DNA of 64,000 nucleotides from the NCBI GenBank assembly GCA_000830275.1, contig CP010424.1:1071311-1135310 (forward strand). Reading direction: 5' to 3'. This DNA comes from an archaeon GW2011_AR10. Its GTDB lineage: Archaea; Iainarchaeota; Iainarchaeia; Iainarchaeales; GW2011-AR10. The notes under the pieces are model-generated. The model was not told the origin of the DNA and did not search any database. It saw nothing but the letters and a program-made list of their open reading frames with translations. This document shows, piece after piece, positions 1 to 64,000 of this stretch (positions within the stretch are counted from its first letter, which is position 1; every line of letters begins with the position of its first letter). The translations under genes were made by a program, and so were the position numbers.

Positions 1-327
1 AAGGTTTTACAGCTACGAGCTGGCAGAAGCACTAGACTGGATTCAGGCAAGTGTTCTTCAAAACTTCAAAGATTTTGCAGAAAAACAGGGCTCAAAGCAG
101 ATTCACCGCGATTCGAGCAGGGTTTTTGTCAAAACAAAAACCCCACTTCTGCTAGTGGAAAGGTTTTCCTCAAAGCAAGGCATTCCAAGGCCATTGGTAA
201 AGAAAACCCTAAAAATAGCCTCCTTCGGCTGAAACCTTTTAAGAAAAGGTTTGCGAAAAGGGGCCTTCGGCTGAACCACGGCTTGTCAGGCATAAACGAA
301 GCTTTTTTAATTTTTGTATAGATAATT

Positions 328-564
328 ATGTTCTATAAGCTGATTTTAGCGATCCCTATGGAAGTTCTTACGAGATTCGAGAAAACTAGGCTGATTAGTG
401 CGCGTGCACTCCAGTTATCTTTGGGGGCGCCCCCGTTCTTGAAGGCAAAAAAGGGGATGTCAATGCTTGATTTGGCTAACGAGGAGCTTAACGCAAAACT
501 TATTCCTTTGGCTATTTTAAGGCAGTTTCCCAGCGGAGAAGTAAAAAAAGTAGAGGTTTTTTGA
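328..564 (+). CDS. rpoK: DNA-directed RNA polymerase subunit Rpo6/K (omega-like)
   Basis: Motif TRFEKTRLISARALQLSLGAP matches the Rpo6/RpoK core (tkFErARiiGaRAlQismGAp). The true start is probably the internal Met at 358 (MEVLTRFEK...). Confidence 0.6.
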   Translation: MFYKLILAIPMEVLTRFEKTRLISARALQLSLGAPPFLKAKKGMSMLDLANEELNAKLIPLAILRQFPSGEVKKVEVF

Positions 565-747
565 TTGGGCAAAGCGGTTCCAAAAAACATTAAGGCAAGG
601 GCAAGGTCCTTAATGGAGGCATTTCCTGATGTGTTTTCATCAGATTTTGAGAAAAACAAGGAGTTCTTGAATTCGCTTGGCTTGCCTTTCTTTAAGTCAA
701 CGCGAAACAACGTTGCTGGCTATATTTCAAGGCAAAAGCACAAGTAA
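565..747 (+). CDS. rps17e: 30S ribosomal protein eS17
   Basis: TTG start abutting the rpoK stop. The sequence MGKAV..IKARARSLMEAFPDVFSSDFEKNKEF...RNNVAGYISRQ follows the S17e pattern (G..R..IKR.AR.L.E.YP..F..DFE.NK......RN.iAGY). Confidence 0.65.
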   Translation: MGKAVPKNIKARARSLMEAFPDVFSSDFEKNKEFLNSLGLPFFKSTRNNVAGYISRQKHK

Positions 748-749
748 AC

Positions 750-2813
750 TCATTCAATGCCTTGGCTGACAGGCACGGTTACCCCATTTTCGTCTTTTTC
801 TCTTTCAAGAATGTAGAGGGTGCTGCTTGCAGCATTGGTCATTTCCCTGTCATGGGTTATGATAAAGATTTGCTCCACTAATTCAGGCAGATGCTCTTTC
901 ATCATTTTGCTTAAACCTGAGACAGTGCTGCTGTCAAGGTTGTGGGTTGGCTCGTCTAGAATAAGCCAGCCAAGGTTCTGGGTTAAGACAAGTGAAACCG
1001 CTATTCTAACGGTTATTGCAGCTGCAGAGCGCTCTCCACCGCTTAATATGCCTTCAGTGTTCACCCACTTTCCATCCATTTCCTTAACCTCAATTTCATA
1101 GTTTCCTGCTTCATTTATGTGAACTCGTGCACTCACATAGTCATTGTAAGGGTAAATTCTGGGCCATATGTCCTCCATTGCATCATTTACTGCGTCAATC
1201 AAAGTTGTCCTCAGCTCTGTTTGCGCAGCCCTCAGCGCGTTAATGAACAGCGAAAACTTTTCATTTGTCCCCTCAATTTCCTTGGTGGTTTCCTCCAGCT
1301 CCCTGATTTTTTCAAGCTGTTGTTTCACTGCCTTGATGTGCTGGCTTAGTTCTGCTATAAATTCTTCATCCAAAGAAATCTCTTTTCTAACCGAACTTGC
1401 TGACTCTTTTAATTCAGTTGCAAGGTTGCGTTTCTTCTGCAGTTTTTCTTCATCAAACTCAAGGCCACTCAACTGCTTTTCAAGTTTCTCTTTTTCTTCT
1501 TTTAGGGCAATTGCTTCTTGCTGTTTTTTTCCAGCGTTTTTTGCCTTTTCCAGAAGCTCCCGTAGTTCAAGTCCATGCTCCTTTAATTTTTCAATTGCTT
1601 CTTCTTTCAGCCTGATATTCTCCTCGTTTTCTGAGATTTTTTCCACAGCTTGTTTTTCCTTTCTTTCAACTGTTTTCATTTCCTGAATAATTTTTTGCCG
1701 TTCAGCGTTGTTTTCATCAATCAACTCTTTCTTTGTGTGCTCTTCGAGTTTCCTCCTGCACACAGGGCACTCGGCTTTTGCTTCAGCCAATCCAACTGAA
1801 GACTCTTTAAGCTCAAATGCTTTCTGTTCTAACAGCCCTTTGCTCTGAAGCAAGTGGTTCAATTCTTTTTGCAGCAACTTTTCATTCTCCTTCAGTTCCT
1901 TTGCCTGCTTCTCTTTTTCTGCGACTTTTATTTTCAGCTCCTTGGAATTCGCTTCAATTTCTTCAAGGCTCTTTCCCATAGTTTTTGCCCTGATTTCTTC
2001 AAGGCTTTTCTGTGTTTCCTCTATTTTGGTTTCAGTTTTAACAATCAGTTCCTTAAAGAACTTGAACTCTTTCTCCTTTTTCTCCATCTCTTCCACTGCT
2101 TTGCTCACTTCAAGCAGCTTGGATTTCTTTTGTTCCAGCGATTTTTTAAGCTCGCCTATTTTTTCTTCTTTCTCTTTTCTTTTTTTCTCGGTTTCCTCCA
2201 GCTGCTTTGAGTCAAATGACTTTCTTTGCTCTTCAACCCATTTTTTTCTTTCCAAAACATCCCTTTTCAGCCGGTTCAAAACGCTTATGGCATTGCTTCT
2301 TACTCTCTCATACCGGTTCAGCTGCAGCAGGTCATCAAACTTTTCTTTCCGCTGCGAAGCATTAAGCTTCAAAAAAAAGTCTATCTGGTTTTGTTCAGAG
2401 TATACGCCTCTGCTGAACAGCTCGTAAGGAATCTCGGTTAACTCCTCTATTTTTCTAGTGACATCAGTTGGTTGCGGTCCGGCAATAAGCCGGTCTTCCT
2501 CAAAAAGCTTCGCTTGGTTAGAGCCGTGCCTTTTCACTATTCTTTCAACAGAATAATTCTTCCCGTTGTAGTCAAACCCGACTTTGATTATGGATTCGCT
2601 TTGGATTGTTGGCTTTGCCATTATAATTTCTTCCAGCTTCAATGCCCGTGCATTCAGTTCAGGAAAAGTCCCATACAGGGCAAAAGAAATCGCGTTCATA
2701 ACTGAGCTTTTTCCAGAGCCCATTTTTCCGATTAAGACATTTGTGCCTTTGCCAAACTCAAACTCTGACTTGGCGTGACTGCGCCAGTTCTCCAAATAAA
2801 CTCTCTTAATCAT
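750..2813 (-). CDS. rad50: Rad50 ATPase (SMC-like DNA double-strand break repair)
   Basis: N-terminal Walker A GKMGSGKSS; a long charged coiled coil; a central CPVC zinc hook; C-terminal LILDEPTHNLD (Walker B/D-loop). The ORF track starts at TTG 2840, but a Met at 2813 (MIKRVYLENWRSH...) fits the conserved Rad50 N-terminus. No mre11 gene is adjacent. Confidence 0.75.
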   Translation of the reverse strand: MIKRVYLENWRSHAKSEFEFGKGTNVLIGKMGSGKSSVMNAISFALYGTFPELNARALKLEEIIMAKPTIQSESIIKVGFDYNGKNYSVERIVKRHGSNQAKLFEEDRLIAGPQPTDVTRKIEELTEIPYELFSRGVYSEQNQIDFFLKLNASQRKEKFDDLLQLNRYERVRSNAISVLNRLKRDVLERKKWVEEQRKSFDSKQLEETEKKRKEKEEKIGELKKSLEQKKSKLLEVSKAVEEMEKKEKEFKFFKELIVKTETKIEETQKSLEEIRAKTMGKSLEEIEANSKELKIKVAEKEKQAKELKENEKLLQKELNHLLQSKGLLEQKAFELKESSVGLAEAKAECPVCRRKLEEHTKKELIDENNAERQKIIQEMKTVERKEKQAVEKISENEENIRLKEEAIEKLKEHGLELRELLEKAKNAGKKQQEAIALKEEKEKLEKQLSGLEFDEEKLQKKRNLATELKESASSVRKEISLDEEFIAELSQHIKAVKQQLEKIRELEETTKEIEGTNEKFSLFINALRAAQTELRTTLIDAVNDAMEDIWPRIYPYNDYVSARVHINEAGNYEIEVKEMDGKWVNTEGILSGGERSAAAITVRIAVSLVLTQNLGWLILDEPTHNLDSSTVSGLSKMMKEHLPELVEQIFIITHDREMTNAASSTLYILEREKDENGVTVPVSQGIE

Positions 2814-2854
2814 TAAACGGTAACCCCCGTTCGGCTGCAAAGTCAGCCGGCACC

Positions 2855-2956
2855 TTGTACGTGTCCTTCCTTCGGAAGGACGGTAGTTCGTTCTCAGTTT
2901 GCAAGTTGTACGTGTCCTTCCTTCGGAAGGATGGTAGTTCGTTCTCAGTTTGCAAG
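2855..2956. repeat. Tandem 2 x 51-bp structured repeat (family-1 hairpin element; 7-bp stem GTCCTTC/GAAGGAC with CUUCG loop)
   Basis: Two near-identical 51-bp units (2855-2905, 2906-2956), one mismatch in the stem. A related GTGCC..GGCAT hairpin follows at 2957-2990. The spurious ORF 2806..3078 translates this repeat (NLQTENELPSFRRKDTY twice). Confidence 0.8.
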
Positions 2957-3063
2957 TTGTGCCGTGCGTTGCATGGCATTGGCCTGCCTTTTAGGTCTCG
3001 CACAATTGGTGTCATAACTAAAATTATAGCAAAACGCTTAAGTAATTGAACATTGAACTTGCG

Positions 3064-3120
3064 TTTTGCATCTAGCAAACAGCAATAAAAAGTTCAAAAA
3101 TATAAGCTGTTTGCTATAGT
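3064..3120. promoter_or_regulatory. Family-2 palindromic element TAGCAAACAGC-N22-GCTGTTTGCTATA upstream of rad50
   Basis: Perfect 11-bp inverted arms at 3073-3083 and 3106-3116. The same arms occur at 49283-49293 / 49316-49326 upstream of topA. Confidence 0.6.
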
Positions 3121-3133
3121 AGTTAAAATTATT

Positions 3134-3397
3134 TTAAAGTAAGGTCATCTGCTCTAATTCTGCGTCCTCAACGGTTTTTAGGGCCTTTATTTTGCTTGTT
3201 ACGTCCTCGATTGCCATTTCATCCTTTTCTGGCACCAGCACGCCAAGCTTTAAGACTTCAATTCCAAAGCCTATTGGCTCACGCTTTACATCCTTAACCT
3301 TGCAGTTCTTCAGCTGCCTTAAATCCTGCTCGGTTTCAGCTAGCTTTTCTGGGTCCTTTGGTATGACCTTGAAAACCGCAAAAGTGCTTCCAACCAT
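3134..3397 (-). CDS. Translation elongation factor aEF-1 beta
   Basis: An 87-aa acidic protein; AVFKVIPKDPE...REPIGFGIEVLKLGVLV matches archaeal EF-1beta (vikVmPesPe...eepiAFGLkalkl.vvv). Confidence 0.75.
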   Translation of the reverse strand: MVGSTFAVFKVIPKDPEKLAETEQDLRQLKNCKVKDVKREPIGFGIEVLKLGVLVPEKDEMAIEDVTSKIKALKTVEDAELEQMTLL

Positions 3398-3481
3398 AAA
3401 CTGCGACCTCCGTTTTAACTGAAACCGCAGTTAACTAAAACTTTGGCAACTGAAATATGTTTAATTATTTCTTTCGCCAAA

Positions 3482-3610
3482 GTTTTACACGGTGTGCCAT
3501 ACTCCTTTCAGTTGTATGGCACTGGCTCGGCTCTTGCGAGCCTCGCAAAATGGTAACCTCAATTTACGAGGTGTGGCATTTTCAGTGCCACGTGCTCGTT
3601 TCACTCGCAT
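3482..3610. repeat. Two family-1 hairpin units (GTGCCAT..TTTCAG..ATGGCAC; GTGGCA..TTTCAG..TGCCAC), each preceded by TTTACAC/TTTACGAGG
   Basis: Direct sequence inspection. Stems of 6-7 bp with conserved TTTCAG in the loop; the TGGCTCG motif is shared with the copy at 59590-59610. Confidence 0.65.
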
Positions 3611-3621
3611 AAATTAACCCA

Positions 3622-3777
3622 TTATGGGCCAACAAACCCGCATTTCTTGCAGGTGTAAGTTTTAGAGGTTGCCCGCGCCTTATGTGAGCGCACAATCCAT
3701 TCTTCAAAACAGCCAGGGCACCTGAATTCCACAAAGTCGCCGATGACCTGCGTGTTAGTTGTACTGCAAATCTTCAT
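3622..3777 (-). CDS. Zn-ribbon protein (COG2888-like), conserved neighbour of aEF-1beta
   Basis: C-terminal 51 aa MKICSTT..FRCPGCFEEWIVRSHKARATSKTYTCKKCGFVGP with two CxxC pairs. The 94-aa track ORF (to 3906) has a non-conserved N-terminal extension running up to the tRNA gene, so the internal Met at 3777 is used. Confidence 0.5.
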   Translation of the reverse strand: MKICSTTNTQVIGDFVEFRCPGCFEEWIVRSHKARATSKTYTCKKCGFVGP

Positions 3778-3910
3778 TTCAATCAAACCAAAGTTTAAAT
3801 AATTAGGGTTATACGTAATTCCTATAGAGTATCCTTTAAAAAGCTTTGGCGGAGCCACTTTTTTGCAAACCTTTTGTTGAAAAGGTTTTGGTGGAGCCAG
3901 AGCCAATAAA

Positions 3911-3984
3911 GGGCCTATAGCTTAGTGGACCAGAGCAAACGGCTTCGGACCGTTAGATCGGGGGTTCGAGTCCCTCTAGGCCCG
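3911..3984 (+). tRNA. tRNA-Arg (anticodon TCG)
   Basis: Hand-folded cloverleaf: acceptor GGGCCTA/TAGGCCC, D-stem GCTT/GAGC, anticodon stem AACGG/CCGTT with loop CTTCGGA (U33, anticodon TCG), T-arm GGGGG-TTCGAGT-CCCTC, discriminator G. No encoded CCA. Confidence 0.8.
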
Positions 3985-3985
3985 T

Positions 3986-4044
3986 AAAAACGGAAAGCTC
4001 CGTTTGCGAGCTGTACGTGTCCAACTTTCAGTGGGACGGTAGTA
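3986..4044. repeat. Family-1 element immediately 3' of tRNA-Arg (AAACGG-AAAGCT-CCGTTT hairpin, then GCGAGCTGTACGTGTCC..TTTCAG..GGGACGGTAGT)
   Basis: Near-identical to the copy inside the tRNA-Gly intron (59297-59358) and to the tandem units at 2855-2956. Confidence 0.7.
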
Positions 4045-4097
4045 CTGCTTCAGCCAGCGAGGTGCCTGTAAAACGGAAAATATTTAAAATTTGAGGA

Positions 4098-4781
4098 ATG
4101 AAAATGCCGCGGCCAAGAAAAAGATTGGAAAGGAAAAAGCCAGTTTATGGTACAGGGGCGATGGAGGGAGTAGAGTCAATAGTAAAAAGACTTAAAGGAA
4201 GAAAACTTGTTCACAAAGTATTCCGTTTGGGTTGGCTTGAAAAACACCTTGATTTTGGCGGAAATTTAAGGTGGATTTCTGAAAGATATGGAACAATGAT
4301 GCAAGACGCAAGAAGAGACTCCAACCTAATGGGTAGAAAAAGTCTTCATACAATTCCGCCAAACCAGTGGAAAATGTCAACCTTTATATTGGCAGGCCAT
4401 TCGGTGGATGTAATTAATACTGCAAGAAGGCTTGGAATTCCAACGCCAAAAGTTTTTAGGTCAGTTTTGGTTGACAAAAAATATTACGCTATCGAAATGA
4501 GTGACTTATCGAAGCGCGGCACAACTATCCTTGCTGGTCATCAGCTAAATTACGCACAGTATCAGAGAGGCATAAGCAATTATGAAGAATTAATGCGACA
4601 AATATGGGGGGATACAGAAAAATTGGGCAAGGCAGGTTATGTGGAAAGCTCACAACACTTACCTTTTGGGGGCTGGCTGATCAGAGTTAACAATAAAACC
4701 AAGATTGCGGAACGGTTCTTTGTTGATGCAACAAACTTCGTTTACATAAAAGAACCAGAAATTGTAAAAAAGAAAAAATGA
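4098..4781 (+). CDS. Hypothetical protein, possibly a degenerate RIO/Bud32-like small kinase fold
   Basis: 227 aa. Weak resemblances only: a Gly-rich GTGAMEGVES segment followed by a VHKVFR lysine, LAGHSVDVINT, FVDATNF. Not confidently assignable. Confidence 0.3.
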   Translation: MKMPRPRKRLERKKPVYGTGAMEGVESIVKRLKGRKLVHKVFRLGWLEKHLDFGGNLRWISERYGTMMQDARRDSNLMGRKSLHTIPPNQWKMSTFILAGHSVDVINTARRLGIPTPKVFRSVLVDKKYYAIEMSDLSKRGTTILAGHQLNYAQYQRGISNYEELMRQIWGDTEKLGKAGYVESSQHLPFGGWLIRVNNKTKIAERFFVDATNFVYIKEPEIVKKKK

Positions 4782-4782
4782 T

Positions 4783-6180
4783 TCAGTATTCCCCGAATTC
4801 CTCTTTTCCTTTAAGGTAAGAGGAGAACCATTCCTTGAATGCCTTGTTTTTATTGTAGAAAGCCAAGACTTTGGGGTCAGCCATTACTCCTGACCTTTTC
4901 TTTAGTGCCCTTGCAATATTGGCTTTTTCAGTCTGGCTCAATTTTTTCAGTAGTTCCTTCAGGAAAATTGTTGCAACCCAGTGCTTTCTTTCAATTTCCA
5001 CAACCCATCTTCCATGTTCAATGCGGGGCCCACTCAACGGGTTTTTGTGAAATTTCAGGAATCTTTCGCTGTGCGGTTCATTTGTTACTTCAGGCCCAAC
5101 TCTTTTAGCTGCTCTTTCCAGCTTGTTGGACTTTAAGTCAAAAACTATCACTGCATGCATTTTTTCATCAGTCCACTCAGATGAACGCAGAACCGCAAAC
5201 TCTTTTCTTTCAAGCTCGTTAACAATTTTTTTCCGCATTCTTTTCAGCTGCCCCCAGAAAACATCTGAAACAGTTTTTGCAGGGTAAGAGAACTCTATTA
5301 CAATCAGGCCCTCTTTTTCAATGAACTTTTTTGCCTGTGCTGCAGTCAAAGTCTTTGCTTTCTTTCCGAAGAAAAAATTTGTGGAAGGCTTTTTCAGGAA
5401 AGCCCGCGCAGCAGCAATGACTCTGGAGAACTGGTTCAATGAGAGTGCAGCGGCAACGTTCCTGTTTTTGTCAACAGGGTCAACTACAATTAGTGGCGCT
5501 CCAAACGTTTTCCTTGCATAATCTTCAGCTAACTGTTTTTCAATGTCAATAACTTCTTCTTTCTCCCATTTTGCAACTGCTTTGATAGTGCTCTCAAAGT
5601 CCCCGTAATTCAGAATAAGCAGCTCCGTTACATAGCCCGGAACAGAGCTTGTCTTAAGCTCCGCGCCGTACGCCTTAACCCCTTTCAGGAATTGCCTTAA
5701 CAGCCTTACCTCGTCCTTTTGTTTTTCGCTTAATTTTTTTTGAAGGTAAGCGTTGTGGAACGGGCTCCTGTCAACAGCGCTTTTTTTTGATTCAGTGCCA
5801 GTTATTTTGTAGCTTGGCACAATGTCCACTTTGAAACCGCTTATCTCGCCCCGAATGTAGGGGTGCTCTGAGTAAGCTTTCTCCCACTTGTGGCCCCTGA
5901 AAACTGCCTTTCCAATCCTCAGGCCCTCTCGTTCAAATTCTTTCCTTGAATAGTCTTCAGGGAAAAGAACAAAAATGTCAATGTCTCTGTCACCTTTCAA
6001 ATGCGTGCCCCGTGCAAGGCTTCCCGCGAGCAATACCTCAACCTGCCCTCTGCCAGTTTTCCTTACTTTTTCAATCAGCTTTCGCGAAAAAATTTCCTCT
6101 TCCAAGATTTCTTTTTTGCTTGGCTTGATTTTTTCCAGGACTTTTGCGAGAAGCTGCTTTATTTTAATCACCCAAATCAA
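4783..6180 (-). CDS. cca: CCA-adding enzyme (archaeal class I tRNA nucleotidyltransferase)
   Basis: GSLARGTHLKGDRDIDIFVLFP nucleotidyltransferase motif (GS...DxD); 465 aa, the typical archaeal CCA enzyme length. Confidence 0.75.
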   Translation of the reverse strand: MIWVIKIKQLLAKVLEKIKPSKKEILEEEIFSRKLIEKVRKTGRGQVEVLLAGSLARGTHLKGDRDIDIFVLFPEDYSRKEFEREGLRIGKAVFRGHKWEKAYSEHPYIRGEISGFKVDIVPSYKITGTESKKSAVDRSPFHNAYLQKKLSEKQKDEVRLLRQFLKGVKAYGAELKTSSVPGYVTELLILNYGDFESTIKAVAKWEKEEVIDIEKQLAEDYARKTFGAPLIVVDPVDKNRNVAAALSLNQFSRVIAAARAFLKKPSTNFFFGKKAKTLTAAQAKKFIEKEGLIVIEFSYPAKTVSDVFWGQLKRMRKKIVNELERKEFAVLRSSEWTDEKMHAVIVFDLKSNKLERAAKRVGPEVTNEPHSERFLKFHKNPLSGPRIEHGRWVVEIERKHWVATIFLKELLKKLSQTEKANIARALKKRSGVMADPKVLAFYNKNKAFKEWFSSYLKGKEEFGEY

Positions 6181-6244
6181 GTAATAGATTATAAATAGTA
6201 GAATATCATTAAATATAATGGTTTAAGAGTTTGCTTGGAAAGCG

Positions 6245-7816
6245 GTGGTTTTTTTGGCTTCTTCGTTGAAAGAAATTAAAGGAGTTAAAGTTGATTCCTA
6301 CGGTGAAACAGAGATATTTGAGGGCTTCCCTGTTTTTTTCTACTCAGTTGTTCAAGCCCCTCTATCAGAGCAGGAAAAAAACATTGCCTCTCTTTTAAGG
6401 AGCCTGATTGTGGGCAAGATTTCACTTGATGCAGCGCAGCAAAGTTCCGCACTTAAAATCGGCTCAGATTTCTTGGCAGAATTTCAGGACAGGATAATCA
6501 GCACTGTAAACTACAAGGAGGGGCTGAGCAAAATCATGTCCCCAGAGGACTACGATGCATTAAGGGTTGATCTGATTGCCTTGCTTAAACAGTTTTTTCC
6601 TAATCTGAAAAATACTCCTGAGCTGGTGAATCAGGTGCTGGATGCAACGGTTGGCTATGGCAGGATTTCTTCGCTGATGCGTGATTCAGAACTGGAGGAA
6701 ATAATGATTAACGGGTTCGACAGGCCAGTTTTTGTTTTCCACAAAACATTTGGGATGTGCAAAGCAAACCTTGTTTTCCAGAAAGGCCCTGAGCTGGAAC
6801 TATTAATCAACAAAATTGCCAGCACTGTGGGGAAAACATTTGACGATTCAGGCCCGCTGCTGGACGCAAGGCTGCTTGGCGGTAACAGAGCCAATGCAAC
6901 TTATCCATTAGTTACGCCTTTTGGCCCATCGCTTACAATCAGAAAGTTCACTAGAACCCCGCTATCAATAATTGACCTTATTGCGAACAGCACTCTATCC
7001 AGCGAGCTTGCAGCATTCCTTTGGGTTATGGTTGAAGGCTTAAACATTGAGCCAATGAACATTATAATTACCGGCGGCACCGGCAGCGGGAAGACAACAA
7101 CTCTTAATGTGTTGAGCTCTTTTATACGCCATCAGGACAGGATTGTTACAATAGAGGACACTCTTGAGCTTGACTTGGGCAGCCGAGAGAACTGGGTTCA
7201 GCTTGAGTCAAAGCCTCATTCCCGTGAGTCGCCTGAGGTGACAATGGATGACCTGTTAAAGAATGCTTTGAGGATGCGTCCTGACAGGATTCTTGTTGGA
7301 GAAGTTCGTGGCTCAGAAGCAAGAACGCTGTTTGTTGCAATGGACACTGGCCATCAGGGCAGCATGGGGACGTTGCACTCTAACAGCAGCAGTGAAATGA
7401 TTCTGAGGCTGAAGGCTGAGCCCATGGGTGTGCCAGAAGCAATGATTCCGCTGCTTGACCTCATCGTCGTTCAGTACAGGATGTACATTAAGGGAAAGGG
7501 CATTTTGAGGAGGATTGCACAGGTTTCTGAGGTTGCTTCAATGGAAAAGCAGGCCCTGCTCAGCAACGTTTTTGAGTGGAACCGCTCAGTTGACAAGATT
7601 GTTAAGACAGACATTCCAAGCCATATAATGGAAAAGCTGGCCGACAAAACAATGAGAACCAAAAAGGAAATCAGCCGCGAAATTGACGTGAGGAAAAAAG
7701 TGTTTGATTGGATGCTCGCAAACAATATACACTCCACTCCTGATGTTGAAACAGTAATTCAGCGCTACTATTATGATGCTGAAACAATACTTGAACGGGT
7801 TGCAGCTGACTTATAG
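6245..7816 (+). CDS. Type IV pilus/archaellum-type secretion ATPase (VirB11/FlaI/TadA family)
   Basis: Walker A GGTGSGKTTTLNVL, Asp box, His box TGHQGSMGTLHSNS. A paralog of the intein-containing ATPase at 27102-30257. Confidence 0.8.
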   Translation: MVFLASSLKEIKGVKVDSYGETEIFEGFPVFFYSVVQAPLSEQEKNIASLLRSLIVGKISLDAAQQSSALKIGSDFLAEFQDRIISTVNYKEGLSKIMSPEDYDALRVDLIALLKQFFPNLKNTPELVNQVLDATVGYGRISSLMRDSELEEIMINGFDRPVFVFHKTFGMCKANLVFQKGPELELLINKIASTVGKTFDDSGPLLDARLLGGNRANATYPLVTPFGPSLTIRKFTRTPLSIIDLIANSTLSSELAAFLWVMVEGLNIEPMNIIITGGTGSGKTTTLNVLSSFIRHQDRIVTIEDTLELDLGSRENWVQLESKPHSRESPEVTMDDLLKNALRMRPDRILVGEVRGSEARTLFVAMDTGHQGSMGTLHSNSSSEMILRLKAEPMGVPEAMIPLLDLIVVQYRMYIKGKGILRRIAQVSEVASMEKQALLSNVFEWNRSVDKIVKTDIPSHIMEKLADKTMRTKKEISREIDVRKKVFDWMLANNIHSTPDVETVIQRYYYDAETILERVAADL

Positions 7817-7821
7817 GCTCA

Positions 7822-8364
7822 TTAAAGTTTTTTTTCAAACAACTTGCCGTATACTGGCCCTTTTGGAGTCAGCTTTGACTCCATTAAGTCAATGCTTTTG
7901 ACTTTGAATTCTTTTATGAAGCTGGCCCTGTTTAGTTCTTCCGCTAGCTCGCTTACTTGTTTTCTGCCCAGCGATTTGTTCCGTGCAAGCGTTACGTGCG
8001 AGTGAAAACTATCGTTTTTCAGTTCAAGCAGTTCATCCAATTCTCTGCTAAGCTTTTCCAGTTCACTGCTTCCTTTTCCAACTCCAACCCATAAAACCCT
8101 TCCATTGAAGTGTCCAATGCCCTTCAACTCCACTGAAAACTTTTTTTGGGTGGTTTTCAGTAGGTTTTCTTTCAATTTTTCAATTGCTTCCGGGCTAAAG
8201 TAGCCAAGAAACTTTAGTGTGATGTGAAGGTTCTCTTCTTCCACAACCTTCATTTTGTCTTTCGGCAGCTTTGAGGAAAAAATGCCGACAATTTCTTTCC
8301 TGATTTCTTGCGGAATGTTGACTGCAACAAAAACCCGTTTGTTCATGAAAGTTTTTTCCTGCAT
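7822..8364 (-). CDS. thpR: RNA 2',3'-cyclic phosphodiesterase / 2'-5' RNA ligase (LigT/ThpR, 2H family)
   Basis: Two H-x-T-x motifs (HITLKF and HVTLAR); ~180 aa. Confidence 0.8.
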   Translation of the reverse strand: MQEKTFMNKRVFVAVNIPQEIRKEIVGIFSSKLPKDKMKVVEEENLHITLKFLGYFSPEAIEKLKENLLKTTQKKFSVELKGIGHFNGRVLWVGVGKGSSELEKLSRELDELLELKNDSFHSHVTLARNKSLGRKQVSELAEELNRASFIKEFKVKSIDLMESKLTPKGPVYGKLFEKKL

Positions 8365-8930
8365 GCTTCTTCGAATTTCCCAAGAGTGCCATAATTCTTT
8401 TCAAGTTTTCTGTTGGCTTTTTCCACTACAAATTCTAAGTGGCCCCTGCTAATTAGAATCTTGTCGTCTTTCTTTACCGGCAAGGACATTCGCTGAGTTC
8501 CCACTATTTCAAGCAAAAATTTCCCTTTTTTTGCCACCATTATTCCGCCTCTCTTGATGCCGCATTTCCTCATTATTTCCAGGATTTTTTTTGCTCCCTC
8601 AATGCTTTCCGCCCCGATGTGCAGGATTAGCGGCTCTTGTTTTAGCCACAGCTCGTCCTTGGTTTTTTCCTCAAGTGCATTCCAGACTTCGTCAGCTGAA
8701 ACGGTTGAATGCCATTTCCTGTGAAATGCAGATTCCTGCTTTGATTCCTCTGCGTTAACTTTTAACAGCACGATTCTGCCGGAGCAGCTGCTTGAAGTGA
8801 AAAACTGCTTGGTTGAAGCAATGAATCGGCATAGGGAAACCAGTTGGGGGTCCATTTTTCCGTTTATGGCAGCGTCCTCAAATGTTTTTTTGTGGTGTTC
8901 TTTCACCATTTCGAACCTTTTTTCAAGCAT
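8343..8930 (-). CDS. taw3: tRNA wybutosine-synthesis methyltransferase Taw3/TYW3-like
   Basis: ~195 aa with an SSCSGRI motif recalled as typical of the TYW3 family. Assignment from memory of the family signature. Confidence 0.5.
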   Translation of the reverse strand: MLEKRFEMVKEHHKKTFEDAAINGKMDPQLVSLCRFIASTKQFFTSSSCSGRIVLLKVNAEESKQESAFHRKWHSTVSADEVWNALEEKTKDELWLKQEPLILHIGAESIEGAKKILEIMRKCGIKRGGIMVAKKGKFLLEIVGTQRMSLPVKKDDKILISRGHLEFVVEKANRKLEKNYGTLGKFEEACRKKLS

Positions 8931-9002
8931 GCGGCCAACTCATTATGTAGAACTTACTACATTAAATTTTTAATCCTCTTCCAGGGAAATATTTTAGATA
9001 TA

Positions 9003-9809
9003 ATGTTAAAAAAGCCTTTATTTTTGCTCGCGCTCTTGGTTCTTTTTCCGCTTGCTTTAGCCGATGTACTTATGATTTCGCCGTTTGAGAAAACGCTTTC
9101 GGTTGGTGATGTGGTTGAACTTGGCTCAATCGCTCCAGGCGAATCCTTTGAACTGATATTCTCTGATGAAAGCCTTTTGGGGCAGGAAATTATGTGGAGC
9201 AAGGCTTCAGTGAAGCAGTCTTCGCTTCCTGCAGCATGGGCTGCCATTGACTCGGAGGAAGGAAAGAAAAGACTTGTTGTTTTGGTTTCAGTGCCTGCAG
9301 CAGCAAAACCAAATGTTTACCAGTTTAAAGTGGCTCTATCCAACGATGACTTTCAACTCAGCGAGGAAATAACAGCCAAAATAGATGTAAAGAAGGGCCT
9401 TATCAAAGCAGTAATTGACGAGGCAGAGCTAAACCAAAGCCCGATGGTAAACGAGAAAGTTAAGTTCAACATTGTTCTAACAAACTCCTCAATTTCTGAT
9501 CACAGGGTAAAGGTCAAGTCAACACTGCCTTTCAACTGGTTCGAGGAAAAAGAATTCATTGTGCCGGCAAAGCAGGTTGTAGAACAGCAACTGTTAGTGG
9601 CCCCAAGGGTTTTCGGCAGAAAGGCATTCTCGTTTTCTGTGGTTTCAGAGCTGAATGGAGAGCACATTTCCTCTTTTGATTCAGTGCTCAGCGTAAAACC
9701 AACGCTTAAGGGAAAGTTTGCTTCTTCTATTTCCGGGTTCCCGTTCTTCACTGTAACGCTGTTGCCTTACCATTTCTTTAACGCATTGTTCTCCTTGTTT
9801 TTTGTTTGA
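9003..9809 (+). CDS. Secreted hypothetical protein (signal peptide MLKKPLFLLALLVLFPLALA)
   Basis: The track ORF begins at 8844, overlapping taw3; the internal ATG at 9003 gives a canonical signal peptide. Confidence 0.5.
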   Translation: MLKKPLFLLALLVLFPLALADVLMISPFEKTLSVGDVVELGSIAPGESFELIFSDESLLGQEIMWSKASVKQSSLPAAWAAIDSEEGKKRLVVLVSVPAAAKPNVYQFKVALSNDDFQLSEEITAKIDVKKGLIKAVIDEAELNQSPMVNEKVKFNIVLTNSSISDHRVKVKSTLPFNWFEEKEFIVPAKQVVEQQLLVAPRVFGRKAFSFSVVSELNGEHISSFDSVLSVKPTLKGKFASSISGFPFFTVTLLPYHFFNALFSLFFV

Positions 9810-9829
9810 TTCCACTTGAATGAAGTCTT

Positions 9830-11422
9830 ATGGCAAAGCAGATGCTTGCACTGAACCGGATTCTTTCGGAGGTTAGAGAGGGCAGCATTCAGTCTCAGTT
9901 CCAGCTCAACAAGGTGAAAATCCGGGCAGCCAGAAAGTTCGGGTTAAAGCAACTTCCAACAAACGCTGAAATTATTGCTGAAGCATCAGAAGAGGACAGG
10001 CGCGCCTTTCAGAGAATCCTTTCCAGAAAACCTGTTAGAAGCATTTCAGGCGTAACAGTTGTTGCAGTAATGACAAAGCCTTATGGCTGTGTTGCCAAAT
10101 GCATTTACTGCCCTTCCTCTCTTGTGCCAGGCAAAGAAACCCCTAAAAGCTACACTGGCTTTGAGCCTTCAACAAGGCGCGGCATGATGTTCAACTTCAA
10201 CCCGTACAGGATTGTCGAGAACCGGCTGAAGCAGTACAGGGAAATAAACAATTTTTCTCCAAAAATTGAGCTCATACTTCAAGGAGGAACATTCACTGCG
10301 CTGCCTTTTTCTCATCAAAAATATTTTGTAAAGCGCTGCTTTGATGCGGTCCTCGGGAAAACAACAAGCTCTTTGAGTGAAGCGAAGTCACTTGCCGAAC
10401 ACAGCCAAAACCGGGTTGTAGGGTTGACAATCGAAACAAGGCCTGACTGGTGCAAGGAAAAGGAAATAAACCGGATGCTTTCCTATGGCGTAACCAGGGT
10501 TGAGTTAGGGGTGCAAAACCCTGACAATGAAATATACAGGCGCTCAAACAGGGGCCACACAGTTGAGGATGTTGTCGAGTCAACGCAGTTGCTGAAGGAT
10601 TCCTCGCTGAAAGTATTATATCATTTAATGCCAGGCTTGCCAGGCTCAACACCTGAAGCTGATTTGAGAAACTTTAGGAAAGTTTTTTCAGAGCAGGAAT
10701 TCTTGCCTGACATGGTAAAAATTTATCCCTGCCTTGTAATTGATGGCACACCACTTCACAGGTTATGGGAAAAAGGCTTGTTCGAACCGCTTTCAACAGA
10801 GAAAGCAGCAAAGCTTGTTGCAAGGCTTAAAGAGTTTATTCCAAGGTACGTAAGGGTTATGAGAATACAGCGCGACATTCCAAGTAATCTGGTTGCAGGC
10901 GGGGTAAAGAAAACAAATTTGCGGCAGCTAGTGGAAAAAGAGCTTGAAGCCAAAGGAATAAAGTGCAATTGCATTCGCTGCAGGGAAATCGGTTTCAAAA
11001 ACCTAAAGCATAGTGAGGTTGAAGGCCTTGCACCTGAGCTTTTAAGGGAAGACTACAATGCGAGCAAAGGCTCGGAAGTGTTCCTTTCATTTGAAGACAA
11101 GAAAAGCAATGCGTTGTTTGGATTCTGCAGGTTAAGAATTCCGTTCAAGCCGTTCAGAAAAGAAATCACTCCAAAAACCGCCCTCCTAAGGGAGCTGCAC
11201 GTTTACTCCAAGGCACTGGAACTTTCCTTAAAGCCTTCAAATGGAGAGTTCCAGCACAGGGGCTTTGGCCAAAAGCTTGTGTTGGAAGCTGAGAGAATTG
11301 CAAGGGAAGAGTTTGATTGCAACAAGATAGTGGTTATTGCGGGCATCGGCGTGAAGCAATACTACCGCGAAAAAATCGGTTATGCCAATGAAGGCGTTTA
11401 TGTTTCGAAATCCCTGCAATAA
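9830..11422 (+). CDS. elp3: Elongator complex protein 3 homolog (radical SAM + GNAT tRNA-modification enzyme)
   Basis: CVAKCIYCP (CxxxCxxC radical SAM cluster), a C-terminal QHRGFGQKLVLEAE acetyltransferase motif, 530 aa. Confidence 0.85.
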   Translation: MAKQMLALNRILSEVREGSIQSQFQLNKVKIRAARKFGLKQLPTNAEIIAEASEEDRRAFQRILSRKPVRSISGVTVVAVMTKPYGCVAKCIYCPSSLVPGKETPKSYTGFEPSTRRGMMFNFNPYRIVENRLKQYREINNFSPKIELILQGGTFTALPFSHQKYFVKRCFDAVLGKTTSSLSEAKSLAEHSQNRVVGLTIETRPDWCKEKEINRMLSYGVTRVELGVQNPDNEIYRRSNRGHTVEDVVESTQLLKDSSLKVLYHLMPGLPGSTPEADLRNFRKVFSEQEFLPDMVKIYPCLVIDGTPLHRLWEKGLFEPLSTEKAAKLVARLKEFIPRYVRVMRIQRDIPSNLVAGGVKKTNLRQLVEKELEAKGIKCNCIRCREIGFKNLKHSEVEGLAPELLREDYNASKGSEVFLSFEDKKSNALFGFCRLRIPFKPFRKEITPKTALLRELHVYSKALELSLKPSNGEFQHRGFGQKLVLEAERIAREEFDCNKIVVIAGIGVKQYYREKIGYANEGVYVSKSLQ

Positions 11423-11462
11423 GAAAAGCATTTATTTAAGTTTGGTAATCTCTTCTTAGGCC

Positions 11463-11765
11463 ATGAACCCAAAAGAAGAATTTATACGGTTTGTTCAGGA
11501 TAACCCCTCTTACTACTATATTGTGCAGTCAGGGCTTTTTCTGGAGCTCTTAAACTTCATTTGCTCTGCCGCAAAAAACACTACTGACATTTACTCGCAT
11601 TTTGCCGGCATTGAAAACTCTGACGTTGAAGAAATGCTGCAGGTGTTGCTGGCAGCCAAGCTTATTTCTAGGGCCAGGGGTTCAGACAGGGAAATATATT
11701 ACTGTACGGATGCAGCCAGAACCCTCATAGAAAAATACAATGCAGCCAAAAAGTTTATGGGTTGA
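11463..11765 (+). CDS. Hypothetical protein
   Basis: 100-aa ORF, no recognisable motif. Confidence 0.35.
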   Translation: MNPKEEFIRFVQDNPSYYYIVQSGLFLELLNFICSAAKNTTDIYSHFAGIENSDVEEMLQVLLAAKLISRARGSDREIYYCTDAARTLIEKYNAAKKFMG

Positions 11766-11874
11766 TAGGCTAATTTCAATCAGGTAATTCCACTGTTTTC
11801 AAACAGTGGTTAGGTAAAATTGCCCAATATATACTATATACTTTATAATGATATAAGGTGTAGAAGAGAATCTT

Positions 11875-12222
11875 ATGGCTAAATCGTTTATGGCTACCCT
11901 GGGGGTTGGAAAAGGGACCTGGGGCCACGTCGCAAGGCTTATTACTGAAGAGCAATTCAAAAAGATTGTCCTAATTTCAACAGAGTGGGGTAAAGAGAAT
12001 TTCGCCCCCCAAAAGGAATGCGACTGGGTTATTGTAAACAATAGGGCTGGATTTGAGGTAATAAAAGATGAAATCAAGGGAAAGCTGCCTGACGGGGAAA
12101 TATGCGTTTCACTAGTCAGCGGTTCAGGCAAAGAGCATATGGCACTGTTGGCAGCCTTAAAGGAATCAAACAAACCATTTCAAGTGGTAACTTTAACCGG
12201 TAACGGAGTAAAGTACTACTGA
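11875..12222 (+). CDS. Hypothetical protein
   Basis: 115-aa ORF, 2 bp upstream of the next gene (probable operon). Confidence 0.4.
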   Translation: MAKSFMATLGVGKGTWGHVARLITEEQFKKIVLISTEWGKENFAPQKECDWVIVNNRAGFEVIKDEIKGKLPDGEICVSLVSGSGKEHMALLAALKESNKPFQVVTLTGNGVKYY

Positions 12223-12223
12223 A

Positions 12224-12601
12224 GTGAGCCTGATGGCAGACATTTTTCTTCCCTTAGCAGTTTTGGTAATTCTAATCCTGGCAGTGCTTGTTTTAGTGCT
12301 TTTCAGGCAGAACCATTTTCTCCGCCAGCAAATTGAGGGACTGGTTTTTCAGAAAACGAGCCAGTCAGTAAAGTACGGGAAGCTCACAGAGCAGTTCATT
12401 CCCTTCACGCAGGATTTTCCTTTTGACGTGCAGCAGTTCCGCTTTATTGGAAACCCGATTGATGGAATAGTGTTTGACGAGGACAGCATATATTTTTGTG
12501 AATTCAAGACCGCGTCCTCACAGCTTAATGCAAGGCAGAAGAAAGTAAAAGAGCTTGTTGAAGAAAAGAAGGTTAAGTGGTTCGAGTTCAGGCTCCGTTA
12601 A
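12224..12601 (+). CDS. Membrane-anchored PD-(D/E)xK nuclease-like protein
   Basis: N-terminal TM helix, then PIDGIVFDEDSIYFCEFK (PD...D/E-x-K restriction-endonuclease-like core). Confidence 0.4.
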   Translation: MSLMADIFLPLAVLVILILAVLVLVLFRQNHFLRQQIEGLVFQKTSQSVKYGKLTEQFIPFTQDFPFDVQQFRFIGNPIDGIVFDEDSIYFCEFKTASSQLNARQKKVKELVEEKKVKWFEFRLR

Positions 12602-12609
12602 GGCTGCTG

Positions 12610-13653
12610 CTACCATCTCACTGCGTATCGTAGCAGTGCAGCAACCCCGCCTATGCCCTTAAGCTTTCTGCCGGCATCGTTTTTTACTGAAACAATATGG
12701 ATTTCTCCGTTGAGCTTTTCAGCCCTTTCAAGAAGCTCCTCTGCTTTTTTCCTGTTGGAGAGCAGAAACTCGTCGCTTACAAGCAAAGCCGAAATTGCCC
12801 CTGAATCAATTGCGTTCTCCGTTTCTTTCAGGCTTGCTGCTGCAAGGCCTTTTCCTTTTCCAAGCTCCTCGAAAACCCTTTCCACTAGTTTGGTTTCTTT
12901 TGCAAGCTGTGTTTCCTCCACAATTCTCTCCAAAATGCCTGACTTCAGCAGCTCGTTCAAACCACTTATTCCCACTGAATTGATTTGCTCAAAGAAAGCA
13001 TTAAGCTTAATTCCTTTTTCTTCCAAGTATTTTTCCAGATTGTTTTTTGTGAAGCCCGGCCCAGCAAAAACAATTTTTTCAGGCTTGATTTCTTCAATCT
13101 TGCTTATAATTTTCTCAAAGTAGTGGTTTTCTTTTTCCTCGTCCTTAAACCGTTTTCCATGCTTTCCTGCGATCAGCCTTCCTCTAGGCTCAAAATCAAA
13201 CTCTTTCAGCAAAGCGAATTCTGCTTCTTCGTCATCCAACACTACTAGAAGCGTTTTAACTCTTCCTGCAGCGCGCTTTGCTTTATGGAGTCTTTCAATC
13301 TGGTAGTTCTTCAACGCTTTTTTTTTCACTGTTATTTCCTTTCCCGGCACAACTTCTAGTGCGTGATGTGATTTAAGCTCCACATACTCTTCCGGTTTTC
13401 CTGTCATAACCACTCCAAGCACTCTGAGGTTTCCAGAGCTTTCATGGAATTCAATCCTTTCAGCGTCCAATTCCACAAAAATGTTTTCCTTTGAGGCCTT
13501 CAAGCCTTCTTCCTTTGGCTTTACTTTTCTTTCAGCCTTGCCGCTGACCACATCATGTTCTTCAATTAACCTTTCAAGGTGCCACAAATCATCCAGGTTG
13601 TCTGGCACAACTTTGAAGGAATTATTCTTTTGGTCAATTTTAAGGATTCGCAT
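12610..13653 (-). CDS. pelA: Pelota/Dom34 ribosome-rescue factor
   Basis: MRILKIDQKNNSFKVVPDNLDDLWHL N-terminus; eRF1-like domain architecture; 347 aa. Confidence 0.8.
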   Translation of the reverse strand: MRILKIDQKNNSFKVVPDNLDDLWHLERLIEEHDVVSGKAERKVKPKEEGLKASKENIFVELDAERIEFHESSGNLRVLGVVMTGKPEEYVELKSHHALEVVPGKEITVKKKALKNYQIERLHKAKRAAGRVKTLLVVLDDEEAEFALLKEFDFEPRGRLIAGKHGKRFKDEEKENHYFEKIISKIEEIKPEKIVFAGPGFTKNNLEKYLEEKGIKLNAFFEQINSVGISGLNELLKSGILERIVEETQLAKETKLVERVFEELGKGKGLAAASLKETENAIDSGAISALLVSDEFLLSNRKKAEELLERAEKLNGEIHIVSVKNDAGRKLKGIGGVAALLRYAVRW

Positions 13654-13710
13654 GAATTAATAATAGAGAAGCAGGGGTTTAAATTAGGTAATTCCTCTGT
13701 TGTTTTCCCA

Positions 13711-15228
13711 TTAAAAGAAATAGCGGGTTTCAACAGTGTAGGAAACTGTTTTTTCGCCTTTTGCCGGAACCTTGACCGTGAACTCAATTTCTGTTGCGCT
13801 TTTTTTCTCAAAGGCATCAGAGTTGCTTGTAACGGTTGCATAGGGGCCGATTCTCTCTACCACAACAACCTCTATTTCAGTGTCCTTCTGGTTTTCAAGG
13901 GTTATCTCGTAGCTGTCAAGGTAAACTCCTTTCCTTACATTAACTGATTCTGTCTGTATTCTTTCACCGCTCACATCAAAAGCGTTCCCGACAAACAGCC
14001 TTACCTCGTCCTCTGTTTTAGTATGGTCGATGCTGTCTTCCCCCAAAAACTGGAGCTGGCCGGAACTGTCTTCCTTGTAAACTCTTACAATTCCTTTAGG
14101 CAAAGGCACGCCAAGCGCTTGTTCCTCAGAATTCTTGAACTTAAGTTTAACTTGCACTTTGTTTCCCTGCGCTGCACCGTCAAACACAAACTCTTTCTGC
14201 ACAGGAACATTTTCTGAGGCAAGCAGTGAAATCTGCTTTGTCTCGTTGTCCTTTATATCGGTTGTTCTATCCAAAGTGTAAAGATGGTACTCAAAAAGCG
14301 CTTCCTCAGTGAAAGCCTTTGGCACTGCACCTCCAAGTGCTTCAGCATAATCGTAATACCTGTCAGGGTATGGCTGCACTGGACTAACCAAGTGAATGTC
14401 TCCTGCAACAAGCTTCAGTTTAGTGTTAGGGTATGAAGTGCCGGAGCTATTGGTTATTGTTGTCCAGCCAGAAAAATCCATTGCTGTTTCCTCTTCATTT
14501 ACCTTTGCAACATAGTCTGCTCTCCAGTTCATTCCAGAGGTTAAATAAACAGTCTGAGTGTTCCTTTTGCCAGTGCTTTCAGTCCATATTTTCCACACAA
14601 GTGTGGGCTTTGTTATCAAGCCTTCAGGCAACTCTGGAAAAGAAATCCTTGAAATGTTTGAAAGAGCCACAATTCCTTCCCCTGTTTCCAAGAGCAGGCC
14701 ATCGCTTGCATTCAGCAGCTTTCCGGTGAAAGTGGCTGTTGAATCGCCTTCAATCACTTCAACAGTTATTTCCTTGTCAATGTACTTTTCAAGCATTTTG
14801 GCCTCGCTCACTATGTCAAACTCGTAGTTTTGCTCCAGCACAATCGTGTCCTCAAAGCTTAGGTCCCGGAACAAAACAGATGTTGCGTCAATCTGCGAGG
14901 CAATGTCCTTGTACTCCACAAGATTCACTCCTGACTCCAAAAACATTTCCCTAACTTCTTTCACCAGCGCCAGGTTCTGGTTGTAAACAGTTAGTTCGGT
15001 GCTGGTCTTTTCGCCTGCTTTCTTTGCATCCCCCAGCTCTTGAAAGAACAGCTCTGGCTTTTCAACAGAAACCTTGTAAGAGTAATCGCTCACATTAACC
15101 AGTGGAGCGCTTTTCCTAACAGGCTTTAATTCCTCTATCTTGGGCAGCATTACCAGTACGCCGATAACCAGAATGGCAGCAACAGCCACAAGTGCAAATG
15201 CAATTACTTTCTTGTCCACAAAAACCAC
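13711..15228 (-). CDS. Membrane-anchored extracellular protein (DUF4139-like)
   Basis: N-terminal TM anchor and a large hydrophilic ectodomain; family recalled from motifs, unverified. Confidence 0.4.
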   Translation of the reverse strand: MVFVDKKVIAFALVAVAAILVIGVLVMLPKIEELKPVRKSAPLVNVSDYSYKVSVEKPELFFQELGDAKKAGEKTSTELTVYNQNLALVKEVREMFLESGVNLVEYKDIASQIDATSVLFRDLSFEDTIVLEQNYEFDIVSEAKMLEKYIDKEITVEVIEGDSTATFTGKLLNASDGLLLETGEGIVALSNISRISFPELPEGLITKPTLVWKIWTESTGKRNTQTVYLTSGMNWRADYVAKVNEEETAMDFSGWTTITNSSGTSYPNTKLKLVAGDIHLVSPVQPYPDRYYDYAEALGGAVPKAFTEEALFEYHLYTLDRTTDIKDNETKQISLLASENVPVQKEFVFDGAAQGNKVQVKLKFKNSEEQALGVPLPKGIVRVYKEDSSGQLQFLGEDSIDHTKTEDEVRLFVGNAFDVSGERIQTESVNVRKGVYLDSYEITLENQKDTEIEVVVVERIGPYATVTSNSDAFEKKSATEIEFTVKVPAKGEKTVSYTVETRYFF

Positions 15229-15335
15229 AAATAACTTGCATCCTCAAGTTTATAAATAATTCTCCTTTTTGTTAGGTTTTCCCCTAACAAACCAAATAAA
15301 TTTCCCTTTTAAACCTTTCAAAGCGCAGAATAGCT

Positions 15336-16166
15336 ATGCCTGACTTCATTAAGGTGCTGCAAGACATGGAAGCGTTGAACCGCTTTAAAGCCGCAATTTC
15401 AAGGCAGCACTCTCATGGAAAATTAAAGGCCGCATTCATTTCCTCGGTAAAAGAAAACACGTCCGGCCTAAAAAAAGTGGCAGTGCTTTTTTCTGGCGGA
15501 GTTGACTCCGCCTTGGTTGCAAAAGCAGTCAGCGAAGAAGTTAAAGAAACAGTTCTTTTTTGCTCTGGAACAAGTACGGCACCAGATTTAAACGATGCAG
15601 AAAAAGCGGCAAAGCAGCTTAACCTGCCTTTAGTGAAAATAATTGTTAAAGAAAAAGAATTGCCTTCTCTCATCAATGAGTCAAAAAAAATCATTAATTC
15701 CAATGCTGTTCTCCAGCTTCAGATTGCCGTGCCGGAACTGGCTTCAATGCAGGAAGCGAAAAGGCAGGGCTTTGAGTTTGTTTTCTGCGGTCAAGGGAGT
15801 GATGAGTTGTTCTGCGGCTACAATTCTTTCAGGAAAGTGCTGGCCGAAAAAGGGTTTGACGGAGTTCAAGAGGAAATCTGGAACAAGCTCGAGAATTTGT
15901 GGGAGCACGACCTGAAAAGGGATTTGTCAATAGCAGAGCACTTTAAACTGAAGTTAAAGGCACCGTTCTTATACTATGATTTCGCTTTGCAGGCAATGGC
16001 TTTTCCCTCTGAAACAAAAATTTTTTCACCAGAAGACGAGCTGCGAAAGCACCCAATAAGGCAGCTAGCCAAAGAGCTGGGCCTGCCTGCATCAATTTAC
16101 GCTAAAAGAAAAAAAGCAATACAGTATGGCTCTGGCATTGCAAGTAAAGTTAGTGGGCTGATTTAA
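15336..16166 (+). CDS. PP-loop ATP pyrophosphatase (asparagine synthetase-like C-terminal domain family)
   Basis: VLFSGGVDSALVA PP-loop (SGGxDS). No C-terminal Cys cluster, so not QueC. Confidence 0.5.
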   Translation: MPDFIKVLQDMEALNRFKAAISRQHSHGKLKAAFISSVKENTSGLKKVAVLFSGGVDSALVAKAVSEEVKETVLFCSGTSTAPDLNDAEKAAKQLNLPLVKIIVKEKELPSLINESKKIINSNAVLQLQIAVPELASMQEAKRQGFEFVFCGQGSDELFCGYNSFRKVLAEKGFDGVQEEIWNKLENLWEHDLKRDLSIAEHFKLKLKAPFLYYDFALQAMAFPSETKIFSPEDELRKHPIRQLAKELGLPASIYAKRKKAIQYGSGIASKVSGLI

Positions 16167-16443
16167 TTCAACTCAAAAGATACCTCGGCTTTTAAGCCGC
16201 GGTCATTGGTCTCGGTATCTTTTCAACACTTTGTCAAGTGAAATAAAAACACCTGTTTTCTTTTTGACAAAGTGTTGCGTTGACGGGTTCATGACGTCCA
16301 TTAAATGTTTGGATATCCCTGCCTTAAGCCTTTTAGAAAACCCAAGCAAAATCAGGGATTTTGCGGGCCTCGCAAAACCAAAGGTTTTACGAGGAGGCTT
16401 GCGAAAAAGAGGCTGCGCCTTTAGGCAGGGGAGGGCGTCATTT

Positions 16444-16980
16444 TTATGCCGGCGTGTTTTGAGTCCAGCGTATGCCGCTTGCTTCATCCGTAACAGTTAT
16501 CTCGCATGCTGGGCCTGAAATTTCAGTTGCAGAATAATTTTTCCTGTAATTAAATACATTGTAAATGTTGACATTTCCGGTTTGGCATGTGATTATTGTT
16601 GCGGCTTCCACTTTGCCTGCCTGAAAATTAATGATTTCCACTTCAATTGAGCAAGGCTTGATTTTTTCACTTGCCTTGGAAAAATAAAGGTCTGCCTTTT
16701 CCTGCAGTGTGTTTTGGAAATCTGCACTATTAATCTGGCATGGCGCGCCAGGATTTATGGGGTAAACCTCATCATACACTGAATCAGCTACTGCTTCGGT
16801 GAAGCTTTGCTCCGCAACAAAATATGAATTTTGCAGCCGGAATGAATTCGTTGTAATTGCTTGCTGTATAATATCTGATTTCATGTCTGCTGCAGGTATC
16901 CTCGCCAAATTAATTGCAAAAACAATAGCAACAATTGCCATTGCGCCAATAACCAGAGAATAGCTTCCTTTTCGCTTCAT
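16444..16980 (-). CDS. Pilin-like protein (class III signal peptide)
   Basis: N-terminus MKRKGSYSLVIGAMAIVAIVFA: basic residues, Gly, then a hydrophobic helix (PibD-type cleavage site). Confidence 0.45.
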   Translation of the reverse strand: MKRKGSYSLVIGAMAIVAIVFAINLARIPAADMKSDIIQQAITTNSFRLQNSYFVAEQSFTEAVADSVYDEVYPINPGAPCQINSADFQNTLQEKADLYFSKASEKIKPCSIEVEIINFQAGKVEAATIITCQTGNVNIYNVFNYRKNYSATEISGPACEITVTDEASGIRWTQNTPA

Positions 16981-17348
16981 CCGAATTCACCACAAAATCT
17001 TTTTTCATTTATCGGAGCAGCTCCTGCTCCTGTTCCAAGCCTTGAATTGTCGCTGCGTTCAAGGGTGTCCTCTCTTATGAACAAGTAATCGTATATTATA
17101 TTGCATTTGGATTGCTTTGCAGCTATGCTGAATGTTTCGCTCAAGCCGAAATCTGATGCTTCTCTGTTGAGGTAAAATCCAACGAGTGCTGCATCCGCGG
17201 TTTCCCTGTCAACAGAATAAATTGCTTTTTCCTCGCTTTGTTCAATCAAAAAATACGTTGTAAGCGTGGAAAAAACCACTATCACTATTAGAACAGCGAA
17301 CAATGCGTCAGAACTGAAAATAAAACCTTTTTCCTTCATGCTCTCCAC
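16977..17348 (-). CDS. Pilin-like protein (class III signal peptide)
   Basis: MESMKEKGFIFSSDALFAVLIVIVVF. Confidence 0.45.
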   Translation of the reverse strand: MESMKEKGFIFSSDALFAVLIVIVVFSTLTTYFLIEQSEEKAIYSVDRETADAALVGFYLNREASDFGLSETFSIAAKQSKCNIIYDYLFIREDTLERSDNSRLGTGAGAAPINEKRFCGEFG

Positions 17349-18001
17349 ACCTTTATCGTAGCGCCTGCCTCTTCAAGCGGGCAGCTTCCAGCTCCAGAAA
17401 TGCAGTTCTCAAAATCTGCCCTTTTTAGGTTTTTTCCATTCCCTTCAGTGTTGTAATAAACAAGTTTTCTTTCAATTGAATAAATGTCTTCAGTGCCAGA
17501 GCTGAAACTATTGCATCCAATTACTGGCACAACCAAGCTGCTAGGGTTCAATGCCCCACCACTTATTGTTAACTCGCAGTCGTAGTCAGCAGGAATCCCC
17601 AAATCTTCCTTGCGTATTACTTTAGCAAACCTGTCAGCTTGTCCCGGAGCAGTCCACCAGCCACCTTCATAATAGCCATAAGGCGATCTCCATTGTCCAG
17701 GTGGAACATCATTCCTGCTTACGGCTGTAACGCAGTTTTGCATGAAAAGAATTGATACATCATCATCAGGATCATCTGGCGTGCCATTGTCGTTTTCCAC
17801 CAGTTTGCAAACAATATCAGGATTGCTCACCAACAAATCAGAAGCAGTTTCTCCAACTATTTGGAGTTCTTCAAAAATTTCGTTCTCTTTCATGTTTTGA
17901 ACAGTCAATTCGCTGAAGTTTAGGATTAAGCCAATTGCAAGAACAGCCAAAATAACAGAAATAATGAAGTCCAATGAAAAAATTTGCCCGTTTTTGTTCA
18001 T
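17336..18001 (-). CDS. Pilin-like protein (class III signal peptide)
   Basis: MNKNGQIFSLDFIISVILAVLAIGLI. Confidence 0.45.
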   Translation of the reverse strand: MNKNGQIFSLDFIISVILAVLAIGLILNFSELTVQNMKENEIFEELQIVGETASDLLVSNPDIVCKLVENDNGTPDDPDDDVSILFMQNCVTAVSRNDVPPGQWRSPYGYYEGGWWTAPGQADRFAKVIRKEDLGIPADYDCELTISGGALNPSSLVVPVIGCNSFSSGTEDIYSIERKLVYYNTEGNGKNLKRADFENCISGAGSCPLEEAGATIKVWRA

Positions 18002-18007
18002 TTTTCA

Positions 18008-18445
18008 TCAACTTGAAAGCGTTAATTCGCCCCCGCATTTTGCACTGGAAATGTCGGTTACAATGCTGCTGGTGATTGGGACAACAGAATAAACATTTGT
18101 TTTAATTGTAGTTCCTGCAGCAGCTAATTTCTGATAATGGCTGCTGTCAACTGTAATAGTGATTGTGTTAGGAAGCACGGCATTTAAACCGCATTCTATT
18201 GGGTTAGAACCCAAAACCGAGATTTTTGGAATATTATAACTAATAACATGTCCGAATCCGGATATTTTTTTTTCATTAGCAAGCAGTTTGACTATGGCCG
18301 AGCCAATCTGTTTTTGCTGTGCACGAATGCTTAGTTCTTCCTGGTCTTTAGTGAACTCATCCCTAAAATTTGCAAGCGAAAGCATGAAAATGAGCATTAT
18401 TGTTACCGCTAGCACCAAATCAAAGCTTATCTGGCCTCTTTTCAT
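18008..18445 (-). CDS. Pilin-like protein (class III signal peptide)
   Basis: MKRGQISFDLVLAVTIMLIFML, a canonical [KR]G|Q prepilin site. Confidence 0.5.
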   Translation of the reverse strand: MKRGQISFDLVLAVTIMLIFMLSLANFRDEFTKDQEELSIRAQQKQIGSAIVKLLANEKKISGFGHVISYNIPKISVLGSNPIECGLNAVLPNTITITVDSSHYQKLAAAGTTIKTNVYSVVPITSSIVTDISSAKCGGELTLSS

Positions 18446-18477
18446 GCTAACTAATATAATATTCTATGTATATAAAA

Positions 18478-19686
18478 TTAGCGCCTTCCAGAAAGCCTCA
18501 GAAGCTTTGGCATCAATTGCAATCCGCTTAAATGTCCAAGAGTTCCTTTCCTGCAGGCTCTTTCAGAGAACTCCTTAACCTGGCCTCCTTTAATTCCTTG
18601 CCCGGCAACAAGCACCGGCACTGCGTCACTTGAATGCTTTTTCAGCTCACAAGGAGTTGAGTGGTCAGCAGTAACAGCAATAACAGTGTTTTTCAAGTCC
18701 AAAAACTCTTTTGCGGCTCTGTCAATTTTTTCAATGAACTTCTTTTTTCCTTCGGCGTTTCCATCTTCCCCAAAGCTGTCGGCTGCCTTAACGTGAACAA
18801 ACACGAAATCAAATTTTTTCAGCGCTTTTTTTGCAGCCAAAAACTTTGCTTTTACGTTCGTGTTCGGCAAACCTGTTGCGCCCTTAACTTTCAGCACTTT
18901 CATTCCAACGATTTTGGCAATGCCCTTGTACATTCCTGCTCCAGCAATCACTGTCGCTTTCAGGCCATACTTTTTCTTAAAGCCGGGAATGTATTTTACT
19001 TTTCCTGCGCCCCTACAAAGCAAATAATTTGCTTCAAGGAGGCCAAGCTTTTTTCGCTTCAGGTTTTCCGGGTGCATTAAAAGAATTTCATGCGCTCTTT
19101 CAGTGAACGCGTTCAGTATTTCAGCAGTGCGTTCTGCATTTCCAGAACTGTTTTCTGCCATGAATTTCAGTGGCTTCACCCCAATTTTCTTTGGGTCGTT
19201 CTGCGTTACTTTTTCACTCAGGCCTTTTCCCCTAACCACAACGACGGCTCTGTAGCCCGTTCCAGCTTTAACAAAAATTCTTGTACCGTTGATTTTGATT
19301 CCATCAAGTTTTTTCACAAATTTTTGAACTGACTCAATTCTTCCAGCGCGCCTGTCAACGATAATTCCTTTCTGGTCAACAGTAGCAATGTTTGCACGCA
19401 GCGCAATGTCCCCTTTCCTTAGCTTCAAGCCAATTCCTGCTGCTTCTATTGGGCCCCTGCCGCAGTAATACTTTCCAAGCGGATAACCAAAAATTGAGAG
19501 GTGCGCTTTGTCAGAATCAGGGTAAAGTTTTCTGTCAACTGCATTCATTGTGCCGGTTAAACCATTTGCTGCAAGCCTATCAAGATTTTTGGTCTTTGCT
19601 GCCTCAAGCGGGGTCTTTCCGCCAAATTTTTTTGTCGGCCTGTCTCCAAGGCCGTCGCATATCACCAGCAAAATTTTTTGCATCAA
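18478..19686 (-). CDS. apgM: 2,3-bisphosphoglycerate-independent phosphoglycerate mutase, archaeal type
   Basis: N-terminus MMQKILLVICDGLGDRP..., ~400 aa, metalloenzyme-superfamily layout. Confidence 0.8.
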   Translation of the reverse strand: MMQKILLVICDGLGDRPTKKFGGKTPLEAAKTKNLDRLAANGLTGTMNAVDRKLYPDSDKAHLSIFGYPLGKYYCGRGPIEAAGIGLKLRKGDIALRANIATVDQKGIIVDRRAGRIESVQKFVKKLDGIKINGTRIFVKAGTGYRAVVVVRGKGLSEKVTQNDPKKIGVKPLKFMAENSSGNAERTAEILNAFTERAHEILLMHPENLKRKKLGLLEANYLLCRGAGKVKYIPGFKKKYGLKATVIAGAGMYKGIAKIVGMKVLKVKGATGLPNTNVKAKFLAAKKALKKFDFVFVHVKAADSFGEDGNAEGKKKFIEKIDRAAKEFLDLKNTVIAVTADHSTPCELKKHSSDAVPVLVAGQGIKGGQVKEFSERACRKGTLGHLSGLQLMPKLLRLSGRR

Positions 19687-20052
19687 TTAAATCAATTCAA
19701 TTGCTGTTTTTATTCCTTTCGAATCAAATGCGTTGAAGCTTTCTGAATTGAAGGGGTAAGCAATTATGAGGTGAATTGAACCCATTTTTCCAAAAGTTGC
19801 AATGTCCTGCTTTGAAGGCCTGCTTGAATAGGAAGGGTGGCTGTGAACTGTGCCAATCATTTTTGAATCAAAAGGAATAAGGTGCGATTTTATTAAGGTG
19901 AAATTTCTGCCGTAAGTTGCGGGCACAACAATTAGCTCATCAACAATTTTCTCCCCCGGGCTTCCACCCAGCACCCCAAAAAACTCGTGGGGATAAGTGT
20001 TTTTGCTTGCTTCAATTATTGCTCCAAGCACTTCCCGCTTTATTTTGTACAT
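19687..20052 (-). CDS. JAMM/MPN+ metalloprotease
   Basis: EFFGVLGG...HSHPSYSSRPSKQD JAMM motif. Start set at the internal Met (20052) to avoid overlapping the upstream gene. Confidence 0.65.
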   Translation of the reverse strand: MYKIKREVLGAIIEASKNTYPHEFFGVLGGSPGEKIVDELIVVPATYGRNFTLIKSHLIPFDSKMIGTVHSHPSYSSRPSKQDIATFGKMGSIHLIIAYPFNSESFNAFDSKGIKTAIELI

Positions 20053-20060
20053 TAACTGCT

Positions 20061-21254
20061 TTAAGCCGCGAACCCCAAATAAAGCAATATTGTGGGGAAC
20101 ATTAGGAAAGCCATGCAATGGGTTCTCTTTATGCCTGTTGATAGCGGGAGCAGCCCAATTGCGGTTGAAACAAGAAACAGAATCATTCCGTATAGGCCGC
20201 TTAAAAATAGCACCAGCAGAAAAAGCAGTCCAAGAACATACTTGCTCAGGTTTCTGTAATTGACCGCTAAAATCCATTTAATTGCTTTTTTCCCTATTAT
20301 GTCTGTTGCAATATACCCAAAAGAAGCAGAAATCAGCACTGCTGCAAAAATCAGCAGAAGTGAAGTTTCATTCAATCCAATGAGTTGCTTCACTGTTGCT
20401 GCGGCCCCTGTTCTTGCTTTGCCAATCAAGAATAGCACGGCAAAACTGAAAATAGTGTTCGCAGTGTTAACCCCGCCGAGAACCACCAAAAACTCGTTTC
20501 TTGAAATCTTTTTTGTGAACTCTCCAAGAAGAAATGCCGCCGTGCTTGCTCCAACGCTTGGAAAGAATGACACGATTGCCCCTGCAACAGTGCTAAAAAA
20601 GCTTCCCTTGATTATTGTTTTCTTTTCTTCCTTGAACACTCCAGTTTTTTGCTCAGTTATAGAGTGCTCTTTAGTGAGAGAATAAACCAGTGTTGACGAC
20701 CCAAAAAAACCTGTCACAAGCGGAAAAAGCGTTTCCTGCATGGAACCGCTGTTTAAGCCAATAATTCCCGTGATGCCAGAAAGCAAAATTGTAGCAAGAG
20801 CCCATTTTTTCTTTCCCCCCTTTTCGCTTAAAACCATTAGTGCAATTAGTGCAACTAAAATAAACGGAATCAAGGAGTAAAGGAATTCTGCCAAACCAGC
20901 AATAAGCAGCCAAAAGAATGGCAGAAGCAAAATGCAGAAAAGCACTGAAAAAATCCCTCCGGCTGCAGTCAGCTTTATTGCGTAGAGCCCTTCGCCTTTC
21001 AAAAAAAAATAGTGGCCAGGCAGAACCGAGAGAAACGAGTCAGTGTCCGGTGCCCCAATTAAAATGCTTGGAATGAAGTCAACAAAACTGTGCACAACGC
21101 TTGTTGCAACAATAAGCAGGGCAATGTTCAAATCGTTGCTCTCCGAAAAAGCAAGGAAGAGAACCGCGATGGTGTTAACGTGTATTCCTGGCATCAGGCC
21201 GGTGAAAACTCCAAGCAGGCAGCCCAGCAGAATCCATGAAAGTGCTTCAATCAA
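20061..21254 (-). CDS. Polytopic membrane protein, TctA/DUF112-like
   Basis: ~12 TM segments with repeated G-x-x-PGI(H/G) motifs. Confidence 0.45.
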   Translation of the reverse strand: MIEALSWILLGCLLGVFTGLMPGIHVNTIAVLFLAFSESNDLNIALLIVATSVVHSFVDFIPSILIGAPDTDSFLSVLPGHYFFLKGEGLYAIKLTAAGGIFSVLFCILLLPFFWLLIAGLAEFLYSLIPFILVALIALMVLSEKGGKKKWALATILLSGITGIIGLNSGSMQETLFPLVTGFFGSSTLVYSLTKEHSITEQKTGVFKEEKKTIIKGSFFSTVAGAIVSFFPSVGASTAAFLLGEFTKKISRNEFLVVLGGVNTANTIFSFAVLFLIGKARTGAAATVKQLIGLNETSLLLIFAAVLISASFGYIATDIIGKKAIKWILAVNYRNLSKYVLGLLFLLVLFLSGLYGMILFLVSTAIGLLPLSTGIKRTHCMAFLMFPTILLYLGFAA

Positions 21255-21633
21255 TTCTTTTCACTTTTTCCGCAACTATTTCAATTTTTCCCTTGTATTC
21301 CTGGACAGTGCCTTCAATCCTGATAACCGCGCTGTTTTCAATTTCTTTCAGCTCTTTTTCGGTTGGGGAAAAAACCACTGCCTTGATGCTTTTCCCATCA
21401 ACCAGCTCAAACAACAGCGTGTTCTTTGAATAGAACCTGTTCTTCACTATTCCCTCAGTTGAAACCTTTTTCTGTAGCATTCCCCCGTTTATTTCCGGAA
21501 TGCTTACTTCAAGGGGTTTTGTTGCAGCGCTCATGGCTGCAAGCAGCAGTATTCCTGCAATTCCAATGCCTAAAGCCAGTTTTCTGAAGAAGAAATCGTC
21601 GAATTCCATTAAAGAATTAGGAGAAGAAAACAA
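21247..21633 (-). CDS. Membrane-anchored OB-fold protein
   Basis: A TM segment, then a ~90-aa beta-rich domain ending in EYKGKIEIVAEKV (OB-fold-like). Confidence 0.35.
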   Translation of the reverse strand: MFSSPNSLMEFDDFFFRKLALGIGIAGILLLAAMSAATKPLEVSIPEINGGMLQKKVSTEGIVKNRFYSKNTLLFELVDGKSIKAVVFSPTEKELKEIENSAVIRIEGTVQEYKGKIEIVAEKVKRID

Positions 21634-21657
21634 TAAAAAACTTCGTCAATCGTCGAA

Positions 21658-22227
21658 CTATATTATTTGTGTTGGTTTCCTTGTGAAAAACCTGTTTTCC
21701 ACCTTTATCTTTACCTTTTTTCCTACTGGCTGCTTTCCTTTGCTTTCAACAATGAACCGTCCTCCATTTGAAAGGGAAAGCAAGTCATAATCTGTTTCCA
21801 CCACTGCCATTTCGCTGTCACTTAACAGTACCTTTCCATAAGTGTAGTTTCTAACGACAAAAAGCTTGAACAGGACAAAGAAAACCAGCAGCCCAAAAAT
21901 CAGCACTGAAAAGAATGCCAGCCTTGTTATTGTGTCTGAAATAATGCTCTGTCCAATCCATGAGACCTGAATTGCCGTGGGCAGAACAATAAAAAACAAT
22001 GCATACCGGCTAAAGCCTTCCTTAACCTCTTTCCTTAAATCAATTACCAGAAGCTTCAAGTAAATTAAAATCAGCACAGCGTTCACTGCAAGAAAAACAG
22101 TTTCCCCCAAAAGCGGTGCAGCAATTACTGCTAAAAGCATCAGGAAAACGAGCAACTGCAGTGCAATTACTATGAAGCTCCTGTAGCTTAAATCCTTCAC
22201 GTTTTTTTCCAGAAAAGTTTTGAGCAT
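21658..22227 (-). CDS. Membrane protein, hypothetical
   Basis: Multiple TM helices. Confidence 0.4.
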   Translation of the reverse strand: MLKTFLEKNVKDLSYRSFIVIALQLLVFLMLLAVIAAPLLGETVFLAVNAVLILIYLKLLVIDLRKEVKEGFSRYALFFIVLPTAIQVSWIGQSIISDTITRLAFFSVLIFGLLVFFVLFKLFVVRNYTYGKVLLSDSEMAVVETDYDLLSLSNGGRFIVESKGKQPVGKKVKIKVENRFFTRKPTQII

Positions 22228-22231
22228 TCAA

Positions 22232-22630
22232 TCACGGACAGCGTGTTTCATATGGTGTGCCAGCGTTCACACTTAGTTTGAATTCGGATGTTGGACTCAG
22301 TTCCCATGCAGTTGAATCATCCACCGTGGTTATAATTTTTTGGCAATCAGAAGCGCTCAAACGAAAAGTTTTAGGAACTGTGTTAGCATCAATATTGACT
22401 GTCGGCGGGGCTCCTGTTACCTCGATTTTTTCAATGAAGTAGGCCTCTTCTAGGCTTTCATCAGTGGCGAATATGCTCACCAGCTTTTCCTTCACAATTG
22501 CGGGTGCGACCACGTAATCCACCACCTCAAAAAAGTTTCCCATTATTGCAGTTCCGACTATGAAGATCGCAGCGGTAACGAAAATTATTTCAAAGCTGGA
22601 TTGGCCTTTTTCTCTGAGCATGGAAACCAA
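22232..22630 (-). CDS. Pilin-like protein (class III signal peptide)
   Basis: MVSMLREKGQSSFEIIFVTAAIFIVG. Confidence 0.5.
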   Translation of the reverse strand: MVSMLREKGQSSFEIIFVTAAIFIVGTAIMGNFFEVVDYVVAPAIVKEKLVSIFATDESLEEAYFIEKIEVTGAPPTVNIDANTVPKTFRLSASDCQKIITTVDDSTAWELSPTSEFKLSVNAGTPYETRCP

Positions 22631-22631
22631 T

Positions 22632-23114
22632 TCAGATTCTTACTTCAACTTCATCAGCGGTAATTTTTTGAACAATAACCCTTTTCATCTGCGGTCCCTC
22701 AATTTCTGTGCCGTTAATACAGCGAAGCGTTATTTCTTCCAATATATCAAGGTCAAGAGCGCATTTTCCTGTGGCATCACAGGCAGGGTGCGATAAATCA
22801 GTGTTTATAAGCTCTGTTTCAAATCCAATCTTTTTTGTTGCTTCTTTGCAAAGCACTTTGCTTCCAGCTGGAACAAAAACAGTTATTGTCTGCTTGGTGT
22901 CAATGCCAAGTGTTCCTACAAGGTTTGTTGTATTAGCGATTTTTTCGGCTGCAAGCCTTGCTTCAGCCAGCCGTGCAACCTCTTTTGCACTGTCAACTGC
23001 AAGATTCACGTTTGGCTGGATAATTGTCTGAATGAACAGCAGCATTACTGCTACAAGGAAAATGAACTCGATTGCTGCCTGCCCTCTATTGCCTTTCACA
23101 GAAAAAAATTCCAA
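22632..23114 (-). CDS. Pilin-like protein (class III signal peptide)
   Basis: KGNRGQAAIEFIFLVAVMLLF. Confidence 0.5.
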   Translation of the reverse strand: MEFFSVKGNRGQAAIEFIFLVAVMLLFIQTIIQPNVNLAVDSAKEVARLAEARLAAEKIANTTNLVGTLGIDTKQTITVFVPAGSKVLCKEATKKIGFETELINTDLSHPACDATGKCALDLDILEEITLRCINGTEIEGPQMKRVIVQKITADEVEVRI

Positions 23115-24214
23115 ACCAAATCACCAACCAACTGAAGCAAAATATATGCAATTAATACTGCCGGAACAAACGGCACTGACTTTTTTACCGCCAGTTTGTT
23201 TTCAAGCTTTTTTTCATTCACCAGCTTTTTTAATTCCCTTATCTGCTCTTCTGTGAGACCACCTGCGGCCCTGCTGCTTGCAAGGATTCTTCCAGAAGGC
23301 CAAATCAGGCGCCTGACAGCGTCTACATTATTATTTCTGAAGTGCTTTATAATTGTTCCGATGCCTGCTTTTTCAAGCCTTTTCACTTTCCCTTTTTCTT
23401 CCACAATTGTTTCCCCGGAAATCATTCCCTCTTCCAGGGCAGTTATTTTAACGTTCTCTGCCAAAATTTCCCTGCTTGCAAAGTAAAGCTTCAGCAGCAG
23501 GAACAGGAAAAGCAGAGGCAGAAAAACCATTAAAGCGCCCTGAAGCGCAGAAACATAGTCAGTGTACAGCGCAAACGCAAAAACCACGGCTACAACAACG
23601 GCACTGATTTTTTTTCTCAAAAAACCAATTGCAAGCAGCATTGGCAGCACAAACAGTGCATCAAGCCTCATTGCTGCAACAACCGCGCTTAAGCCAGCAA
23701 CTAATATGCTGAAAGCCGCCAGATGAACAAACCTCTTTTTTATTTCAGCAAAAACTTTTTCCGAAAGGTCCTTGTTTTTTGCAATGCCGTTCAGTGAAAT
23801 CATTGCACCGTAGGGGAACATTGCGAATACGCTGAAAACAAAAAGCCAGAACGGGAAAACAGGCAAATGAATTGAAGCAAATAACGCCCCGTTCAACCCA
23901 ATTAAATCCCTTAATACTCCGTAATTAACGGGGTTCAATGCTGCGAGGCCAGTGAAAAGCTTTACATCGCCTCCAGCCCACACGCCGAGCTTCCACAGCA
24001 GCATTGCTCCGAGGAACGTTCCAATTGTTGCAATTCCAGAAAACAATATGAAGCCAAAATCATCAGTTAGAAATGAAAGGAACAAATGCAGGAGCAGCCC
24101 CAGCGCAATCATGGAGTAAGTTATTTTGTCTGAAACAATCCTTTCCCTTAAATCAGTGTAGGTTGCAACAGCAAGCAGGATAAAGGAAATAGAGAAAAAG
24201 AGAGCGGCTGCCAA
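23096..24214 (-). CDS. pibD: Prepilin/preflagellin peptidase (A24 family, PibD/FlaK-like)
   Basis: First catalytic Asp region TYTDLRERIVSD and second motif VWAGGDVKLF (GGDVKL); polytopic. Confidence 0.75.
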   Translation of the reverse strand: MAAALFFSISFILLAVATYTDLRERIVSDKITYSMIALGLLLHLFLSFLTDDFGFILFSGIATIGTFLGAMLLWKLGVWAGGDVKLFTGLAALNPVNYGVLRDLIGLNGALFASIHLPVFPFWLFVFSVFAMFPYGAMISLNGIAKNKDLSEKVFAEIKKRFVHLAAFSILVAGLSAVVAAMRLDALFVLPMLLAIGFLRKKISAVVVAVVFAFALYTDYVSALQGALMVFLPLLFLFLLLKLYFASREILAENVKITALEEGMISGETIVEEKGKVKRLEKAGIGTIIKHFRNNNVDAVRRLIWPSGRILASSRAAGGLTEEQIRELKKLVNEKKLENKLAVKKSVPFVPAVLIAYILLQLVGDLVWNFFL

Positions 24215-24226
24215 AACAACCCGCCC

Positions 24227-24409
24227 TTAGTTTTCAAGTAGAGAGCTTATTGTCGAGTCCCTGCTTTCAAGTATTTGCTGCTGTGCAACGTTTGAAACTG
24301 TCACAACCTGTAAAGCGATGACTGAAGCAGCCAGCACCAACAGCAACGCAAATGTTACTGTTATGAGGTATTCAAACGAAACCTGTGCTCGCTGCTCCAT
24401 GGAGATCAC
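24227..24409 (-). CDS. Small pilin-like protein
   Basis: MISMEQRAQVSFEYLITVTFALLLVLAA. Confidence 0.45.
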   Translation of the reverse strand: MISMEQRAQVSFEYLITVTFALLLVLAASVIALQVVTVSNVAQQQILESRDSTISSLLEN

Positions 24410-24418
24410 TTAACCCTG

Positions 24419-24766
24419 TTATACTCCAGCGCCTGGAGCGTTACAATTGGATGTTGGTATGAGTGGTGCTACTGGTGTTGGGTCATATCTTGATTTACAG
24501 ACTGTACTTGGTGCTGTTCCTGCAGGGCCGCAATAACATGTAACATTGTCTGGACCTATAACTTGTATTGAACCAACTAGCACATTAGTGCAACTCGTAG
24601 TTGTTGCCGGGTATTTTATGCACAAAGCATCAAATGCTTGTTTTTTTGATTCTGTTCCTCCGCTGCTTCCTAACCCTGATATTACACTGATGACTATCAC
24701 TGCAACAAGCACTGCTCCGCCGATTAACAGCAGGTATTCAAGTGCACCTTGTCCTTTTTTTTGCAT
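24419..24766 (-). CDS. Pilin-like protein (class III signal peptide)
   Basis: MQKKGQGALEYLLLIGGAVLVAVIVI. Confidence 0.5.
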   Translation of the reverse strand: MQKKGQGALEYLLLIGGAVLVAVIVISVISGLGSSGGTESKKQAFDALCIKYPATTTSCTNVLVGSIQVIGPDNVTCYCGPAGTAPSTVCKSRYDPTPVAPLIPTSNCNAPGAGV

Positions 24767-24847
24767 TCCTTGACCTCCTTTTAAAGTGTTTAAAGCATTA
24801 ATTTACTTATAATAATTCTTTCTTCTATTTAAATGTTTTGTGCTTTA

Positions 24848-25024
24848 AGGCGTTGATTCGAAGCCTGTAACTGTTCTTTCAAGTTCTTCCTTTGCTTCCT
24901 GCTGGCCTGTTGTTGCAATGCTTTTCAAGTACAAGCCAATTATTGCTGCTGTAAGAGTTATTCCGCCCAAAATCAGCAGCAGTTCAACTGAACTCTGCGC
25001 TCTTTCCTCCTTCAATAGCCTCAT
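24848..25024 (-). CDS. Small pilin-like protein (58 aa; not in the ORF track)
   Basis: Manual translation: MRLLKEERAQSSVELLLILGGITLTAAIIGLYLKSIATTGQQEAKEELERTVTGFESTP. Confidence 0.4.
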
Positions 25025-25957
25025 TTAACTCACCAAGTTCATTGAAAGCAATTGCCCTAAAATATAGGTAGTGTAAGCCACAAGTAATAGGATTGGAAAG
25101 TATATAATGCTTTTGCTTATCCTGCCCTCCCTCATAATTGCAATTACTAGGCTTGCTGCAAAAACCTCTACAAGGAGGTAAATTTGGATGCCTAGGTTAA
25201 TGATGCTGCTTGCGCTCTCAGCCCTCTGAATAATCAACTGGTCTTTGCTTATTTTTGCTGCAGTGCTTATCAGCACTGAGCTTATTGTTGCCACGAAACC
25301 GAAAATTAGTGGCGCAACGAAGCCTCCAGCAGCAACCATGAACAGCACTTGGAGAATTGTCCTAGTTTTTCTTTCAGCATTAATTCTGTGGATTGCCCTT
25401 ACATCCTCGCTTATTTCATCCAGAATGTCCGCGAGGCCTGCTCCTGCTTTCACTGAGTCAATTATGATTGTGACGGTTCTCTTCACAAGCCTTGAGTCCA
25501 CGTTCTGGCTTAAAGAGCTTAGCGCTGTTTCAAAGTTGTCTCCTTCCTCAAGTTTTCTAAGAACAGTGTTGATTTCTTTTTTCAAATAACCATATTCAGC
25601 GCTTGCAACTTCTCGCAATGCATACTCGTAAGTGCCACCAGCCCTTAAAGTGTCAGCCATCTGCTTTAATGCATCAGAAAGGTTCCTTTCAATGTCGTCA
25701 ATCCTCTGCGATGCCTTAAGGTAAGGGTAGCCAATCATTATATCGGCTATTACAAGGAACATAATAATTCCAAGCTGCCAGAGCTCTGGCACCAACAGAA
25801 TTATTGCCGCACCAACAACAAACGAGACAAGGAATGAAAGAATTATCCAAAGTACTGGGTCAACCTTGAAGTCTATTTGCTTCAAGTAAAGAGAGTACTT
25901 TTTTAGGAAACCGATTCTTTCCAGCAGCGGGATTTTTTTGGTTAAGTCAAGTGTCAT
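25025..25957 (-). CDS. TadC/FlaJ-like pilus assembly membrane protein (T2SS-F domain), part 1
   Basis: Cytoplasmic T2SSF-like helical domain (ALKQMADTLRAGGTYEYALREV...SVKAGAGLADIL) between TM segments. Confidence 0.6.
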   Translation of the reverse strand: MTLDLTKKIPLLERIGFLKKYSLYLKQIDFKVDPVLWIILSFLVSFVVGAAIILLVPELWQLGIIMFLVIADIMIGYPYLKASQRIDDIERNLSDALKQMADTLRAGGTYEYALREVASAEYGYLKKEINTVLRKLEEGDNFETALSSLSQNVDSRLVKRTVTIIIDSVKAGAGLADILDEISEDVRAIHRINAERKTRTILQVLFMVAAGGFVAPLIFGFVATISSVLISTAAKISKDQLIIQRAESASSIINLGIQIYLLVEVFAASLVIAIMREGRISKSIIYFPILLLVAYTTYILGQLLSMNLVS

Positions 25958-25960
25958 TCA

Positions 25961-27124
25961 TCACACCCTCGGTTGGACAAATTTCAGGTAAACAAGCAAA
26001 AGCGCAATAACAAGCGGCATTATCAGCGCGTAAAAGATTATTATAAACTGTGGAGTAAGCTGGAATGCCTGTGAAAAGTTTACTCCTAATGGTGCATTGG
26101 TTACTGCGCCAATTATTGCTACAAAAACAGGCAGAACAATTGCACCGAAAATGAATATTACCCCAAAAAAATTCATTTTTTCCGCGAAGTCCCTTATCTT
26201 CATTCTCAGCTCGAATGAAACGTCCTCAGCGATTTCCCCCATAACGTTTGAAAGGTTGCCGCCGGTTTTAAGCGCCCTGATGACGTGGAACAAGGCGCTC
26301 CTCAGCGCTCTTGACTGGGTTCTCAGCGCGAAGTGCCTTAACGCGTCTTTAGTGTCAGTGCCCTCCTCTATCTCATTAATTGTTCTTGAAAACTCGTCTG
26401 ATAAAACCCCGTAATCTGACTGCGCTATTGCCTGCAGCGCTTTGTAGAGGCCTATTCCTGCCTTTAATTCTGTTGCCATGTGCCTTAATGCGAAAGGAAG
26501 TTCAACACTCATTTCGTCGCCTCTTCTTTGAGCAATTGTCTTGGGTATAATCATCACAAGTATGAGCGTAATGAAGAAGAACAGGATTCCAATCAACAGC
26601 GCGCTCCAGATGGGCCATGCCCATAAAAACGAGACTATTGCCCCTATGACCATTCCAAAAATCAGGCCTATTGCGGCTGAAGCAACGCTTAATGCAAGGT
26701 ATTGCTGCGCTGAAAACTTCATGTTTGCGCTGTAAAGGTAGTATGCTAACTCTTTTGCTATTGGAAACCTCCTGAGGTTTCGGGTTAGTGGCTTGAATAG
26801 GAACTGGAATGAGAGGTAAAAGTTTCCAAGCTGCCTTATTATTGGGGATCTAAACTCTTTCAGCTCTTCAACAGGCTGAACGTTTATTTTTGCTGCTTCC
26901 CCTTCCGCTATTATGCCGCGCAGCTCGCTAAGCCTTCCCCCAACTTCTTCAAATTCAATGCCTTGCTCGCGGTACTTTTTCTTCATTTTGGCGACTATTT
27001 TTTCAACCTGCTCCAGGTCAACGGTTTCCGGCTCGGCTAATTCATCCTTTCCAGGGGCTTTTATGTCTGCCTTCTTGCTCTCAATTTTTTTCCTTAAGTC
27101 ATCAATTGAAGGCACGCTTTCCAC
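25961..27124 (-). CDS. TadC/FlaJ-like pilus assembly membrane protein (T2SS-F domain), part 2
   Basis: ELPFALRHMATELKAGIGLYKALQAIAQ T2SSF-like domain. Together with the previous gene this resembles a split two-domain FlaJ/TadC. Confidence 0.6.
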   Translation of the reverse strand: MESVPSIDDLRKKIESKKADIKAPGKDELAEPETVDLEQVEKIVAKMKKKYREQGIEFEEVGGRLSELRGIIAEGEAAKINVQPVEELKEFRSPIIRQLGNFYLSFQFLFKPLTRNLRRFPIAKELAYYLYSANMKFSAQQYLALSVASAAIGLIFGMVIGAIVSFLWAWPIWSALLIGILFFFITLILVMIIPKTIAQRRGDEMSVELPFALRHMATELKAGIGLYKALQAIAQSDYGVLSDEFSRTINEIEEGTDTKDALRHFALRTQSRALRSALFHVIRALKTGGNLSNVMGEIAEDVSFELRMKIRDFAEKMNFFGVIFIFGAIVLPVFVAIIGAVTNAPLGVNFSQAFQLTPQFIIIFYALIMPLVIALLLVYLKFVQPRV

Positions 27125-30100
27125 CCCTGCTCAGCAGGTATTTTTCGCATTCAGTTGAAACCCTGTTTATGTCCCTTACATCAGTTTCAACCAACTTCTT
27201 TAACACTTTTTCCCTTTCCTTAATTTCCGCTTCAATCTGTTTTCTTTGCATTCCTGTAAACCTTTCAAGCACTTTGAGGTAATTAACTGGCGCACTTGTT
27301 CTCTTTAAACTGTCCGTTGCGGCATCATACTCGAATATTGCCTGGGTTTTTGTTTTTCCTTCAAGCACGCCGTATACCTCAGAAATTTCTGTAATCCTCC
27401 TGATAGTACCCTTCTTTTTGTCGTGTAGCCTGTGCTCAACAATTATGAAGTCAAGGCCGCTCATCATTATTTCCGGCACGTTCATCGGGGGAGAAGTAAT
27501 CCTTACAATTGTTTCCTCCGGCGAATTAGCGTGAACTGTGCCAAGGCAGTTTGAAACAAATAGGCCGTTTGCAATGTAATTGTGGTTGTCTTTTACAGTC
27601 AAGTCATACATATAACCATTGAACTCTTCTTCTTCAATTTTCACAATTTCCTCAAATCGGAAATCTGAATTGACTAGCATTAAAACCTCTTTGCCCATTG
27701 AAGTGTTAGCGGTAATATTTGCGATTTTTTCTAGCTGGTTTCTTGAAGGGCTTCTTTTATTTGTTTCATATGCCTCAATGGTTGACCTTGTCTGCGTTCC
27801 CATTAATGAAGCCAGTTCTGTTTGCGTCATTGAAGCATCATTTCTTGCTTTTCTAATCAGTGCAGAAATTTTTGGGAACAAATCTTTTGCATTTTTTGAA
27901 CTTAAAATTAATTTTTCAAGTTTTTTACTTTTTTCAGCATGCCCAAATCCTATTTTGTTTGCAAATTTTTCTAAATTGTCCTTTCCATAAATTGATACCC
28001 TATAATATGGCCCAATTTTTCCTTTTCCGTCCCTTTCTTGGGTGTTTAGCGATGAATGAATGCCAAATCTTTGAATTATCATTGGAAGCTTTCTGGCTAT
28101 CCTGGGGTTGGAGGTTGAAAACTGAATTGATTGAGAGTGAAGATTTACGTGAGCATCTGCATCAAATAAGCCCCTGATAAGTTTTCCAAGCCCTGATTGG
28201 CTCGCGGTCAAAACTTTTTTATTTAATTCAAAAATTTTTGTCTTGTTTCCAAGAGGGATGTCATATTCGTTTACGATTTTTTTGACCAATTTTTTGTCAT
28301 AAACATTTACTCTTGAAAAGCCACCGAAATCTTTGATTGAAATCTTATTTTTTGTAACTTCCCCAATTCCCCTTTCAAAACTTTGTATAAGGGACGGTTC
28401 TTTGTTAACAAACTGGATTCCTTCGCTGTGGATGTGCCCGTCTCCGTAAATTAAACCCATAAGATACGGTTTAATTATTTCTTCACTTGCATTAATTGGA
28501 ATTTGCTTTGGAAACGCAATAAAGTCCCCTTTTTTTGCTTCTTCTGCATTTATTTCCTGAATGCCATTGTTTATTCTGTAAATGGGGTGGTCTTCAGTTA
28601 ACCTAATTTCTTTGCCTGACTTGGTTTTAATTCTTCTAATTTTTTGTCTTGCATTTTTTCTCCAAACCCTTATTACTGGGTTATCCTCAATTTTAAACGT
28701 TTTTTTGTTGAAGCTTGGGACAAATATTTCCCCCTTAATATCAACAAATTCAAAGTCCCCTTCTTTTAAGGGATTTTTTTCCATGAATTTATTTTCAACA
28801 AAATTTCCTATTTCCTCAATGTTGCCATTAGAAAACTGAATTAATGTATCGCCTGTTGTTGCACCATCATGGCCCGTATTCATTGCAGTGAACAATGAGA
28901 ATGCCTCATCGTGCCTTATTTCTCCTACAATTATCCTGTCAGGCCTCATCCTCAAAGAGTTCTTGGTTAAAATGTCAAGGCTTATTTCTCCTGTTCCTTC
29001 AATGCCCGGCGGCCTTCCCTCAAACCTTATCCAGTGCTTGAGCGGAAGATTCAATTCAGCAGTGTCTTCGATTGAAATAATTCTCTCGTGCCTTGGAATA
29101 AATGATGCCAGCACGTTCAATGTTGTTGTTTTGCCGCTTCCAGTGCCGCCTGAAATGACAATGTTTGCAGGCTTCACTCCCATGCCTTCAACGCAAGCCC
29201 ACAGAAAAGCTGAGGCTTCCAGTGTCACAGTGTTCATTTTAATCAAATCAATCATGGAGAAAGGGTCTCCCCTAAATTTCCTGATAGTTAAAGTTGCACC
29301 GCTGACTGAAGCCGGAGGGATTGTTGCGTTGACCCTGCTGCCGTCAGGCAGCCTTGCATCCAGAAGAGGAGCCGAAATGTCAATCCTTCTTCCCACTTGC
29401 CGTGCAATCCTGTTAACCAAGTCAATTATTTCTTGGTCAGAGAAAAACTCAATGTTTGTTGTCATCATCTCATACTGCCTGTGGAAAACGTAAACAGGCT
29501 GGCCTTGGCCGATAACCATTATTTCCTCAAGTTTGTCGTCGTTAACCAGCGGGTCAATCATGCCGTAGCCAACCATTTCTCTTACAACTGCATCAGCGTA
29601 AAAGTCAAACCTTGAGGCAGGAATGTTTAATTCAGGCGAGCTGCGTATTATCTCCATTATTCGCTGATAGTAAACGTTTCTTTTCTGCTCCGGGTCCCTG
29701 ATTTTGTAAGGAGTGATGCTGATAATTCTTGTTGCCGCTTCCTTTATGGTGTTAATGATTGTTTTCTCTGTGCCAGCGGAGCGCGGCACCGGAGTCCAAT
29801 AGTATAGCAGGGGCTCCCCCTCAACCCTGTAAATTTTTATGTTCCCATAAGAGTCTATTTCCTCCTTTTCTGCCTGCTCCATTTGTTTTTCGGTTTTGGA
29901 TTTGGCTGTCTTAACTGGAAGGCGCTGTTCAGTTGCAGGGGCAACTTCCAAAGCCTCTTGTTCTGTTTCCTTAACTGCTTCGGGTTTTTTTCTGGAGCTC
30001 GGTTCCTTTACTGATTCCCTTGGAATAACAATTTTTGTAAAAATTTTTGCAGGCTTAAACGGTTCTATTTCAGCAGGGGCTGCTTTGCGTTGAGCTTCTC

Positions 30101-30257
30101 CCTCCGGCATCCTTTTGAGGGCCTCAATGATTTTCTGCTTCTTTTGTTCCTTCTCTTCCTCGGCTTTTGAGTCAGCAACGCCTGCCTTTTTCTTCTTCAT
30201 TTGCTCAATCAAGTCACCCATATAGCTAGGCATGGCTAATCCATTATGAAGACGCAT
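27102..30257 (-). CDS. VirB11/FlaI/KlbA-type secretion ATPase interrupted by an intein
   Basis: Walker A ISGGTGSGKTTTLNVL. The His-box reads TGHDG|A...N|CLGTVHANS, where the paralog (6245-7816) has the uninterrupted TGHQGSMGTLHSNS. Long charged N-terminal extension. Confidence 0.8.
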   Translation of the reverse strand: MRLHNGLAMPSYMGDLIEQMKKKKAGVADSKAEEEKEQKKQKIIEALKRMPEGEAQRKAAPAEIEPFKPAKIFTKIVIPRESVKEPSSRKKPEAVKETEQEALEVAPATEQRLPVKTAKSKTEKQMEQAEKEEIDSYGNIKIYRVEGEPLLYYWTPVPRSAGTEKTIINTIKEAATRIISITPYKIRDPEQKRNVYYQRIMEIIRSSPELNIPASRFDFYADAVVREMVGYGMIDPLVNDDKLEEIMVIGQGQPVYVFHRQYEMMTTNIEFFSDQEIIDLVNRIARQVGRRIDISAPLLDARLPDGSRVNATIPPASVSGATLTIRKFRGDPFSMIDLIKMNTVTLEASAFLWACVEGMGVKPANIVISGGTGSGKTTTLNVLASFIPRHERIISIEDTAELNLPLKHWIRFEGRPPGIEGTGEISLDILTKNSLRMRPDRIIVGEIRHDEAFSLFTAMNTGHDGATTGDTLIQFSNGNIEEIGNFVENKFMEKNPLKEGDFEFVDIKGEIFVPSFNKKTFKIEDNPVIRVWRKNARQKIRRIKTKSGKEIRLTEDHPIYRINNGIQEINAEEAKKGDFIAFPKQIPINASEEIIKPYLMGLIYGDGHIHSEGIQFVNKEPSLIQSFERGIGEVTKNKISIKDFGGFSRVNVYDKKLVKKIVNEYDIPLGNKTKIFELNKKVLTASQSGLGKLIRGLFDADAHVNLHSQSIQFSTSNPRIARKLPMIIQRFGIHSSLNTQERDGKGKIGPYYRVSIYGKDNLEKFANKIGFGHAEKSKKLEKLILSSKNAKDLFPKISALIRKARNDASMTQTELASLMGTQTRSTIEAYETNKRSPSRNQLEKIANITANTSMGKEVLMLVNSDFRFEEIVKIEEEEFNGYMYDLTVKDNHNYIANGLFVSNCLGTVHANSPEETIVRITSPPMNVPEIMMSGLDFIIVEHRLHDKKKGTIRRITEISEVYGVLEGKTKTQAIFEYDAATDSLKRTSAPVNYLKVLERFTGMQRKQIEAEIKEREKVLKKLVETDVRDINRVSTECEKYLLSRGGKRAFN
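27549..28862 (-). mobile_element. Intein (438 aa, Ala1-type like Mja KlbA) with LAGLIDADG homing endonuclease
   Basis: Inserted exactly between G465 and C904. Starts with Ala, ends ...NHNYIANGLFVSN, with C as +1. Two LAGLIDADG motifs (LMGLIYGDGHI, LIRGLFDADAHV) plus an HTH-like segment. Confidence 0.75.
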
Positions 30258-30363
30258 TTCTCTTATTTAAACATTGCTTTGCGTTTTTTTTCTCAGCAGC
30301 CCAAGCACAGGCCCTTGTCTTTATGTTCAAGAGGGCTAATGCTTTTGAAGATGGAGACTGCTT

Positions 30364-31494
30364 TCATTTAGTGGCTTGCGCTTCCTGTTTTCCCATGAAG
30401 CCGTCAAGCACATTTAGGTTAAAGTTGAACAGGAAAACGTAAACAGGAGTTAAAACTAGCAGAATCACATACTGCAGTGCCACAAAAATTGCAATCAAAA
30501 TCGTGGCTCCACCCAGTGCAACAACAATTAATAGCGCCATATTTCCCTGCAGCACCGGGTAAAGCAGAACGCCTAGTGCGATCACTGCAATCATAAGAAA
30601 AACCGTGAAAATTGCCACAAAAAGCCCTATGATAAAGGCTAGTCCCATCAAAACAAGCAAGAACGCTATCTGCAATGCAATCAAAATGACTAGCTCTACG
30701 GGTTTGCTGAAACCTATTAGAATTCCCTGCAATAGTGCGCTGAAAGCATTAATGTTTTTCCTGTACATCAAATAAACGCCGAACTGCCCCAAAAAATAAT
30801 TCACCGCTGCAAAGAATACCAATCCGATAATTCCTACAACTGCCAGGAGCACAAGCGTGCTCGAGTCCTTCAAGAAAGCAAGCTGCGGCAGAACGCTTTC
30901 AAGCCCCAAGCCAGGTGAAAATAGATTCCAGAAAAAGCCAATCAATGCAAGAACCAAGAAAACAAGAAACGGAAGCATGGCAAGAAAAATCATTGTTTCA
31001 AGCAGTGAGAGGCTGAATCCCTTTGAAATGTTTGATGGAATTGATCGAACGCTTACTTCGCCTGTTTCAGCGCCTCTTATTGCGGAAAACATTGCTGCGT
31101 TCCCCAAAATCCTTAAAAAAAACATAATGACGAACAGCACTATTAACACAACGATTATCCAGAAAATTATTCCTTCAAAATTAATTTCCGAATCATTAAG
31201 CACTGCTAAAGCGCTTGCAATTGTATCGACATTGTTTTCTTCCTGTGCAACTGAAGAGCTGATGCCATTTTCGAGGCCGCCTGATGGTCTTTCCTGCAGC
31301 ACATCAAAAAAACCTGAAAAATCTCCTGAACCAAAATTGAAGTTTGCCCCACTATAGAAGCCGCTGCCAGTGAAAAGAGTGAAAACAAGGAGAATGAAAG
31401 CAAATCGCAGCCACCTTCCAACCATGTTCGGTTTGTTAAAGAAGGCTTCTGTCTGCTTGAAGCTTTTTCCCAGTGCATCAGTTGCGATCGGCAT
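30364..31494 (-). CDS. Polytopic membrane protein, hypothetical (end of pilus locus)
   Basis: ~8 TM helices, Gly/Phe-rich loop. Confidence 0.4.
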   Translation of the reverse strand: MPIATDALGKSFKQTEAFFNKPNMVGRWLRFAFILLVFTLFTGSGFYSGANFNFGSGDFSGFFDVLQERPSGGLENGISSSVAQEENNVDTIASALAVLNDSEINFEGIIFWIIVVLIVLFVIMFFLRILGNAAMFSAIRGAETGEVSVRSIPSNISKGFSLSLLETMIFLAMLPFLVFLVLALIGFFWNLFSPGLGLESVLPQLAFLKDSSTLVLLAVVGIIGLVFFAAVNYFLGQFGVYLMYRKNINAFSALLQGILIGFSKPVELVILIALQIAFLLVLMGLAFIIGLFVAIFTVFLMIAVIALGVLLYPVLQGNMALLIVVALGGATILIAIFVALQYVILLVLTPVYVFLFNFNLNVLDGFMGKQEAQATK

Positions 31495-31526
31495 TTTCCT
31501 TAGAATAGATTGGTGGTTTTGCCTAT

Positions 31527-33257
31527 TTATTTCTTTTCATCTATTTCCTTCCGCAGTTTTTCAACAAAACCATCAATTTTTTCGTTAAAGCGAACTTTTC
31601 CGTTCCGCTCCCTAACCGCAATTGTTTTATTGTTTTTCTCTTTCTCTCCCACGATTACAATGTAGTTTACTTTCTGCATCTGCGCGTTTCTCACCTTGTA
31701 GGAAACAGTTTCATTGCTGAGGTCAAGTTTGCTCCTAATCCCTGATTCCACAAGCTTTCTGTGCACTTCCTCCGCGTACTTGTTGAAATTTTCCCCCACA
31801 GCTAAAATCCTAACCTGCTCCGGGCTGAGCCACAAGGGAAACGCTCCAGCAAAGTGCTCGATTAGTATTCCGATGAATCTCTCCATTGAGCCATAAACAA
31901 CCCTGTGAAGCATTATTGGCATTTCTCGCTCATCTTTTTCGTTAATGAAAAACAGCTCAAACTTTTCAGGCATTAAAAAATCAACCTGGATTGTTGCGCA
32001 CTGCCATGTCCTGCCAAGAGAGTCCTTTATGTGGAAATCAATTTTTGGACCATAGAATGCCCCATCCCCTTCATTCACTTTGAACTTTGCTTTCCTTTTC
32101 TTTAAGGTGTTCTCTAGTGCAGCAGTGGCCTTTTTCCACGCTTCATCCGAGCCCATCGCGTTCTCCGGCTTTGTGCTAAGCTCTATGTGGTAAGAGAAAC
32201 CGCATTTGCCGTAAACAAAGTCAATTAACTCAATTACTTTTCCAATCTCTTCCTCTATCTGCTTCAGAGAGCAAAAAATGTGTGCATCATCCTGCGTGAA
32301 CTTCCTCACCCTGAACAGGCCGTTCAGGACACCGCTTAATTCATGCCTGTGCACAATTCCGAATTCAGTTATCCTTTGTGGAAGCTCCCTGTAAGAATGC
32401 CGCGAGTTCTTGTATATGAGGATGTGGCCAGGGCAATTCATTGGCTTAATGGCGTAACCCTCTTCATCTATTTCAGTGAAGTACATGTTTTCCTTGTAGT
32501 GGTCCCAGTGCCCTGACTTCTTCCAGAGTTCTTCCTTCATTATTATTGGCGTTGTCACTTCAACGTAGCCGCGCTTGAACTGCTCTTTCCTCAAAAAGCC
32601 CTCTAGCTCGTTCCAGACAATTTTTCCTTTTGGGTGAAAGAAAACTGTGCCAGGCGCTTCCTCCTGCATCGAGAAAAGGTCAAGCTCTTTGCCCAGCCTC
32701 AAGTGGTTTCTTTTCTCGGCTTTCTCTACTCTCTTGACCCACTCTTCGAGCATGCTTTTTTCCGGGAAAGCAATGCCATAAATTCTCTGCAGCATAGGAT
32801 TTTTTTCGCTGCCCCTCCAGTAGGCCCCGGATGTCTTAACAAGCTTCACTGCCTTGATTTTGCCCGTGCTTTCAACGTGGCCCCCCTTGCATAAATCCAG
32901 AAACTTCCCTTGGCTGAAAACAGTGAGCTTTTTTCCCTCACCTGCAAACTCGTTTATTAGCTCTTGCTTGAATTGGTTGCCCTTAAACAACTGTAAGGCT
33001 TCTTCTTTGCTGATTTCTTTGCCTACAATTTTGTCATTTCTCTTAATAATTTCACTCATTTTCTGCTCTATTTTTTTCAAATCATCAGGAGTGAATGGTT
33101 TTTTCACATCAAAGTCATAGTAGAAGCCTTCCTCTATCGGCGGCCCAATAGTTGGTTTTGCATCAGGGAAAAGGCTTGTAACCGCTTCAGCCAAAACATG
33201 TGAGGCAGTATGCCACAACTGTTGCCTGTATTCTTGCTCGGACCATTTTCCAGCCAT
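31527..33257 (-). CDS. thrS: Threonyl-tRNA synthetase
   Basis: N-terminal editing-domain motif WHTASHVLAEAV (HxxxH); class II core with FRVRKFTQDDAHIF; C-terminal anticodon-binding domain. Confidence 0.8.
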   Translation of the reverse strand: MAGKWSEQEYRQQLWHTASHVLAEAVTSLFPDAKPTIGPPIEEGFYYDFDVKKPFTPDDLKKIEQKMSEIIKRNDKIVGKEISKEEALQLFKGNQFKQELINEFAGEGKKLTVFSQGKFLDLCKGGHVESTGKIKAVKLVKTSGAYWRGSEKNPMLQRIYGIAFPEKSMLEEWVKRVEKAEKRNHLRLGKELDLFSMQEEAPGTVFFHPKGKIVWNELEGFLRKEQFKRGYVEVTTPIIMKEELWKKSGHWDHYKENMYFTEIDEEGYAIKPMNCPGHILIYKNSRHSYRELPQRITEFGIVHRHELSGVLNGLFRVRKFTQDDAHIFCSLKQIEEEIGKVIELIDFVYGKCGFSYHIELSTKPENAMGSDEAWKKATAALENTLKKRKAKFKVNEGDGAFYGPKIDFHIKDSLGRTWQCATIQVDFLMPEKFELFFINEKDEREMPIMLHRVVYGSMERFIGILIEHFAGAFPLWLSPEQVRILAVGENFNKYAEEVHRKLVESGIRSKLDLSNETVSYKVRNAQMQKVNYIVIVGEKEKNNKTIAVRERNGKVRFNEKIDGFVEKLRKEIDEKK

Positions 33258-33491
33258 CAGCTCACGTTAATACTTAGAACCGCAAAAGAAGAAATAGGTT
33301 TCTGTTCCTGCCTGCTCAACAGTTGGTTTTGCTGATGTCAAAAACCACCGACTGAAGTCGGTGGCATGTTTTGATGCTTCTAATAGAAGCAAGTGGTTTT
33401 TGACAGTAGCAATTCCACTAAACCACTGTTTCAAAACAGTGGAATTGCCTGATTTGAATACCGCCATACACTGCCATATAACATCAATTAA

Positions 33492-34775
33492 TTGTTTTCT
33501 TTAATAATACTTTATATGAAGGGACCGCATGGAAAGGTCACTCCGTCTCCTGAGGTTTGCGTTAAGTGCAAGGGCCGCCTTTGGTGCGGGCCAAACTGCT
33601 TCATTCTTGATAGGTTCGAGAAAAAGCAGAGCGCACTAAAATCAATGGAGGGCAGGGAACTGCATGGAAAAACCCCTCCAGGCGTTTTTGTTTCATGGTA
33701 TGGTTACCCAAAAATAAACTTTTCCCCAATGGCTCCTGCCCTTCCAAGCGAAGATTCCTGGATGACTGATGACACAGACAAATGGTTCGGCTTGCATGCA
33801 GAAAAAATAATTTCTTTCAGGGAAAACCTTGTGAGGGGCAGTATGCAGCTCAAGGCAAAGCAGGCTTCAAACCCATCATATGCATTGCTTGACGTGCAGG
33901 AAACACTTATGGCAAAAAAGCCGGTGGAAATTGAAATGGAGCTAAAGAATGCACCGCACGCAAGGAGCCTCTCGTTTTCCGACTTTCATGCGCCGATGGG
34001 CCCGCAAGCAGAACTCAAAAAATTCACCTTAACAGAGAACCCTTCCGTTAACAGAAGAATTGATTCCCTTGTTTCAGACACTGATGTAAAAGCAAAAGAC
34101 GCAATGGTTGAGCTTTATGGGAGCAATGTTGGGGTAAACCAGCTTCACAAGATTTTAAGCGCCGGAATGCTCGGAGTGAAAAAAAACAGGAAGTTAACCC
34201 CAACTAGGTGGTCTATTGTGGCAATTGATAGCAACTTATCAGAGCACTTCATTGAAGAAAGAATAAAGCACTTCCCTCAATTGCAGCAAATCCAGTTATT
34301 TCACTCAGCGTACCTTGAAAACTACTACTTCATCCTGCTTTTGCCGCGCGAGTGGAGCTTCGAACTGCTTGAGGCATGGATGCCTGGGGCTTCTTGGGCA
34401 TTGGAAGCAAAGGAACCGCAGTTCATGGCTGATTACGAATTCTATGATGGAAGAAAGGATTACGCTGAAAACACTGCTGGCGGCTACTATGCTGCAAGAA
34501 TTGCAATTGCAGAGCACCTTCTTGAAAAAAAAAGGCAGGCAACAGCACTGGTTTTCAGGGAGATTGGAGATTCAGGGATTCCAAGCCTTGGAGTTTGGAA
34601 ATGCAGGGAAACAGTGCGAGATGCAATGAAAAAGAAGCCGCTCTCATTCAACAGCCTTGGGCTGGCACTAAAGTACGTTGAGTCAAAGCTTTCAATCCAG
34701 TTAAAGTACTGGAAAAAGCACTCACAGATTTTAGACCAAGTGCTCCACCAGAAAAAGCTGTCCGACTTCTCTTAA
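33492..34775 (+). CDS. Nre-family putative DNA repair protein (DUF650/DUF651)
   Basis: N-terminal CVKCKGRLWCGPNC zinc-finger signature; ~430 aa; family recalled from this motif. Confidence 0.5.
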   Translation: MFSLIILYMKGPHGKVTPSPEVCVKCKGRLWCGPNCFILDRFEKKQSALKSMEGRELHGKTPPGVFVSWYGYPKINFSPMAPALPSEDSWMTDDTDKWFGLHAEKIISFRENLVRGSMQLKAKQASNPSYALLDVQETLMAKKPVEIEMELKNAPHARSLSFSDFHAPMGPQAELKKFTLTENPSVNRRIDSLVSDTDVKAKDAMVELYGSNVGVNQLHKILSAGMLGVKKNRKLTPTRWSIVAIDSNLSEHFIEERIKHFPQLQQIQLFHSAYLENYYFILLLPREWSFELLEAWMPGASWALEAKEPQFMADYEFYDGRKDYAENTAGGYYAARIAIAEHLLEKKRQATALVFREIGDSGIPSLGVWKCRETVRDAMKKKPLSFNSLGLALKYVESKLSIQLKYWKKHSQILDQVLHQKKLSDFS

Positions 34776-34779
34776 AGTT

Positions 34780-35742
34780 TTACTCGTCTTTTTTCATGAA
34801 TTGAGCGAGCAGTGCTTCTAACTGGATTCTCTCATTTGCTCCTTCAACCAGCCTGAAATTGTATTCCCCTATCTTGTCAACCAATTCAATCTTTCTCTTG
34901 CTTGGGAGCTCTTTTTCTGGCATAGCAATCACTTCACGGTACATTTGAGTTACAACGTCTTCCCCCGACATTCCATAGTCATACATTAGGCTGCGGAGTT
35001 TTTCCCCGGCTTCAATAAAATTTCCTTTTAGCGCTAAGTCAATCATTTCCCTTATTTCAGCCGGCCGTGCCCTGCTTGCAACATTGAAAACACTTTTCTC
35101 GTCAACTTTTTTGCTCAATGAACTGCTTGCCTGCAGGACATTGACTGCCTTCCTCAAGTCGCCTTCGCTTACATAATTGATTGCTTCAATTGCTTTCGCA
35201 TCAACTGTTATTCCTTCTTTTTCTGCAATCTCCCTGATTTTCTTTTCCACTTCCTGTGGGGAAAGGCCGCGAAACCTGAAAATAACGCACCTTGATTGGA
35301 TTGGCTCGATAATTCTCGAAGAGTAATTGCAGCTCAGAATAAACCTTGTGGTTCTGGTGTACTTTTCCATTGTTCTCCTGAGTGCCTGCTGTGCATCAGC
35401 AGTCAGGGCATCTGATTCATCAAGAAAAATTATTTTGAAGCCAGAATCGAATGCAAGCGTTCTTGCAAACTCTTTGATTGTTGTCCTTACAACGTCGATG
35501 CCACGGTCATCACTCGCATTGAGCTCTAAAAAATTCTGGTTAAAAGATTTGCCAAACAATTCTTTTGAAAGAGCAACCGCTGCAGAGGTTTTTCCAACCC
35601 CAGCCGGGCCGGCAAACAACATGTTGGGAACGTTCCTGTCCTCGGCAGCCTTTTTCAATCTTGCAGTTATTTCTTTTTGCCCAACGAGTTCGTCAAGTTT
35701 TTGCGGCCTGTGCTTTTCAATCCAAGGCAATCCAATGTCCAT
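34780..35742 (-). CDS. rfcS: Replication factor C small subunit
   Basis: [20 protein letters not shown] Walker A, DESD Walker B, SRC motif IIEPIQSRC. Confidence 0.85.
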
Positions 35743-35807
35743 TCTACCCCCAGAAAGAATTTTCCATGATAACAGTTTTAAACTAATGTCAGCACTTATT
35801 TATATAA

Positions 35808-35940
35808 CAAATGACCTTACTTTGTCAAACATTTTTGTCATTTGCTATCTGTCAGGTGACAATAAATATTCAAAAATTAAAGCAGGTTGCTATAGCAAAT
35901 GAACAATAATTGTTCAATTATTAATGTAATTCGCTATAAC
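35808..35940. promoter_or_regulatory. Family-2 repeat element (TTTGCTATA-containing) upstream of rfcS
   Basis: 35837-35880 is the reverse complement of 49386-49429 (2 mismatches in 44 bp). TTGCTATA motifs are repeated. Confidence 0.6.
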
Positions 35941-35964
35941 AAAAAATTTTGTGGAGCGTAGACA

Positions 35965-36444
35965 ATGAACTCAAACCAAGCCTTAAAAGTTGTTTTTCTG
36001 TTTATTCTGTCGTACATTCTGCTTTACTCGCTTGGAGCTGTTTTTGGGGCCTTGACTGGCTTCAGGGATTGGGGTTTCACCACCAACATATTCAAGCTAG
36101 ATTACTTTTACTTTCTAATCCCTATTCCGGCCTTCTTTTTCATGTTCTTCTTGGTTGACTGGATTGAGCAATACTTTGAAACAAAGCTTACGAGAAACTT
36201 TATTTTCCCTGTTTTTTTCGTTGCACTGGCGCTTATCGCATACTATGTTGCAGTATTCTGGTTTTACTGTAACCTGTTCAGCTTGGCCGAGGAATCAGTG
36301 TGCTCTGCCAACGGCTCATCTGCTGCAATGCAGTATGTCTCACAAACCTTTGTTTCCTCTCTTTTACAGTCACCTTACATAATTTTCGTGCTTGCAGCGG
36401 TTTTGGGGTGGCTTTCAAAGCTCTTGGTCGAGCGCTTCGAGTAG
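35965..36444 (+). CDS. Membrane protein, hypothetical
   Basis: 4-5 TM helices. Confidence 0.4.
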   Translation: MNSNQALKVVFLFILSYILLYSLGAVFGALTGFRDWGFTTNIFKLDYFYFLIPIPAFFFMFFLVDWIEQYFETKLTRNFIFPVFFVALALIAYYVAVFWFYCNLFSLAEESVCSANGSSAAMQYVSQTFVSSLLQSPYIIFVLAAVLGWLSKLLVERFE

Positions 36445-36498
36445 CTGCGCCCAATGCTTTTTAAGCCTTTCAAGTGAAAAATATATGGGGTAAAATGC

Positions 36499-37242
36499 AT
36501 GGTGGCAAAACTGGTTTCAAGGGTCTTAAAGCACTATTCAGATAATTTCATTACCGTGCTTGGTTTTGCCATGCTGCTGGTTTTCGTGCTTTTGTTCCTG
36601 CAGCTGCCGTCCAATTTCCTTTCCTCCGGCTCCATAATGCTGGAATTCAGCATCTTGTCCGAGAACTTGCTTGAGTCAGCTGTTCTGCTTCTCTCTGTAA
36701 TTGTTTTCCTGCTGATTTACTCTGCCTTTGTCGCATTAATTGTTTTCGCCGTAAGGAAAGACTTCGGAAAAGTGAAGCTTTACTATTACTTGAACGAAAA
36801 AGTGTACAGCTTCGCTAAAAGATACTTTTTGTTTAACCTGGGTTTCTCTGCGGCCCTTTTCGTGCTTTTATCCGCATTTGTTTATTTGTCCGCGCCAGAA
36901 GCATTAACTGCTTTTGTGCTTTTCGTGGTTGCCGCGCTTTTCATTTTTGTGCCGCAGTCAATTGTTGTTGATGAGGGCTCTATAGAGGCATCGATTTTAA
37001 ACAATTTTGAGTTCATAGGCCAGAACAAGAAATACTTTTTTTTGGTTCTGGCTGCAGGCATAGTGCTGGTTGCATTAATCAACCTCGCTGAATTTTTTAT
37101 TGACAGCCTTTTCTTTGTCGGCAGCTTCATAACCATTGCATTGTCGCTTATTGTGGTTGTGCCGCTAATGGAAATACTAAAAACTGAGTTGTATACAAGA
37201 AAGTTTGAATTGGTTAAACGCACCATTCACATAAGCCGATAA
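36499..37242 (+). CDS. Membrane protein, hypothetical
   Basis: 6-7 TM helices. Confidence 0.4.
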   Translation: MVAKLVSRVLKHYSDNFITVLGFAMLLVFVLLFLQLPSNFLSSGSIMLEFSILSENLLESAVLLLSVIVFLLIYSAFVALIVFAVRKDFGKVKLYYYLNEKVYSFAKRYFLFNLGFSAALFVLLSAFVYLSAPEALTAFVLFVVAALFIFVPQSIVVDEGSIEASILNNFEFIGQNKKYFFLVLAAGIVLVALINLAEFFIDSLFFVGSFITIALSLIVVVPLMEILKTELYTRKFELVKRTIHISR

Positions 37243-37255
37243 ACCAGCACAAAAT

Positions 37256-38932
37256 TCAAGCCTTTGCATCCAATAAAATGAATTCCGCGTTTTCATCCAT
37301 TAATGCTTCAAGTTCTTTTATGCTGTTGCATGAGTGCAACCGCAAAAAATTTTTCTTGAATGGCGCGAGAGCATTTCCTTTTGCTTCCGGCACTTCAGCA
37401 AAAAACTTTCGGTTAACTTCCGCAAATTTGGCTATGCCGGCGGCGTCGCTGAACTCATTCACAACCCACTTGTTTCCTGTGCTTTTGAGGACTGCTGAAA
37501 GCATTTTTTCCGCGAGCTTTGCGTTTCCTTCCCCGCCAAGATTCATTGCTGCGCTCTCAAGGCCATAGATTCCCAGGGCTGGCACAAATTTTTCTATTTC
37601 AATTTCGTTCTCTTTAAGGTAAGGCTTTTCCGATAGAATGGTTTCCTTTAAATCAGCTGCTGCCTTGAATTCACCAAGTGTTTCCTCAAGCAATTCAAAG
37701 AAGCCGTTTTCCTGCGAGTCAAAAGCCATTTTTTCGAGGTTTAATCCAAAATACTGGCTGATGCCCTGGCCTTTATCCAGATAAATTTTCTCAGTTAAAG
37801 GTACAACTCTCTGCTTTGAGCAGTTGAGGAAAAGAAGCCCTTTTTCAAGCAGCGGCCGGTCAATGAGCTTCAGCCTAAATTTTGAATCGCATGAAACCGC
37901 AATAGAAAAATTGAATTCCGACCTGTTTTCATTAAATGTGTGGATTGTTTCCAAGGCGAAATCAACTGCATCATCTATTTGGGCAGGGCTTAAGTCCAAT
38001 TCTCCATCAGAGAAGAGGTCAAGGCCTAGCACTGGTTTAACATCCGTGCATTCGAAAAGTGCCCTGTCAACCTGCCCCAACAGCATCAGCGCATAAAACC
38101 GTTTCTTTTTCTTCGAGCTTTTCCCTAGCAGCTTGGCAAAAGAAAAATTTGCCGAACGTGCAGCCGGAGCCAGCGAAGAAAATTTTTTTAATGCGCCAAG
38201 TTTTTTTCCAAACTCAATTACTGCATTTTCAATTGAGGTTGAATTTAACTTCAAAAAAGTTGACTGTGCATAAGGCTTCGAGCTGAAGTCCTCCGCTGCG
38301 ACAATGTGGGCCAAGGAGTCAAAATGGAGCTGCCTTGCTTTTTCCGGAATCGCTTCAAGCCAGTTGAATTCCAGGAGTATGTCCTTGTTCTCGTAAATGC
38401 CTCTGCTTAACTTTTTTTTGACGTCAAAAACCGGGAGGCCGAGCCTTGCATACTGCCTGTGTGCTTCTTCCTGCCCGAACTCCAGCAGCTTGACATTAAC
38501 CATTTCCCTGATTAATGCGGTATTCAAGTAATTTATGTTTAGGTCCTTTATTTTGTCTTCAACTTCGGCACCAATTTTTTCTGCGGTTGTTCTGCTCAAA
38601 GTCGTTTCTTTCAGGAGTGAGTGAATTATGTTGCCTCTGTCAAAACTTTCTCTTACGCCGCTGGAAGTGTACACACTCAGCTTCTCGAATGATGAATACA
38701 CTTCCGCTGCCTTGGGGTTGATTTCTCTCAGCAGCTCAACCGCTTTTTTTCTGAGTTTTTTCTCTGGCTGCTTTTCGTTTTCAAGCCCCTTGATTATTTT
38801 TAGGATATCCCATTTTGTAGCGCCGGCTTCCTGGAATTCCTTTGCAATCTTTTCAACTGTTTCCTTTACTGGGCTTCCATCCATAACTACATTAGTGTGC
38901 CAAAAAAGTTTAATTAAAATCCCAGAAAACAA
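37256..38932 (-). CDS. ATP-cone domain protein of unknown function
   Basis: Residues ~95-160 (VYTSSGVRESFDRGNIIHSLLKE...AEKIGAEVEDKIKDL...TALIREMV) fit the ATP-cone pattern, with a second degenerate copy N-terminal. No glycyl-radical or P-loop motif was seen. Confidence 0.3.
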   Translation of the reverse strand: MFSGILIKLFWHTNVVMDGSPVKETVEKIAKEFQEAGATKWDILKIIKGLENEKQPEKKLRKKAVELLREINPKAAEVYSSFEKLSVYTSSGVRESFDRGNIIHSLLKETTLSRTTAEKIGAEVEDKIKDLNINYLNTALIREMVNVKLLEFGQEEAHRQYARLGLPVFDVKKKLSRGIYENKDILLEFNWLEAIPEKARQLHFDSLAHIVAAEDFSSKPYAQSTFLKLNSTSIENAVIEFGKKLGALKKFSSLAPAARSANFSFAKLLGKSSKKKKRFYALMLLGQVDRALFECTDVKPVLGLDLFSDGELDLSPAQIDDAVDFALETIHTFNENRSEFNFSIAVSCDSKFRLKLIDRPLLEKGLLFLNCSKQRVVPLTEKIYLDKGQGISQYFGLNLEKMAFDSQENGFFELLEETLGEFKAAADLKETILSEKPYLKENEIEIEKFVPALGIYGLESAAMNLGGEGNAKLAEKMLSAVLKSTGNKWVVNEFSDAAGIAKFAEVNRKFFAEVPEAKGNALAPFKKNFLRLHSCNSIKELEALMDENAEFILLDAKA

Positions 38933-38997
38933 ACCACTGCTTTTGAAAAGCTAACTTTTTATACCTTTTGTGTTTGAATTACTAATGAATTGTTGGT

Positions 38998-39477
38998 GTG
39001 TTTATGGAACTGGTTTTGGACAAGGTTGACCACAAAATAATCCAGCACTTGCTTCAGGACGGCAGAAGCTCTTTTAGTTCCATTGCAAAGGACGTTAACC
39101 TTACCGATGTTGCAATAAAAAAAAGGGTTGAGAGGCTTAAGAGGAAAGGCGTCATAAGCGCCATAACTGCTGACTTAAACTTAAAGGTTTTAGGGTATGA
39201 GAACCCGATTTTTGTTCAAATCCGTTCCGAGATTTCGAAGAACAAGGAGCTTATAAAGCGCTTGAAGGAGTTTGACTACATCATTGAGCTTCACCAAGTT
39301 TTAGGGGAGTACAACCTTCTTGCAAAGCTTGTGGTGCCAAACCTTTCGCTTGCAGAAAAATTCATTGAGAAGCTTGGCGTGCTCGATGGAGTGCTTGACA
39401 TTAAAACCCTTGTCATTTTAAGCGAGCTCAAGAAAACGAATTCTTTGCCCATATTCTCCCTGCAGAAAAAACTTTAA
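38998..39477 (+). CDS. Lrp/AsnC-family transcriptional regulator
   Basis: HTH KIIQHLLQDGRSSFSSIAKDVNLTDVAIKKRVERL plus a C-terminal RAM-like domain. Confidence 0.8.
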   Translation: MFMELVLDKVDHKIIQHLLQDGRSSFSSIAKDVNLTDVAIKKRVERLKRKGVISAITADLNLKVLGYENPIFVQIRSEISKNKELIKRLKEFDYIIELHQVLGEYNLLAKLVVPNLSLAEKFIEKLGVLDGVLDIKTLVILSELKKTNSLPIFSLQKKL

Positions 39478-39540
39478 GGCAAAAACCATACTTCGTCAAT
39501 TGTCGAAACCTTTTTATTCTCTTTGCCGTAAACTTATTTT

Positions 39541-39714
39541 ATGCTGTCAGAGTCAAAGGCGCAGATTTCAGTTGAGTTAATAATCGTAATTGCAGCAGTT
39601 GTGGCGATTGTTCTGTTGCTCGTTTCACAGCTCCGAGAGACAACAAGTGAAGGCGCAAAAGTAATAGACGAAAAAACAGAGAAAATATTCAAGGAAATAG
39701 ATGAAATAAAATGA
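39541..39714 (+). CDS. Small pilin-like protein (57 aa; not in the ORF track)
   Basis: Manual translation: MLSESKAQISVELIIVIAAVVAIVLLLVSQLRETTSEGAKVIDEKTEKIFKEIDEIK. Overlaps the next gene by ATGA. Confidence 0.45.
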   Translation: MLSESKAQISVELIIVIAAVVAIVLLLVSQLRETTSEGAKVIDEKTEKIFKEIDEIK

Positions 39715-40124
39715 AGCACAGCGCGCAGGCAAGCCTTGAACTCGCAATTGTTATTGCGGCTTTTCTCAGCATGTTTCTTCTGCTGCTGCCAAGCATTCAT
39801 GCATTGTTTGATGCAGGAATTTTCTCATTCGACGTAAAGAACGCGCAGCAGTTTCTCCACAGTTTCAAGGAAACAGCAAGGCAGCTCAGTGTTTTTTCTT
39901 CAGGCTCAGAGAAAACAATTGAGTCAGCGGTTCTAACAAAGTGGGTAATCTACTCGAAACAAAACAAGGTTTTCCTGCAGGTTCATTCAGAGGAAGCCGG
40001 AAAAACAAAGCTGCTTGAAGCGGAGCTGCCATTAACGGTTGAAATGCAGGAACTTGAGCTGCAAAAAGAAGCAAGGCTCCGCCTTGTAAAAAGCAGCAGC
40101 CATGTTTTAGTGGTAAACGGTTAA
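39711..40124 (+). CDS. Pilin-like protein (class III signal peptide)
   Basis: MKHSAQASLELAIVIAAFLSMFLLLLP. Confidence 0.5.
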   Translation: MKHSAQASLELAIVIAAFLSMFLLLLPSIHALFDAGIFSFDVKNAQQFLHSFKETARQLSVFSSGSEKTIESAVLTKWVIYSKQNKVFLQVHSEEAGKTKLLEAELPLTVEMQELELQKEARLRLVKSSSHVLVVNG

Positions 40125-40466
40125 TACAAACCGTTGCAGTTTCAAGGTGCTTCCGACAAAATGCATTTCCTCAGCTAACACCTTCTCGTAGGGCTTTTTG
40201 ATTCCTTCATTCAAAAAAATTTTCCCGCCGTTGAATTCAATCATTCCTTTTTTCTCAGAGAAAACAAAATTGAAATCTGACTCCAGTTCCTCCTCTGAGA
40301 AATTTCTTTCCCGAAGCCACACAATCAGCAGGTCGTGTTGTTTTTGCGCAATGCTCAGCTCATCCAGCCCATGCGCAGGGAAAGTGAATGGGATTAAAAG
40401 CAGCGAGAACAACAGCAGAATGGAAAAAGCCGCCTCCAATGAAAGATAAAAGCCGGGCTCATTCAT
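40107..40466 (-). CDS. Pilin-like protein
   Basis: MNEPGFYLSLEAAFSILLLFSLLLIP. Confidence 0.4.
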   Translation of the reverse strand: MNEPGFYLSLEAAFSILLLFSLLLIPFTFPAHGLDELSIAQKQHDLLIVWLRERNFSEEELESDFNFVFSEKKGMIEFNGGKIFLNEGIKKPYEKVLAEEMHFVGSTLKLQRFVLTVYH

Positions 40467-40926
40467 CGCATATCACCAAGACAATTTTTGCTTTTCTTTC
40501 AGTTGCCGCCTTAACCACTGCAAACCTTTCAAAGCCAGTGCAGTTTTTTCCTGCATTCCCTTTAAACAACAACTCTTTGCTTCCGTCCTTGAACAGTAGA
40601 TAGAGTTCCAGAACATTCAAGCCGTCAAGCAGTTCTTTGTTTTCCCTGATTTTCCCAAGCAAAGCATAGTCAAGCACGTTTTGTTCCACTCTCATAAGTT
40701 CAGGGTTATAATGGGCTGCTCCAAGGCTTGGATTGTTTTCATCAGAGTTTTTGATGAGGGAATCAAGAATGAACAATCCTTTTCGCTGCAGCTCGAACTC
40801 CCTTTCAATTGAAGCGCTTTGCAGTGCAACATTACTTGCCTGCACTAACATCAGGTAAACCATTAAGGCCATTACAATAACTGACACTGCCAAATCAATG
40901 CTGAATATAATGCCCCTATCTTTCAT
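40459..40926 (-). CDS. Pilin-like protein
   Basis: MKDRGIIFSIDLAVSVIVMALMVYLML. Confidence 0.45.
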   Translation of the reverse strand: MKDRGIIFSIDLAVSVIVMALMVYLMLVQASNVALQSASIEREFELQRKGLFILDSLIKNSDENNPSLGAAHYNPELMRVEQNVLDYALLGKIRENKELLDGLNVLELYLLFKDGSKELLFKGNAGKNCTGFERFAVVKAATERKAKIVLVICDE

Positions 40927-41263
40927 AGCGTTCCCTTATAGCAACTTTGATTTTGGTTTTCCCGTTTTCCTCAAAGCTTGTTGTGCTCTTGTTCACGAGG
41001 GCTGTTCCAACTTCAAAACCATTAAGGTCAAAAAAAACTTTTCCGCCTTTTACAGTGCATTCAGTTCCTTCTCCTGCTTCAAGTTCGCCGCTGTTTGAAT
41101 ACACTGAGTCAATAAGTGAAGCGCATTTGTTTGCTGAGAGCTTGGCATTGAAAGTTTCAAGAGATGAATCTGCTTTTGTTTCAGCTGAGGCAACTGCCGC
41201 TGTAAAAAGTGCAAGAACGGATAAAAATACAGTGAAAGAAATCAGCGGTTCAAGAGCAGCCAA
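40916..41263 (-). CDS. Pilin-like protein
   Basis: MAALEPLISFTVFLSVLALFTAAVASA. Confidence 0.4.
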   Translation of the reverse strand: MAALEPLISFTVFLSVLALFTAAVASAETKADSSLETFNAKLSANKCASLIDSVYSNSGELEAGEGTECTVKGGKVFFDLNGFEVGTALVNKSTTSFEENGKTKIKVAIRERYER

Positions 41264-41931
41264 GGTTTCACCTTAACAAATCTTTTGTTGTAACCTGAAG
41301 GAAGAAGGAACTCTTGGTGAAAATCTCCAGAGGAAATCCTTGCGCGCAACGCCTCTGACCTGAGAATTCCTCCAGTGAAATGAAATTCTACAACAAGAAT
41401 TGTTTCCCCAGCGTCAACAAGAAGAACCCCTGCATTTCTTCTAATATCTTGCGTTTCAGGCACTTTTCTCTCTCCAGTGCTTCTGTCAACCACTTCAAAC
41501 CTCACTGATGGGTTGTCAGTATAGAATTCTTCTGTTTCCTTTGCCAGTTGGATAACTGCTTCTGCTGCATGCTCTTCAAGGCTTGCCTGCAAGTAATTGT
41601 GCCTGTCGATTTCCTTGCTGATGGTTTCCATCACTGCAAAGTCAAGGTTGTTTTCAAGCTCTGCCCTGACAAAGCTGGCTTTCTCCATTGCCAGCAGCTC
41701 CGACAATGTTGATGAAAGAGTTTCTTCAGAGTAAACAGCGTAGGCCTGCAATACTGCGTTGAGCTGGATGAATGCCAGCACAAGAAAAAAGGAGAACACT
41801 CCTTTGGAATTCATGTAAAAGAATAGCATCAAAACCAATAAAAATATTACGTCAATTGACGAAATAAGGTTTTTTAGTTGTTCGCCAAAAGGATTAATAC
41901 CCTTTTGAATGAAAAATTTCTTGATTGGCAT
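41242..41931 (-). CDS. Membrane protein, hypothetical (pilus-cluster associated)
   Basis: The track ORF runs to 42099, overlapping the S2P gene by ~190 bp; an internal Met at 41931 (MPIKKFF...) is used. Start uncertain. Confidence 0.3.
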   Translation of the reverse strand: MPIKKFFIQKGINPFGEQLKNLISSIDVIFLLVLMLFFYMNSKGVFSFFLVLAFIQLNAVLQAYAVYSEETLSSTLSELLAMEKASFVRAELENNLDFAVMETISKEIDRHNYLQASLEEHAAEAVIQLAKETEEFYTDNPSVRFEVVDRSTGERKVPETQDIRRNAGVLLVDAGETILVVEFHFTGGILRSEALRARISSGDFHQEFLLPSGYNKRFVKVKPWLLLNR

Positions 41932-42514
41932 GAATTCAAGGGAGCGGAACGACCTCATAATAAGCTGGGCCACAATCAGTTTGGCGTTTGCATTCATTTT
42001 AAGTGACGGCTTCTTCGACTTGTTCAATTTTTCGATTGCCCTCCTCGTTTCAATTATAGGTGTTGGAACCGGCTTTGTTCTCCACGAGCTCGCCCACAAA
42101 TACGTTGCAATAAGGTTTGGAGCGCAAGCAGAGTTCAGGGCATGGAAAATTGGTTTAATACTGGCGCTGGTGCTGCCAATAATAACGTTTGGAAGGTTTC
42201 TGTTCGCAGCGCCCGGGGCGGTCTACATTTTTGGCGAGCGGATTTCGGTGAAGCAAAACGGCCTGATTTCAATTGCGGGGCCGCTGACAAACATTGTCGT
42301 AGCCTTTGTTTTTCTTTCGCTTCTTTTGCTGTTCGAAACTTCACAGCTGTTGAATACAATTGCGGTTTCAGGGGCAAAAATAAATTTTTTCCTCGCATTT
42401 TTTAACATGATTCCTTTCGGCCCCCTGGATGGAACAAAAGTGTTCTCCTGGAACAAAGCGGTTTGGGCAATTGTTTTCTTTTTCTCCTTTTTCGCTGTTT
42501 TCTTCCTGTTTTAA
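41909..42514 (+). CDS. Site-2 protease family zinc metalloprotease (M50)
   Basis: HELAHK zinc motif in a TM helix plus NMIPFGPLDG (NxxPxxxLDG). Confidence 0.8.
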   Translation: MKNFLIGMNSRERNDLIISWATISLAFAFILSDGFFDLFNFSIALLVSIIGVGTGFVLHELAHKYVAIRFGAQAEFRAWKIGLILALVLPIITFGRFLFAAPGAVYIFGERISVKQNGLISIAGPLTNIVVAFVFLSLLLLFETSQLLNTIAVSGAKINFFLAFFNMIPFGPLDGTKVFSWNKAVWAIVFFFSFFAVFFLF

Positions 42515-42582
42515 TTAGCAATCTTGCCTGCGGATGCTGCTGTCATGCGATTTTTTAATCATTTCTTCCGTATATTCAACCA

Positions 42583-43239
42583 ATGAATGCACGCATTTTA
42601 CTTGGCTTTGCTTTCCTTGTCCTTGTTTTGGTGCTCTTGTCTGGTTGCCCGAAGCCCCCATTGGAGGATGATGACTCTGGCCAGATTGAGCCGGAACCAG
42701 AGCCGGAAGTTGACTTATGCGAAAACATTTCATGCAATGACAAATGCGAGAACACCACGCTTTTTTCAGGCGGCAGCTGCGTTGAAGGGAGCTGCATTTA
42801 CGCTGCCACAGTTGAGAATGCTGCTGAATGCGGTTACGAAGAGAGAGCCCTGCAGCTTGACACGCAGTTCAGGAGCTGCAGCTGGGATTTCTACTCCAAA
42901 AACTTTGACTTCTTTTTCACGATAAAGAATGTCGGCGAAGTTCCTGTTCCAGAAAACGCTTCAATCTGGATTATAGGCGAGGGCATTTCCAAAAAAACTT
43001 ATGACATAACCAACAGGGAGTACGGCATCAACCAGATTCTGTGGGGTGAAAGGAACTGGAGCGCATACCCTTATCAGGGTAACAGGTGGCGGGTAACAGA
43101 TTACGCGGAATTCCAACAATTTGGCTTCAAGCTGGTTTACTGCGAGGGCATAAACGTTTTCATACAGCAATGCAGCGAAGAAAACGGAACAGTGTTATTT
43201 GAAGGCAATACGGGAGAATTGTGTGAGGTAAGAGAGTAA
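42583..43239 (+). CDS. Secreted Cys-rich lipoprotein, hypothetical
   Basis: Signal peptide with lipobox-like LLSGC, an acidic linker, and multiple Cys. Confidence 0.45.
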   Translation: MNARILLGFAFLVLVLVLLSGCPKPPLEDDDSGQIEPEPEPEVDLCENISCNDKCENTTLFSGGSCVEGSCIYAATVENAAECGYEERALQLDTQFRSCSWDFYSKNFDFFFTIKNVGEVPVPENASIWIIGEGISKKTYDITNREYGINQILWGERNWSAYPYQGNRWRVTDYAEFQQFGFKLVYCEGINVFIQQCSEENGTVLFEGNTGELCEVRE

Positions 43240-43243
43240 TCCT

Positions 43244-45430
43244 TTATCTGACATAAGTCGGCTTAATTGTTGTTGTGGTTGTTGCCCTGAATTCTTGGTA
43301 TGATTCCAGAACCTCTTTTCTTATTGATGGAAGAATCTTTGCCATTGCTTCAACCAAGTGAGACTTTTTAACTTCTGTTGCCTTCATGTTGCTTTCCTGA
43401 AGGCTTATCAGTGCGGCCTCCCTAATCATGCCCTCAATGTCTGCTCCGCTATAGCCCTCGGTTTTCTTTGCTATTTCCTCTAGTGATACGTCTTTTGCTA
43501 GTGGCACGCTTTTGCTGTGCACTCTAAGAATTGAGAGCCTTGCCTTTTCATCCGGTGCAGGAATCAAGATCATCTTATCAACTCTGCCGGGCCTCATAAG
43601 CGCTGGGTCAATAAGGTCAGGCCGGTTTGTCGCAGCAATGAATATCACATCCTTCAGTCTTTCAATGCCATCAAGCTCTGTCAGCAGCTGGTTCACAACT
43701 CTTTCTCCAACCCCTGAATCAGTGCTTTGACCGCGTGTTGAAGCAATTGCATCGATTTCGTCAAAGAAAATGATTGCAGGCGAAACCTGCCTTGCCCTGT
43801 GAAAAATTTTTCTGATTCCTTTTTCGCTTTCTCCAACCCACATGCTAATGAGCTGTGGTCCCTTGATTGAAATAAAGTTTGCCTCGCTTTCAGTTGCCAC
43901 TGCTTTTGCCAAAAGAGTTTTGCCGCAACCCGGAGGACCGTACAGCAGTACACCGCTTGGCGGATTGATTCCCAGCCTTTTGAATGATTCACTGTGCTTT
44001 AAAGGCCACTCTACTGCCTGCTTTAATTCCCTTTTCACGTTCTCTAAACCGCCAATGTCCTTCCACCTAATGTTTGGCACCTCAATTGTCACTTCCCTTA
44101 AAGCGCTCGGCTGCACGTCCTTCAATGCTTCCTGGAAATCGGTTTTGTTCACTTCCAGTGATTCAAGCACTTCAGTGGGAATCTTGTCCTCATCTAAATC
44201 TATTTTTGGAAGGTAACGGTGCAGGGCTTTCATTGCAGCCTCTTTCACGAGTGCTTCAATGTCCGCGCCAACAAACCCGTGCGTGACAGACGCAAGGTAA
44301 TCCAAGTCAACATTTTTTGCCAACGGCATTCCCCTCGAATGAATCTGAATGATTTGCTTTCTTCCGCCCTTGGTTGGAACGCCTATCTCAATTTCCCTGT
44401 CAAATCTTCCAGGCCTTCTAAGCGCCTCATCCAAGGAGTTAACCCTGTTGGTTGCAGCAATAACAATTACGTTGCCTCTTGCCTCCATGCCATCCATTGC
44501 TGAAAGAATCTGTGCAACAACCCTTCTTTCAACTTCCCCTATTACTTCATCCCTTTTTGGGGCAATTGAGTCTATTTCATCAAAGAAAATAATGCTTGGA
44601 GCATTCTTTTCAGCTTCTTTGAAAACTTCCCGGACTCTTTCCTCTGCTTCCCCAACAAATTTTGACATAATGCTTGGAGAATTTATTGAAATGAAATGTG
44701 CCTGGGTTTCAGTTGCCACTGCTTTTGCGAGAAGGGTTTTTCCTGTTCCGGGAGGGCCGTGAAGCAGAACGCCCTTCGGCGGGTTAATGCCTAGTTTCCT
44801 GAAGATTTCAGGGTGCTTCATTGGAAGCTCTATCATATCCTTGATTTTTTGGATTTGCTCTTTCAAGCCGCCAATGTCCTCGTAAGCAATTTTTGGAATT
44901 CCAGCAAGGGAATCCTTAACAGGCTCTTCCTTCAGTACAAACTGGGTGAAATCAGTTATTTTAACAATGCCGCGCGGGGTTGTGTCAACCACCTGGTAAA
45001 CAAAGCCGGAGCCAAAAACACTGATCCAAACGTTGTCTCCTTTGGTTAATGGCCTTCCAATGAAATTCTTTTTCAGTATCCTGTCATAGCCTGAAGCAAT
45101 TATTCTGACTTCCTGTGTTGGAGCAAGCACAACCCTTTTGGCTTCAAAAAAATTTGCTTTTCTTACCGCAACCTTTTCTCCTAGCGCGCTCCCCGAATTA
45201 TGCCTTATAAAGTTGTCCATCCGAATTATGCCCTTACCTTCATCCTCTGCTCTTGCAGGCCAGATAACAGCAGCAGTTCTTTTCGGGCCCTCAATTTCAA
45301 CTATGTCACCAGAGGTTACGCCGAGTTCTTCTTTTGTTCTCTTGTCCAGCGTGATAATGTTCCTTCCCACATGGCTTGGATCAGGGTCCTCAACCCTCAA
45401 TATTGCGTCCTTTTTTTTGTTTGAAAACAT
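43244..45430 (-). CDS. cdc48: Cdc48/VCP-like AAA+ ATPase
   Basis: N-domain plus two AAA modules ([15 protein letters not shown] and [15 protein letters not shown]), each with DEID Walker B and an SRH region. Confidence 0.9.
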
Positions 45431-45472
45431 TCCATCGCCTTAACAAATCATTTTGAACCAAACGTTAATAAG

Positions 45473-46285
45473 CTATTCCATTTGAACCGTTAAGTCGCCG
45501 TTAGGCAGCATTGAAATTATTTCATCCAATTCAAAAACGTTTTTCGCGCCGGCTTTTTCCTCAAACAATTTCCTGAGCTGCTTCGCGGTTTCACCCTTTG
45601 ACTGCTGGCCCTGTTCAACCTTAAAGAAAAACGCTGAATTCTTTTTCACCGCGCTTAAAGGCCCGGAAATTACTTTCCATTCACCGTTCTCTTTCATTGC
45701 CCCTATTGCAAACTCTAATTTTGTTTTCCTGAACCAGTTTCGTTTTCCGTAAATCATGAAGGCTCCTGCTCCAAGAGCCTCTCCCGCCGGGGCTTTCTTG
45801 CTCACTTGCTCCGGCATCACGCTGTAAACATCTGCTGTTGCAAGCTTCTGCTTCCACGCCCTTGAAAAAACCGCTGCAAAAACCGATGCTTCCTCCAAGC
45901 TTTTCTTCGGAGCAGAATTTTTCTCTGTTTTAAGAATTGTGTGAGGTGCGCCAAAAATTTCTGCGTGAAAGTATAGGTCGCCATCTTCCATGTGTTTTTT
46001 CACCAAAGCTTCGTTGCTGCCTGCATCCCTGCCTGCAACAACAAGCAAGCCATCGCTTGTCCTGAACCAGTGGAACCTCTCAAACCATTGCCTCTTTTTT
46101 TTCCTCGTGATTTCCCTGCTTTCAGCCTTCAACGCATTCTTTTCTTCAGCCTCTGCTATTTTTCCCTCAATTAGCGGGATTGCCTTGCTGAGGCCAGCAA
46201 GTTTTTTTTTGGCCTTCTTTGATTTCTGGTAGTAGAGGTCAGCGTTCTGCTGCAGCGATTTCTTCAAATCAATTGCCAGTTGCAT
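45473..46285 (-). CDS. NFACT-R (DUF814) domain protein, Rqc2/NEMF/FbpA-family C-terminal half
   Basis: WFERFHWFRTSDGLLVVAGRDAGSNEALVKKHMEDGDLYFHAEIFGAPHTIL matches the DUF814 core (FhwF.s..G..vvvGRna.eNe.L.kk....D.wfHa....GsHvil). Only 270 aa, so it lacks the NFACT-N domain. Lies 42 bp upstream of cdc48. Confidence 0.7.
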   Translation of the reverse strand: MQLAIDLKKSLQQNADLYYQKSKKAKKKLAGLSKAIPLIEGKIAEAEEKNALKAESREITRKKKRQWFERFHWFRTSDGLLVVAGRDAGSNEALVKKHMEDGDLYFHAEIFGAPHTILKTEKNSAPKKSLEEASVFAAVFSRAWKQKLATADVYSVMPEQVSKKAPAGEALGAGAFMIYGKRNWFRKTKLEFAIGAMKENGEWKVISGPLSAVKKNSAFFFKVEQGQQSKGETAKQLRKLFEEKAGAKNVFELDEIISMLPNGDLTVQME

Positions 46286-46824
46286 TACTCCAGCCCCTGC
46301 ATGTGCTTTACGATTTCCAGCACAGACTTGGTGCGGGAAGCGTTTTTGTGCAGTGGTTCAGTTGCATAGAATATTTCTTTGTCCTTTATCAGGTTGAATA
46401 TGTTTGGAATTGACTCATAATACTTTTTCAATGAATCCTGGTGGTATGATTCAATGTCCGTGTAAATGTGTGAGGCCATCATGTTCCAGTTGCCTGACCC
46501 GATTATGGCGCTTAGCCTGTACAAATGCGGGTCACTTGAAACTACGCCCAAGAATTCATTAAACAACTCTTTTTGGCTTGTGTCTATCTGGAGCATTACT
46601 ATGACTTCAAGCTTGTATCCTAGTTTTCTGAAATCAATTTTTGGCCCAAATCCGCTCAGCACCCCCTCCCTTGAAAGAAAATCCAGCGAACTCTTGATTG
46701 TTGCCTTGTGGTAACCGGTCAGCCGCTTTATGTGGCGAACATTAGGTGTTACAGCATTTTTCTGCAGGAGCGCTTCCAGAATCTTTACCCTGATCTCATC
46801 GTTAACCTTCTTGTTAATGGCCAT
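46285..46824 (-). CDS. HTH transcriptional regulator (Lrp/TrmB-like wHTH), hypothetical
   Basis: N-terminal wHTH-like segment VRHIKRLTGYHKATIKSSLDFLSREGVL. Confidence 0.35.
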   Translation of the reverse strand: MAINKKVNDEIRVKILEALLQKNAVTPNVRHIKRLTGYHKATIKSSLDFLSREGVLSGFGPKIDFRKLGYKLEVIVMLQIDTSQKELFNEFLGVVSSDPHLYRLSAIIGSGNWNMMASHIYTDIESYHQDSLKKYYESIPNIFNLIKDKEIFYATEPLHKNASRTKSVLEIVKHMQGLE

Positions 46825-47112
46825 TAAAAAACCCCAGCATATTCAATATGGGCTGGCATTCATTTTTAAATGTAATTTTTGTTACATCTATTTTGTCTAA
46901 AATTATAAAAAGAAGGACATCGTCAATATTATTGTAAATTAGAATTGGGGGGATCCAATCCTAAAAAATAAAAAAAATAAAAATGTAGAACGGGGTTAGG
47001 CTCACCAAGCTGATTTGGAATCCTGTATGTAGCCCCGTTCTCACCTCTAATATTTTCGGTGGGGTTTGAGGTGGTAATTCAAATCGTATTGTTAGGGCTA
47101 ATTTTTGTCGGC

Positions 47113-49221
47113 TTACTGTTTAGGCTTTTGTATAACCGCGGTTGAAATGGCTTCAGAGTCCTTCTTTTTTACAGTATTTTCAAGCTTTTTTTCCCCAGCT
47201 TTTTTCCAGTCTGCTTTTGAAGGGCATTGCGGGAAAATGCACATTTCGTAACGGTATCGTTTTCCAAAAACTTTTATAACTGGCTTTCCGCACTGCTCGC
47301 AGAGCTTGTCAGTGGAAACAATTTTTCCCTTCTGTGGAAGAGGATATGTATTCATGCAGTCAGGGTATCGGTTGCATGCAAGGAACCACTTGCCGTTCTT
47401 GCTCTTGAGCTTTCTCAGTTGGCCTTTACCGCACTTGTCGCATGTTCCAATAACTGAGTCGGCTTGCAGTGCTTTCCGCAAGTCGCTCCCAACATTATTC
47501 TTGTTCTTAAGCATGTCCTCCAGTATGATTCCCAAAAAGTCCCTTGACTCGTCCACAACCTCTTTTTTTGATTTTTTGCCTGCTGCAACCAAGTCCATTT
47601 CTTTTTCTAGTTCTGCAGTCATCTTTGGCTCGGTTACCCTCTTAGCGTACTTATCCAGTGAATCAATTACTGCAAAGGCAACCTGGTTTGGCTCCATTGC
47701 CTTTAGCCCGGCAATGTAATGCCTTGCATAAAGCTTTTGAAGTATCTCGTGCCTTGTAGCCTTTGTGCCGAGATTCAAGTCCTCCATTAGCTTGATAAGG
47801 CTTGACTGAGAGTAACGCGGCGGCGGCACAGTTTCCTTTTCAAGCAAGTTCATTTTCAGCAGCTTCACTTCATCTCCTTCAAGCATTTCCGGCAGGATTA
47901 CTTCAGTGATTTTAGAGTAAGGGTAGACGTCCTTCCAGCCCGCCTTCAAAATAAGCTGCCCCCTTGCAATGAATGGCTCGCCATTAACATGGATTTCAAC
48001 ACTCTGGTTTTCAGTTTCAGCGTCCTCTGAGAGAGTGGCAAGGAACCTCCTAACAATCAGCTCGTAAATTTTCCACTGCCTTTCACTCAATTTGCTTTTA
48101 GGGGCAGCAGAAACAGGGTGAATTGGAGGATGGTCTTTTGAAGCTTTCTCGCCGGCGCTTGGCACAAGCTTGCCTCTGCTGAGAATTTCTCCAACCAAAT
48201 GAGAGAACTCGTTTACTTTCACCATCTCGTCCAGTATCTGCTTCAAGTCAATTGTTGGGGGGTAATGTGTGTTATCCGTTCTTGGGTAAGATGTATAACC
48301 CTGCTGGTAGAGGAACTCTGCGTGGTTCATGGCTTCCCCTACACTCATTCCAATTGCTGTTGCAGCACGCAAAAAGTTGGTTGTATTGAATGGTGTTGGC
48401 CTTGCAAGAACTCGCTTCTTCCTTGAAATGCTTTTTACAATTCCGCGTTCGGATTTTTTTTCCATAATTTTTTCGGCAGTTTCCTTGTCCCACATCTGAC
48501 CATTCTTGTGTTCTGTCTCAAAATTTTTGGAATCCTTTTCGAACAGCGCTGAAACAACCCAGTACTTCTTTGATTTGAACGCGTTCCGTTCCTTTTCCCT
48601 TTTTACAAGTATTGCGAGCACAGGTGTCTGCACCCTGCCAGCGCTCAAAAAGTCCTTTCCAAGCTGGCCGCTTACAAGCGACAGAAAACGCGTTAAAACA
48701 GCTCCCCAAAGGAGGTCAATTTCCCGCCGTGAATCAGCTGAATCAGCAAAGTTGAAGTCAACTTTTGCCAGTTTTGCGAAGGCATCCTCTATGTCCTTCT
48801 GCGTTATTGCCGAAAAATACGCTCTTTTCACTGCAATTTTTGGCTTTGATTGCTTGACAATGTTCAGCGCTTCAACACCAATTGATTCTCCCTCGCGGTC
48901 AGCATCAGTTGCAATAATCACTTCATCAGCTTTTTCTCCAAGGCTTTTCAAAGCGGAGGCAATCACCTTCTCTTTGGTTAAGTACTCTATCTCCGCTGTT
49001 GCAAGCTTCTTTAAGTCGGTTCCAAGCCAGTAGCTGTACTTTTTTGGGAAATCAACGTCAACAATGTGGCCCCGCAGCGGCACAACAACCCAGTCTTGCT
49101 CCGCTCTCTTGAAGGAGAAAATAATTGCTTTGCCGGAAGCAGTGGCAGGTACTTCCTTGCCTGCGAGAATCGAGGCAATCCTTCTCCCAGCAATGGCTTT
49201 CTCTGAAATAATCATCTTCAT
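47113..49221 (-). CDS. topA: DNA topoisomerase I (type IA)
   Basis: TOPRIM at the N-terminus (VIIATDADREGE); a topo IA core; C-terminal zinc ribbons (CDKCGKG...C..C, CEQCGKPV...C..C). Confidence 0.85.
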   Translation of the reverse strand: MKMIISEKAIAGRRIASILAGKEVPATASGKAIIFSFKRAEQDWVVVPLRGHIVDVDFPKKYSYWLGTDLKKLATAEIEYLTKEKVIASALKSLGEKADEVIIATDADREGESIGVEALNIVKQSKPKIAVKRAYFSAITQKDIEDAFAKLAKVDFNFADSADSRREIDLLWGAVLTRFLSLVSGQLGKDFLSAGRVQTPVLAILVKREKERNAFKSKKYWVVSALFEKDSKNFETEHKNGQMWDKETAEKIMEKKSERGIVKSISRKKRVLARPTPFNTTNFLRAATAIGMSVGEAMNHAEFLYQQGYTSYPRTDNTHYPPTIDLKQILDEMVKVNEFSHLVGEILSRGKLVPSAGEKASKDHPPIHPVSAAPKSKLSERQWKIYELIVRRFLATLSEDAETENQSVEIHVNGEPFIARGQLILKAGWKDVYPYSKITEVILPEMLEGDEVKLLKMNLLEKETVPPPRYSQSSLIKLMEDLNLGTKATRHEILQKLYARHYIAGLKAMEPNQVAFAVIDSLDKYAKRVTEPKMTAELEKEMDLVAAGKKSKKEVVDESRDFLGIILEDMLKNKNNVGSDLRKALQADSVIGTCDKCGKGQLRKLKSKNGKWFLACNRYPDCMNTYPLPQKGKIVSTDKLCEQCGKPVIKVFGKRYRYEMCIFPQCPSKADWKKAGEKKLENTVKKKDSEAISTAVIQKPKQ

Positions 49222-49269
49222 TCAATCAACTCAAGCTATGGCAAAATGCTTATTTATTTGAACAAAAAT

Positions 49270-49470
49270 TGCATTTTGCAACTAGCAAACAGCAAATTAA
49301 TGCTCAAAAATCAAAGCTGTTTGCTATATATCAAATGACATTAATAATTGAACATTTATTATTCATTTGCTATAGCAGGCGACATTAATTTTTGAGCATT
49401 TATTGTCGCCTGACAGATAGCAAATGACCTTATTTTTTCAAATATTTTCGCCATTTGCTATATTTTTGGC
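49270..49470. promoter_or_regulatory. Family-2 palindromic/inverted-repeat element cluster upstream of topA
   Basis: TAGCAAACAGC (49283-49293) and GCTGTTTGCTA (49316-49326), as at 3073/3106. 49386-49429 is the reverse complement of 35837-35880. Four TTTGCTATA copies. Confidence 0.65.
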
Positions 49471-49484
49471 ATCAGCAAGAAAAA

Positions 49485-50051
49485 TCAGGTTTTCTGGATT
49501 TTTTTCAGCTTATCCCAGTAAAGCACCAGCGCTATAATTACTACTGCTAACGCAACCAGTGAAATGCTCAACAAAAAGCTTGCGTCTTCTCCGGCAGAAA
49601 CCGGCGAAGCCAAGGGCGCGGCCCCTTTCACTGTTTCTTCAGCGATTCCAATTTCTTCAAAGGCCCTGCCATCACTGGCATTGGAAGTTAGTGCTGGTTG
49701 CTGCAATAATCCAATTGAGCCCAGCAACATCAGCAGCACTCCAGCGAACGCAACCGAGGCAACGCTTAACACAATCAGCACTGTTGTCTCTGTTTCCTTT
49801 GCTTTCACAAGCTGCTTTCCCTTTCGCGTCAAGGAATAGTACTTCCACTTCCTTCCCTCATCTATTAGTTCAACGAGCCTGTTTTCCAGCAGAACTCCTA
49901 AATGCTGCTTCGTGCTTGGGCTGCTCAATGAAAGCTTTTTTGCCAGTTCCGTCAATGTATGGTTTCTTTCATCCAGCAGCTTCAAGATTTTTACTCGGTT
50001 CTCGGAGGAAAGGGACTTGAATTCTGGGGCTGAAAGCGTTATCTCCGGCAT
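49485..50051 (-). CDS. ArsR-family wHTH regulator with C-terminal transmembrane segments
   Basis: ENRVKILKLLDERNHTLTELAKKLSLSSPSTKQHL HTH, followed by two hydrophobic helices. Confidence 0.55.
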   Translation of the reverse strand: MPEITLSAPEFKSLSSENRVKILKLLDERNHTLTELAKKLSLSSPSTKQHLGVLLENRLVELIDEGRKWKYYSLTRKGKQLVKAKETETTVLIVLSVASVAFAGVLLMLLGSIGLLQQPALTSNASDGRAFEEIGIAEETVKGAAPLASPVSAGEDASFLLSISLVALAVVIIALVLYWDKLKKIQKT

Positions 50052-50069
50052 TTTTGTCCTCTTTAAAGC

Positions 50070-50408
50070 TCACGGAAACAAGATTATGAGCAGAACCAGC
50101 ATTGCAAACAACAACAAAGCAAGATCCCTGTTATAGTATGCAATCAAACCCACAATTGCTGGCGCGATTATCAGCAGGGGAGTGAAACCAACCAATGGTG
50201 TCTGGGTTATTACAACTGCGTAAACTGCTCCGATTGTTATCAGGAAAAAAAGGAATGCAACAAACGTGGCAATTTTTCCCGTAACATAATCCCCGATTCT
50301 TTCAAACAAGGGGTCACTTCTGCATGCCTTCCCAGATTTAGTCTTTTTGGGCGCTTCAGTTTCCTCTTCAACTTCTTCCTCTTCTTCCCCGGATTCCTCT
50401 TCCGCCAT
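50070..50408 (-). CDS. Small membrane protein with acidic N-terminus, hypothetical
   Basis: EEESGEEEEEVEEETE, then 3 TM helices. Confidence 0.35.
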   Translation of the reverse strand: MAEEESGEEEEEVEEETEAPKKTKSGKACRSDPLFERIGDYVTGKIATFVAFLFFLITIGAVYAVVITQTPLVGFTPLLIIAPAIVGLIAYYNRDLALLLFAMLVLLIILFP

Positions 50409-50496
50409 ATTTTTATATAGGGGCTTCTACCCTTTTTAAGTGTTTCATTTTGTTAAGTCAACTGCTTTACAATTCCTTTCCCCAAAAATCGCGGTT

Positions 50497-50612
50497 AAAT
50501 GTGCCTTGCGGCACAGCCTTTTAAAAAAAGGCTGGCGAAAATGTGGCTTCGCCGAAGCCTTTTAAAAAAAGGCTGGCGAAAATGTGCCTTGCGGCAAAAC
50601 CTTTTTATAGCA
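50497..50612. repeat. Tandem ~41-bp hairpin repeat (family 3: GTGCCTTGCGGCAC / AGCCTTTTAAAAAAAGGCT / GGCGAAAATGTG)
   Basis: ~2.5 direct copies. Each unit contains two hairpins, one with a palindromic CCTTTTAAAAAAAGG stem-loop. Lies in the divergent promoter region. Confidence 0.75.
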
Positions 50613-50641
50613 ATTAAGTTCTATTACATTAGAATTAAGAT

Positions 50642-51526
50642 TTGTGTGACTCTTTAATGTTTTTGCAGCAAGACCTAGTTTCAGAAATTTTTTATACATT
50701 AGGGATAATCCCAGATTATGTTACGATTCAACTAGTGCCGGGAATTCTAAACGGTCAAGCGTTTGAAATAATTGTTGGATTTCTTTTGGCTCTCATTCTG
50801 CTAATGATACTTTACAAAGGAACCCAATTAATGTATAATTTTATTAAGCGCTTTTTCTTTTTCTTGTTTATTATATTGGTGCTTTGGCTATTTCTTAGGA
50901 ATTTTGGGCATAAGATTTTCACACAAAACCCTGATCCTGTTATTGCTATCATTGGAATAATTGGTTTGCTTTTGGGTTTGGCTGCATTCATTATCTCGGT
51001 TTTTTCATTAAAACACCATGCCATACAAATGACCACAAAAGGAACCGTTCCTGTAGAAGAAGAAATAACGGTGAAAGAGCCGAGTGCTCCAGCGATTAAG
51101 AAAACACAAATTCAGCAGCCTGAAATGCTTGCGGAGCAAGCGCTTATCCCGAAGGACTTTTACGGCCACCTTAAAACTGACAGGAGCCTGCTTGCTGTAA
51201 TCAGCTATATTATAATTGCGCAGTTCGGGGTGTTTTCAGGCATAACAGTTTCCGCTCCAAACGTAGGCGTTGGCCTGGTTTTCTTTGCTGTCTTCTTCAT
51301 TGCGGCATTCGCGTTCATTAAAATCTCTTACCACGACTACAGGCGCGGGGTAATGCACCTTGTTACTGCCTCCTTTTTCGGTGCAGCGCTTTCGATTGTA
51401 CTGGGGCACTTCTGGGTGGAAGTCCCGCTTGAAACGCTGCTTTCCCTTAGGTACTTTGAAACCCCATCCATGGTTGCATTCGTGACCGGCATTGCAGTTT
51501 CCCTCCTGCTTGGAAGCAAAGACTAA
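50642..51526 (+). CDS. Membrane protein, hypothetical
   Basis: ~7 TM helices. Confidence 0.4.
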   Translation: MCDSLMFLQQDLVSEIFYTLGIIPDYVTIQLVPGILNGQAFEIIVGFLLALILLMILYKGTQLMYNFIKRFFFFLFIILVLWLFLRNFGHKIFTQNPDPVIAIIGIIGLLLGLAAFIISVFSLKHHAIQMTTKGTVPVEEEITVKEPSAPAIKKTQIQQPEMLAEQALIPKDFYGHLKTDRSLLAVISYIIIAQFGVFSGITVSAPNVGVGLVFFAVFFIAAFAFIKISYHDYRRGVMHLVTASFFGAALSIVLGHFWVEVPLETLLSLRYFETPSMVAFVTGIAVSLLLGSKD

Positions 51527-51794
51527 AGAACTGCCAACAAAAAATTATGGAATTAACGGCGTCTTGCTGTTTTTCACGCATTTTGGGAGTTAAGGAGCAG
51601 GGAGCATTGCTCCCAGCAGAAGAATCAGTTTAGTGCCCTTAACTCTTTTGCCTAATTCAGTGAGCCTTTTCTGATACCATTACTGTTTCCCTGTTTTTAA
51701 ACTTCTTTGAACACCTCACTGCCGGTGCAGTGCTTTTTCCAACCGCAACTGCCAATGCAAAAAATTATATAGTTGGAGCGCCTTTTATTAATGG

Positions 51795-52490
51795 ATGAAT
51801 ATTAATATTAGCATTGAAAAAAAGCCGGTCCTGGCTTTGGTTACATTAATTGCATTGGTGGCTATTTTCAGTTTGGTTATAGCCTATAATCCAAACTGGC
51901 GCATTACTCCCGGAAACCCTGTTACTTTTGGTCACAGCCCCGACGAAATTGGAATTACCACAGTTTGCACCTTGGGGCAGGCACTAACTTTAACCGCAAG
52001 TGGTTGGAGTTGCGTTAATGTTGGGGGCGGCGGAGGCGGTCTTCAAATTGATTTTTCTGATATGGGGCAGACAATTTCCTCTGGTTCTGATGGAACCCTG
52101 ACTATTAATACCAATATTTTGCCTAATGGGGATTACCCTTATTACTCTGTTCCTCCTGGAGGCTCTAAGGAAATAATAATATTGGATTCCAGTTATGCAA
52201 ACTACGCCGACACCAAGGCGGTTGTTATTGCCACCTATTTCGAGGGGGATGGTGGGGGCCCTGGCAGAGTATCATTTTATGTTGAGGCTAAAGACAGTTC
52301 TGGTTCGTGGAAAGTCATAAGCGTTGATGGTTTACACTTTAACGCAGCAGAAGGCTACCATCAGTCAGGTGCACAGTTTATTGTTCCGGCTGTCGGAAAA
52401 GGCCCTGCTGATTTAAGAATCAGGGTTCAATACGCTTCCGGTGCAACTTCAATAAAAATTATATTAAAAAGAGTCGGCGTAATTTATTAA
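51795..52490 (+). CDS. Secreted/anchored surface protein, hypothetical
   Basis: N-terminal TM/signal anchor, Gly-rich ectodomain. Confidence 0.45.
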   Translation: MNINISIEKKPVLALVTLIALVAIFSLVIAYNPNWRITPGNPVTFGHSPDEIGITTVCTLGQALTLTASGWSCVNVGGGGGGLQIDFSDMGQTISSGSDGTLTINTNILPNGDYPYYSVPPGGSKEIIILDSSYANYADTKAVVIATYFEGDGGGPGRVSFYVEAKDSSGSWKVISVDGLHFNAAEGYHQSGAQFIVPAVGKGPADLRIRVQYASGATSIKIILKRVGVIY

Positions 52491-52538
52491 TTGCGCAAAA
52501 TTCTATTAATGGATGAAAATTAATATTAGCGTTGAAAA

Positions 52539-54698
52539 TTGATTCGAATGAAAAAATTTTTTTCACAGTTGTTTGTGCTGCTTTTTCTGGTTTTTTTTAT
52601 TCCGTTCGTTGCTGCACAGGACTGCACTATTAAGCCAAGCTGCCTTGCTTCAGAGTTTGCAGTTTTCTCTGTTCCAAGCACAACAAATGCTCACGCGTCA
52701 ACCGCTGTTTCTGGTGCAGGCTCTTACTCCAATAAAGTCTGCTGCCCGTCCTCCGAATTTTCGGGCAACAGCTGCAGTGATCCAAATAAGGACGTTGCCC
52801 TGAACCTTTACAATGCAATGAACTCGCATGTAGAGCAGGATGGTTTGGGCAATTACTTTAATCCCGTTTGCCTTACTGCTGCAACGCAAGTAACCTGCTG
52901 GTACACAAGCGATGATTGTTCTGTTGCTGATGGTGTTGGAGTTGCAAGCATCTGGGATGGGCTCTGGGAAACAGGGGATGCAATTCAAATCACTAACGCC
53001 CACGTTGAGCAATACAATGGCTCGGGCAATTACCCGATAAACGTTTGCTGTTCTGCTTCGGCTCCCTCAACTGATGTTTGCGGTGACGGAACCGTTTCAG
53101 GCACAGAGGTTTGTGATCCTGCCCAAACTCCTGCAGAAATTGCGGCAATCTGCGGTGCAGGCAACGTCTGCGTTCCAGCTGGCCTTGCAACTGAATGCAC
53201 TTGCAATGCGCCTCCGATAGTGCAAATCATTGCACCTCCTGATGGGGCATCGTATGACATTGATGATGACATGCCCGTGTTGTTTGAAGGAACTGTAAGT
53301 GATATGGATGATGGCACAATATTTAACAGGTTTAATCCTCCTCCTCTTGGAAGGGTTGTGTGGCAGTCAAGCCTTGAAACAGTTGACGGCGGTTTCTTTG
53401 GTTGGGATGCCTTGTGGTTTGAGCGCCAGTTAACAAAAGTCGGAACACACACAATAACCCTTTATTACACTGATTCTGAGGCAGCGCAGGCAAGCACTAC
53501 TGTTGACATCACTGTTTCGCAGTGCAGCGATGGAGCAGTTACAGGAGATGAAGAATGCGACATTGGCGGCATTAGTGGCGCGCCAGCCGTTGCATGCACG
53601 AACCCGGTTCAAACATGCAACCTTGACTGTGAATGTGTTTCAGGCCCTGCAACCCCAACATGCAATCTTTCAGTATCAGATAACACTGTCGGCCCCGGGG
53701 ATTCAGTAACAGTTGACGTTTCATTGGACGATTTTTCTACAAATCCTACTACATTTGGCAGCGTTTCATGCGGTGATGCTGCCTCATATGAAGCAGACTT
53801 TTCCTGTACCGGCAACAATTGTTCCTTTTCCTGCGGCCCTTACTCAGCCAATGGAACAATAGAGAATTTGCAGTTGAATGATGGCGTAACAACTGTAACT
53901 TGCAGTGGCGCGGTTGATATTAGTGTAGGCTCTCCAAGTGTGCCTTCGTGTTCAATTTATGCAATCCCCACAACAGTTGCTTCCGGTGGAAATGTTCTTG
54001 TAACTTTCATTTACTATGATTTCTCTGCAACCCCAAGCTTTTTAGGAATTGATTGCGGCAATGGCGCAACCCCAAGCTCCTTTAATTGCGCACCAACGTG
54101 CTATCTTACCTGCGATTCTTACTCAACCAATGGAACAATTGAGAACGCGGTTTTAAGTGATGGCGGAACCTCTGTTAACTGCGCAAACTCATATAATATT
54201 ACTGTTTCAGGCGGCCCCGGTCCAGGGCCTGCAGGAGATATTTGGGGTGTGAAGCTTTTGGCAAGCGATGATTACAATTCTTCGTCAAACTTTAGGGTAA
54301 TGGTTAGCATTACAAATTTTTCCACCGCACAAAAAGACGCTGATATTACTGTGCAGCTTGTTGACCACTTAAGCGGGCTGCCTCTTTCTCCAGCAATAAC
54401 TGCAACAAAAACCATGCTTGTTGCCGGAAACAGCTCTACGCTTGATGTGGAATTCATTGAAGCAGATTTCTCTTCACCAATTCTTCCGAGAAATTACAGA
54501 GTTGTTGCTTCCGTTCCTGCCTACAATGATGGCATAACAATTGAAACTGTTATCGGAAACAATACTGATAGTAAAGTTGTTGTTGTCGGCGAGGCAAAGG
54601 CTGTTGCAATTTCCGAGCTGCCTTTGGAGCTTGTTGCAGTCATAGCTTTGGTTGTTTTAAGTATTCTTGGCGGTGCAGTTCCAGCCAAAAAAAATTGA
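52539..54698 (+). CDS. Large Cys-rich cell-surface protein with C-terminal TM anchor
   Basis: Signal peptide MKKFFSQLFVLLFLVFFIPFVAAQ; an internally duplicated Cys-rich domain (CTGNNCSFSCGPYSANGTIENLQLNDG / CAPTCYLTCDSYSTNGTIENAVLSDG); C-terminal hydrophobic helix then KKN. Confidence 0.6.
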   Translation: MIRMKKFFSQLFVLLFLVFFIPFVAAQDCTIKPSCLASEFAVFSVPSTTNAHASTAVSGAGSYSNKVCCPSSEFSGNSCSDPNKDVALNLYNAMNSHVEQDGLGNYFNPVCLTAATQVTCWYTSDDCSVADGVGVASIWDGLWETGDAIQITNAHVEQYNGSGNYPINVCCSASAPSTDVCGDGTVSGTEVCDPAQTPAEIAAICGAGNVCVPAGLATECTCNAPPIVQIIAPPDGASYDIDDDMPVLFEGTVSDMDDGTIFNRFNPPPLGRVVWQSSLETVDGGFFGWDALWFERQLTKVGTHTITLYYTDSEAAQASTTVDITVSQCSDGAVTGDEECDIGGISGAPAVACTNPVQTCNLDCECVSGPATPTCNLSVSDNTVGPGDSVTVDVSLDDFSTNPTTFGSVSCGDAASYEADFSCTGNNCSFSCGPYSANGTIENLQLNDGVTTVTCSGAVDISVGSPSVPSCSIYAIPTTVASGGNVLVTFIYYDFSATPSFLGIDCGNGATPSSFNCAPTCYLTCDSYSTNGTIENAVLSDGGTSVNCANSYNITVSGGPGPGPAGDIWGVKLLASDDYNSSSNFRVMVSITNFSTAQKDADITVQLVDHLSGLPLSPAITATKTMLVAGNSSTLDVEFIEADFSSPILPRNYRVVASVPAYNDGITIETVIGNNTDSKVVVVGEAKAVAISELPLELVAVIALVVLSILGGAVPAKKN

Positions 54699-54742
54699 GC
54701 TACTGCGCGTAGAAGTGAATTTAAAGGCTCCTTGAGAATGCG
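54651..54742. repeat. Direct repeat copy 1 (~92 bp) flanking the TA cassette; includes the 3' end of the surface-protein gene
   Basis: ~94% identical to 55582-55673. Confidence 0.8.
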
Positions 54743-54795
54743 CTGCCGGCAAATCAAGACAAATAATTTTAAATGCATTTGTATACAATTGTAAT

Positions 54796-55284
54796 ATGTT
54801 TGTTTCAAACACTTCAACCCTGATACTGCTGGCAAAAGTTGATTTGCTGGGCCAATTCATTGAAAATTTTGGGAAAATCGAGATAACTGGAGAGGTAAGC
54901 AAAGAGTTTTCTGCAAAAGATTCTTTTGATGCAAAATTTATAAGCCGCTTAATTGAAGAGAAAAAAGTAATCGTCAAAAAAGCGGAGAGTAACATGGTTT
55001 CTGGTATTTTGATGGAGTTTTCCTTGGATAAGGGCGAGGCAACGGCGTTTGCATTATTTAATGAAAAAAGGCACAAAGCAATTTTGACGGACGACTATGA
55101 ATTAATAAAACTGTGCATGCTGAGGGAAGTACAGTTTCTTTCTGCAATGGCAATAGTTGTCAGAATGAAAGAAAAAAAGATTTTGAGCAAAGAAGAAGCC
55201 CTGCAAAAAATCAATGAATTAAACTCTTATGGGCGATATTCAAGAGAGTTGCTCGATTTTTACGTTTCGGAGGTGAAAAAGTGA
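54796..55284 (+). CDS. PIN-like nucleic-acid-binding protein (DUF3368/COG2405), putative toxin
   Basis: VSNTSTLILLAKVDLLGQF N-terminus matches the DUF3368 start (vvDtS.LIaLakig.LdLL). Confidence 0.55.
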   Translation: MFVSNTSTLILLAKVDLLGQFIENFGKIEITGEVSKEFSAKDSFDAKFISRLIEEKKVIVKKAESNMVSGILMEFSLDKGEATAFALFNEKRHKAILTDDYELIKLCMLREVQFLSAMAIVVRMKEKKILSKEEALQKINELNSYGRYSRELLDFYVSEVKK

Positions 55285-55568
55285 GAACTACATCAGTAAG
55301 ATTGGAAGAACCGGAATCGGTCACGGCTTTTCAGAAAGTCCTAAAGGAAAAAAAATCAGAAGTGTTGCGGCAGCTAATAGAAAAAGGCCGCAAGGCAAAG
55401 TCGCTGGAATTGTTCAAGCAAAAAAAAGTATCCCTCGGCCTTGGAGCAAGACTGGCAGGTTTAACAGTAAGCGGGTATTTGGACCTATTGGAAGAAAACA
55501 GGATACCGCTAAACCTTTCCAGACGAGAAGCACAAAAAGCATTAAATACTGCGAGAAAAGTAATGTAA
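55281..55568 (+). CDS. UPF0175-family antitoxin-like protein (COG2886)
   Basis: VSLGLGARLAGLTVSGYLDLLEENRIPLN matches the UPF0175 core (isLgkAAelAGms..eF..lL.e.gIp). Overlaps the upstream gene by 4 bp. Confidence 0.55.
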   Translation: MRTTSVRLEEPESVTAFQKVLKEKKSEVLRQLIEKGRKAKSLELFKQKKVSLGLGARLAGLTVSGYLDLLEENRIPLNLSRREAQKALNTARKVM

Positions 55569-55581
55569 GCCATATCCAAAG

Positions 55582-55673
55582 GTTGTTTTAAGCATTCTTG
55601 ACGGTGCAGTTCCAGCCAAAAAAAATTGAGCTACTGCGCGTAGAAGTGAATTTAAGGGCTCCTTGTGAGTGCG
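55582..55673. repeat. Direct repeat copy 2 (~92 bp) flanking the TA cassette
   Basis: See copy 1; ends at the orc1 upstream region. Confidence 0.8.
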
Positions 55674-55719
55674 TTTCCGGTGCAAGCCTTTTAATCTTCT
55701 TCCGACAATATTTTTTTTG

Positions 55720-56850
55720 ATGAAGAAAAACATTTTTGAGCGCTCCGGCAAGGAGAAGCAGGTTTTTAAGGATGAAAAGTACCTTTACCCCGAGTTTGTG
55801 CCGGAGAGGCTTCCGCACCGTGACAGGGAAATTGATGCGCTAGTGTATGGCTTTAATCCTTTGGTTAAGGGGGGGAAACCGCACAACTTTTTTGTTGTCG
55901 GGCCAACAGGCGTTGGAAAAACTGCCTGCGTGAAGTATGTTTTGAATGAGCTGCAGGAATACAGCGACAGGGCAAAAGCCCTTTACTTGAACTGCTTCGA
56001 GTTCAATGCAAGGCACGCAATTCTCTCCAAAATAGCGAATTTTTTGGGCGCTCCTGTTCCAAGGCGCGGGATTGCAACAGATGAAATTTATTCGAGGTTC
56101 CTTGAGGCCTTGAAGAAGGCTGATTTTTCCCCAGTAATTGTTTTGGATGAAGTTGACCAGCTTCTTTTGAAGGCTGATGGGTCAAAGCTTTTGTATGATT
56201 TGCTGCGCGTAGTGGAGTATGAGAGGGCAAGAGTTGCCTTGGTGCTTATTTCGAATGACATTGAGTTGACAGCAAAACTTGATTCCCGCGTGAGGAGCTC
56301 CCTCACAGAGGAAAAAATTGTTTTTGAGTCCTACACTCCAGCGCAGTTGAAGGACATTCTGCGCGAGAGGGCATCCTTTGCTTTTTTGTCTGGGGCACTT
56401 GGAGAGGAAGTAATACCTGTTGCTGCAGCTCACGCCGCAAGGCTTGGGGGAGACGCAAGAATTGCAATTGAATCCTTGTTGAAGGCGGGAAGGGAAGCAG
56501 AGAAAGAGAATTCCGGCAAAGTTGAAGTGAAGCACTTGAAAAAATCTTTTGAGTCAGTTGATGCGGTTTCTTTGCTGAAAGGAATTAGGCACTTGAATGA
56601 AAGCGAGGCACTGCTGCTTAAGCTTATTGCTGAAAAGCCCGGCATTTTTTCCGGGGAACTGTTCAAGGCCTTTGGCGGGAAAACTGAACCGCTTTCAGAG
56701 AGGAGGCTCCGCGATCTGTTGAATGGCTTGGAGAAAAAAAACTTTGTTTTCTCAGAGCAAGTCAGCCTAGGCAACAAGGGCAAAACAAGAAGTTTTTCGT
56801 GCAGGCTTCCAAGAGAGCCACTAATGCGGGAGCTTAACCGAAACCAATAA
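55720..56850 (+). CDS. cdc6: Orc1/Cdc6 replication initiator
   Basis: FVVGPTGVGKTACVKYVL Walker A, VLDEVD Walker B, C-terminal winged helix. Start placed at ATG 55720 (MKKNIFERSG...) rather than the upstream extension that runs into the repeat. Confidence 0.85.
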   Translation: MKKNIFERSGKEKQVFKDEKYLYPEFVPERLPHRDREIDALVYGFNPLVKGGKPHNFFVVGPTGVGKTACVKYVLNELQEYSDRAKALYLNCFEFNARHAILSKIANFLGAPVPRRGIATDEIYSRFLEALKKADFSPVIVLDEVDQLLLKADGSKLLYDLLRVVEYERARVALVLISNDIELTAKLDSRVRSSLTEEKIVFESYTPAQLKDILRERASFAFLSGALGEEVIPVAAAHAARLGGDARIAIESLLKAGREAEKENSGKVEVKHLKKSFESVDAVSLLKGIRHLNESEALLLKLIAEKPGIFSGELFKAFGGKTEPLSERRLRDLLNGLEKKNFVFSEQVSLGNKGKTRSFSCRLPREPLMRELNRNQ

Positions 56851-56897
56851 AAATTCCCGCAACCATAAATATACTACTAACTTTTCCAGTTGGTTTT

Positions 56898-57713
56898 ATG
56901 GCAAAAACCTATAAGAGGTCTGCAACTAGGGCCCTGAAAAAGCAGATAAAATCCCTGAAAAAAGAGGGCACAAAAATTAAGTCAAAGACCTCAAAGCTTG
57001 ATGTTGAGCTGAAGAAGCTGAAGGACGGCCTCGAAAAGCTTAAGGGGAAAGGCGTGAAGAAAAAACAGCTTTCGAGGTACAACTTGTTCATTCGTGACCA
57101 GCTGAAGAAGGGCAGGACATTTGTTCAGGCAGTGCGGCTTTGGAAGAGAGCCGAGAAAGCAACAAGGGTTTTAAGAAAAAAGCCAAGCACAAAAAGCAAA
57201 ACAGTGAAGCCAAAATCAGTTCCCAAAAAGAAATCAGCAGGCCATAAAACCGCCAAAAAAGCAAAAAGCAGTAAAGCGAAAACAAAGCCTGCCAGGAAAA
57301 AAATAACTAAAAAGGTTATAAGAAAGGTTAAGGTTCCAACTGTTATTACAAAGTTTAAGCCAAGGATAATTGAGAAAGATGTTCTTTCCAAGGAAAAAAT
57401 TGACCAGATTGTTTCAAGGCTTGACGAAAAACAGAAATCAATGATTGACTCAATAATGTTGCAGATGAAGTATCCAAAACAAGCAATGGTTTCTGAAAGC
57501 GCGGTTGTTCCATCAGATGAGGAAATCGCGATAAAACTCACGAGGCTTTACTTCCGAGAAATAGCTCAACTCGGATTTAAGCGCGGCCTAGAGCTTGATG
57601 CAATAATCAATGCTTACCTTTACTCTCTTGCAAGAGTGCAGAGGATGGGCTTTGAAAGCCAAGAGATAATTGACGCAATAAGAAAATCGGAGATAAGCAG
57701 GAAAGCGTTTTAG
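56898..57713 (+). CDS. Lys-rich DNA-binding-like protein with C-terminal paralogous domain
   Basis: A histone-H1-like K-rich region; the segment LSRYNLFIRDQLKKGRTFVQAVRLWKR loosely resembles an HMG box; the C-terminal ~45 aa are shared with the next ORF. Confidence 0.4.
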   Translation: MAKTYKRSATRALKKQIKSLKKEGTKIKSKTSKLDVELKKLKDGLEKLKGKGVKKKQLSRYNLFIRDQLKKGRTFVQAVRLWKRAEKATRVLRKKPSTKSKTVKPKSVPKKKSAGHKTAKKAKSSKAKTKPARKKITKKVIRKVKVPTVITKFKPRIIEKDVLSKEKIDQIVSRLDEKQKSMIDSIMLQMKYPKQAMVSESAVVPSDEEIAIKLTRLYFREIAQLGFKRGLELDAIINAYLYSLARVQRMGFESQEIIDAIRKSEISRKAF

Positions 57714-57724
57714 GGGGCGGTTAA

Positions 57725-58003
57725 ATGGAGAAAAAAAATTCTTTGTCGGATGAAGAGGTTGCATTTGAGATTGTGAAGCTTTACTTTGAGGAAATAGCAA
57801 GGCTTGGCTTTAAGAGGAGCCTGGACCTTGATGCAATAATCAATGCTTACTTTTACACAAACGAAAGGCTGAAGAACAAGAGCAAGGACTTGGAAGAAAT
57901 AAGGAAAAAGGTTTTAGAGGAAGAGAGAAAGCTTGCAACCGAAACAAAAGAAGAGCTTTTCCCAAGCCTTGAGGAATTAAAGCAAAAACTTGGGGATGCC
58001 TAA
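57725..58003 (+). CDS. Small protein sharing the VKLYFEEIARLGFKRSLDLDAIINAYFY domain with the upstream gene
   Basis: A 24-bp identical DNA stretch (57593-57616 vs 57827-57850). Confidence 0.4.
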   Translation: MEKKNSLSDEEVAFEIVKLYFEEIARLGFKRSLDLDAIINAYFYTNERLKNKSKDLEEIRKKVLEEERKLATETKEELFPSLEELKQKLGDA

Positions 58004-58009
58004 CAAAAT

Positions 58010-59197
58010 TCAGTGTGACAACTGTATTTTTATCACGTCGTTGTTTTTGAGCTCGTGGTCTTTTCCTATTCTTTGGCCTGTCCTGCAGTCAACTGCTGCG
58101 ATGAACCTTTCAACGAAGCCTGAGTGAATTGCTTCCGCCAGCCTAATAGCAGTTGAGCCCTTTCTCAGCAAGTAAGCGTCAGGCAAAAAGTTTCCTTTCC
58201 CGCTCTGCCACTTGTTTGAGTCCTGCACTGGGTAAACAACTATTAGGCTCAAAAGCCCGAAAGCAGTTTTATTGATTGCCTGTTGGACGCCGGTGCTGCC
58301 CCACTTTTTCAAAACATTTGACATTATGAATTCTAGTGCTTTCCTCTGCTTTTCTGGGAGTTCTTGTTTCAGCAGCTTGAATTCGCTGCTGCCTGGCACA
58401 TACTCAATTATTCCTGCTTTTGCTGCTTTCCTTAACGCAAGCTCCGCTTCACTGCAGCACGGGATTATAATGTGCTGCGGGAACTCCTTGACAAGCCTTT
58501 CATAGTTTTCCTTTGCGCCCTCCAAATCAATCTTGTTTGCAACAACAATCATTGGCTTGCTTTTTTTTCTTATTTCCTCAGAAAATCGCAGTATTTCCTC
58601 CTCACTCCATGAGTCTGGCTTTTCGCTGAAGGAGCCTTTCTCCAGAACGCTTTTGACTTCATCTTCTGTTATGCCTAGGCCTGTTAGCTGATTTGCAAGC
58701 CCCTCGCTTGCTTTCCCTGCAAGGGATGCCTGCTTCGAGATTTTGCCCCAGTTCTTGGTGAGAATTCCATTAATCCAATAGCTTATTTCTTTTTCAAGGA
58801 ACCGCACATCCTCTGCCGGGTCATTGCTCTCAACGGAGTTTCCCTCAAGGTCTGTTCTCCCGCTTGCATCAAGCACCTGAATCAGTGCTTTTGCCTGCAT
58901 CAAGTCATTCATGAAAGCATTTCCAAGGCCCTTTCCTTTGTGGGCGTCAGGCACCAATCCTGCAACATCCAGCAAAGTGATTGGAATAAGCCTTATGCTA
59001 TTCTCGCACTTGCTGTTAACGGGCTGGCAGGGCTTTTCTTTTTCCTCGTGCACGCATTTTGTTGAAACATATGCTGTGCCCTGGTTGGGCTTGATTGTTG
59101 TGAAAGGCCGGTTCGCTATTTCCACATCAACAAGCGTTGCTGCGCTAAAAAAAGTTGATTTTCCCTTGTTTGGGCCCCCTACAACGCCTATAATCAT
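58010..59197 (-). CDS. Obg-family GTPase (YchF/OLA1-like) with C-terminal TGS-like domain
   Basis: G1 GVVGGPNKGKST, a FTT effector region, C-terminal ...NDVIKIQLSH. Confidence 0.6.
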   Translation of the reverse strand: MIIGVVGGPNKGKSTFFSAATLVDVEIANRPFTTIKPNQGTAYVSTKCVHEEKEKPCQPVNSKCENSIRLIPITLLDVAGLVPDAHKGKGLGNAFMNDLMQAKALIQVLDASGRTDLEGNSVESNDPAEDVRFLEKEISYWINGILTKNWGKISKQASLAGKASEGLANQLTGLGITEDEVKSVLEKGSFSEKPDSWSEEEILRFSEEIRKKSKPMIVVANKIDLEGAKENYERLVKEFPQHIIIPCCSEAELALRKAAKAGIIEYVPGSSEFKLLKQELPEKQRKALEFIMSNVLKKWGSTGVQQAINKTAFGLLSLIVVYPVQDSNKWQSGKGNFLPDAYLLRKGSTAIRLAEAIHSGFVERFIAAVDCRTGQRIGKDHELKNNDVIKIQLSH

Positions 59198-59261
59198 TTT
59201 GCCCCGAAATCACTTCTCTTTCAATCATTCTTTAATTTTAACTGAAAAAAATTATGTGCAG

Positions 59262-59444
59262 GCAGCTGTAGTGTAATGGCAGCATCCGAGCTTCCCAAAA
59301 GCGGAAAGGCCCGTTTACGACCTGTACTTGTTCCACTTTCAGTGGGACGGTAGTTCAAGGTTTGCTCAAGTTTGCTCATACGGCCTTAGTTATTTTCACG
59401 ATTGGAATGAGCTCGTAGCCCGGGTTCGAGTCCCGGCAGCTGCA
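59262..59444 (+). tRNA. tRNA-Gly (anticodon CCC) with ~112-nt intron at position 37/38
   Basis: Exon 1 is 59262-59297 (acceptor GCAGCTG, D-stem GTGT/GCAT, anticodon stem CGAGC, loop TTCCCAA); exon 2 is 59410-59444 (A-GCTCG-TAGC-CCGGG-TTCGAGT-CCCGG-CAGCTGC-A). The intron, 59298-59409, contains a family-1 element. An alternative register gives Trp(CCA) but needs C33. Confidence 0.6.
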
Positions 59445-59625
59445 TTAAACCGTATTCGGTTTACGAATGTGCCATGCTCCGTTTCACTTTGCATGGCACT
59501 GCTCAAACGGAAAGATCCGTTTACGACCTATATGTGTGCCATCTTCGATGGCACGATAATTTTGCTCAGTTGCAAGGTGTGCAATCTGCGATGGCACTGG
59601 CTCACTTCGTTCTCCAAAAAAAGAA
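59445..59625. repeat. Cluster of 3-4 family-1 hairpin units (GTGCCAT..ATGGCAC stems; AAACGG-loop-CCGTTT hairpins; TTTACGA linkers)
   Basis: Direct inspection; shares TTTACGACCT, AAACGGAAAG and TGGCTC motifs with copies at 2855-3000, 3482-3610, 3986-4044. Confidence 0.65.
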
Positions 59626-59929
59626 AGAAGAGAAAGGGTCAGTTGACCCTTTTTAATTCCTTTATCCTTTCCTCGATTCCTTTGACTTCGTTTTCAAGGC
59701 TGTCCTTGTATTCTTCCAGCATTTCTATTTTCTCTTCTTTTGTAAGGTACCTTCTTGGGGCTTCAAAGCCTTCCCCGCAACATACGTAACTCACTCCAAT
59801 TCCTCCCGAACATTTAATTTGTATCGGTTATACGATACTTAAGTAGTATTTATACTAAGGCATATTTATATATATCGGTCACCCAATATTAGTATGCATG
59901 ATACTAGTTATGCCAGATACTGTTGTGAC

Positions 59930-60199
59930 ATGCGCGGCATGCTTTCCTTTCTCATTCTTTTCTTGCTCTCGAAGAAGAAAATGCATGGGCAGGAACTTGC
60001 AGAAGAAATCGGGCGAAGGAAAGGCTCGAAGCCCAGCCCCGGCACAATTTACCCTGCACTCAAGGGCCTGAGGGAAGAAGGCCTGATTGCTGAGAAAAGG
60101 GAGGGAAAGAAAGTTACTTACAGTTTAACCAAGGAAGGCGAAGCAGGTTTAAAGGATGCAAAAAAGCAGTTCTGCAGGACCTTTGTGGGCGTTTTCTAG
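59930..60199 (+). CDS. PadR-family transcriptional regulator
   Basis: MHGQELAEEIG...SPGTIYPALKGLREEGLI, a PadR wHTH. The track ORF starts at 59894; the Met at 59930 matches the PadR N-terminus. Confidence 0.7.
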   Translation: MRGMLSFLILFLLSKKKMHGQELAEEIGRRKGSKPSPGTIYPALKGLREEGLIAEKREGKKVTYSLTKEGEAGLKDAKKQFCRTFVGVF

Positions 60200-60236
60200 T
60201 AAACTGTATTAATTGTTTTTGCACTAAATAATTTTT

Positions 60237-61592
60237 ATGCCGGAACTATGGACTGAAAAGTTTTTCCCTGCAACACTTGAAGAGTTCATTGGAAATTCCG
60301 AAATTGTAAGCGAAGCAGAAAAGTGGGCTTCGGCTTGGAAGCAGGGAAAAAAACAGAAACCGCTTTTGCTGTGGGGTTACCCCGGCGTTGGAAAAACCTG
60401 TCTTGCGTTGCTGATTGCAAAGCTAAAAAACTGGGGCGTCTTTGAGCTAAATTCTTCTGCTTTCAGAAACAAGGACATTATTGAGAGGGTTGCCGGTGCA
60501 GCAGCCATGAATGCAAGCTTTTCCGGGGAAAAACGCCTGATATTGTTTGACGAGGTTGATGGGTTAAGTAGCAGTGACCGGGGCGGAGCCGGTGCAATGC
60601 TTTCAATCATAAAGGAAACCCAAAACCCGGTCATACTTACTGCTAATGACATTTACTCGGACAAAAGACTTGCTCCTTTCAGGGTTGCTGCAACTCCACT
60701 TGAGTTCAAGAAAATAAACTATTTGAGCATTGCAAAAAGGTTAAGGGAAATTCTGCAGCTGGAAGGAGCAGAGTTTGAGGAGGAAGCAGTCAAACAGCTT
60801 GCCAAATCCTCTGAAGGTGACTTTCGCTCTGCACTGCTTGATGCACAGTTTCTTTCCGTAGGTGGAAAAATAACTCTTCCCTCATTGGATGCATTGGGGG
60901 GGAGGGAGAGGCAGGAAAAGATATTCAAGGTTCTGTTTAAAATATTCAAGGGAAAAGATTTTGAGGAAATCAGGAAGTCAAGGTTTGCTGCTGAGGTAAG
61001 CGATGACCTGCTCAGTGCCTGGATTGAAGAAAACATTGCAAGGCAGTTCACTGGCAACGATGTTGCAGCTGCTTTCGATGCCTTAAGCAGGGCAGACATT
61101 TTTGAGGGAAGAATAATGCGGAGACAGCATTACGGCTTCAAGCGCTATTCCTCTGATTTAATGAGCGCAGGAGTGGGTCTTTCAAGAACAAAAGAATACC
61201 ATTCTTTCACGCCGTTTCAGTTTCCGACAATTCTGTCAATGCTTTCAAGGTCAATTGCTTTGAGAGCAATGAAAAAAGAGCTTGCAAAAAAAATCGGGAA
61301 ACAGACCCACTCTTCTTCTAGAGAAGTTATGGCTTACGACTTTCCTTTTTTTAGACAAGTGTTAGAAGATAAGGAAAAAATGGTTGAGTTTGCAGCGCAG
61401 TTTGAGCTGGATGAAAACGAAATTGCTTTCATGCTGAACTCAAAGCCCGAAACAAAAAAGGTTCAATCGCTTCTGCTTGAAGCACAGCAGCTCAGGGCAA
61501 AAGAGCTGGCTCCAAAAAAAGTTCCACCCGCTGTTGCCAGCAAGCAATCAGGAGAAGCAGGCAAGGACAGCAGGCAGGCAAGACTGTTCTAA
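60237..61592 (+). CDS. rfcL: Replication factor C large subunit
   Basis: WTEKFFPATLEEFIGN...LLLWGYPGVGKT Walker A, DEVDGL Walker B; ~450 aa. Confidence 0.8.
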   Translation: MPELWTEKFFPATLEEFIGNSEIVSEAEKWASAWKQGKKQKPLLLWGYPGVGKTCLALLIAKLKNWGVFELNSSAFRNKDIIERVAGAAAMNASFSGEKRLILFDEVDGLSSSDRGGAGAMLSIIKETQNPVILTANDIYSDKRLAPFRVAATPLEFKKINYLSIAKRLREILQLEGAEFEEEAVKQLAKSSEGDFRSALLDAQFLSVGGKITLPSLDALGGRERQEKIFKVLFKIFKGKDFEEIRKSRFAAEVSDDLLSAWIEENIARQFTGNDVAAAFDALSRADIFEGRIMRRQHYGFKRYSSDLMSAGVGLSRTKEYHSFTPFQFPTILSMLSRSIALRAMKKELAKKIGKQTHSSSREVMAYDFPFFRQVLEDKEKMVEFAAQFELDENEIAFMLNSKPETKKVQSLLLEAQQLRAKELAPKKVPPAVASKQSGEAGKDSRQARLF

Positions 61593-63260
61593 CTAGATTT
61601 CGAGCTCAATGACGCAGGTTTTCTCTTCAACGCCAAACCCTTTCAGTGTTTTCTGGCTTAATTCTCCTATAATTCCTTTTCTTCCGCCGACTGAAATCTC
61701 CCCTGTTTTTCCTTTTACGAGCGCTGGGTGCTCTGCTTCCTTAAGCGAGTAATTCCAGTTCATGTTCCTGCACACTGCCTCAAGCACCGACTTTGCTGAC
61801 GAAAAGTCTGCTCTTGGGTCACTCAAAACAATGCATAGCTTGATTTTTTCTTCCACTCCTGTCTCAAATTGAGGATTCAATTCAAGTGTTTTTCCAACCT
61901 CGAATATTTTGTGGGGAAACGAAACATGCTTGTTTTTGGAAAGGAACTCAAGCAGTTCAGGAAATATTGTTTTTCTAAATGCTTCCCAGTTGGAGGAAAC
62001 AGGGTTAGCGATTTCAACAAACCGTTCCCCGACCAAACCTGTTTTTTGTTCTTGTTTTTCCTTTGAACTCATAGTGAATGTAAGCACTTCTTGAAGCCCC
62101 AAGCCAACGCACACATCCCTGATTAAATCCATCCAAATTGTTTCAGGCCTCTCTTCTCCAATTACCGGCATCCTTATTGGTTCAGGCTCAATTCGGTTAT
62201 ACCCGTATGAAATAATTATGTCTTCCACTATGTCAATTGGGTGCAGAATGTCCTGCCTGTAGTCAGGGTACTCTACCTCAACCTTTTTTCCTTTCACTTT
62301 AGCGTTCATTCCGCTTCTCCCTGCCAATAAAACAATTTCATTCGGCTTAAAACTTATTCCAGAAACCTTATTTGCATATTCTAAGGCAAAAGAAATTTTC
62401 TTTGTTCCAAACTGCGGTGTTTCAATGCTTTTCGACGGATAACTTTTTGTTTTAGGGAAATTGATTTTAACTGCCTCGATTTTTCCGCCTCTGTCAGCCA
62501 ACGCCATGACCATTACCTTCAAAGCAGTATTGACGGTTTCCCAGTTCCATCCAGTGACCTCCAAAAAAAGGTTCCTTGTTTTTTCCGTTACCTTTCCCGT
62601 TTCCTCAGAGTTAATTATTGGCGGCATAGATGCAACAACGTTCCTTGAATCAATCACTATTGGGAAGCGCTCAGTTCCCTGCAAAAGGTGGCCAAACTCT
62701 TTTCCTTTGGGGTGCTCAGCTAAAATCTCCGATGGCCTCATTTTCACCCTGTATTCAAGCGGAGCAAACTCTATTTCGTTATTTCCAAGGCCCTTGTAAT
62801 AAATTGGTGGCGTCATCTTGTCAAAGTCATAGAGGCCAATTCCTGTTTCCCTTCTCTTCCTCCCAAATGTTGTGCTGACTTTTTCCTGCAACTGAATCAT
62901 CTGTACAAGCAAATTCTCAGTTACCTTAACTCCCCTGATCACCGCACAGCAAATGAACGGCCTTGACTTCTCAACTGACTTGTCGATAGTGCAGGATGTC
63001 CTTGCCTTTCCAACGCGATACTTCCTTATTCCTTTTTCCCTGCCGATTCTTGCCCTGATTTCCCTTGCAATTCCCTCCGTGCTCCACAGCTCCGGCCTGT
63101 TGGTTTCCTTGACATCAATAGAGAGTTTGTCCCCATCGCTGCCATCAATTTCCCCTTTTACGTACATTAATGCTTCTTCAAGCCCTTCCAGCGAAAACGT
63201 TTTCCCCACAAGCTTTTCCAAGTCCCTCTTGCTTACTTCCAGTGTCGGCATTTCACTCAC
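61593..63260 (-). CDS. pheT: Phenylalanyl-tRNA synthetase beta subunit (archaeal type)
   Basis: [17 protein letters not shown]... N-terminus typical of archaeal PheT; B3/4 and B5 domain layout; 555 aa. Confidence 0.8.
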
Positions 63261-64000
63261 GCACCATCCTGCTTTCCCTCAGCCAATCCAAGTCATCGCT
63301 GAACAAATACCTTATGTCCTTTATGCCAAGCTTGAACATTGCAAGCCTGTCAATGCCCATTCCCCATGCAATTGCTGGTTCTTCAATTCCAAGTGCATGC
63401 ATCATTTCTGGCCTGAAAATTCCTGCGCCGGCAAACTCAACCCAGCCGAGCTTCGGGTGCTTTGCCGAAAGCTGCACTGACGGCTCAGTGAAAGGGTAAT
63501 AATCCGGGTAAAACTTCACTGCTTCTGCTCCTGCAATTTCCGTTGCAAACTGCTTGAGCATTCCAAGGAGGCTTCTGAAGTTCAGGTTCTCTCCAACAAT
63601 GAATCCTTCAAGCTGGTTGAACTCAATCAAGTGGGATGCATCCATCACATCGGGCCTGTAACAGCGAGCAATCGCAAAATATTTGCCAGGCACTTCAATG
63701 CCTTGCACCAGCTGCCTTGCGGAATGAGCTGTTCCGTGAGCTGCAGGCATGACCTTTTCAGCAATGTCCTCACTCCAAGTGTACCTCCAGCCAATGCTCT
63801 CAGTGTTGCCGCCGTGCTCGTGCGCTGCCTTAACCGAGTTGACAATTCTTTTGTGCGGCAGCCTTCCCTTGCGTGGCGCCTTCAACTGATACGTGTCAGT
63901 CCAGCTCCTAGCAGGATGGTTCTGCGGCTGAAACAAAACATCGAAGTTGTAGAACTCCTGTGTTATGAGTGGCGCGTACATTTCCTTGAAGCCAAGCTGA
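63253..64000 (-). CDS. pheS: Phenylalanyl-tRNA synthetase alpha subunit (N-terminus beyond the window)
   Basis: Class II motifs including [25 protein letters not shown] (motif 3). The ORF is open to the window edge. Confidence 0.8.

Follow-up and report, generated by a model that had tools for sequence, protein, structure and literature searches.

A bipartite hairpin repeat of Iainarchaeota, a probable archaeal counterpart of bacterial REP/MITE elements

RAYT transposases of the HUH/Y1 type mobilise the REP/BIME elements of bacteria, and archaeal MITEs are exemplified by the Sulfolobus SM elements and the MITEs of haloarchaea. Transposed or mobile tRNA introns have been proposed for the Thermoproteales. 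Structured repeats of the REP/MITE type are well documented in bacteria and barely described in archaea, and the literature we searched reports none from a DPANN lineage. REPs carry a conserved GTAG (or CGTC) at one end of the stem, the canonical GTAG tag being 5' of it, are plausibly transcribed and can protect RNA 3' ends (PMC3733652). TIGR arrays are built of 36-nt units with 8-12-nt edge and loop repeats and two 9-nt, non-complementary spacers, next to an adjacent Tas gene (PMC12045711). Here we describe a family of paired hairpins in the archaeon GW2011_AR10 and its relatives that behaves like a previously undescribed archaeal counterpart of the bacterial REP/MITE selfish repeats and not like a dedicated tRNA-processing signal.

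The window analysed is a 64,000-nt stretch (64 kb) of contig CP010424.1 (positions 1,071,311 to 1,135,310, forward strand). R1, a covariance model of the second hairpin (hp2) made from alignment A1, was run over the whole window with filters off and returned ten + strand matches with E values between ~1e-4 and 8e-11: six at a first locus (2845-2894, 2896-2948, 2949-2995, 3482-3538, 3561-3607 and 4001-4053) and four at a second (59312-59364, 59458-59515, 59518-59566 and 59567-59613). There was none elsewhere in the 64 kb, the next best match having E = 2.9, nor was there an extra copy in the adjoining 19 kb of contig. An earlier, sequence-only reading had reported at least nine copies at these two loci and nowhere else, and had proposed building such a model from them; the family and its restriction to the two loci hold within the window, and the count is ten. 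The ~83 kb examined of GW2011_AR10 contain just two tRNA genes, and no copy is further than 1.2 kb from one of them. The palindromic hp1 and hp2 both recur, and every copy sits either in extragenic DNA or inside an RNA gene.

A full unit, described by a second covariance model (R2), runs from the first hairpin (hp1) through a 13-nt linker, RCRANNYRYAYKT, to hp2 and a GRTARTA motif. The 18-nt hp1 has 6 bp and a loop of ~6 nt and is mostly AAACGG/CCGTTT, as at 3988-4005, 59299-59316 and 59505-59522, with variants at 2815-2831, 2833-2850 and 59447-59462. The 19-nt hp2 has 8 bp and a UNC triloop, its first pairs G-C and U-A being invariant. Units are 47-96 nt long and spaced 43-139 nt apart. GGTAGT, first taken for the general tail, follows hp2 in only 4 of the 10 window copies, and most relatives have GGTAAT or GATAAT in its place.

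The first locus (all units again on the + strand) opens with two hp1-type hairpins, AAACGG-taaccc-CCGTT and CGGCTG-caaagt-CAGCCG (2815..2850; sequence and MFE fold), which begin 1 nt from the start codon of the Rad50 gene (750-2813, opposite strand); R2 finds a full-unit match at 2832-2892 (64.7 bits). Unit u1 (2845..2894; R1 31.1 bits, E = 3.7e-6) has a long linker, the hairpin GTCCTTCC/GGAAGGAC and a GGTAGT tail, and u2 (2896..2948; R1 45.8 bits) is its recent tandem duplicate, 98% identical at a 51-nt period according to TRF. Three units of the short-linker type follow: u3 (2949..3003; TGCCGTGC/GCATGGCA plus a small extra hairpin in the fold; R1 25.5 bits, E = 1.3e-4), u4 (3482..3548; GTGCCATAC/GTATGGCAC, whose loop is 11 nt, and a GGCTC/GAGCC hairpin seen in the sequence; R1 38.6 bits) and u5 (3561..3607; GTGGCA/TGCCAC; R1 43.8 bits). 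Of these, u4 is located in the spacer between a zinc-finger gene and aEF-1beta, antisense to both genes. Five of the ten copies are antisense to this gene string because they sit within spacers of minus-strand genes, and the aEF-1beta gene and the small zinc-finger protein gene stand between them and the tRNA-Arg gene. The latter, tRNA-Arg(TCG) (3911..3984, + strand; ARAGORN, Rfam 67.2 bits and sequence), has no oligo-T terminator on its 3' side. The full unit u6 (3988..4076; R2 73.4, R1 48 bits) starts 3 nt 3' of the discriminator base, so the claim that one copy abuts the 3' end of this tRNA is borne out. It comprises hp1 (3988-4005), a 13-nt linker, hp2 (4019-4037) and an GGTAGTAC tail, and ends with a second copy of TAAAACGG. 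The anticodon stem of tRNA-Arg, AACGG/CCGTT, has the same sequence as hp1, and hp2 loops resemble the UUCR of T-arms; an origin from a tRNA 3' half is left as a remark, because no match to a tRNA model supports it.

The second locus holds tRNA-Gly(CCC) (59262..59444, + strand), which both ARAGORN and Rfam fail to detect and which was recognised by reading the sequence and from a centroid fold in which acceptor stem, anticodon stem and central helix are all paired. Exon 1 (59262-59297) and exon 2 (59410-59444) enclose a 112-nt intron (59298-59409) bounded by a canonical archaeal bulge-helix-bulge motif: a 4-bp central helix of UUCC (59292-59295) with GGAA (59404-59407) and two 3-nt bulges, C36 A37 A (59296-59298) and U G A38 (59408-59410), adjoining the anticodon stem CGAGC/GCUCG. 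The motif identifies the insert as an intron, without making the repeat family one. As the sequence-only reading had noticed, a copy lies inside it: the full unit u7 (59299..59359; R2 68, R1 41.9 bits), which begins at intron nucleotide 2. Three units stand 3' of the tRNA. Unit u8 (59447..59515; R1 26.7 bits, E = 6e-5; fold) starts 2 nt 3' of the discriminator base and has the hp1 variant AAACCG/CGGTTT, a short linker and GTGCCATGC/GCATGGCAC with a 13-nt loop; u9 (59505..59565; R2 79.2 bits) is a full unit with AAACGG-aaagat-CCGTTT, GTGCCATC/GATGGCAC and a GATAAT tail, and shares 95% identity over 56 nt with a copy in another genus (L016; blastn); u10 (59567..59613; R1 43 bits) is of the short-linker type with GTGCAATC/GATGGCAC. 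The neighbouring proteins at 4098-4781, 56898-57713, 57725-58003 and 59639-59794 gave no informative Pfam or NCBIfam match.

Pairing is strongly maintained. In the ten window copies, hp2 is 97.5% paired with both sides changed in 6 of 8 pairs, a level matched by 0 of 500 shuffles, while slid controls pair at 30-54%; for both hairpins together, pairing is 97% and 11 of 14 pairs are altered on both sides. The description of modular, structured hairpins with compensatory changes therefore stands. The orc1/cdc6 gene (55669-56850) is 2.4 kb from the second locus, and this proximity together with the dyad symmetry of the units could suggest DNA palindromes bound by a protein, either origin-recognition boxes or operator sites. 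We consider this highly improbable: the half-sites vary freely yet stay complementary, which a duplex-binding protein would not accept, copies occur inside an intron and inside an RNase P RNA, 52 kb separate the first locus from orc1/cdc6, and the spacers adjoining that gene hold no copy. Covariation already largely refutes this reading, and the idea of origin-recognition boxes was rejected because the stems vary.

Wobble pairs in the window copies (5 G-U vs 0 A-C) seemed to indicate the functional strand, but over 29 copies the asymmetry faded to a weak 5 G-U vs 2 C-A, and the argument was dropped. Folding exceeds that of shuffled controls about equally on both strands (z = -4.9, -4.7; -3.8, -3.1). 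Taken with the weak wobble asymmetry, this equality is more in keeping with a DNA repeat than with an RNA gene that works on one strand. A set of independent small-RNA genes, or a guide-RNA-like array of C/D-box, TIGR or CRISPR-like type with the variable arms as specificity segments, is a very doubtful explanation, even though the tandem layout of conserved flank, variable segment, conserved loop, variable segment and conserved flank resembles one and the antisense strand of the JACPKT01-type copies, with a TATA-like TTTTATATGG and an end at hp1 plus T7, looks like a gene with a terminator. In these copies, T5-8 follows hp1 on the antisense strand only. The units of the window species hold no promoter-like AT-rich segment, and none of them is followed by T5 or longer in sense, so they do not qualify as intrinsic or oligo-T terminators. 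The two variable segments are mutually complementary and hence not free guides, units of 47-96 nt do not have TIGR dimensions (PMC12045711), and no Nop-domain (Tas) or cas gene lies nearby. For CRISPR, the stems differ between repeats, unique spacers are missing and the Pfam listings contain no cas genes. Rfam searches at the gathering threshold and at E <= 10 returned tRNA only, with no family matching the hairpins and no snoRNA or sRNA among the matches; C/D boxes and a K-turn signature are lacking, and inspection of the sequence showed UGAUGA on neither strand and no internal pocket. The exclusion of CRISPR, C/D-box and H/ACA RNAs made at the outset is therefore upheld. By eye, the flanks of hp2 fit none of the C/D-box, H/ACA, K-turn, 11-nt tetraloop receptor, loop-E or T-loop patterns.

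Beyond the window, pattern scans of genomes and metagenomes gave seven loci each, none from the window's own species, two of them (L024 and L028) being chance matches in GC-rich coding DNA. Collection scans of viral contigs, phages and plasmids produced no match to the family, a generic double-hairpin scan gave counts about equal to those in shuffled sequence, and a sigma-70 promoter and terminator scan was uninformative, the host being an archaeon. The family is restricted to the Iainarchaeota (Diapherotrites, DPANN), and there to a subset. At least 14 copies occur in 36 kb of selected JACPKT01 contigs and 10 in 83 kb of the window genome.

In related genomes most copies flank protein-coding genes in either orientation: 3' of stop codons in sense, abutting start codons in antisense, or as convergent pairs. 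About 20 independent sites were seen across genomes, six of them at stable-RNA genes, including one 3' of the SRP RNA in L013, and only 1 of ~35 copies is intronic. RNase P RNAs vary in length from 319 nt with a minimal P12 (L032) through 364 nt (L031) to 477 nt in L017, where two inverted units lie within helix P12; an orphan ORF adjoins this last RNA gene. The view of a family confined to tRNA loci thus fails: the tRNA association describes the clusters in this genome and does not extend to related ones, where protein genes predominate and SRP RNA and RNase P RNA are also flanked or occupied.

At the 3' ends of tRNA and SRP RNA, every unit reads in sense and begins 0-3 nt past the mature terminus, as at tRNA-Arg, tRNA-Gly, a tRNA of L029 and the SRP RNA of L013. 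This regularity is an argument for a host RNA module for the formation, protection or processing of transcript 3' ends, above all those of stable RNAs. Such a module, which we regard as the main, though improbable, rival, might be bound at hp1 and hp2 with their fixed flanks by a specific protein that marks or shields the precursor end, and the intron and RNase P copies might be by-products. In its favour are also the strong covariation of both hairpins, the missing oligo-T terminator downstream of tRNA-Arg and the several sense copies 3' of stop codons in relatives. Moreover, the two-hairpin layout recurs in the tRNA-Arg trailer of L020 in a different but compensated sequence, which hints at a conserved architecture; the R2 full-unit model did not detect this divergent trailer. 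The unpaired motifs TTTRC, YRTAYGT and GRTARTA show strong conservation between genera with ~66% identical genomes, and element identity between two genera reaches 85-95% while their syntenic DNA is only ~66% identical. This degree of element identity exceeds that expected of a neutral selfish repeat and counts against the reading that we prefer.

Several observations point the other way. Half the copies in the window, like several copies in relatives, run antisense to their flanking genes, and an end signal would be senseless within an intron or, in both orientations, within P12 of RNase P RNA. In the three nearest relatives (Rad50 47-54% identical), the order CCA-adding enzyme, tRNA-Arg, zinc-finger protein, aEF-1beta, Rad50 is retained and the element is lacking at the same tRNA-Arg and spacers: the aEF-1beta/Rad50 spacer measures 320 nt here vs 56-104 nt there, the zinc-finger/aEF-1beta spacer 224 nt vs 35 nt, and R1 finds no match in the orthologous spacers of these three. 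The argument that covariation by itself demonstrates a tRNA-processing function also lacks support. Near-identical unlinked copies and an allele swap between strains, both hallmarks of repeats, likewise speak against a host module. The ~96-nt units of L011 and L014 differ at 2 positions and stand between unrelated flanks, units at unlinked loci being 98% identical, and composite arrays are common to the trailer of tRNA-Gly and that of a different tRNA in L029. In the strain contig L003, 99.8% identical over 7.4 kb, 9 of 15 differences fall within 26 nt of u6 and convert its GTCCAACtttcAGTGGGAC to the perfectly paired GTCCCTTCttcGAAGGGAC, a variant also present in another genus. The family thus grows by local tandem duplication and spreads to unlinked loci, entire hairpin variants are replaced from copy to copy, and the element is missing from the orthologous spacers of the nearest relatives. 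Hairpin variation is therefore at least partly a swapping of whole variants beyond stepwise compensatory mutation, and the proposal of selection on RNA structure keeps its support from compensatory pairing and is qualified by these swaps.

On balance, we favour the interpretation that the units are a non-autonomous, REP/MITE-like structured repeat that undergoes tandem duplication, dispersal and copy-to-copy conversion, survives where processing of the RNA or a peripheral helix can accommodate it and prefers stable-RNA genes. The suggestion of a mobile, intron-like element comes close to this interpretation. Copies are found where extra RNA structure does no harm. These niches are tRNA 3' trailers, probably cut off by tRNase Z, a bulge-helix-bulge intron, presumably excised by the splicing endonuclease, the tip of RNase P helix P12, the trailer of an SRP RNA and, in both orientations, UTRs or spacers. 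The hairpins and fixed flanking motifs may have been kept because the copying machinery recognises a folded single strand; the likeliest candidate is an HUH/Y1 (IS200/RAYT-like) enzyme, or another structure-specific one, whose gene would lie elsewhere in the genome. No transposase or recombinase was detected in the window or in any of the loci analysed, and we therefore infer the copying mechanism in its entirety; no RAYT (HUH/Y1) was present in the window and its flanks (~83 kb) or in fetched loci, and the sole nearby trace of a transposase is a weak DDE fragment outside the window. The ~96-nt unit, delimited by comparing L011 with L014, ends in A-runs in direct orientation, and neither its boundaries nor u6 have terminal inverted repeats. 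Direct repeats flank some copies (TAAAACGG at u6, AAACGG at the P12 insertion, A-runs at the 96-nt unit); they are no unambiguous target-site duplication, as each might just as well mark where the following unit of an array begins.

The excess at stable-RNA genes, with the hp1 end 0-3 nt from the gene boundary, might reflect a target or survival preference, and copies may secondarily serve as hairpins protecting RNA ends, as bacterial REPs do. Confinement near tRNAs and sense placement at 3' ends would also be explained by host function or by strict target specificity. A hybrid, in which the module is a protein-recognised signal for 3'-end formation or protection (for stable RNAs and some mRNAs of some Iainarchaeota) that is new to archaea and mobile as well, seems to us unlikely. 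A small repeat has here settled in the little non-coding space that a streamlined archaeal genome offers (tRNA trailers, a spliceable tRNA intron, an SRP RNA trailer, helix P12 of RNase P RNA), and this gives a concrete, testable path to longer archaeal tRNA introns and to expansion segments in catalytic RNAs. Should the signal reading be true and the module also be mobile, tRNA introns would grow, and RNase P RNA would gain expansion segments, directly from it; should the preference for stable RNAs be functional, it would indicate a new pathway acting on RNA ends in DPANN archaea. Because of the element, standard finders miss a tRNA gene and the RNase P RNAs of these organisms drop under the Rfam threshold, and the R1 and R2 covariance models can be used for masking or annotating it.

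Among the known systems, the tRNA introns of Thermoproteales are similar in that a bulge-helix-bulge tRNA intron shares related sequence with other places in the genome; here, however, the repeat is generally intergenic, and only 1 of ~35 copies lies in an intron, whose ends, outside the unit, make up the splice motif. The subterminal hairpins of IS200/IS605 and PATEs share with our units a TTAC/TTGC at a fixed short distance 5' of a structure-conserved hairpin, as well as the placement of all ten window copies on a single strand. In contrast, neither TnpA nor TnpB was found in the loci analysed, by eye no covariation links the TTRC motif to the 4 nt at the foot of the hairpin, and copies keep the same strand on both sides of the presumed origin, which does not fit lagging-strand targeting. 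MITEs are likewise non-coding, dispersed structured repeats (50-100 nt) with near-identical unlinked copies and empty sites in relatives, but our units lack terminal inverted repeats, a clear target-site duplication and, in the loci analysed, a parent IS. The likeness to REP/BIME/REPIN elements extends to short imperfect palindromes with conserved unpaired tags beside the stem, an extragenic location, often just downstream of genes and at times inside them, arrays and inverted pairs, lineage-specific copy number, multiple stem variants per genome with pairing kept, plausible transcription with a capacity to shield RNA 3' ends, and, in 4 of the 10 window copies, a GTAG beside the stem (GGTAGT). 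What sets the present family apart, besides the lack of a RAYT in ~83 kb and the fetched loci, is its archaeal (DPANN) host, a bipartite unit of two hairpins with a 13-nt linker (60-96 nt) instead of a single 20-40-nt palindrome, a GTAG-like tag 3' of the stem on the same strand, as a mirror image, which reads GRTAAT in most relatives, arrays that are mostly direct and not alternating, and a clear overrepresentation at stable-RNA genes that extends to an intron and to helix P12 of RNase P RNA.

The two-hairpin repeat has a fixed anatomy. A full unit comprises four parts: a first hairpin (hp1) whose 6-bp stem closes a ~6-nt loop, a 13-nt linker (RCRANNYRYAYKT, with TTTRC ahead of it), a second hairpin (hp2) of 8 bp with a UNC triloop, and a tail, GRTARTA. 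The hp1 stem is usually AAACGG/CCGTTT, with the compensated variants CAGCTG, GGCTG/CAGCC, CAGCGA/TCGCTG and AAACGA/TCGTTT, and the first two pairs of hp2 (G-C, U-A) are invariant. In u3, u4, u5, u8 and u10, which form a short-linker type, hp1 or part of the linker is missing and a further small hairpin comes after the unit. In an alignment of the ten candidate window units (A1), 97.5% of cells in the 8-bp hairpin are paired and both sides have changed in 6 of 8 pairs; none of 500 shuffles reached this pairing, and slid controls pair only at 30-54%. The covariance model of hp2 built from A1 (R1), run across all 64 kb with filters off, returned exactly ten units, all on the plus strand (E 1e-4 to 8e-11), with the next match at E = 2.9; the adjoining 19 kb of the same contig held no extra copy and no further tRNA. 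With ten matches at the two loci first named and pairing beyond all shuffles, the family proposed from sequence alone is real. Its "at least nine copies" become ten units, including a recent tandem duplicate (u1/u2, 98% identical, 51-nt period), and the GGTAGT thought to follow the hairpin generally is present after four units only.

The compensatory changes sought also appear beyond the window, as 19 full units from five genomes align without gaps with 97.4% of cells paired and 11 of 14 pairs changed on both sides, and hp2 pairs in 97.3% of cells across 29 copies. This covariation is where an explanation by DNA-binding palindromes fails, which makes it extremely unlikely. Folding greatly exceeds that of shuffled controls on both strands of the arrays, and to about the same extent (z = -4.9 and -4.7 at the second locus, -3.8 and -3.1 at the first), and the wobble asymmetry is weak (5 G-U vs 2 C-A); pairing does not decide which strand is functional.

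The window host belongs to the Iainarchaeota (Diapherotrites), a DPANN lineage, and is uncultured. Its aEF-1beta has identical counterparts in many groundwater metagenomes as well as in MAGs GCA_013332025.1 and GCA_018304495.1, and its Rad50 homologues are labelled Diapherotrites or 'ainarchaeum' in source records. At the first locus, minus-strand genes for Rad50 (750-2813), aEF-1beta (3134-3397) and a 51-aa HVO_2753-type zinc-finger protein (3622-3777) are separated by spacers of 320 and 224 nt; on the plus strand follow tRNA-Arg(TCG) (3911-3984), an unannotated gene (4098-4781) and the CCA-adding enzyme gene. The second locus lies between a minus-strand GTPase gene (58010-59197) and a small minus-strand gene and contains tRNA-Gly(CCC) (59262-59444), which ARAGORN and Rfam (at its gathering threshold) overlooked because of a long intron. 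The 112-nt insert (59298-59409) sits at the canonical 37/38 position, bounded by a bulge-helix-bulge (central helix UUCC/GGAA, bulges CAA and UGA) that adjoins the anticodon stem CGAGC/GCUCG, as read from the sequence and in the centroid fold, and is thus a spliceable intron. Intron-containing tRNAs are common in these genomes (also L018 9351-9437, L019 9322-9421 and L029 887-1017), and short inserts are present in the tRNA-Arg orthologues of L018 and L019 but not in the window tRNA-Arg. Just upstream of the latter, a direct repeat (AAAAGCTTTGGCGGAGCCA, 3838-3857, and AAAAGGTTTTGGTGGAGCCA, 3879-3899) ends 12 nt before the gene and may be a duplicated promoter.

The sequence-only reading had placed one copy against the 3' end of tRNA-Arg and another inside the tRNA-Gly intron, and both placements hold: hp1 of u6 starts 3 nt past the tRNA-Arg discriminator base and u7 starts at intron nucleotide 2. 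The hp1 of u8 likewise starts 2 nt past the tRNA-Gly discriminator base. The wider tie to tRNAs does not extend to the five units in the zinc-finger/aEF-1beta/Rad50 spacers, which are antisense to those genes. The hp1 stem AAACGG/CCGTTT of u6 (3988-4005) also matches the tRNA-Arg anticodon stem AACGG/CCGTT (3938-3942/3950-3954) and the base of P12 in the RNase P RNA of L017, a locus from another genus (L017 3672-3790), which could be coincidence or a clue to the element's origin or targeting.

Confinement to tRNA loci does not survive the comparison with relatives. A degenerate unit pattern matched six contigs of the Iainarchaeum MAG JACPKT01 and one further MAG, and a second pattern matched five real metagenome loci and nothing in viral contigs, phages or plasmids; R1 found at least 25 further copies in these loci. 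These include sense copies straight after stop codons (L013, L015/L027, L016, L017), copies set against the start codon of a gene in the opposite orientation (L011, L013, L014, L017, L030, as at the window Rad50), convergent pairs (L026), a unit directly 3' of SRP RNA (L013), an array homologous to u9-u10 directly 3' of an intron-containing tRNA (L029), and units within RNase P RNA (L017). In the last, AAACGG...CCGTTT flanks two inverted units within P12, and hp1- and hp2-like hairpins make up a second expansion. Two relatives (AlaS 67% identical) have RNase P RNAs of 319 nt, with minimal P12, and 364 nt, compared with 477 nt in L017, so that its P12 content is a lineage-specific insertion. 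All these RNase P RNAs (L017 3441-3917, L031 5158-5521, L032 3495-3813) score 50.8-69.4 bits, under the Rfam gathering threshold of 84, and would be overlooked by standard annotation.

Other features suggest that the family is not just a neutral parasite. No copy in the 83 kb examined is more than 1.2 kb away from the nearer of the only two tRNA genes (by our rough estimate P ~0.002 that both tRNA 3' flanks are occupied, were the four occupied spacers random among ~85), and stable-RNA genes account for 6 of ~20 independent sites over all genomes, against just a few per cent of gene boundaries. Units at tRNA and SRP RNA 3' ends are always sense, and the hp1 end lies 0-3 nt from the gene boundary in nearly all cases. 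Between the window species and JACPKT01, identity is 85-95% for units and ~66% for syntenic DNA. Such bias and conservation call for a target preference with a conserved trans-acting partner, or else a host function. Both the conservation and the position at stable-RNA genes would follow from a host 3'-end module; this leaves the antisense, intron and P12 copies unexplained, as well as the empty orthologous sites and allele swap described below, and we regard it as possible but doubtful. Arrays of small or guide RNAs are very unlikely, given that the two variable arms are complementary to one another and that no C/D, Tas or cas components were found in or near the units, in line with the earlier exclusion of CRISPR and C/D-box RNAs.

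We lean slightly towards a non-autonomous, REP/MITE-like structured repeat, for which tandem duplication, dispersal, conversion between copies and lineage-specific insertion were all seen. The three closest relatives that could be fetched (Rad50 47-54% identical) share the window's gene order, tRNA-Arg included, with aEF-1beta/Rad50 spacers of 56-104 nt (320 nt in the window) and a zinc-finger/aEF-1beta spacer of 35 nt (224 nt), and their 66 kb gave no R1 match; L020 alone has two hairpins after tRNA-Arg, of the same layout and different sequence. In JACPKT01, L011 and L014 have unrelated flanks around ~96-nt units that are the same at all but 2 positions, and L011 is syntenic with window 11.8-16.2 kb (~66% nucleotide identity), where the corresponding spacers hold no unit. 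L003, a contig from another strain of the window's own species, is 99.8% identical to the window over 7.4 kb, with 9 of 15 differences within 26 nt of u6. These turn GTACGT-GTCCAACtttcAGTGGGAC into GTATGT-GTCCCTTCttcGAAGGGAC, whose hairpin pairs perfectly and is the variant found in the JACPKT01 P12 copy. Much of the "compensatory" variation thus comes from copies exchanging whole hairpin variants and not from stepwise double mutation at one site, which qualifies the earlier view of selection on RNA structure: pairing is kept, as claimed, and much of the stem variation has this other source. The niches occupied are those where RNA processing or peripheral helices render a unit harmless. In such a repeat, hp2 and its fixed flanks would be recognised by a structure-specific enzyme that works on folded single strands; an HUH/Y1 enzyme (IS200/RAYT type) is the most plausible candidate. 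The stable-RNA preference would then show where insertions are directed or persist. The sequence reached, namely the window, its flanks and the fetched loci, yielded no such enzyme. It seems unlikely that the module also serves as an RNA end signal and drives the expansion of introns and RNase P RNA.

Other repeats share this region. An AT-rich family (3024-3119, 35800-35945, 49236-49463; L017 4290-4386) has ~45-nt modules, often in inverted pairs, of TTGAACA/GTTCAA, an A/T-rich stretch and TTTGCTATA(G/T). They lie in spacers, ~22-28 nt upstream of some start codons (for example topA at 49221 and a gene at 35965), and are thus probably BRE/TATA promoter motifs. The pair at 3024-3119 is 75% identical to that in L017 and adjoins a hairpin-unit array in both genomes. 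The metagenome contig L010 (4264-4913, against window 3021-3024), from the window's species, agrees with the window only up to 3024 and then carries a different gene, switching exactly at the AT-rich module edge and replacing u3-u1 and Rad50, through either rearrangement or an assembly join at the repeat. Three tandem 41-42-nt units with two palindromes (AGCCTTTTAAAAAAAGGCT, GTGCCTTGCGGCAC) at 50473-50605, which R1 did not detect in its scan of the window, occupy a divergent spacer at a gene-orientation switch and the cumulative GC skew minimum, ~5 kb from orc1/cdc6 (55669-56850), and are a candidate replication origin or regulatory region. A gene pair, DUF3368 (PIN-like) plus UPF0175 (54796-55284 and the next small gene), probably forms a toxin-antitoxin system. 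Some 2-3 kb past the window end, L034 5138-6520 encodes an Mrr-type restriction endonuclease as well as a 150-aa fragment that matches a DDE transposase weakly.

Our literature search found no such element described in Iainarchaeota or other DPANN archaea. The closest family is the bacterial REP/BIME (PMC3733652), which likewise consists of tagged palindromes located downstream of genes, occurs in arrays and inverted pairs, has several stem variants in one genome and is patchily distributed. The repeat described here differs in being archaeal, bipartite and longer, in its mostly direct arrays, in its concentration at stable-RNA genes, and in a GTAG-like tag that is not conserved and stands on the other side of the stem. 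Unlike MITEs it has no terminal inverted repeats, and its TTRC motif, which keeps a constant distance 5' of the hairpin, recalls the ends of IS200/IS605 elements.

Follow-up and report, generated by a model that had tools for sequence, protein, structure and literature searches.

Secretion ATPases that drive pilus assembly have a catalytic His box, a histidine of which touches the γ-phosphate in CpaF and PilB (PMC11300603). In the archaeon GW2011_AR10 this catalytic motif of the pilus motor is interrupted by several hundred in-frame residues, raising the questions of what the insert is, whether the ATPase is restored and whether the element can still move. Here we analyse a 64,000-nucleotide stretch of contig CP010424.1 (positions 1,071,311 to 1,135,310; hereafter the window) and propose that the insert is very probably a mobile class 2 intein, in which a HINT splicing fold is combined with a monomeric two-motif LAGLIDADG endonuclease and a helix-turn-helix (HTH) domain, lodged in the His box of a pilus ATPase (Table 1).

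The host gene, recognized by the Pfam T2SSE profile (3.6e-39), is the first of a pilus operon, and its reading frame is intact, with no frameshifts or stops. Its orthologues begin MPSYM..., on which basis the true start is likely to be Met9 at 30233; the 1051-residue protein called from Met1 is on record with identical sequence in 17 contigs from several metagenomes, and a record look-up with the protein from Met9 returned no match. The operon downstream of the ATPase is intact. A syntenic locus, L003, encodes a 599-residue intein-free ATPase within the order Nre–ThrRS–ATPase–T2SSF–T2SSF–pilins–peptidase, and downstream of that gene the order is the same as in the window, with matches to Class_IIIsignal and Peptidase_A24.

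The insert lies between TGHDG and CLGTVHANS and leaves one of the two His-box histidines on either side. Intein-free orthologues read contiguously across this position (TGHDG/CLG or TGHEG/CMG; slashes mark the insertion point or splice junctions), so the boundaries are unambiguous, and together with the open reading frame they bear out to the base the 438-residue extent assigned in a first-pass annotation of this DNA. That annotation also described an alanine start, a VSN end and a cysteine at +1, all of which are seen in the codons: GCA for Ala1 (28860..28862), a final FVSN and then TGC for Cys+1. The comparison gene on which it drew, the paralogous ATPase at 6245..7816, is indeed uninterrupted; its site DNA is identical to the reconstituted host site at 33 of 48 positions, and an orthologue of the paralogue from elsewhere (P0190) carries a mini-intein here. 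Of the 120 closest orthologues, 118 lack the insert and read TGHxG/[CST]xG at the site. The alternative of a lineage-specific but otherwise ordinary ATPase domain, shared with orthologous enzymes and devoid of splicing blocks, is refuted by this near-complete absence and the seamless junctions, by matches to intein, LAGLIDADG and HTH profiles, and by the resemblance to solved inteins in both sequence and fold; the splicing blocks are present, nothing was found in its favour and we place its probability at virtually nil.

Table 1. Features of the intein, its host gene and the pilus operon in the window
Feature	Position	Strand	Details
Host ATPase gene	27102..30257	minus	ORF of 1051 aa; T2SSE/FlaI/CpaF-like type IV pilus ATPase precursor
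N-extein	28863..30257	minus	Host residues 1-465; ends ...AMNTGHDG, first half of His box
Intein, class 2 (KlbA type)	27549..28862	minus	438 aa in frame; host residues 466-903
Block A	28824..28862	minus	ATTGDTLIQFSNG; Ala1 (codon GCA)
Block B	28578..28616	minus	GKEIRLTEDHPIY; Thr89 (B:7), His92 (B:10)
LAGLIDADG endonuclease core	27903..28487	minus	Intein residues about 126-320
LAGLIDADG motif 1	28431..28463	minus	LMGLIYGDG; Asp141
LAGLIDADG motif 2	28146..28181	minus	LIRGLFDADA; Asp236
Accessory domain, linker and XRE-type HTH	27687..27902	minus	HTH_3 at 27714..27857
C-terminal part of splicing domain	27549..27686	minus	Aligns with Mja KlbA residues 133-166
Block F	27570..27614	minus	YMYDLTVKDNHNYIA; Asp420 (F:4), His427 (F:13), Tyr429 (F:15)
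Block G	27549..27569	minus	NGLFVSN; Ser437 (G:6), Asn438 (G:7)
C-extein	27102..27548	minus	Opens with Cys+1 (TGC, 27546..27548), then LGTVHANS, second half of His box; runs to stop codon
Remainder of pilus operon, downstream of ATPase	22232..27124	minus	Pfam matches, N-terminal sequences
T2SSF membrane proteins (n=2)	25961..27124, 25025..25957	minus	
Small class-III-signal pilin-like ORFs (n=3)	24845..25024, 24419..24766, 24227..24409	minus	
A24 prepilin peptidase	23096..24214	minus	
Further pilin-like ORFs (n=2)	22632..23114, 22232..22630	minus	
Paralogous T2SSE ATPase, intein-free	6245..7816	plus	523 aa; site TGHQG/SMGTLHSNS

The insert matches the Pfam Intein_splicing profile above its curated cut-off (2.3e-26), and its best sequence match in the PDB is the Mja KlbA intein 2jmz (4.1e-29), the relationship that the first-pass annotation had suggested checking; blocks A, B, F and G are all intact, and Ala1 is invariant in alignment A3. 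Membership of the HINT fold is supported by an AlphaFold2 model (pLDDT 92.3, pTM 0.90) and by Foldseek matches of that model to mini-inteins (root mean squared deviation of 1.8–3.2 Å over about 125 residues). Class 2 inteins of the KlbA type are described by Ala1, a Ser–Asn end and Cys+1 (PMC4031507, PMC2807308), with Ser instead of His at G:6 in combination with Cys+1 (PMC4031507), and roles have been described for the block B residues at B:7 and B:10 (PMC2807308). All of the class 2 marks are found in the window copy: Ala1, Thr at B:7, His at B:10, Asp at F:4, Tyr at F:15, Ser at G:6, Asn and Cys+1. The triplet that defines class 3, Trp at B:12, Cys at F:4 and Thr at G:5 (PMC2807308), is absent, these positions being Ile94, Asp420 and Val436, and no cysteine occurs anywhere within the intein itself. 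By sequence, the insert is confirmed as a real intein of class 2 and a member of an already described family. It is the only one detected in the window by tblastn and a family HMM in all six frames, and intein domains are absent from the CDC48, RFC, topoisomerase and aminoacyl-tRNA synthetase genes of the window.

For Mja KlbA, a three-step route has been demonstrated in which Cys+1 attacks the N-terminal amide directly (PMC2807308, PMC4031507), and homology suggests the same chemistry for the window intein. Translation would yield a 1051-residue precursor with a split ATPase site. As residue 1 is alanine, an N-terminal thioester is not possible; the thiol of Cys+1 would instead attack the Gly465–Ala466 amide directly, aided by Thr89 and His92 of block B and Asp420 of block F, to give a block G branched intermediate. 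Cyclization of Asn438 would then free the intein, and an S-to-N acyl shift would restore the native TGHDG–CLGTVHANS, yielding a mature ATPase of about 613 residues with the predicted junction peptide TGHDGCLGTVHANSPEETIVR (also given as TGHDGCLGTVHANS). The window copy has threonine at residues 2 and 3, and Ser, Met, Val or Arg is tolerated at position 1 among relatives at the site, features that would be compatible with a different first nucleophile, such as Thr2, Thr3 or another internal residue in the style of class 3. Among family members, however, positions 2 and 3 vary (L, V, I, T, N, A and others), F:4 is Asp rather than Cys and the class 3 triplet is missing, the intein is cysteine-free and its closest characterized relative uses direct Cys+1 attack (PMC2807308, PMC4031507), making such a route extremely unlikely.

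With the intein sitting in a catalytic motif of the pilus motor, pilus assembly should depend on its removal. The intact operon downstream argues for a need to restore the ATPase through splicing and speaks against a dead, non-splicing insert in an ATPase pseudogene, with pilus function lost or passed to the paralogue. The window does hold that second T2SSE ATPase, and in one relative the host gene is split into three frames (L001/L012); the paralogue is nevertheless an orphan gene without T2SSF partners, none of the residues with known importance for KlbA splicing has been lost and the exteins are strongly constrained, the core of the N-extein (residues 136–465) being 80% identical to that of P0126. 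We consider a dead insert very unlikely and retain a class 2 intein that is predicted to splice.

Between the two parts of the splicing domain lies a segment that matches the Pfam profile LAGLIDADG_3 above its curated cut-off (5.2e-19). Both motifs had been noted as looking intact and do retain their catalytic acidic residues, Asp141 and Asp236, the latter aligned to an Asp of the active TliVMA endonuclease; acidic residues (D/E) are kept at the catalytic positions in 13 of 14 full-size relatives, with Lys at the second position in the exception, P0130. In the model, the secondary structure of residues 137–308 follows a pseudo-dimeric αββαββα fold, and the core matches I-DmoI and I-Tsp061I (Foldseek TMt of 0.64–0.71). 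An accessory domain located between this core and the C-terminal HINT half matches HTH_3 at intein residues 336–383 (34.9 bits versus a cut-off of 23; 1.6e-8), with helices at model residues 338–402. This XRE-type HTH had been missed in the first-pass annotation. The freed 438-residue protein is predicted to be a homing endonuclease that would cut intein-less alleles, for which the exteins suggest a candidate target around ...AATACGGGCCATGATGGT/TGCCTTGGCACAGTTCAC... and a candidate reconstituted intein-less site TTCACTGCAATGAATACGGGCCATGATGGT/TGCCTTGGCACAGTTCACGCTAATTCGCCG. The HTH domain would add DNA contacts during homing, and the element would be copied when the break is repaired from the allele that carries it. 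The first-pass annotation suggested that the element may be active in homing; from the sequence we infer that the endonuclease of the window copy is probably still active.

Querying a word index with just the intein yielded only five proteins, and the family became visible through an exhaustive search of representatives and a genome scan. The latter revealed KlbA-site inteins in 27 species-representative genomes, mostly of DPANN archaea and Methanococcales, with Ala1 in 24 and the SN/C junction in all 27; their distribution is sporadic. The suspected allelism with the KlbA site holds: Methanocaldococcus sp. 16A reads TGHDG/ALAYDEP...IIVSN/CSGTLHANS, allelic with the site in the window, and Methanothermococcus KlbA inteins also occupy the identical position. 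Presence and absence can separate close relatives, as in P0126 (with the intein) and P0007 (without), the exteins of which are 86.5% identical. Residue 1 may also be Ser, Met, Val or Arg, one relative has His at G:6 and true class 1 inteins (Cys1...GN/Ser+1) occur at the same site in P0173 and P0199. The arrangement had been called rare, which suits the literature (five KlbA orthologues in 2009, all with Ala1 and Ser at G:6) and does not suit its presence in 27 species-representative genomes.

Whether the intein arrived recently was examined through composition and divergence. Its GC3 of 0.306 is 3.3 standard deviations under that of 35 window genes (0.460 ± 0.047); in this respect the exteins resemble the host. 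Low GC3 was rejected as a sign of recent horizontal arrival because the same deficit (0.03–0.17) recurs in 10 of 11 related hosts, at loci of 30% to 51% GC, and intein GC3 follows host GC across them, indicating a family-wide offset. Intein-versus-extein divergence was likewise rejected as a transfer test, as both change in parallel: identities co-vary across hosts, a pattern equally compatible with frequent homing and with an inheritance that was mostly vertical and accompanied by losses. Only in Methanothermococcus is the intein slightly closer than the extein (45.8 versus 42.3%), a difference too weak to call.

Metagenomes that contain this genome include JGI 3300025308, ENA ERZ27254752 and PRJNA268031. 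The intein is present in every contig examined from the window population; it may therefore be locally fixed, with an endonuclease that is perhaps no longer selected. Such fixation, along with intein divergence that follows host divergence, would be expected of a vertically inherited passenger that splices with an inactive endonuclease and is becoming a mini-intein. Mini-intein derivatives are common at the site (11 of the 27 species-representative genomes, and also P0003, P0094 and P0114), the LAGLIDADG core is lost in P0134, and the Lys of P0130 points the same way; some endonuclease-bearing archaeal inteins, PhoVMA among them, fold normally yet are inactive (PMC8966425). Set against this, the window copy retains both catalytic aspartates and is free of frameshifts and stops, its endonuclease core equals or exceeds the splicing domain in conservation (69 versus 62% identity with P0126; 54 versus 53% with P0001) and the 434–438-residue architecture is near-invariant in length across 16 species. 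We regard an inactive endonuclease as possible, though doubtful, and continue to favour a mobile element.

The HTH is found in every full-size member from DPANN archaea and Methanococcales. Certain other full-size KlbA-site inteins, of about 520 residues, which we take to be Thermococcales-like, were undetected by a narrow HTH HMM, a miss that we do not read as a lack of the domain, given the HTH-like segment visible at this place in the alignment. One mini-intein has retained the HTH after loss of the endonuclease core and, with the strict conservation in full-size members, this suggests that a DNA-binding role beyond homing might exist. The broader reading, that KlbA-site inteins are far more numerous and varied than the literature describes and that the excised intein might bind DNA for purposes other than homing, is one that we consider improbable as a whole.

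Class 2 is, to our knowledge, the least populated mechanistic class of inteins, and a single hyperthermophilic mini-intein, that of Mja KlbA, accounts for almost all of the work on it. In the literature the class still figures as a handful of orthologues. Roughly 16 full-size relatives in DPANN archaea, together with the window copy, indicate that small-genome groundwater archaea commonly harbour the class, which is still accompanied by a seemingly intact LAGLIDADG endonuclease and by an HTH accessory domain. If all of the site variants splice, they form a natural series for how the N-terminal nucleophile was lost. For protein engineering, the window copy provides a class 2 intein that is probably mesophilic and has no internal cysteine, as well as a candidate new meganuclease specificity. 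No principle is changed, as the chemistry, architecture and insertion site are as previously described.

The closest characterized system, the class 2 prototype from Mja KlbA (MJ0781; PDB 2jmz/2jnq), resides in the same host family at an identical site (TGHDG/A...SN/C.GT.HANS) and shares Ala1, Ser at G:6, Asn at G:7 and Cys+1, as well as block B LTxDHP and block F YDLTVxDNHxYIA, the aligned HINT cores being 46% identical (Foldseek). It is a 168-residue mini-intein without an endonuclease from a hyperthermophilic methanogen, whereas the window intein has 438 residues with LAGLIDADG and HTH domains and its host is a probably mesophilic groundwater DPANN archaeon (Iainarchaeia/Diapherotrites-like); a GKxxG insertion before block G occurs in Methanococcales copies and not in the window. 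Full-size inteins at the KlbA site, P0127 (Methanothermococcus sp. Ax23, locus L025), P0181 and P0185, have the same site, class 2 marks and domain order (HINT, two LAGLIDADG motifs and an HTH-like domain) but are only 42–46% identical to the window intein, and the Thermococcales-like copies carry an extra insertion ahead of LAGLIDADG motif 1, and their HTH is diverged.

Beyond the KlbA site, the same three-domain architecture is seen in TliVMA (PDB 7qss), PI-PfuI (1dq3) and PI-TkoII (2cw7), in which the accessory domain likewise follows the endonuclease and precedes the C-terminal HINT half; TliVMA matches the intein model at 1.2e-27 with TM scores of 0.79/0.81 (Foldseek), and the accessory domains of TliVMA and PI-TkoII have been described as helix-turn-helix-like (PMC8966425). 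These three are class 1 inteins (Cys1/Ser1) of V-ATPase, RNR and DNA polymerase hosts with only 14–19% sequence identity to the class 2 window intein, the accessory domain of which, unlike theirs, is recognizable as Pfam HTH_3 (XRE). Class 3 inteins, such as that of mycobacteriophage Bethlehem DnaB, resemble the window intein in lacking a nucleophile at residue 1 but need Trp(B:12)–Cys(F:4)–Thr(G:5), with Thr or Ser as the usual +1 residue (PMC2807308), where the window intein has Ile, Asp, Val and Cys+1.

By all of the sequence and fold criteria that could be tested, the 438-residue insert in the pilus ATPase gene belongs to the class 2 KlbA intein family (Ala1, Cys+1). It lies wholly inside the host open reading frame (Pfam T2SSE, 3.6e-39), in which translation and motif location place TGHDG at residues 461–465 and CLGTVHANS from residue 904 onwards. 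The insert opens with a GCA codon (Ala), ends in FVSN and is followed by TGC (Cys). These edges, the coordinates and the length had been proposed in the first-pass annotation from comparison with an intein-free paralogue; all match the translated frame exactly, and the paralogue reads through without an insert. From the sequences, the boundaries are fixed with no shift possible, because Gly directly precedes Cys, Ser or Thr in intein-free orthologues and the edge residues, Ala and Asn, do not repeat the flanks.

Features of the intein, its host gene and their surroundings (window positions; block residues in intein numbering)
Feature	Position	Strand	Size or sequence	Details
Host ATPase gene	27102..30257	-	1051 aa	
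Intein	27549..28862	-	438 aa	host residues 466-903
Block A			ATTGDTLIQFSNG	Ala1
Block B			GKEIRLTEDHPIY	Thr89 (B:7), His92 (B:10), Ile94 (B:12)
Block F			YMYDLTVKDNHNYIA	Asp420 (F:4), His427 (F:13), Tyr429 (F:15)
Block G			NGLFVSN	Val436 (G:5), Ser437 (G:6), Asn438 (G:7); then Cys+1
Paralogous T2SSE ATPase	6245..7816	+	523 aa	TGHQG-SMGTLHSNS uninterrupted
A24 prepilin peptidase	23096..24214	-		archaeal C-terminal domain (Arc_PepC)
Five small ORFs flanking the peptidase	22232..25024	-	for example MQKKGQGALEYLLLIGG, NRGQAAIEFIFLVAV (N termini)	class III signal peptide-like N termini; after the ATPase and T2SSF genes
DUF7544 membrane protein	30364..31494	-		between ThrRS and ATPase
ORF	52539..54698	+	719 aa	no Pfam match at E <= 1e-5

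On the insert alone, Pfam detects Intein_splicing (2.3e-26), LAGLIDADG_3 (5.2e-19) and HTH_3 (1.6e-8; score 34.9 bits, cut-off 23). The top match among all PDB sequences is MJ0781, the Methanocaldococcus jannaschii (Mja) KlbA intein (2jmz/2jnq; 4.1e-29), in two pieces, one for each half (N- and C-terminal) of the splicing domain, followed by PI-TkoII, the CDC21, TFIIB and RadA mini-inteins and, for the central part, the TliVMA intein. An AlphaFold2 model of the intein flanked by TGHDG and CLGTV, computed with a 21-sequence family alignment, has a mean pLDDT of 92.3 and a pTM of 0.90. Foldseek searches of the PDB matched its whole chain to the three-domain inteins of archaea, namely TliVMA (E 1.2e-27; TM 0.79/0.81), PI-PfuI, PI-TkoII and PhoVMA, its HINT part to Mja KlbA and other mini-inteins, and its endonuclease core to I-DmoI and I-Tsp061I.

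By definition, class 2 inteins have neither a nucleophile at residue 1 nor the Trp-Cys-Thr triplet of class 3; they make use of Thr at B:7 and His at B:10, and in Mja KlbA Asp at F:4 and Tyr at F:15 are important (PMC2807308). Every class 2 intein known is noted to be a KlbA orthologue that carries Ala1 and has Ser at G:6 (PMC4031507). Blocks A, B, F and G, which the first reading had named as a check, were all located, with their key residues assigned from the family alignment and block coordinates, and the intein has every class 2 sequence feature listed in these two studies. It contains no cysteine, and Cys+1 is the sole thiol for the chemistry. By homology with Mja KlbA, we infer that the precursor would splice in three steps: direct attack of Cys+1 on the Gly465-Ala466 amide, assisted by Thr89, His92 and Asp420, to give a block G branched thioester; cyclization of Asn438; and an S-to-N acyl shift. 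The product would restore TGHDGCLGTVHANS and, with it, the His box.

The insertion falls between the two histidines of the TGH...T.H segment, which we take, from established knowledge of the secretion ATPase family, to be the His box of this superfamily; the His box contacts the γ-phosphate in CpaF and PilB (PMC11300603). In the protein P0004 (locus L038), from Methanocaldococcus sp. 16A, the site reads TGHDG/ALAYDEPIYLS...GGIIVSN/CSGTLHANS, as it does in other Methanocaldococcus and Methanothermococcus genomes, and the window intein therefore sits at the prototype KlbA position, bearing out the earlier suggestion of an allelic site. The in-window paralogue has Ser at +1 (TGHQG/SMG). One of its orthologues, P0190, holds a 172-residue class 2 mini-intein (TGHQG/ALAGD...FIVSN/CMGTLHSNS), indicating that both ATPase paralogue lineages were invaded.

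Were the insert a normal domain of orthologous ATPases, the alternative raised at first reading, it would be expected across them. However, 118 of the 120 closest extein orthologues (67–77% identity; mostly annotated Diapherotrites/Iainarchaeum, 'archaeon' or Micrarchaeota) have no insert, the other two have mini-inteins at the KlbA site, and the splicing blocks are present. The syntenic locus L003 of a related genome encodes an intein-free, 599-residue ATPase among Nre, ThrRS, two T2SSF, pilin, A24 peptidase, TctA and phosphoglycerate mutase genes. The exteins of P0126, with an intein 68% identical to that in the window, and intein-free P0007 are 86.5% identical, which shows that an intein was either recently gained or precisely lost. 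A profile-free, exhaustive search recovered 80 proteins at E <= 1e-30, and TGHxG-site inteins occur in 21 of 156 proteins examined, the window copy included. Scanning one genome per species found KlbA-site inteins in 27 species, 16 at full size (434–438 residues) and 11 as mini-inteins; all end in SN/C and 24 start with Ala. Fifteen full-size hosts are labelled Iainarchaeum, Micrarchaeota, 'archaeon' or, once, Candidatus Falkowbacteria; the remaining one is Methanothermococcus sp. Ax23. Intein and extein identities co-vary across hosts, and vertical descent accompanied by repeated loss accounts for much of the pattern.

Base composition at first suggested that the intein had arrived recently. 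The intein GC3 (0.306) falls below that of each of the 35 genes compared from the window (0.460 ± 0.047), whose composition the exteins share. This reading was rejected: GC3 of the intein lies below that of the exteins in 10 of 11 related hosts compared (loci L010–L025), by 0.03–0.17, and tracks host composition, from 0.14 (locus of about 30% GC) to 0.56 (51% GC). The recurrent offset is therefore a family trait and carries no transfer signal.

The first-pass annotation described two intact-looking LAGLIDADG motifs, and both (LMGLIYGD141G and LIRGLFDAD236A) lie between blocks B and F with their acidic residues in place. The acidic residue at the eighth position is Asp or Glu in 13 of 14 full-size relatives (Lys in P0130), and Asp236 lines up with its Asp counterpart in TliVMA, an intein with an active endonuclease (PMC8966425). 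The endonuclease core is no less conserved than the splicing domain (69% versus 62% identity with P0126; 54% versus 53% with P0001). C-terminal to the core, after a linker, is an XRE-type helix-turn-helix (MTQTELASLMGTQTRSTIEAYETNKRSPSRNQLEKIANI) absent from the earlier description, in the place that Beyer et al. assign to the accessory domain of endonuclease-associated archaeal inteins. They describe the accessory domain as helix-turn-helix-like in TliVMA and PI-TkoII and demonstrate its modulating effect on DNA cleavage (PMC8966425). A family HMM detects the XRE-type HTH in all 27 full-size DPANN and Methanococcales members, in P0199, one of the two class 1 inteins that share the KlbA site, and, intact, in P0134 (857-residue host), a 236-residue KlbA-site mini-intein without the LAGLIDADG core; its retention there may be an accident of deletion or may hint at a use of its own. 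Once released, the intein would be expected to act on alleles without an intein, as their homing endonuclease. The candidate site reconstituted in the GW2011_AR10 genome, ...AATACGGGCCATGATGGT/TGCCTTGGCACAGTTCAC..., is identical at 43/60 positions to the intein-free L003 allele and at 33/48 to the in-window paralogue. We infer that the endonuclease is probably active today.

Several metagenomes (JGI 3300025308, ENA assemblies) contain the exact 1051-residue protein, on 17 contigs in all, and the neighbouring ThrRS links it to groundwater project PRJNA268031 and MAG GCA_013332025.1; the intein is present on all of these contigs. The ATPase gene is the first of a type IV pilus operon with two T2SSF genes, three small class III signal-like ORFs, the A24 peptidase and two more pilin-like ORFs; together they form a complete archaeal pilus locus of the Tad-like kind. 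The DUF7544 gene, shared with same-population contigs, is missing from L003. The other genes of the window (CDC48, topoisomerase I, Elp3, Pelota/eRF1-like, PheRS beta, RFC, CCA-adding enzyme) are typical of archaeal chromosomes. The 719-residue ORF has unusually high second-codon-position GC (0.50) and low GC3 (0.38). No second intein was found across the window, and the Asp-box region of the host gene is uninterrupted (ISIEDTAELNL). Some orthologous ATPases, L011 (1524-residue ORF) and P0130 (1594 residues), carry a second, class 1 intein there (TIED/SV...FVHN/TAELNLP; Ser1, His-Asn, Thr+1), also with a LAGLIDADG-like core. In a Lac Pavin Iainarchaeum MAG (L001/L012; JAPLVQ010000108.1, 530..3375), the intein-bearing ATPase gene spans three reading frames, broken near host residues 370–381 and 955, reflecting either a pseudogene or assembly errors.

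Variants also occur at the KlbA site. P0173 and P0199 carry class 1 inteins (Cys1...Gly-Asn/Ser+1) at TGHDG of related ATPases and share the LAGLIDADG and HTH-like layout, with the HTH model matching in P0199 only. SN/C inteins have Ser (L014), Met (P0131, L051), Val (P0130, P0132) or Arg (P0094/L033) at residue 1, and an Ala1 copy, P0129, has His at G:6. These depart from the published class 2 rule and may be able to splice.

Collectively, the intein is of modest interest. Its HINT, endonuclease and HTH build is the known architecture of archaeal endonuclease-associated inteins; new are the DPANN host lineage and a family that exceeds the literature's 'five orthologues' in size and variety. 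Whereas the studied prototype, Mja KlbA, is a mini-intein, the copy described here is new in being full size with an intact-looking endonuclease.

Follow-up and report, generated by a model that had tools for sequence, protein, structure and literature searches.

A putative C-half of an archaeal split RqcH encoded in a cluster with cdc48 in Iainarchaeota

Gene content of the locus

The window analysed here, a stretch of 64,000 nucleotides from the archaeon GW2011_AR10, contains a cluster of three genes which encode a 179-aa regulator-like protein, a 270-aa protein of the NFACT/RqcH family (referred to below as the C-half) and the ATPase Cdc48 (Table 1). The first two genes overlap in the sequence TAATG, which combines the TAA stop codon of the 179-aa gene with the ATG of the NFACT-R gene. 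As described in the initial annotation, the 270-aa ORF is located 42 nt upstream of cdc48 and has the same orientation. The 179-aa gene had been absent from that annotation. The AT-rich 288-nt region which separates it from topA is likely to be the promoter region of the cluster.

Table 1. Features of the cluster, with positions in the window
Feature	Position	Strand	Remark or basis
Intergenic region, AT-rich, 288 nt	46825..47112	-	Between topA and the 179-aa gene
Lrp/AsnC-type gene, divergent, 179 aa	46285..46824	-	First gene of the cluster
Putative C-terminal half of split archaeal RqcH (NEMF/Rqc2 homologue), 270 aa	45473..46285	-	
Predicted last M-domain strand (MQLAIDLKKS), then second long coiled-coil helix; aa 1-62	46100..46285	-	
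NFACT-R domain, aa 66-180	45746..46090	-	PF05670, structural model, Foldseek
His107 codon, motif YFHAE	45965..45967	-	Translation and hhalign
NFACT-C-type alpha/beta domain (predicted), aa 183-268	45482..45739	-	NCBIfam alignment and Foldseek
Spacer between C-half gene and cdc48, 42 nt	45431..45472	-	
cdc48, 728 aa, N domain + D1 + D2, uninterrupted	43244..45430	-	TIGR01243 and Pfam

The assignment of the 728-aa protein as Cdc48 is based on a TIGR01243 match of 1067 bits (cut-off 803) and on Pfam matches to CDC48_N, CDC48_2, two AAA domains and AAA_lid_3. Pelota, which had been cited as a further component of the same pathway in the window, is indeed encoded there (ORF 12610-13653; TIGR00111, 243 bits versus a cut-off of 178), but its gene is 32 kb away from the cluster and not linked to it.

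Judged by profile comparisons, the 179-aa protein is a divergent member of the Lrp/AsnC family. A profile of 33 orthologues (alignment A4) matches solved structures of AsnC/Lrp regulators, namely 8q90_A (E 5.4e-7, positions 13-132), with the match spanning both the winged HTH and the RAM/ligand domain, and P. furiosus LrpA 1i1g (E 2.1e-5). We call the protein divergent because its scores are under the Pfam and NCBIfam cut-offs; matches to the NCBIfam LrpA/Lrp models are weak (E 4e-6).

The 270-aa protein and the RqcH family

The Pfam domain NFACT-R_1 (PF05670) matches aa 71-180 of the 270-aa protein with an E value of 7.1e-34 (117 bits; cut-off 29.8). The NCBIfam model RqcH_arch (NF041120) aligns aa 5-265 to its positions 381-642 of 645, with a score of 331.5 bits that is under the cut-off of 400 for full-length members. 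The first 380 positions of the model, which represent NFACT-N, HhH and the first helix of the coiled coil, have no counterpart in the protein; its NFACT_N signal is weak and restricted to the end of the Pfam model that represents the coiled coil (aa 2-52 versus positions 370-420 of 456, E 0.0013). The initial description as an NFACT-R core without NFACT-N is thus borne out by PF05670 and by the NF041120 alignment that begins at position 381, and the best matches of the protein are members of the NFACT/RqcH family. The presence of an NFACT-C domain is predicted from the extent of the NCBIfam alignment (to position 642 of 645) and from fold comparison, with no Pfam NFACT-C match at E <= 0.01.

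In comparison with archaeal RqcH (NF041120; Pyrococcus furiosus Q8U137), the 270-aa polypeptide aligns over the whole of the second coiled-coil helix, NFACT-R and the C-terminal domain, whereas it does not include NFACT-N, HhH, the first helix of the coiled coil or the first M-domain strands of full-length RqcH. Instead of a two-helix coiled coil with an M domain at its tip, the protein has one long helix and one terminal strand. Consistent with this, the alignment of aa 1-62 starts at residue 461 in human NEMF and at residue 361 in B. subtilis RqcH, and a profile of the C-half family matches NEMF at 461-652 (E 6.6e-48), Rqc2 at 505-683 and RqcH at 361-530. In an AF2 model (pLDDT 87) residues 11-57 form a single exposed helix of 47 residues; pLDDT is >90 over most of NFACT-R and ~70-77 around aa 161-180. 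The top Foldseek matches of this model are NEMF (9gy4_Z) and Rqc2 (8aaf_a) with query-normalised TM scores of 0.63-0.67 over 326-392 columns, compared with 0.37-0.39 for bacterial RqcH, which is without NFACT-C, a domain common to the archaeal and eukaryotic members of the family. The NFACT-R region is matched in RqcH, FBPS and CCDC25.

Among 572 homologues (E <= 0.001) the best 120 are all 253-289 aa in length, and the clusters of the short representatives are labelled Diapherotrites or carry no label. An alignment of 20 homologues contains 41 invariant columns and has the same start Met in 18 sequences; the N-terminus is as well conserved as the NFACT-R core (mean pairwise identity of 60% for residues 1-35 and 62% for the core). 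Alignments A1 and A3 and comparisons with full-length proteins place the start at the last M-domain strand (M.IELDL.KS) and the end at the normal C-terminus. Over their C-halves, full-length RqcH proteins from archaea (P. furiosus aRqcH among them) score nearly as well as the members of the family. Given the missing 380 model positions and a score below the NCBIfam cut-off, the ORF might be what is left of a full-length gene in decay, or else an artefact of assembly or gene calling. This reading is effectively refuted by the sequence comparisons and appears extremely improbable to us: hundreds of orthologues of the same length are intact, the 20 aligned sequences share the 41 invariant columns, the identical 270-aa protein is found on 13 contigs from several sources, and the upstream DNA is a different conserved gene with no NFACT-N remnants.

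Large numbers of solo NFACT-N proteins of 350-390 aa, which match PF05833 only, are encoded on contigs of up to 654 kb; their labels are Woese-, Nano-, Pace- and Altiarchaeota. The ends of these N-halves ('...G.I.VEL') immediately precede the start of the C-half ('M.IELDL.KS'). In locus L171 the two halves occur together: genes for an N-half of 363 aa and a C-half of 255 aa are separated by 1.2 kb and lie on the same contig and strand. A small HTH gene of the ArsR type is coupled upstream of this C-half. The break point shared with the solo N-halves and with the pair in L171 indicates that RqcH is split and that the 270-aa gene is its C-terminal half. The truncated or minimal NFACT protein that had been proposed initially appears less likely, because the same break point is used in lineages with separate N-halves and both halves are present in L171.

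The split RqcH proteins of other DPANN and Altiarchaeota (N-halves P0286-P0361 and P0404-P0495; L171) thus have the same break point as the Iainarchaeota protein; their C-halves have the same length and start motif and, in L171, likewise an HTH gene upstream. By contrast, the HTH gene is of the Lrp type in Iainarchaeota and of the ArsR type in L171, cdc48 adjoins the C-half gene of Iainarchaeota and not those sampled from the other lineages, and an N-half is seen in the latter while none is seen for Iainarchaeota in the loci and matches examined. A literature search retrieved no paper describing a split of RqcH or its linkage to cdc48, and nothing relevant on DPANN NFACT/COG1293.

The search for an Iainarchaeota N-half covered several data sets. 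An HMM of 7 archaeal N-halves had no match in the six-frame ORFs of the window and 82 related loci (1.4 Mb; best E 0.33). In 80 Iainarchaeota species no N-half was found up to 10 kb away from the C-half, nor was one found in the 7.6 kb past the right end of the window; the leftward extension of the window consisted of one 4-kb contig. Two database searches with N-half profiles listed 240 matches, none of which is labelled Diapherotrites or Iainarchaeum; as each search was prefiltered by shared 5-mers and comprised the best 120 matches, this absence represents weak negative evidence. The WGS prefixes CAYNLP, CAYOEA, JALTFN, WALD, CAZPXC, CABMCB and JAEMOI of N-half records do not occur among the 80 Iainarchaeota assemblies, and the N-half records have no shared genes permitting lineage assignment. 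Two candidates were rejected. A 376-aa ORF beside a 576-aa ORF (30364-33257) had come under suspicion because the arrangement resembles GlmS/N-half loci, but it encodes DUF7544 and its neighbour ThrRS. The 179-aa protein, being a divergent member of the Lrp/AsnC regulators and not related to the ArsR-type gene of L171, does not qualify as a replacement of NFACT-N.

A further relationship concerns Jlp2/CCDC25. Alignment with hhalign places H107 of the C-half opposite H41 of CCDC25 (sequence verified against PDB 7EOF) and pairs E109 with D43, H115 with H49 and N91 with N26. His107 is also equivalent to H44 of yeast Jlp2, a histidine essential for the function of that protein (preprint 10.1101/2025.09.04.673968). 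H107 is invariant in alignment A1, as is the equivalent residue in A3, and Foldseek matches CCDC25 with an E value of ~4e-6. Common to the C-half and Jlp2/CCDC25 are therefore an NFACT-R domain without NFACT-N and conserved cavity residues including the essential histidine. However, the helix precedes NFACT-R in the C-half and follows it in CCDC25, the C-half has an additional NFACT-C domain, and its sequence is far closer to RqcH/NEMF, with an hhalign probability of only 65% for CCDC25. The C-half thus has the cavity histidine of CCDC25 but neither its architecture nor an orthologous relationship to it.

Linkage to cdc48

Conservation of the cluster was assessed in 80 species-level genomes of Candidatus Iainarchaeota. 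The cdc48 gene is located downstream of the C-half gene on the same strand at 74 of 77 informative loci, in 60 of them within 200 nt; the gap has a median of 92 nt (between HSP ends) and in many relatives amounts to 2-60 nt. The Lrp-like gene is found directly upstream of the C-half gene at 70 of 76 informative loci, and at 60 loci it is either no more than 100 nt away or overlapping; mostly it overlaps the start of the C-half gene. Median gaps within the cluster are 18 and 92 nt, compared with 474 nt between topA and the Lrp-like gene. The tight spacing and common direction of the three genes behind a promoter-sized gap of ~470 nt suggest that they are probably co-transcribed.

Outside Iainarchaeota, a gene for a Cdc48- or PAN-type ATPase was present at none of 80 metagenome loci with other short C-halves (~30) or full-length RqcH (48). 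The adjacency singled out in the initial annotation is thus well conserved within one phylum but not in the loci sampled from other lineages. The conserved neighbourhood reported for archaeal NFACT genes consists of Mut7-C and AMMECR1 (Burroughs and Aravind, PMC4075521), in place of which Iainarchaeota have the Lrp-like/cdc48 cluster.

Adjacency of the C-half gene and cdc48 might simply reflect inherited gene order with no specific functional coupling, in which case the C-half would do ordinary RqcH work and Cdc48 would serve as a general unfoldase. Most of the 80 loci keep the order topA, Lrp-like gene, C-half gene, cdc48 and an M50 peptidase gene on the opposite strand, and synteny extends for ~10 kb past cdc48 (AsnC-type gene at 59 loci, a gene for a 247-aa protein at 50, RFC at 33). 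Since the cluster lies inside this longer collinear block, conserved adjacency alone is weak evidence of a functional link. Inherited order is also compatible with the unrelated genes inserted between the C-half gene and cdc48 in 14 relatives, and with the lack of linkage both in the 80 loci from other lineages and in the neighbourhood published for archaeal NFACT genes (PMC4075521). A few relatives (among others L022, L072, L046 and L004) have a C-half gene, but their cdc48 is inverted, displaced or absent. By contrast, spacing within the co-directional set of three genes (medians of 18 and 92 nt) is far tighter than in the flanking pairs, and the order of the three persists at a protein identity of only 43-60%. 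We therefore regard mere inheritance of gene order as a serious possibility, albeit with a somewhat less than even chance of being correct.

Proposed function of the C-half

Bacterial RqcH contacts the large ribosomal subunit at two sites only, with NFACT-R binding to 23S helix 38 and the tip of the coiled coil to uL11/H44, and neither its NFACT-N nor its HhH domain is required for 50S binding (10.1101/2020.09.03.281279; Crowe-McAuliffe et al. preprint). Because both contacts involve the C-terminal part, the C-half may by analogy represent the 50S-anchoring module and would provide the coiled-coil tip with one strand and one of its two helices. The missing front half with NFACT-N and HhH would correspond to the tRNA-holding part.

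We propose as the most likely reading that the C-half finds its partner in trans, in an N-half of ~370 aa encoded by a separate gene. An antiparallel coiled coil would arise from the two long helices, and the N-terminal strand of the C-half would complete the small M-domain sheet. Recurrence of the break at one structural point in several lineages suggests that RqcH halves can reassemble through the coiled coil. The reassembled halves would then act as usual RqcH on obstructed 50S-peptidyl-tRNA complexes. In Iainarchaeota the C-half would be expressed from a lineage-specific cluster with an Lrp/AsnC-like regulator and Cdc48, and because of this common cluster the anchoring module and the unfoldase are probably made together. 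Cdc48 might finally draw the stalled chain from the subunit in the direction of the proteasome. Of these steps, we infer trans assembly, 50S binding, co-transcription and any hand-over to Cdc48; the identity and domain limits of the C-half, the conservation of its family, the gene order and the recurrence of the split in other lineages are shown by the comparisons above. Taken as a whole, with trans pairing, RqcH function and co-expression with Cdc48, the model seems to us slightly more probable than not.

Alternatively, Iainarchaeota may have lost NFACT-N, leaving the C-half to work alone on obstructed 50S subunits. NFACT-R and the helix would mediate binding, followed either by Jlp2-like release via the histidine or by recruitment of Cdc48 via NFACT-C, which would amount to RQC without tailing in archaea. 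Such a scenario would agree with the failure to detect an N-half near the gene or among the matches listed, with linkage to cdc48 coinciding with Iainarchaeota only, and with the fact that bacterial 50S binding needs neither NFACT-N nor HhH (10.1101/2020.09.03.281279). Moreover, the counterparts of the invariant His107 in CCDC25 and Jlp2 are the catalytic H41 and H44, and Jlp2, whose NFACT-R domain stands alone, frees peptides from peptidyl-tRNA on 60S and 80S particles (10.1101/2025.09.04.673968). Yet full-length RqcH and NEMF have the histidine as well, which is thus no mark of a new activity, lineages with N-halves show the same break point, the exposed 47-residue helix and the conserved terminal strand point to a partner, and the N-half searches, with their best 120 matches each, were non-exhaustive. 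We consider independent action of the C-half unlikely. Slightly less probable still is that Iainarchaeota have no NFACT-N at all and that the C-half, either as a Jlp2-like release factor dependent on the histidine or as an adaptor passing the nascent chain to Cdc48, and co-expressed Cdc48 constitute a tail-less, ubiquitin-free RQC.

Another related system is eukaryotic RQC (Rqc2/NEMF, Ltn1, Rqc1, Cdc48-Ufd1-Npl4), with which the cluster has in common that an Rqc2-family protein and Cdc48 occur together, although the association described here is genomic only and limited to one phylum. Up to a distance of 10 kb from the cluster, no gene encodes a homologue of Ltn1, Rqc1, Ufd1 or Npl4. RQC in archaea has so far been proposed from homology and pull-downs only (PMC9540759). 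The simplified archaeal RQC system with Cdc48 envisaged in the initial annotation is plausible for Iainarchaeota, but it is unproven and the linkage on which it was based is clade-limited.

The cluster bears on the question of the fate of nascent chains on split archaeal large subunits. An anchoring half and Cdc48 under the control of one Lrp-type regulator would be a candidate for the missing downstream step in organisms without Ltn1-type ubiquitylation. The natural split may also provide a ready-made dissection of RqcH into a tRNA-recruiting and a ribosome-anchoring half. In addition, the authors of the Jlp2 study ask whether other histidine-bearing NFACT-R domains release peptides (10.1101/2025.09.04.673968), and the conserved NFACT-R histidine makes the C-half a natural test case for this question. 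Split RqcH is encoded as two genes in several tiny-celled archaeal lineages, and the cdc48 cluster is found in one phylum.

The C-terminal half of RqcH and its counterparts

The three genes of the cluster under study are co-directional (table). Those for the 179-aa and 270-aa proteins share one base (TAATG), and the spacer between the latter, an NFACT-R gene, and that of the 728-aa protein is 42 nt, as initially annotated. The 728-aa protein is Cdc48 (TIGR01243, 1067 bits). The family profile of the 179-aa protein matched 8q90_A (E 5.4e-7) and Pyrococcus furiosus LrpA (2.1e-5) in alignments that span the HTH as well as the ligand domain, and judged from this profile it is a divergent Lrp/AsnC regulator.

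Features discussed in the text (L numbers, retrieved loci of relatives and metagenomes; N-half and C-half, front and rear parts of RqcH)
Locus	Feature	Position	Strand
Window	Pelota	12610-13653	minus
Window	1051-aa secretion ATPase	27102-30257	minus
Window	218-aa cysteine-rich protein	42583-43239	plus
Window	Cdc48, 728 aa	43244-45430	minus
Window	NFACT-R protein (C-half of RqcH, as judged from sequence), 270 aa	45473-46285	minus
Window	Lrp/AsnC-like protein, 179 aa	46285-46824	minus
Window	ArsR-type gene	49485-50051	
L171	N-half	10001-11092	same as C-half
L171	ArsR-type HTH protein	11772-12272	
L171	C-half	12257-13024	same as N-half
L084	Small gene upstream of N-half	9026-9997	
L165	Small gene upstream of N-half	6369-6920	
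L171	Small gene upstream of N-half	9487-10053	
L178	Small gene upstream of N-half	3-638	
L175	N-half beside superoperon	7436-11140	
L168	Ribonucleotide reductase large subunit	276-4076	
L002	Gene inserted before cdc48	9291-9851	same as C-half
L034	Gene inserted before cdc48	10809-11369	same as C-half

The 270-aa protein, recorded identically as QT03_C0001G1238 on a 1.24 Mb contig of archaeon GW2011_AR10, carries PF05670 (NFACT-R) at aa 71-180 (E 7.1e-34). It covers positions 381-642 of the 645 in the NCBIfam archaeal RqcH model with 331.5 bits, which is under the model's cut-off of 400 bits; with a match beginning at position 381, it was correctly described as devoid of NFACT-N. Its family profile matched residues 461-652 of human NEMF (E 6.6e-48), 505-683 of yeast Rqc2 and 361-530 of B. 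subtilis RqcH, which places its start at the last strand of the M domain, at the coiled-coil tip. The AlphaFold model (pLDDT 87.4) comprises a short N-terminal coil, a 47-residue helix (aa 11-57), NFACT-R and a C-terminal alpha/beta domain. The folds closest to it are those of NEMF and Rqc2 (TM 0.63-0.67 over 326-392 columns), whereas bacterial RqcH is without the C-terminal domain and matches in the NFACT-R part only. Its best matches lie in the NFACT/RqcH family.

The best 120 database matches, labelled Diapherotrites, Iainarchaeum or Micrarchaeota, are all 253-289 aa long and 48-61% identical. An alignment of 20 sequences contains 41 invariant columns and the same start methionine in 18 (the other two have short extensions); mean pairwise identity is 60% in the first 35 residues versus 62% in the NFACT-R core. 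On sequence grounds, the protein belongs to a conserved family and is not an accidental truncation. When cluster representatives were searched exhaustively, the C-terminal 265 residues of full-length archaeal RqcH proteins (610-720 aa), with P. furiosus aRqcH at the top, scored almost equal to family members.

Searches with the N-terminal halves of the closest full-length RqcH proteins retrieved, besides full-length RqcH, many proteins of 350-390 aa with NFACT_N as sole Pfam domain, located on contigs of up to 654 kb labelled Woesearchaeota or Nanoarchaeota; a second search added a further large set in Altiarchaeota. These N-halves end in '...EKEGKIVVEL' or similar, and 'M.I.LD..KS', the start of the window protein, also opens a second set of short C-halves found in other lineages. 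N-halves thus stop where C-halves begin. Both halves lie on one strand in L171 (contig Ga0366824_1000001), and the same full-length protein, P0169, is closest to both. Halves are usually far apart in other lineages: no C-half was found within 10 kb at their N-half loci, and no N-half at about 30 of their C-half loci. Since identity clustering sets the window family apart as its own group and joins other short forms to different full-length proteins, the same break point appears to have more than one origin, as estimated from distances and not from a proper tree. Read from these comparisons, the window protein represents the rear half of an RqcH that has been split recurrently, and the initial view of a "truncated" or "minimal" NFACT protein is less likely.

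In L171 the C-half starts 16 nt inside the gene for an ArsR-type HTH protein, whose C-terminal tail is hydrophobic. This arrangement resembles the Lrp-like/C-half pair of the window, although the HTH families are unrelated; over 74 aa, the ArsR-type protein shares 38% identity with the ArsR-type gene product of the window. A small gene is likewise often found immediately upstream of solo NFACT-N genes. In L165-L167 it encodes a V4R protein and shares 1 nt with the N-half P0358 (P0358 seeded a group whose labelled members are Altiarchaeota), a double-HTH AsnC-type protein lies 3 nt from another N-half, and ScpB overlaps the N-half start in L171 and is 37 nt away in L178. The retrieved protein P0166 (387 aa, 2-kb ENA contig) combines an ScpB-like winged helix, a coiled coil and NFACT-R in one ORF; a genuine fusion, a deletion and an error of gene calling are all conceivable origins. 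In L175 (CABMCB010000090.1) the N-half (379 aa) is found beside a superoperon of proteasome-alpha, SBDS, Rrp4, Rrp41 and Rrp42.

A probable N-half in Iainarchaeota and possible function

No N-half was detected in the 64-kb window, in the 7.6 kb past its right end or, for 80 Iainarchaeota species, at a distance of up to 10 kb from the C-half. Likewise, none of the 240 listed matches (best 120 from each of the two N-half searches, which prefilter on shared 5-mers) has an Iainarchaeota-type label, and no traceable N-half assembly is among the 80 Iainarchaeota assemblies. As evidence of absence this is a weak negative. Gene splitting is habitual in these archaea, and because of this habit, the identical break point and the strongly conserved orphan strand and helix, we consider it rather probable that Iainarchaeota possess an N-half.

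RqcH of B. subtilis makes only two contacts with the 50S subunit, by NFACT-R with helix 38 and by the coiled-coil tip with uL11/H44, while the tRNA is held by NFACT-N and HhH, both dispensable for binding (10.1101/2020.09.03.281279). The window protein retains NFACT-R and half of the coiled-coil tip, which by analogy would make it the 50S-anchoring module. We propose that the C-half pairs with an N-half via two long helices and a completed M-domain sheet, and that the pair would act on obstructed 50S subunits in the manner of RqcH. In Iainarchaeota the C-half and Cdc48 may be produced together under control of the Lrp-type regulator, and Cdc48 would extract or unfold the stalled chain.

If the N-half were truly absent, a release factor or a Cdc48 adaptor without tailing would, by analogy, become the best reading. 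The stand-alone NFACT-R protein Jlp2 of yeast frees peptides from peptidyl-tRNA and requires His44 (10.1101/2025.09.04.673968). Its equivalent, His41 of CCDC25, aligns with His107 of the window protein, which is invariant in the C-half alignments and replaced by serine in yeast Rqc2. However, NEMF and bacterial RqcH relatives also have this histidine, so that on its own it does not single out a release role.

Conservation and weight of the linkage to cdc48

The cluster was scanned in one genome per species, giving 80 loci, all of Iainarchaeota type (the phylum includes Candidatus Forterrea). Downstream of the C-half, cdc48 is present on the same strand in 74 of 77 informative loci, with a gap of up to 200 nt in 60, of 201-800 nt in nine (five with an inserted HD-domain gene of ~186 aa) and above 800 nt in five; it is inverted in two and absent in one. 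The 179-aa gene directly precedes the C-half in 70 of 76 loci, mostly overlapping or a few bases apart. Its median distance of 474 nt from topA suggests that a promoter region precedes the three-gene unit. The linkage between C-half and cdc48 is real and tight, and probably transcriptional.

Conservation extends beyond the cluster: topA upstream and an opposite-strand M50 peptidase downstream are kept in most of the 80 loci, and several genes up to 10 kb past cdc48 in 33-59 of them. Outside Iainarchaeota, none of 80 metagenome loci contained a Cdc48/PAN-type ATPase (E <= 1e-20); about 30 of these loci carry short C-halves from other lineages, 48 carry full-length RqcH genes, and in 47 the sequence continues for at least 2.5 kb downstream. 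The adjacency pointed out in the initial annotation is thus conserved within the clade and absent from the other loci compared, and having evolved once, in one phylum, it has limited value as proof. This Lrp-like/cdc48 neighbourhood differs from the conserved archaeal NFACT neighbourhood of Burroughs and Aravind, a Mut7-C RNase and AMMECR1 (PMC4075521). Pelota, also invoked, is genuine (TIGR00111, 243 bits) but separated from the cluster by 32 kb and surrounded by unrelated housekeeping genes, including those for an Elp3-like radical SAM protein, the CCA-adding enzyme and Rad50. A eukaryote-like module for ribosome-associated quality control is possible, resting on one lineage-specific linkage. 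The finding is more interesting in another respect than that proposed, namely for a recurrently split RqcH whose rear half belongs to an Lrp-like/C-half/cdc48 cluster found across the phylum. In the searchable literature we found no description of either the split or the linkage.

The inserted same-strand genes (166-187 aa) occur in L002, L016, L027, L034 and L045; the L034 product has an HD domain (Pfam E 1.6e-6). The 218-aa protein, encoded between cdc48 and the M50 peptidase gene, has a signal-like N-terminus, no family match, and homologues in only about eight of the 80 loci. In relatives, tblastn alignments with the Cdc48 of the window break at three recurring sites, near its residues 256, 372-391 and 535, where 0.15-1.5 kb of additional DNA, probably inteins, lies within the gene. 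This applies to cdc48 downstream of the C-half in L006, L008, L009, L021, L023, L025, L028, L032, L035, L045, L055, L062, L066, L069, L070, L071, L078, L079 and L080; the window copy is uninterrupted. Inteins with a LAGLIDADG endonuclease are also present in the type II/IV secretion (FlaI/T2SSE-type) ATPase of the window, together with HTH_3, and in the ribonucleotide reductase of L168, a Woesearchaeota-type contig with a solo N-half.
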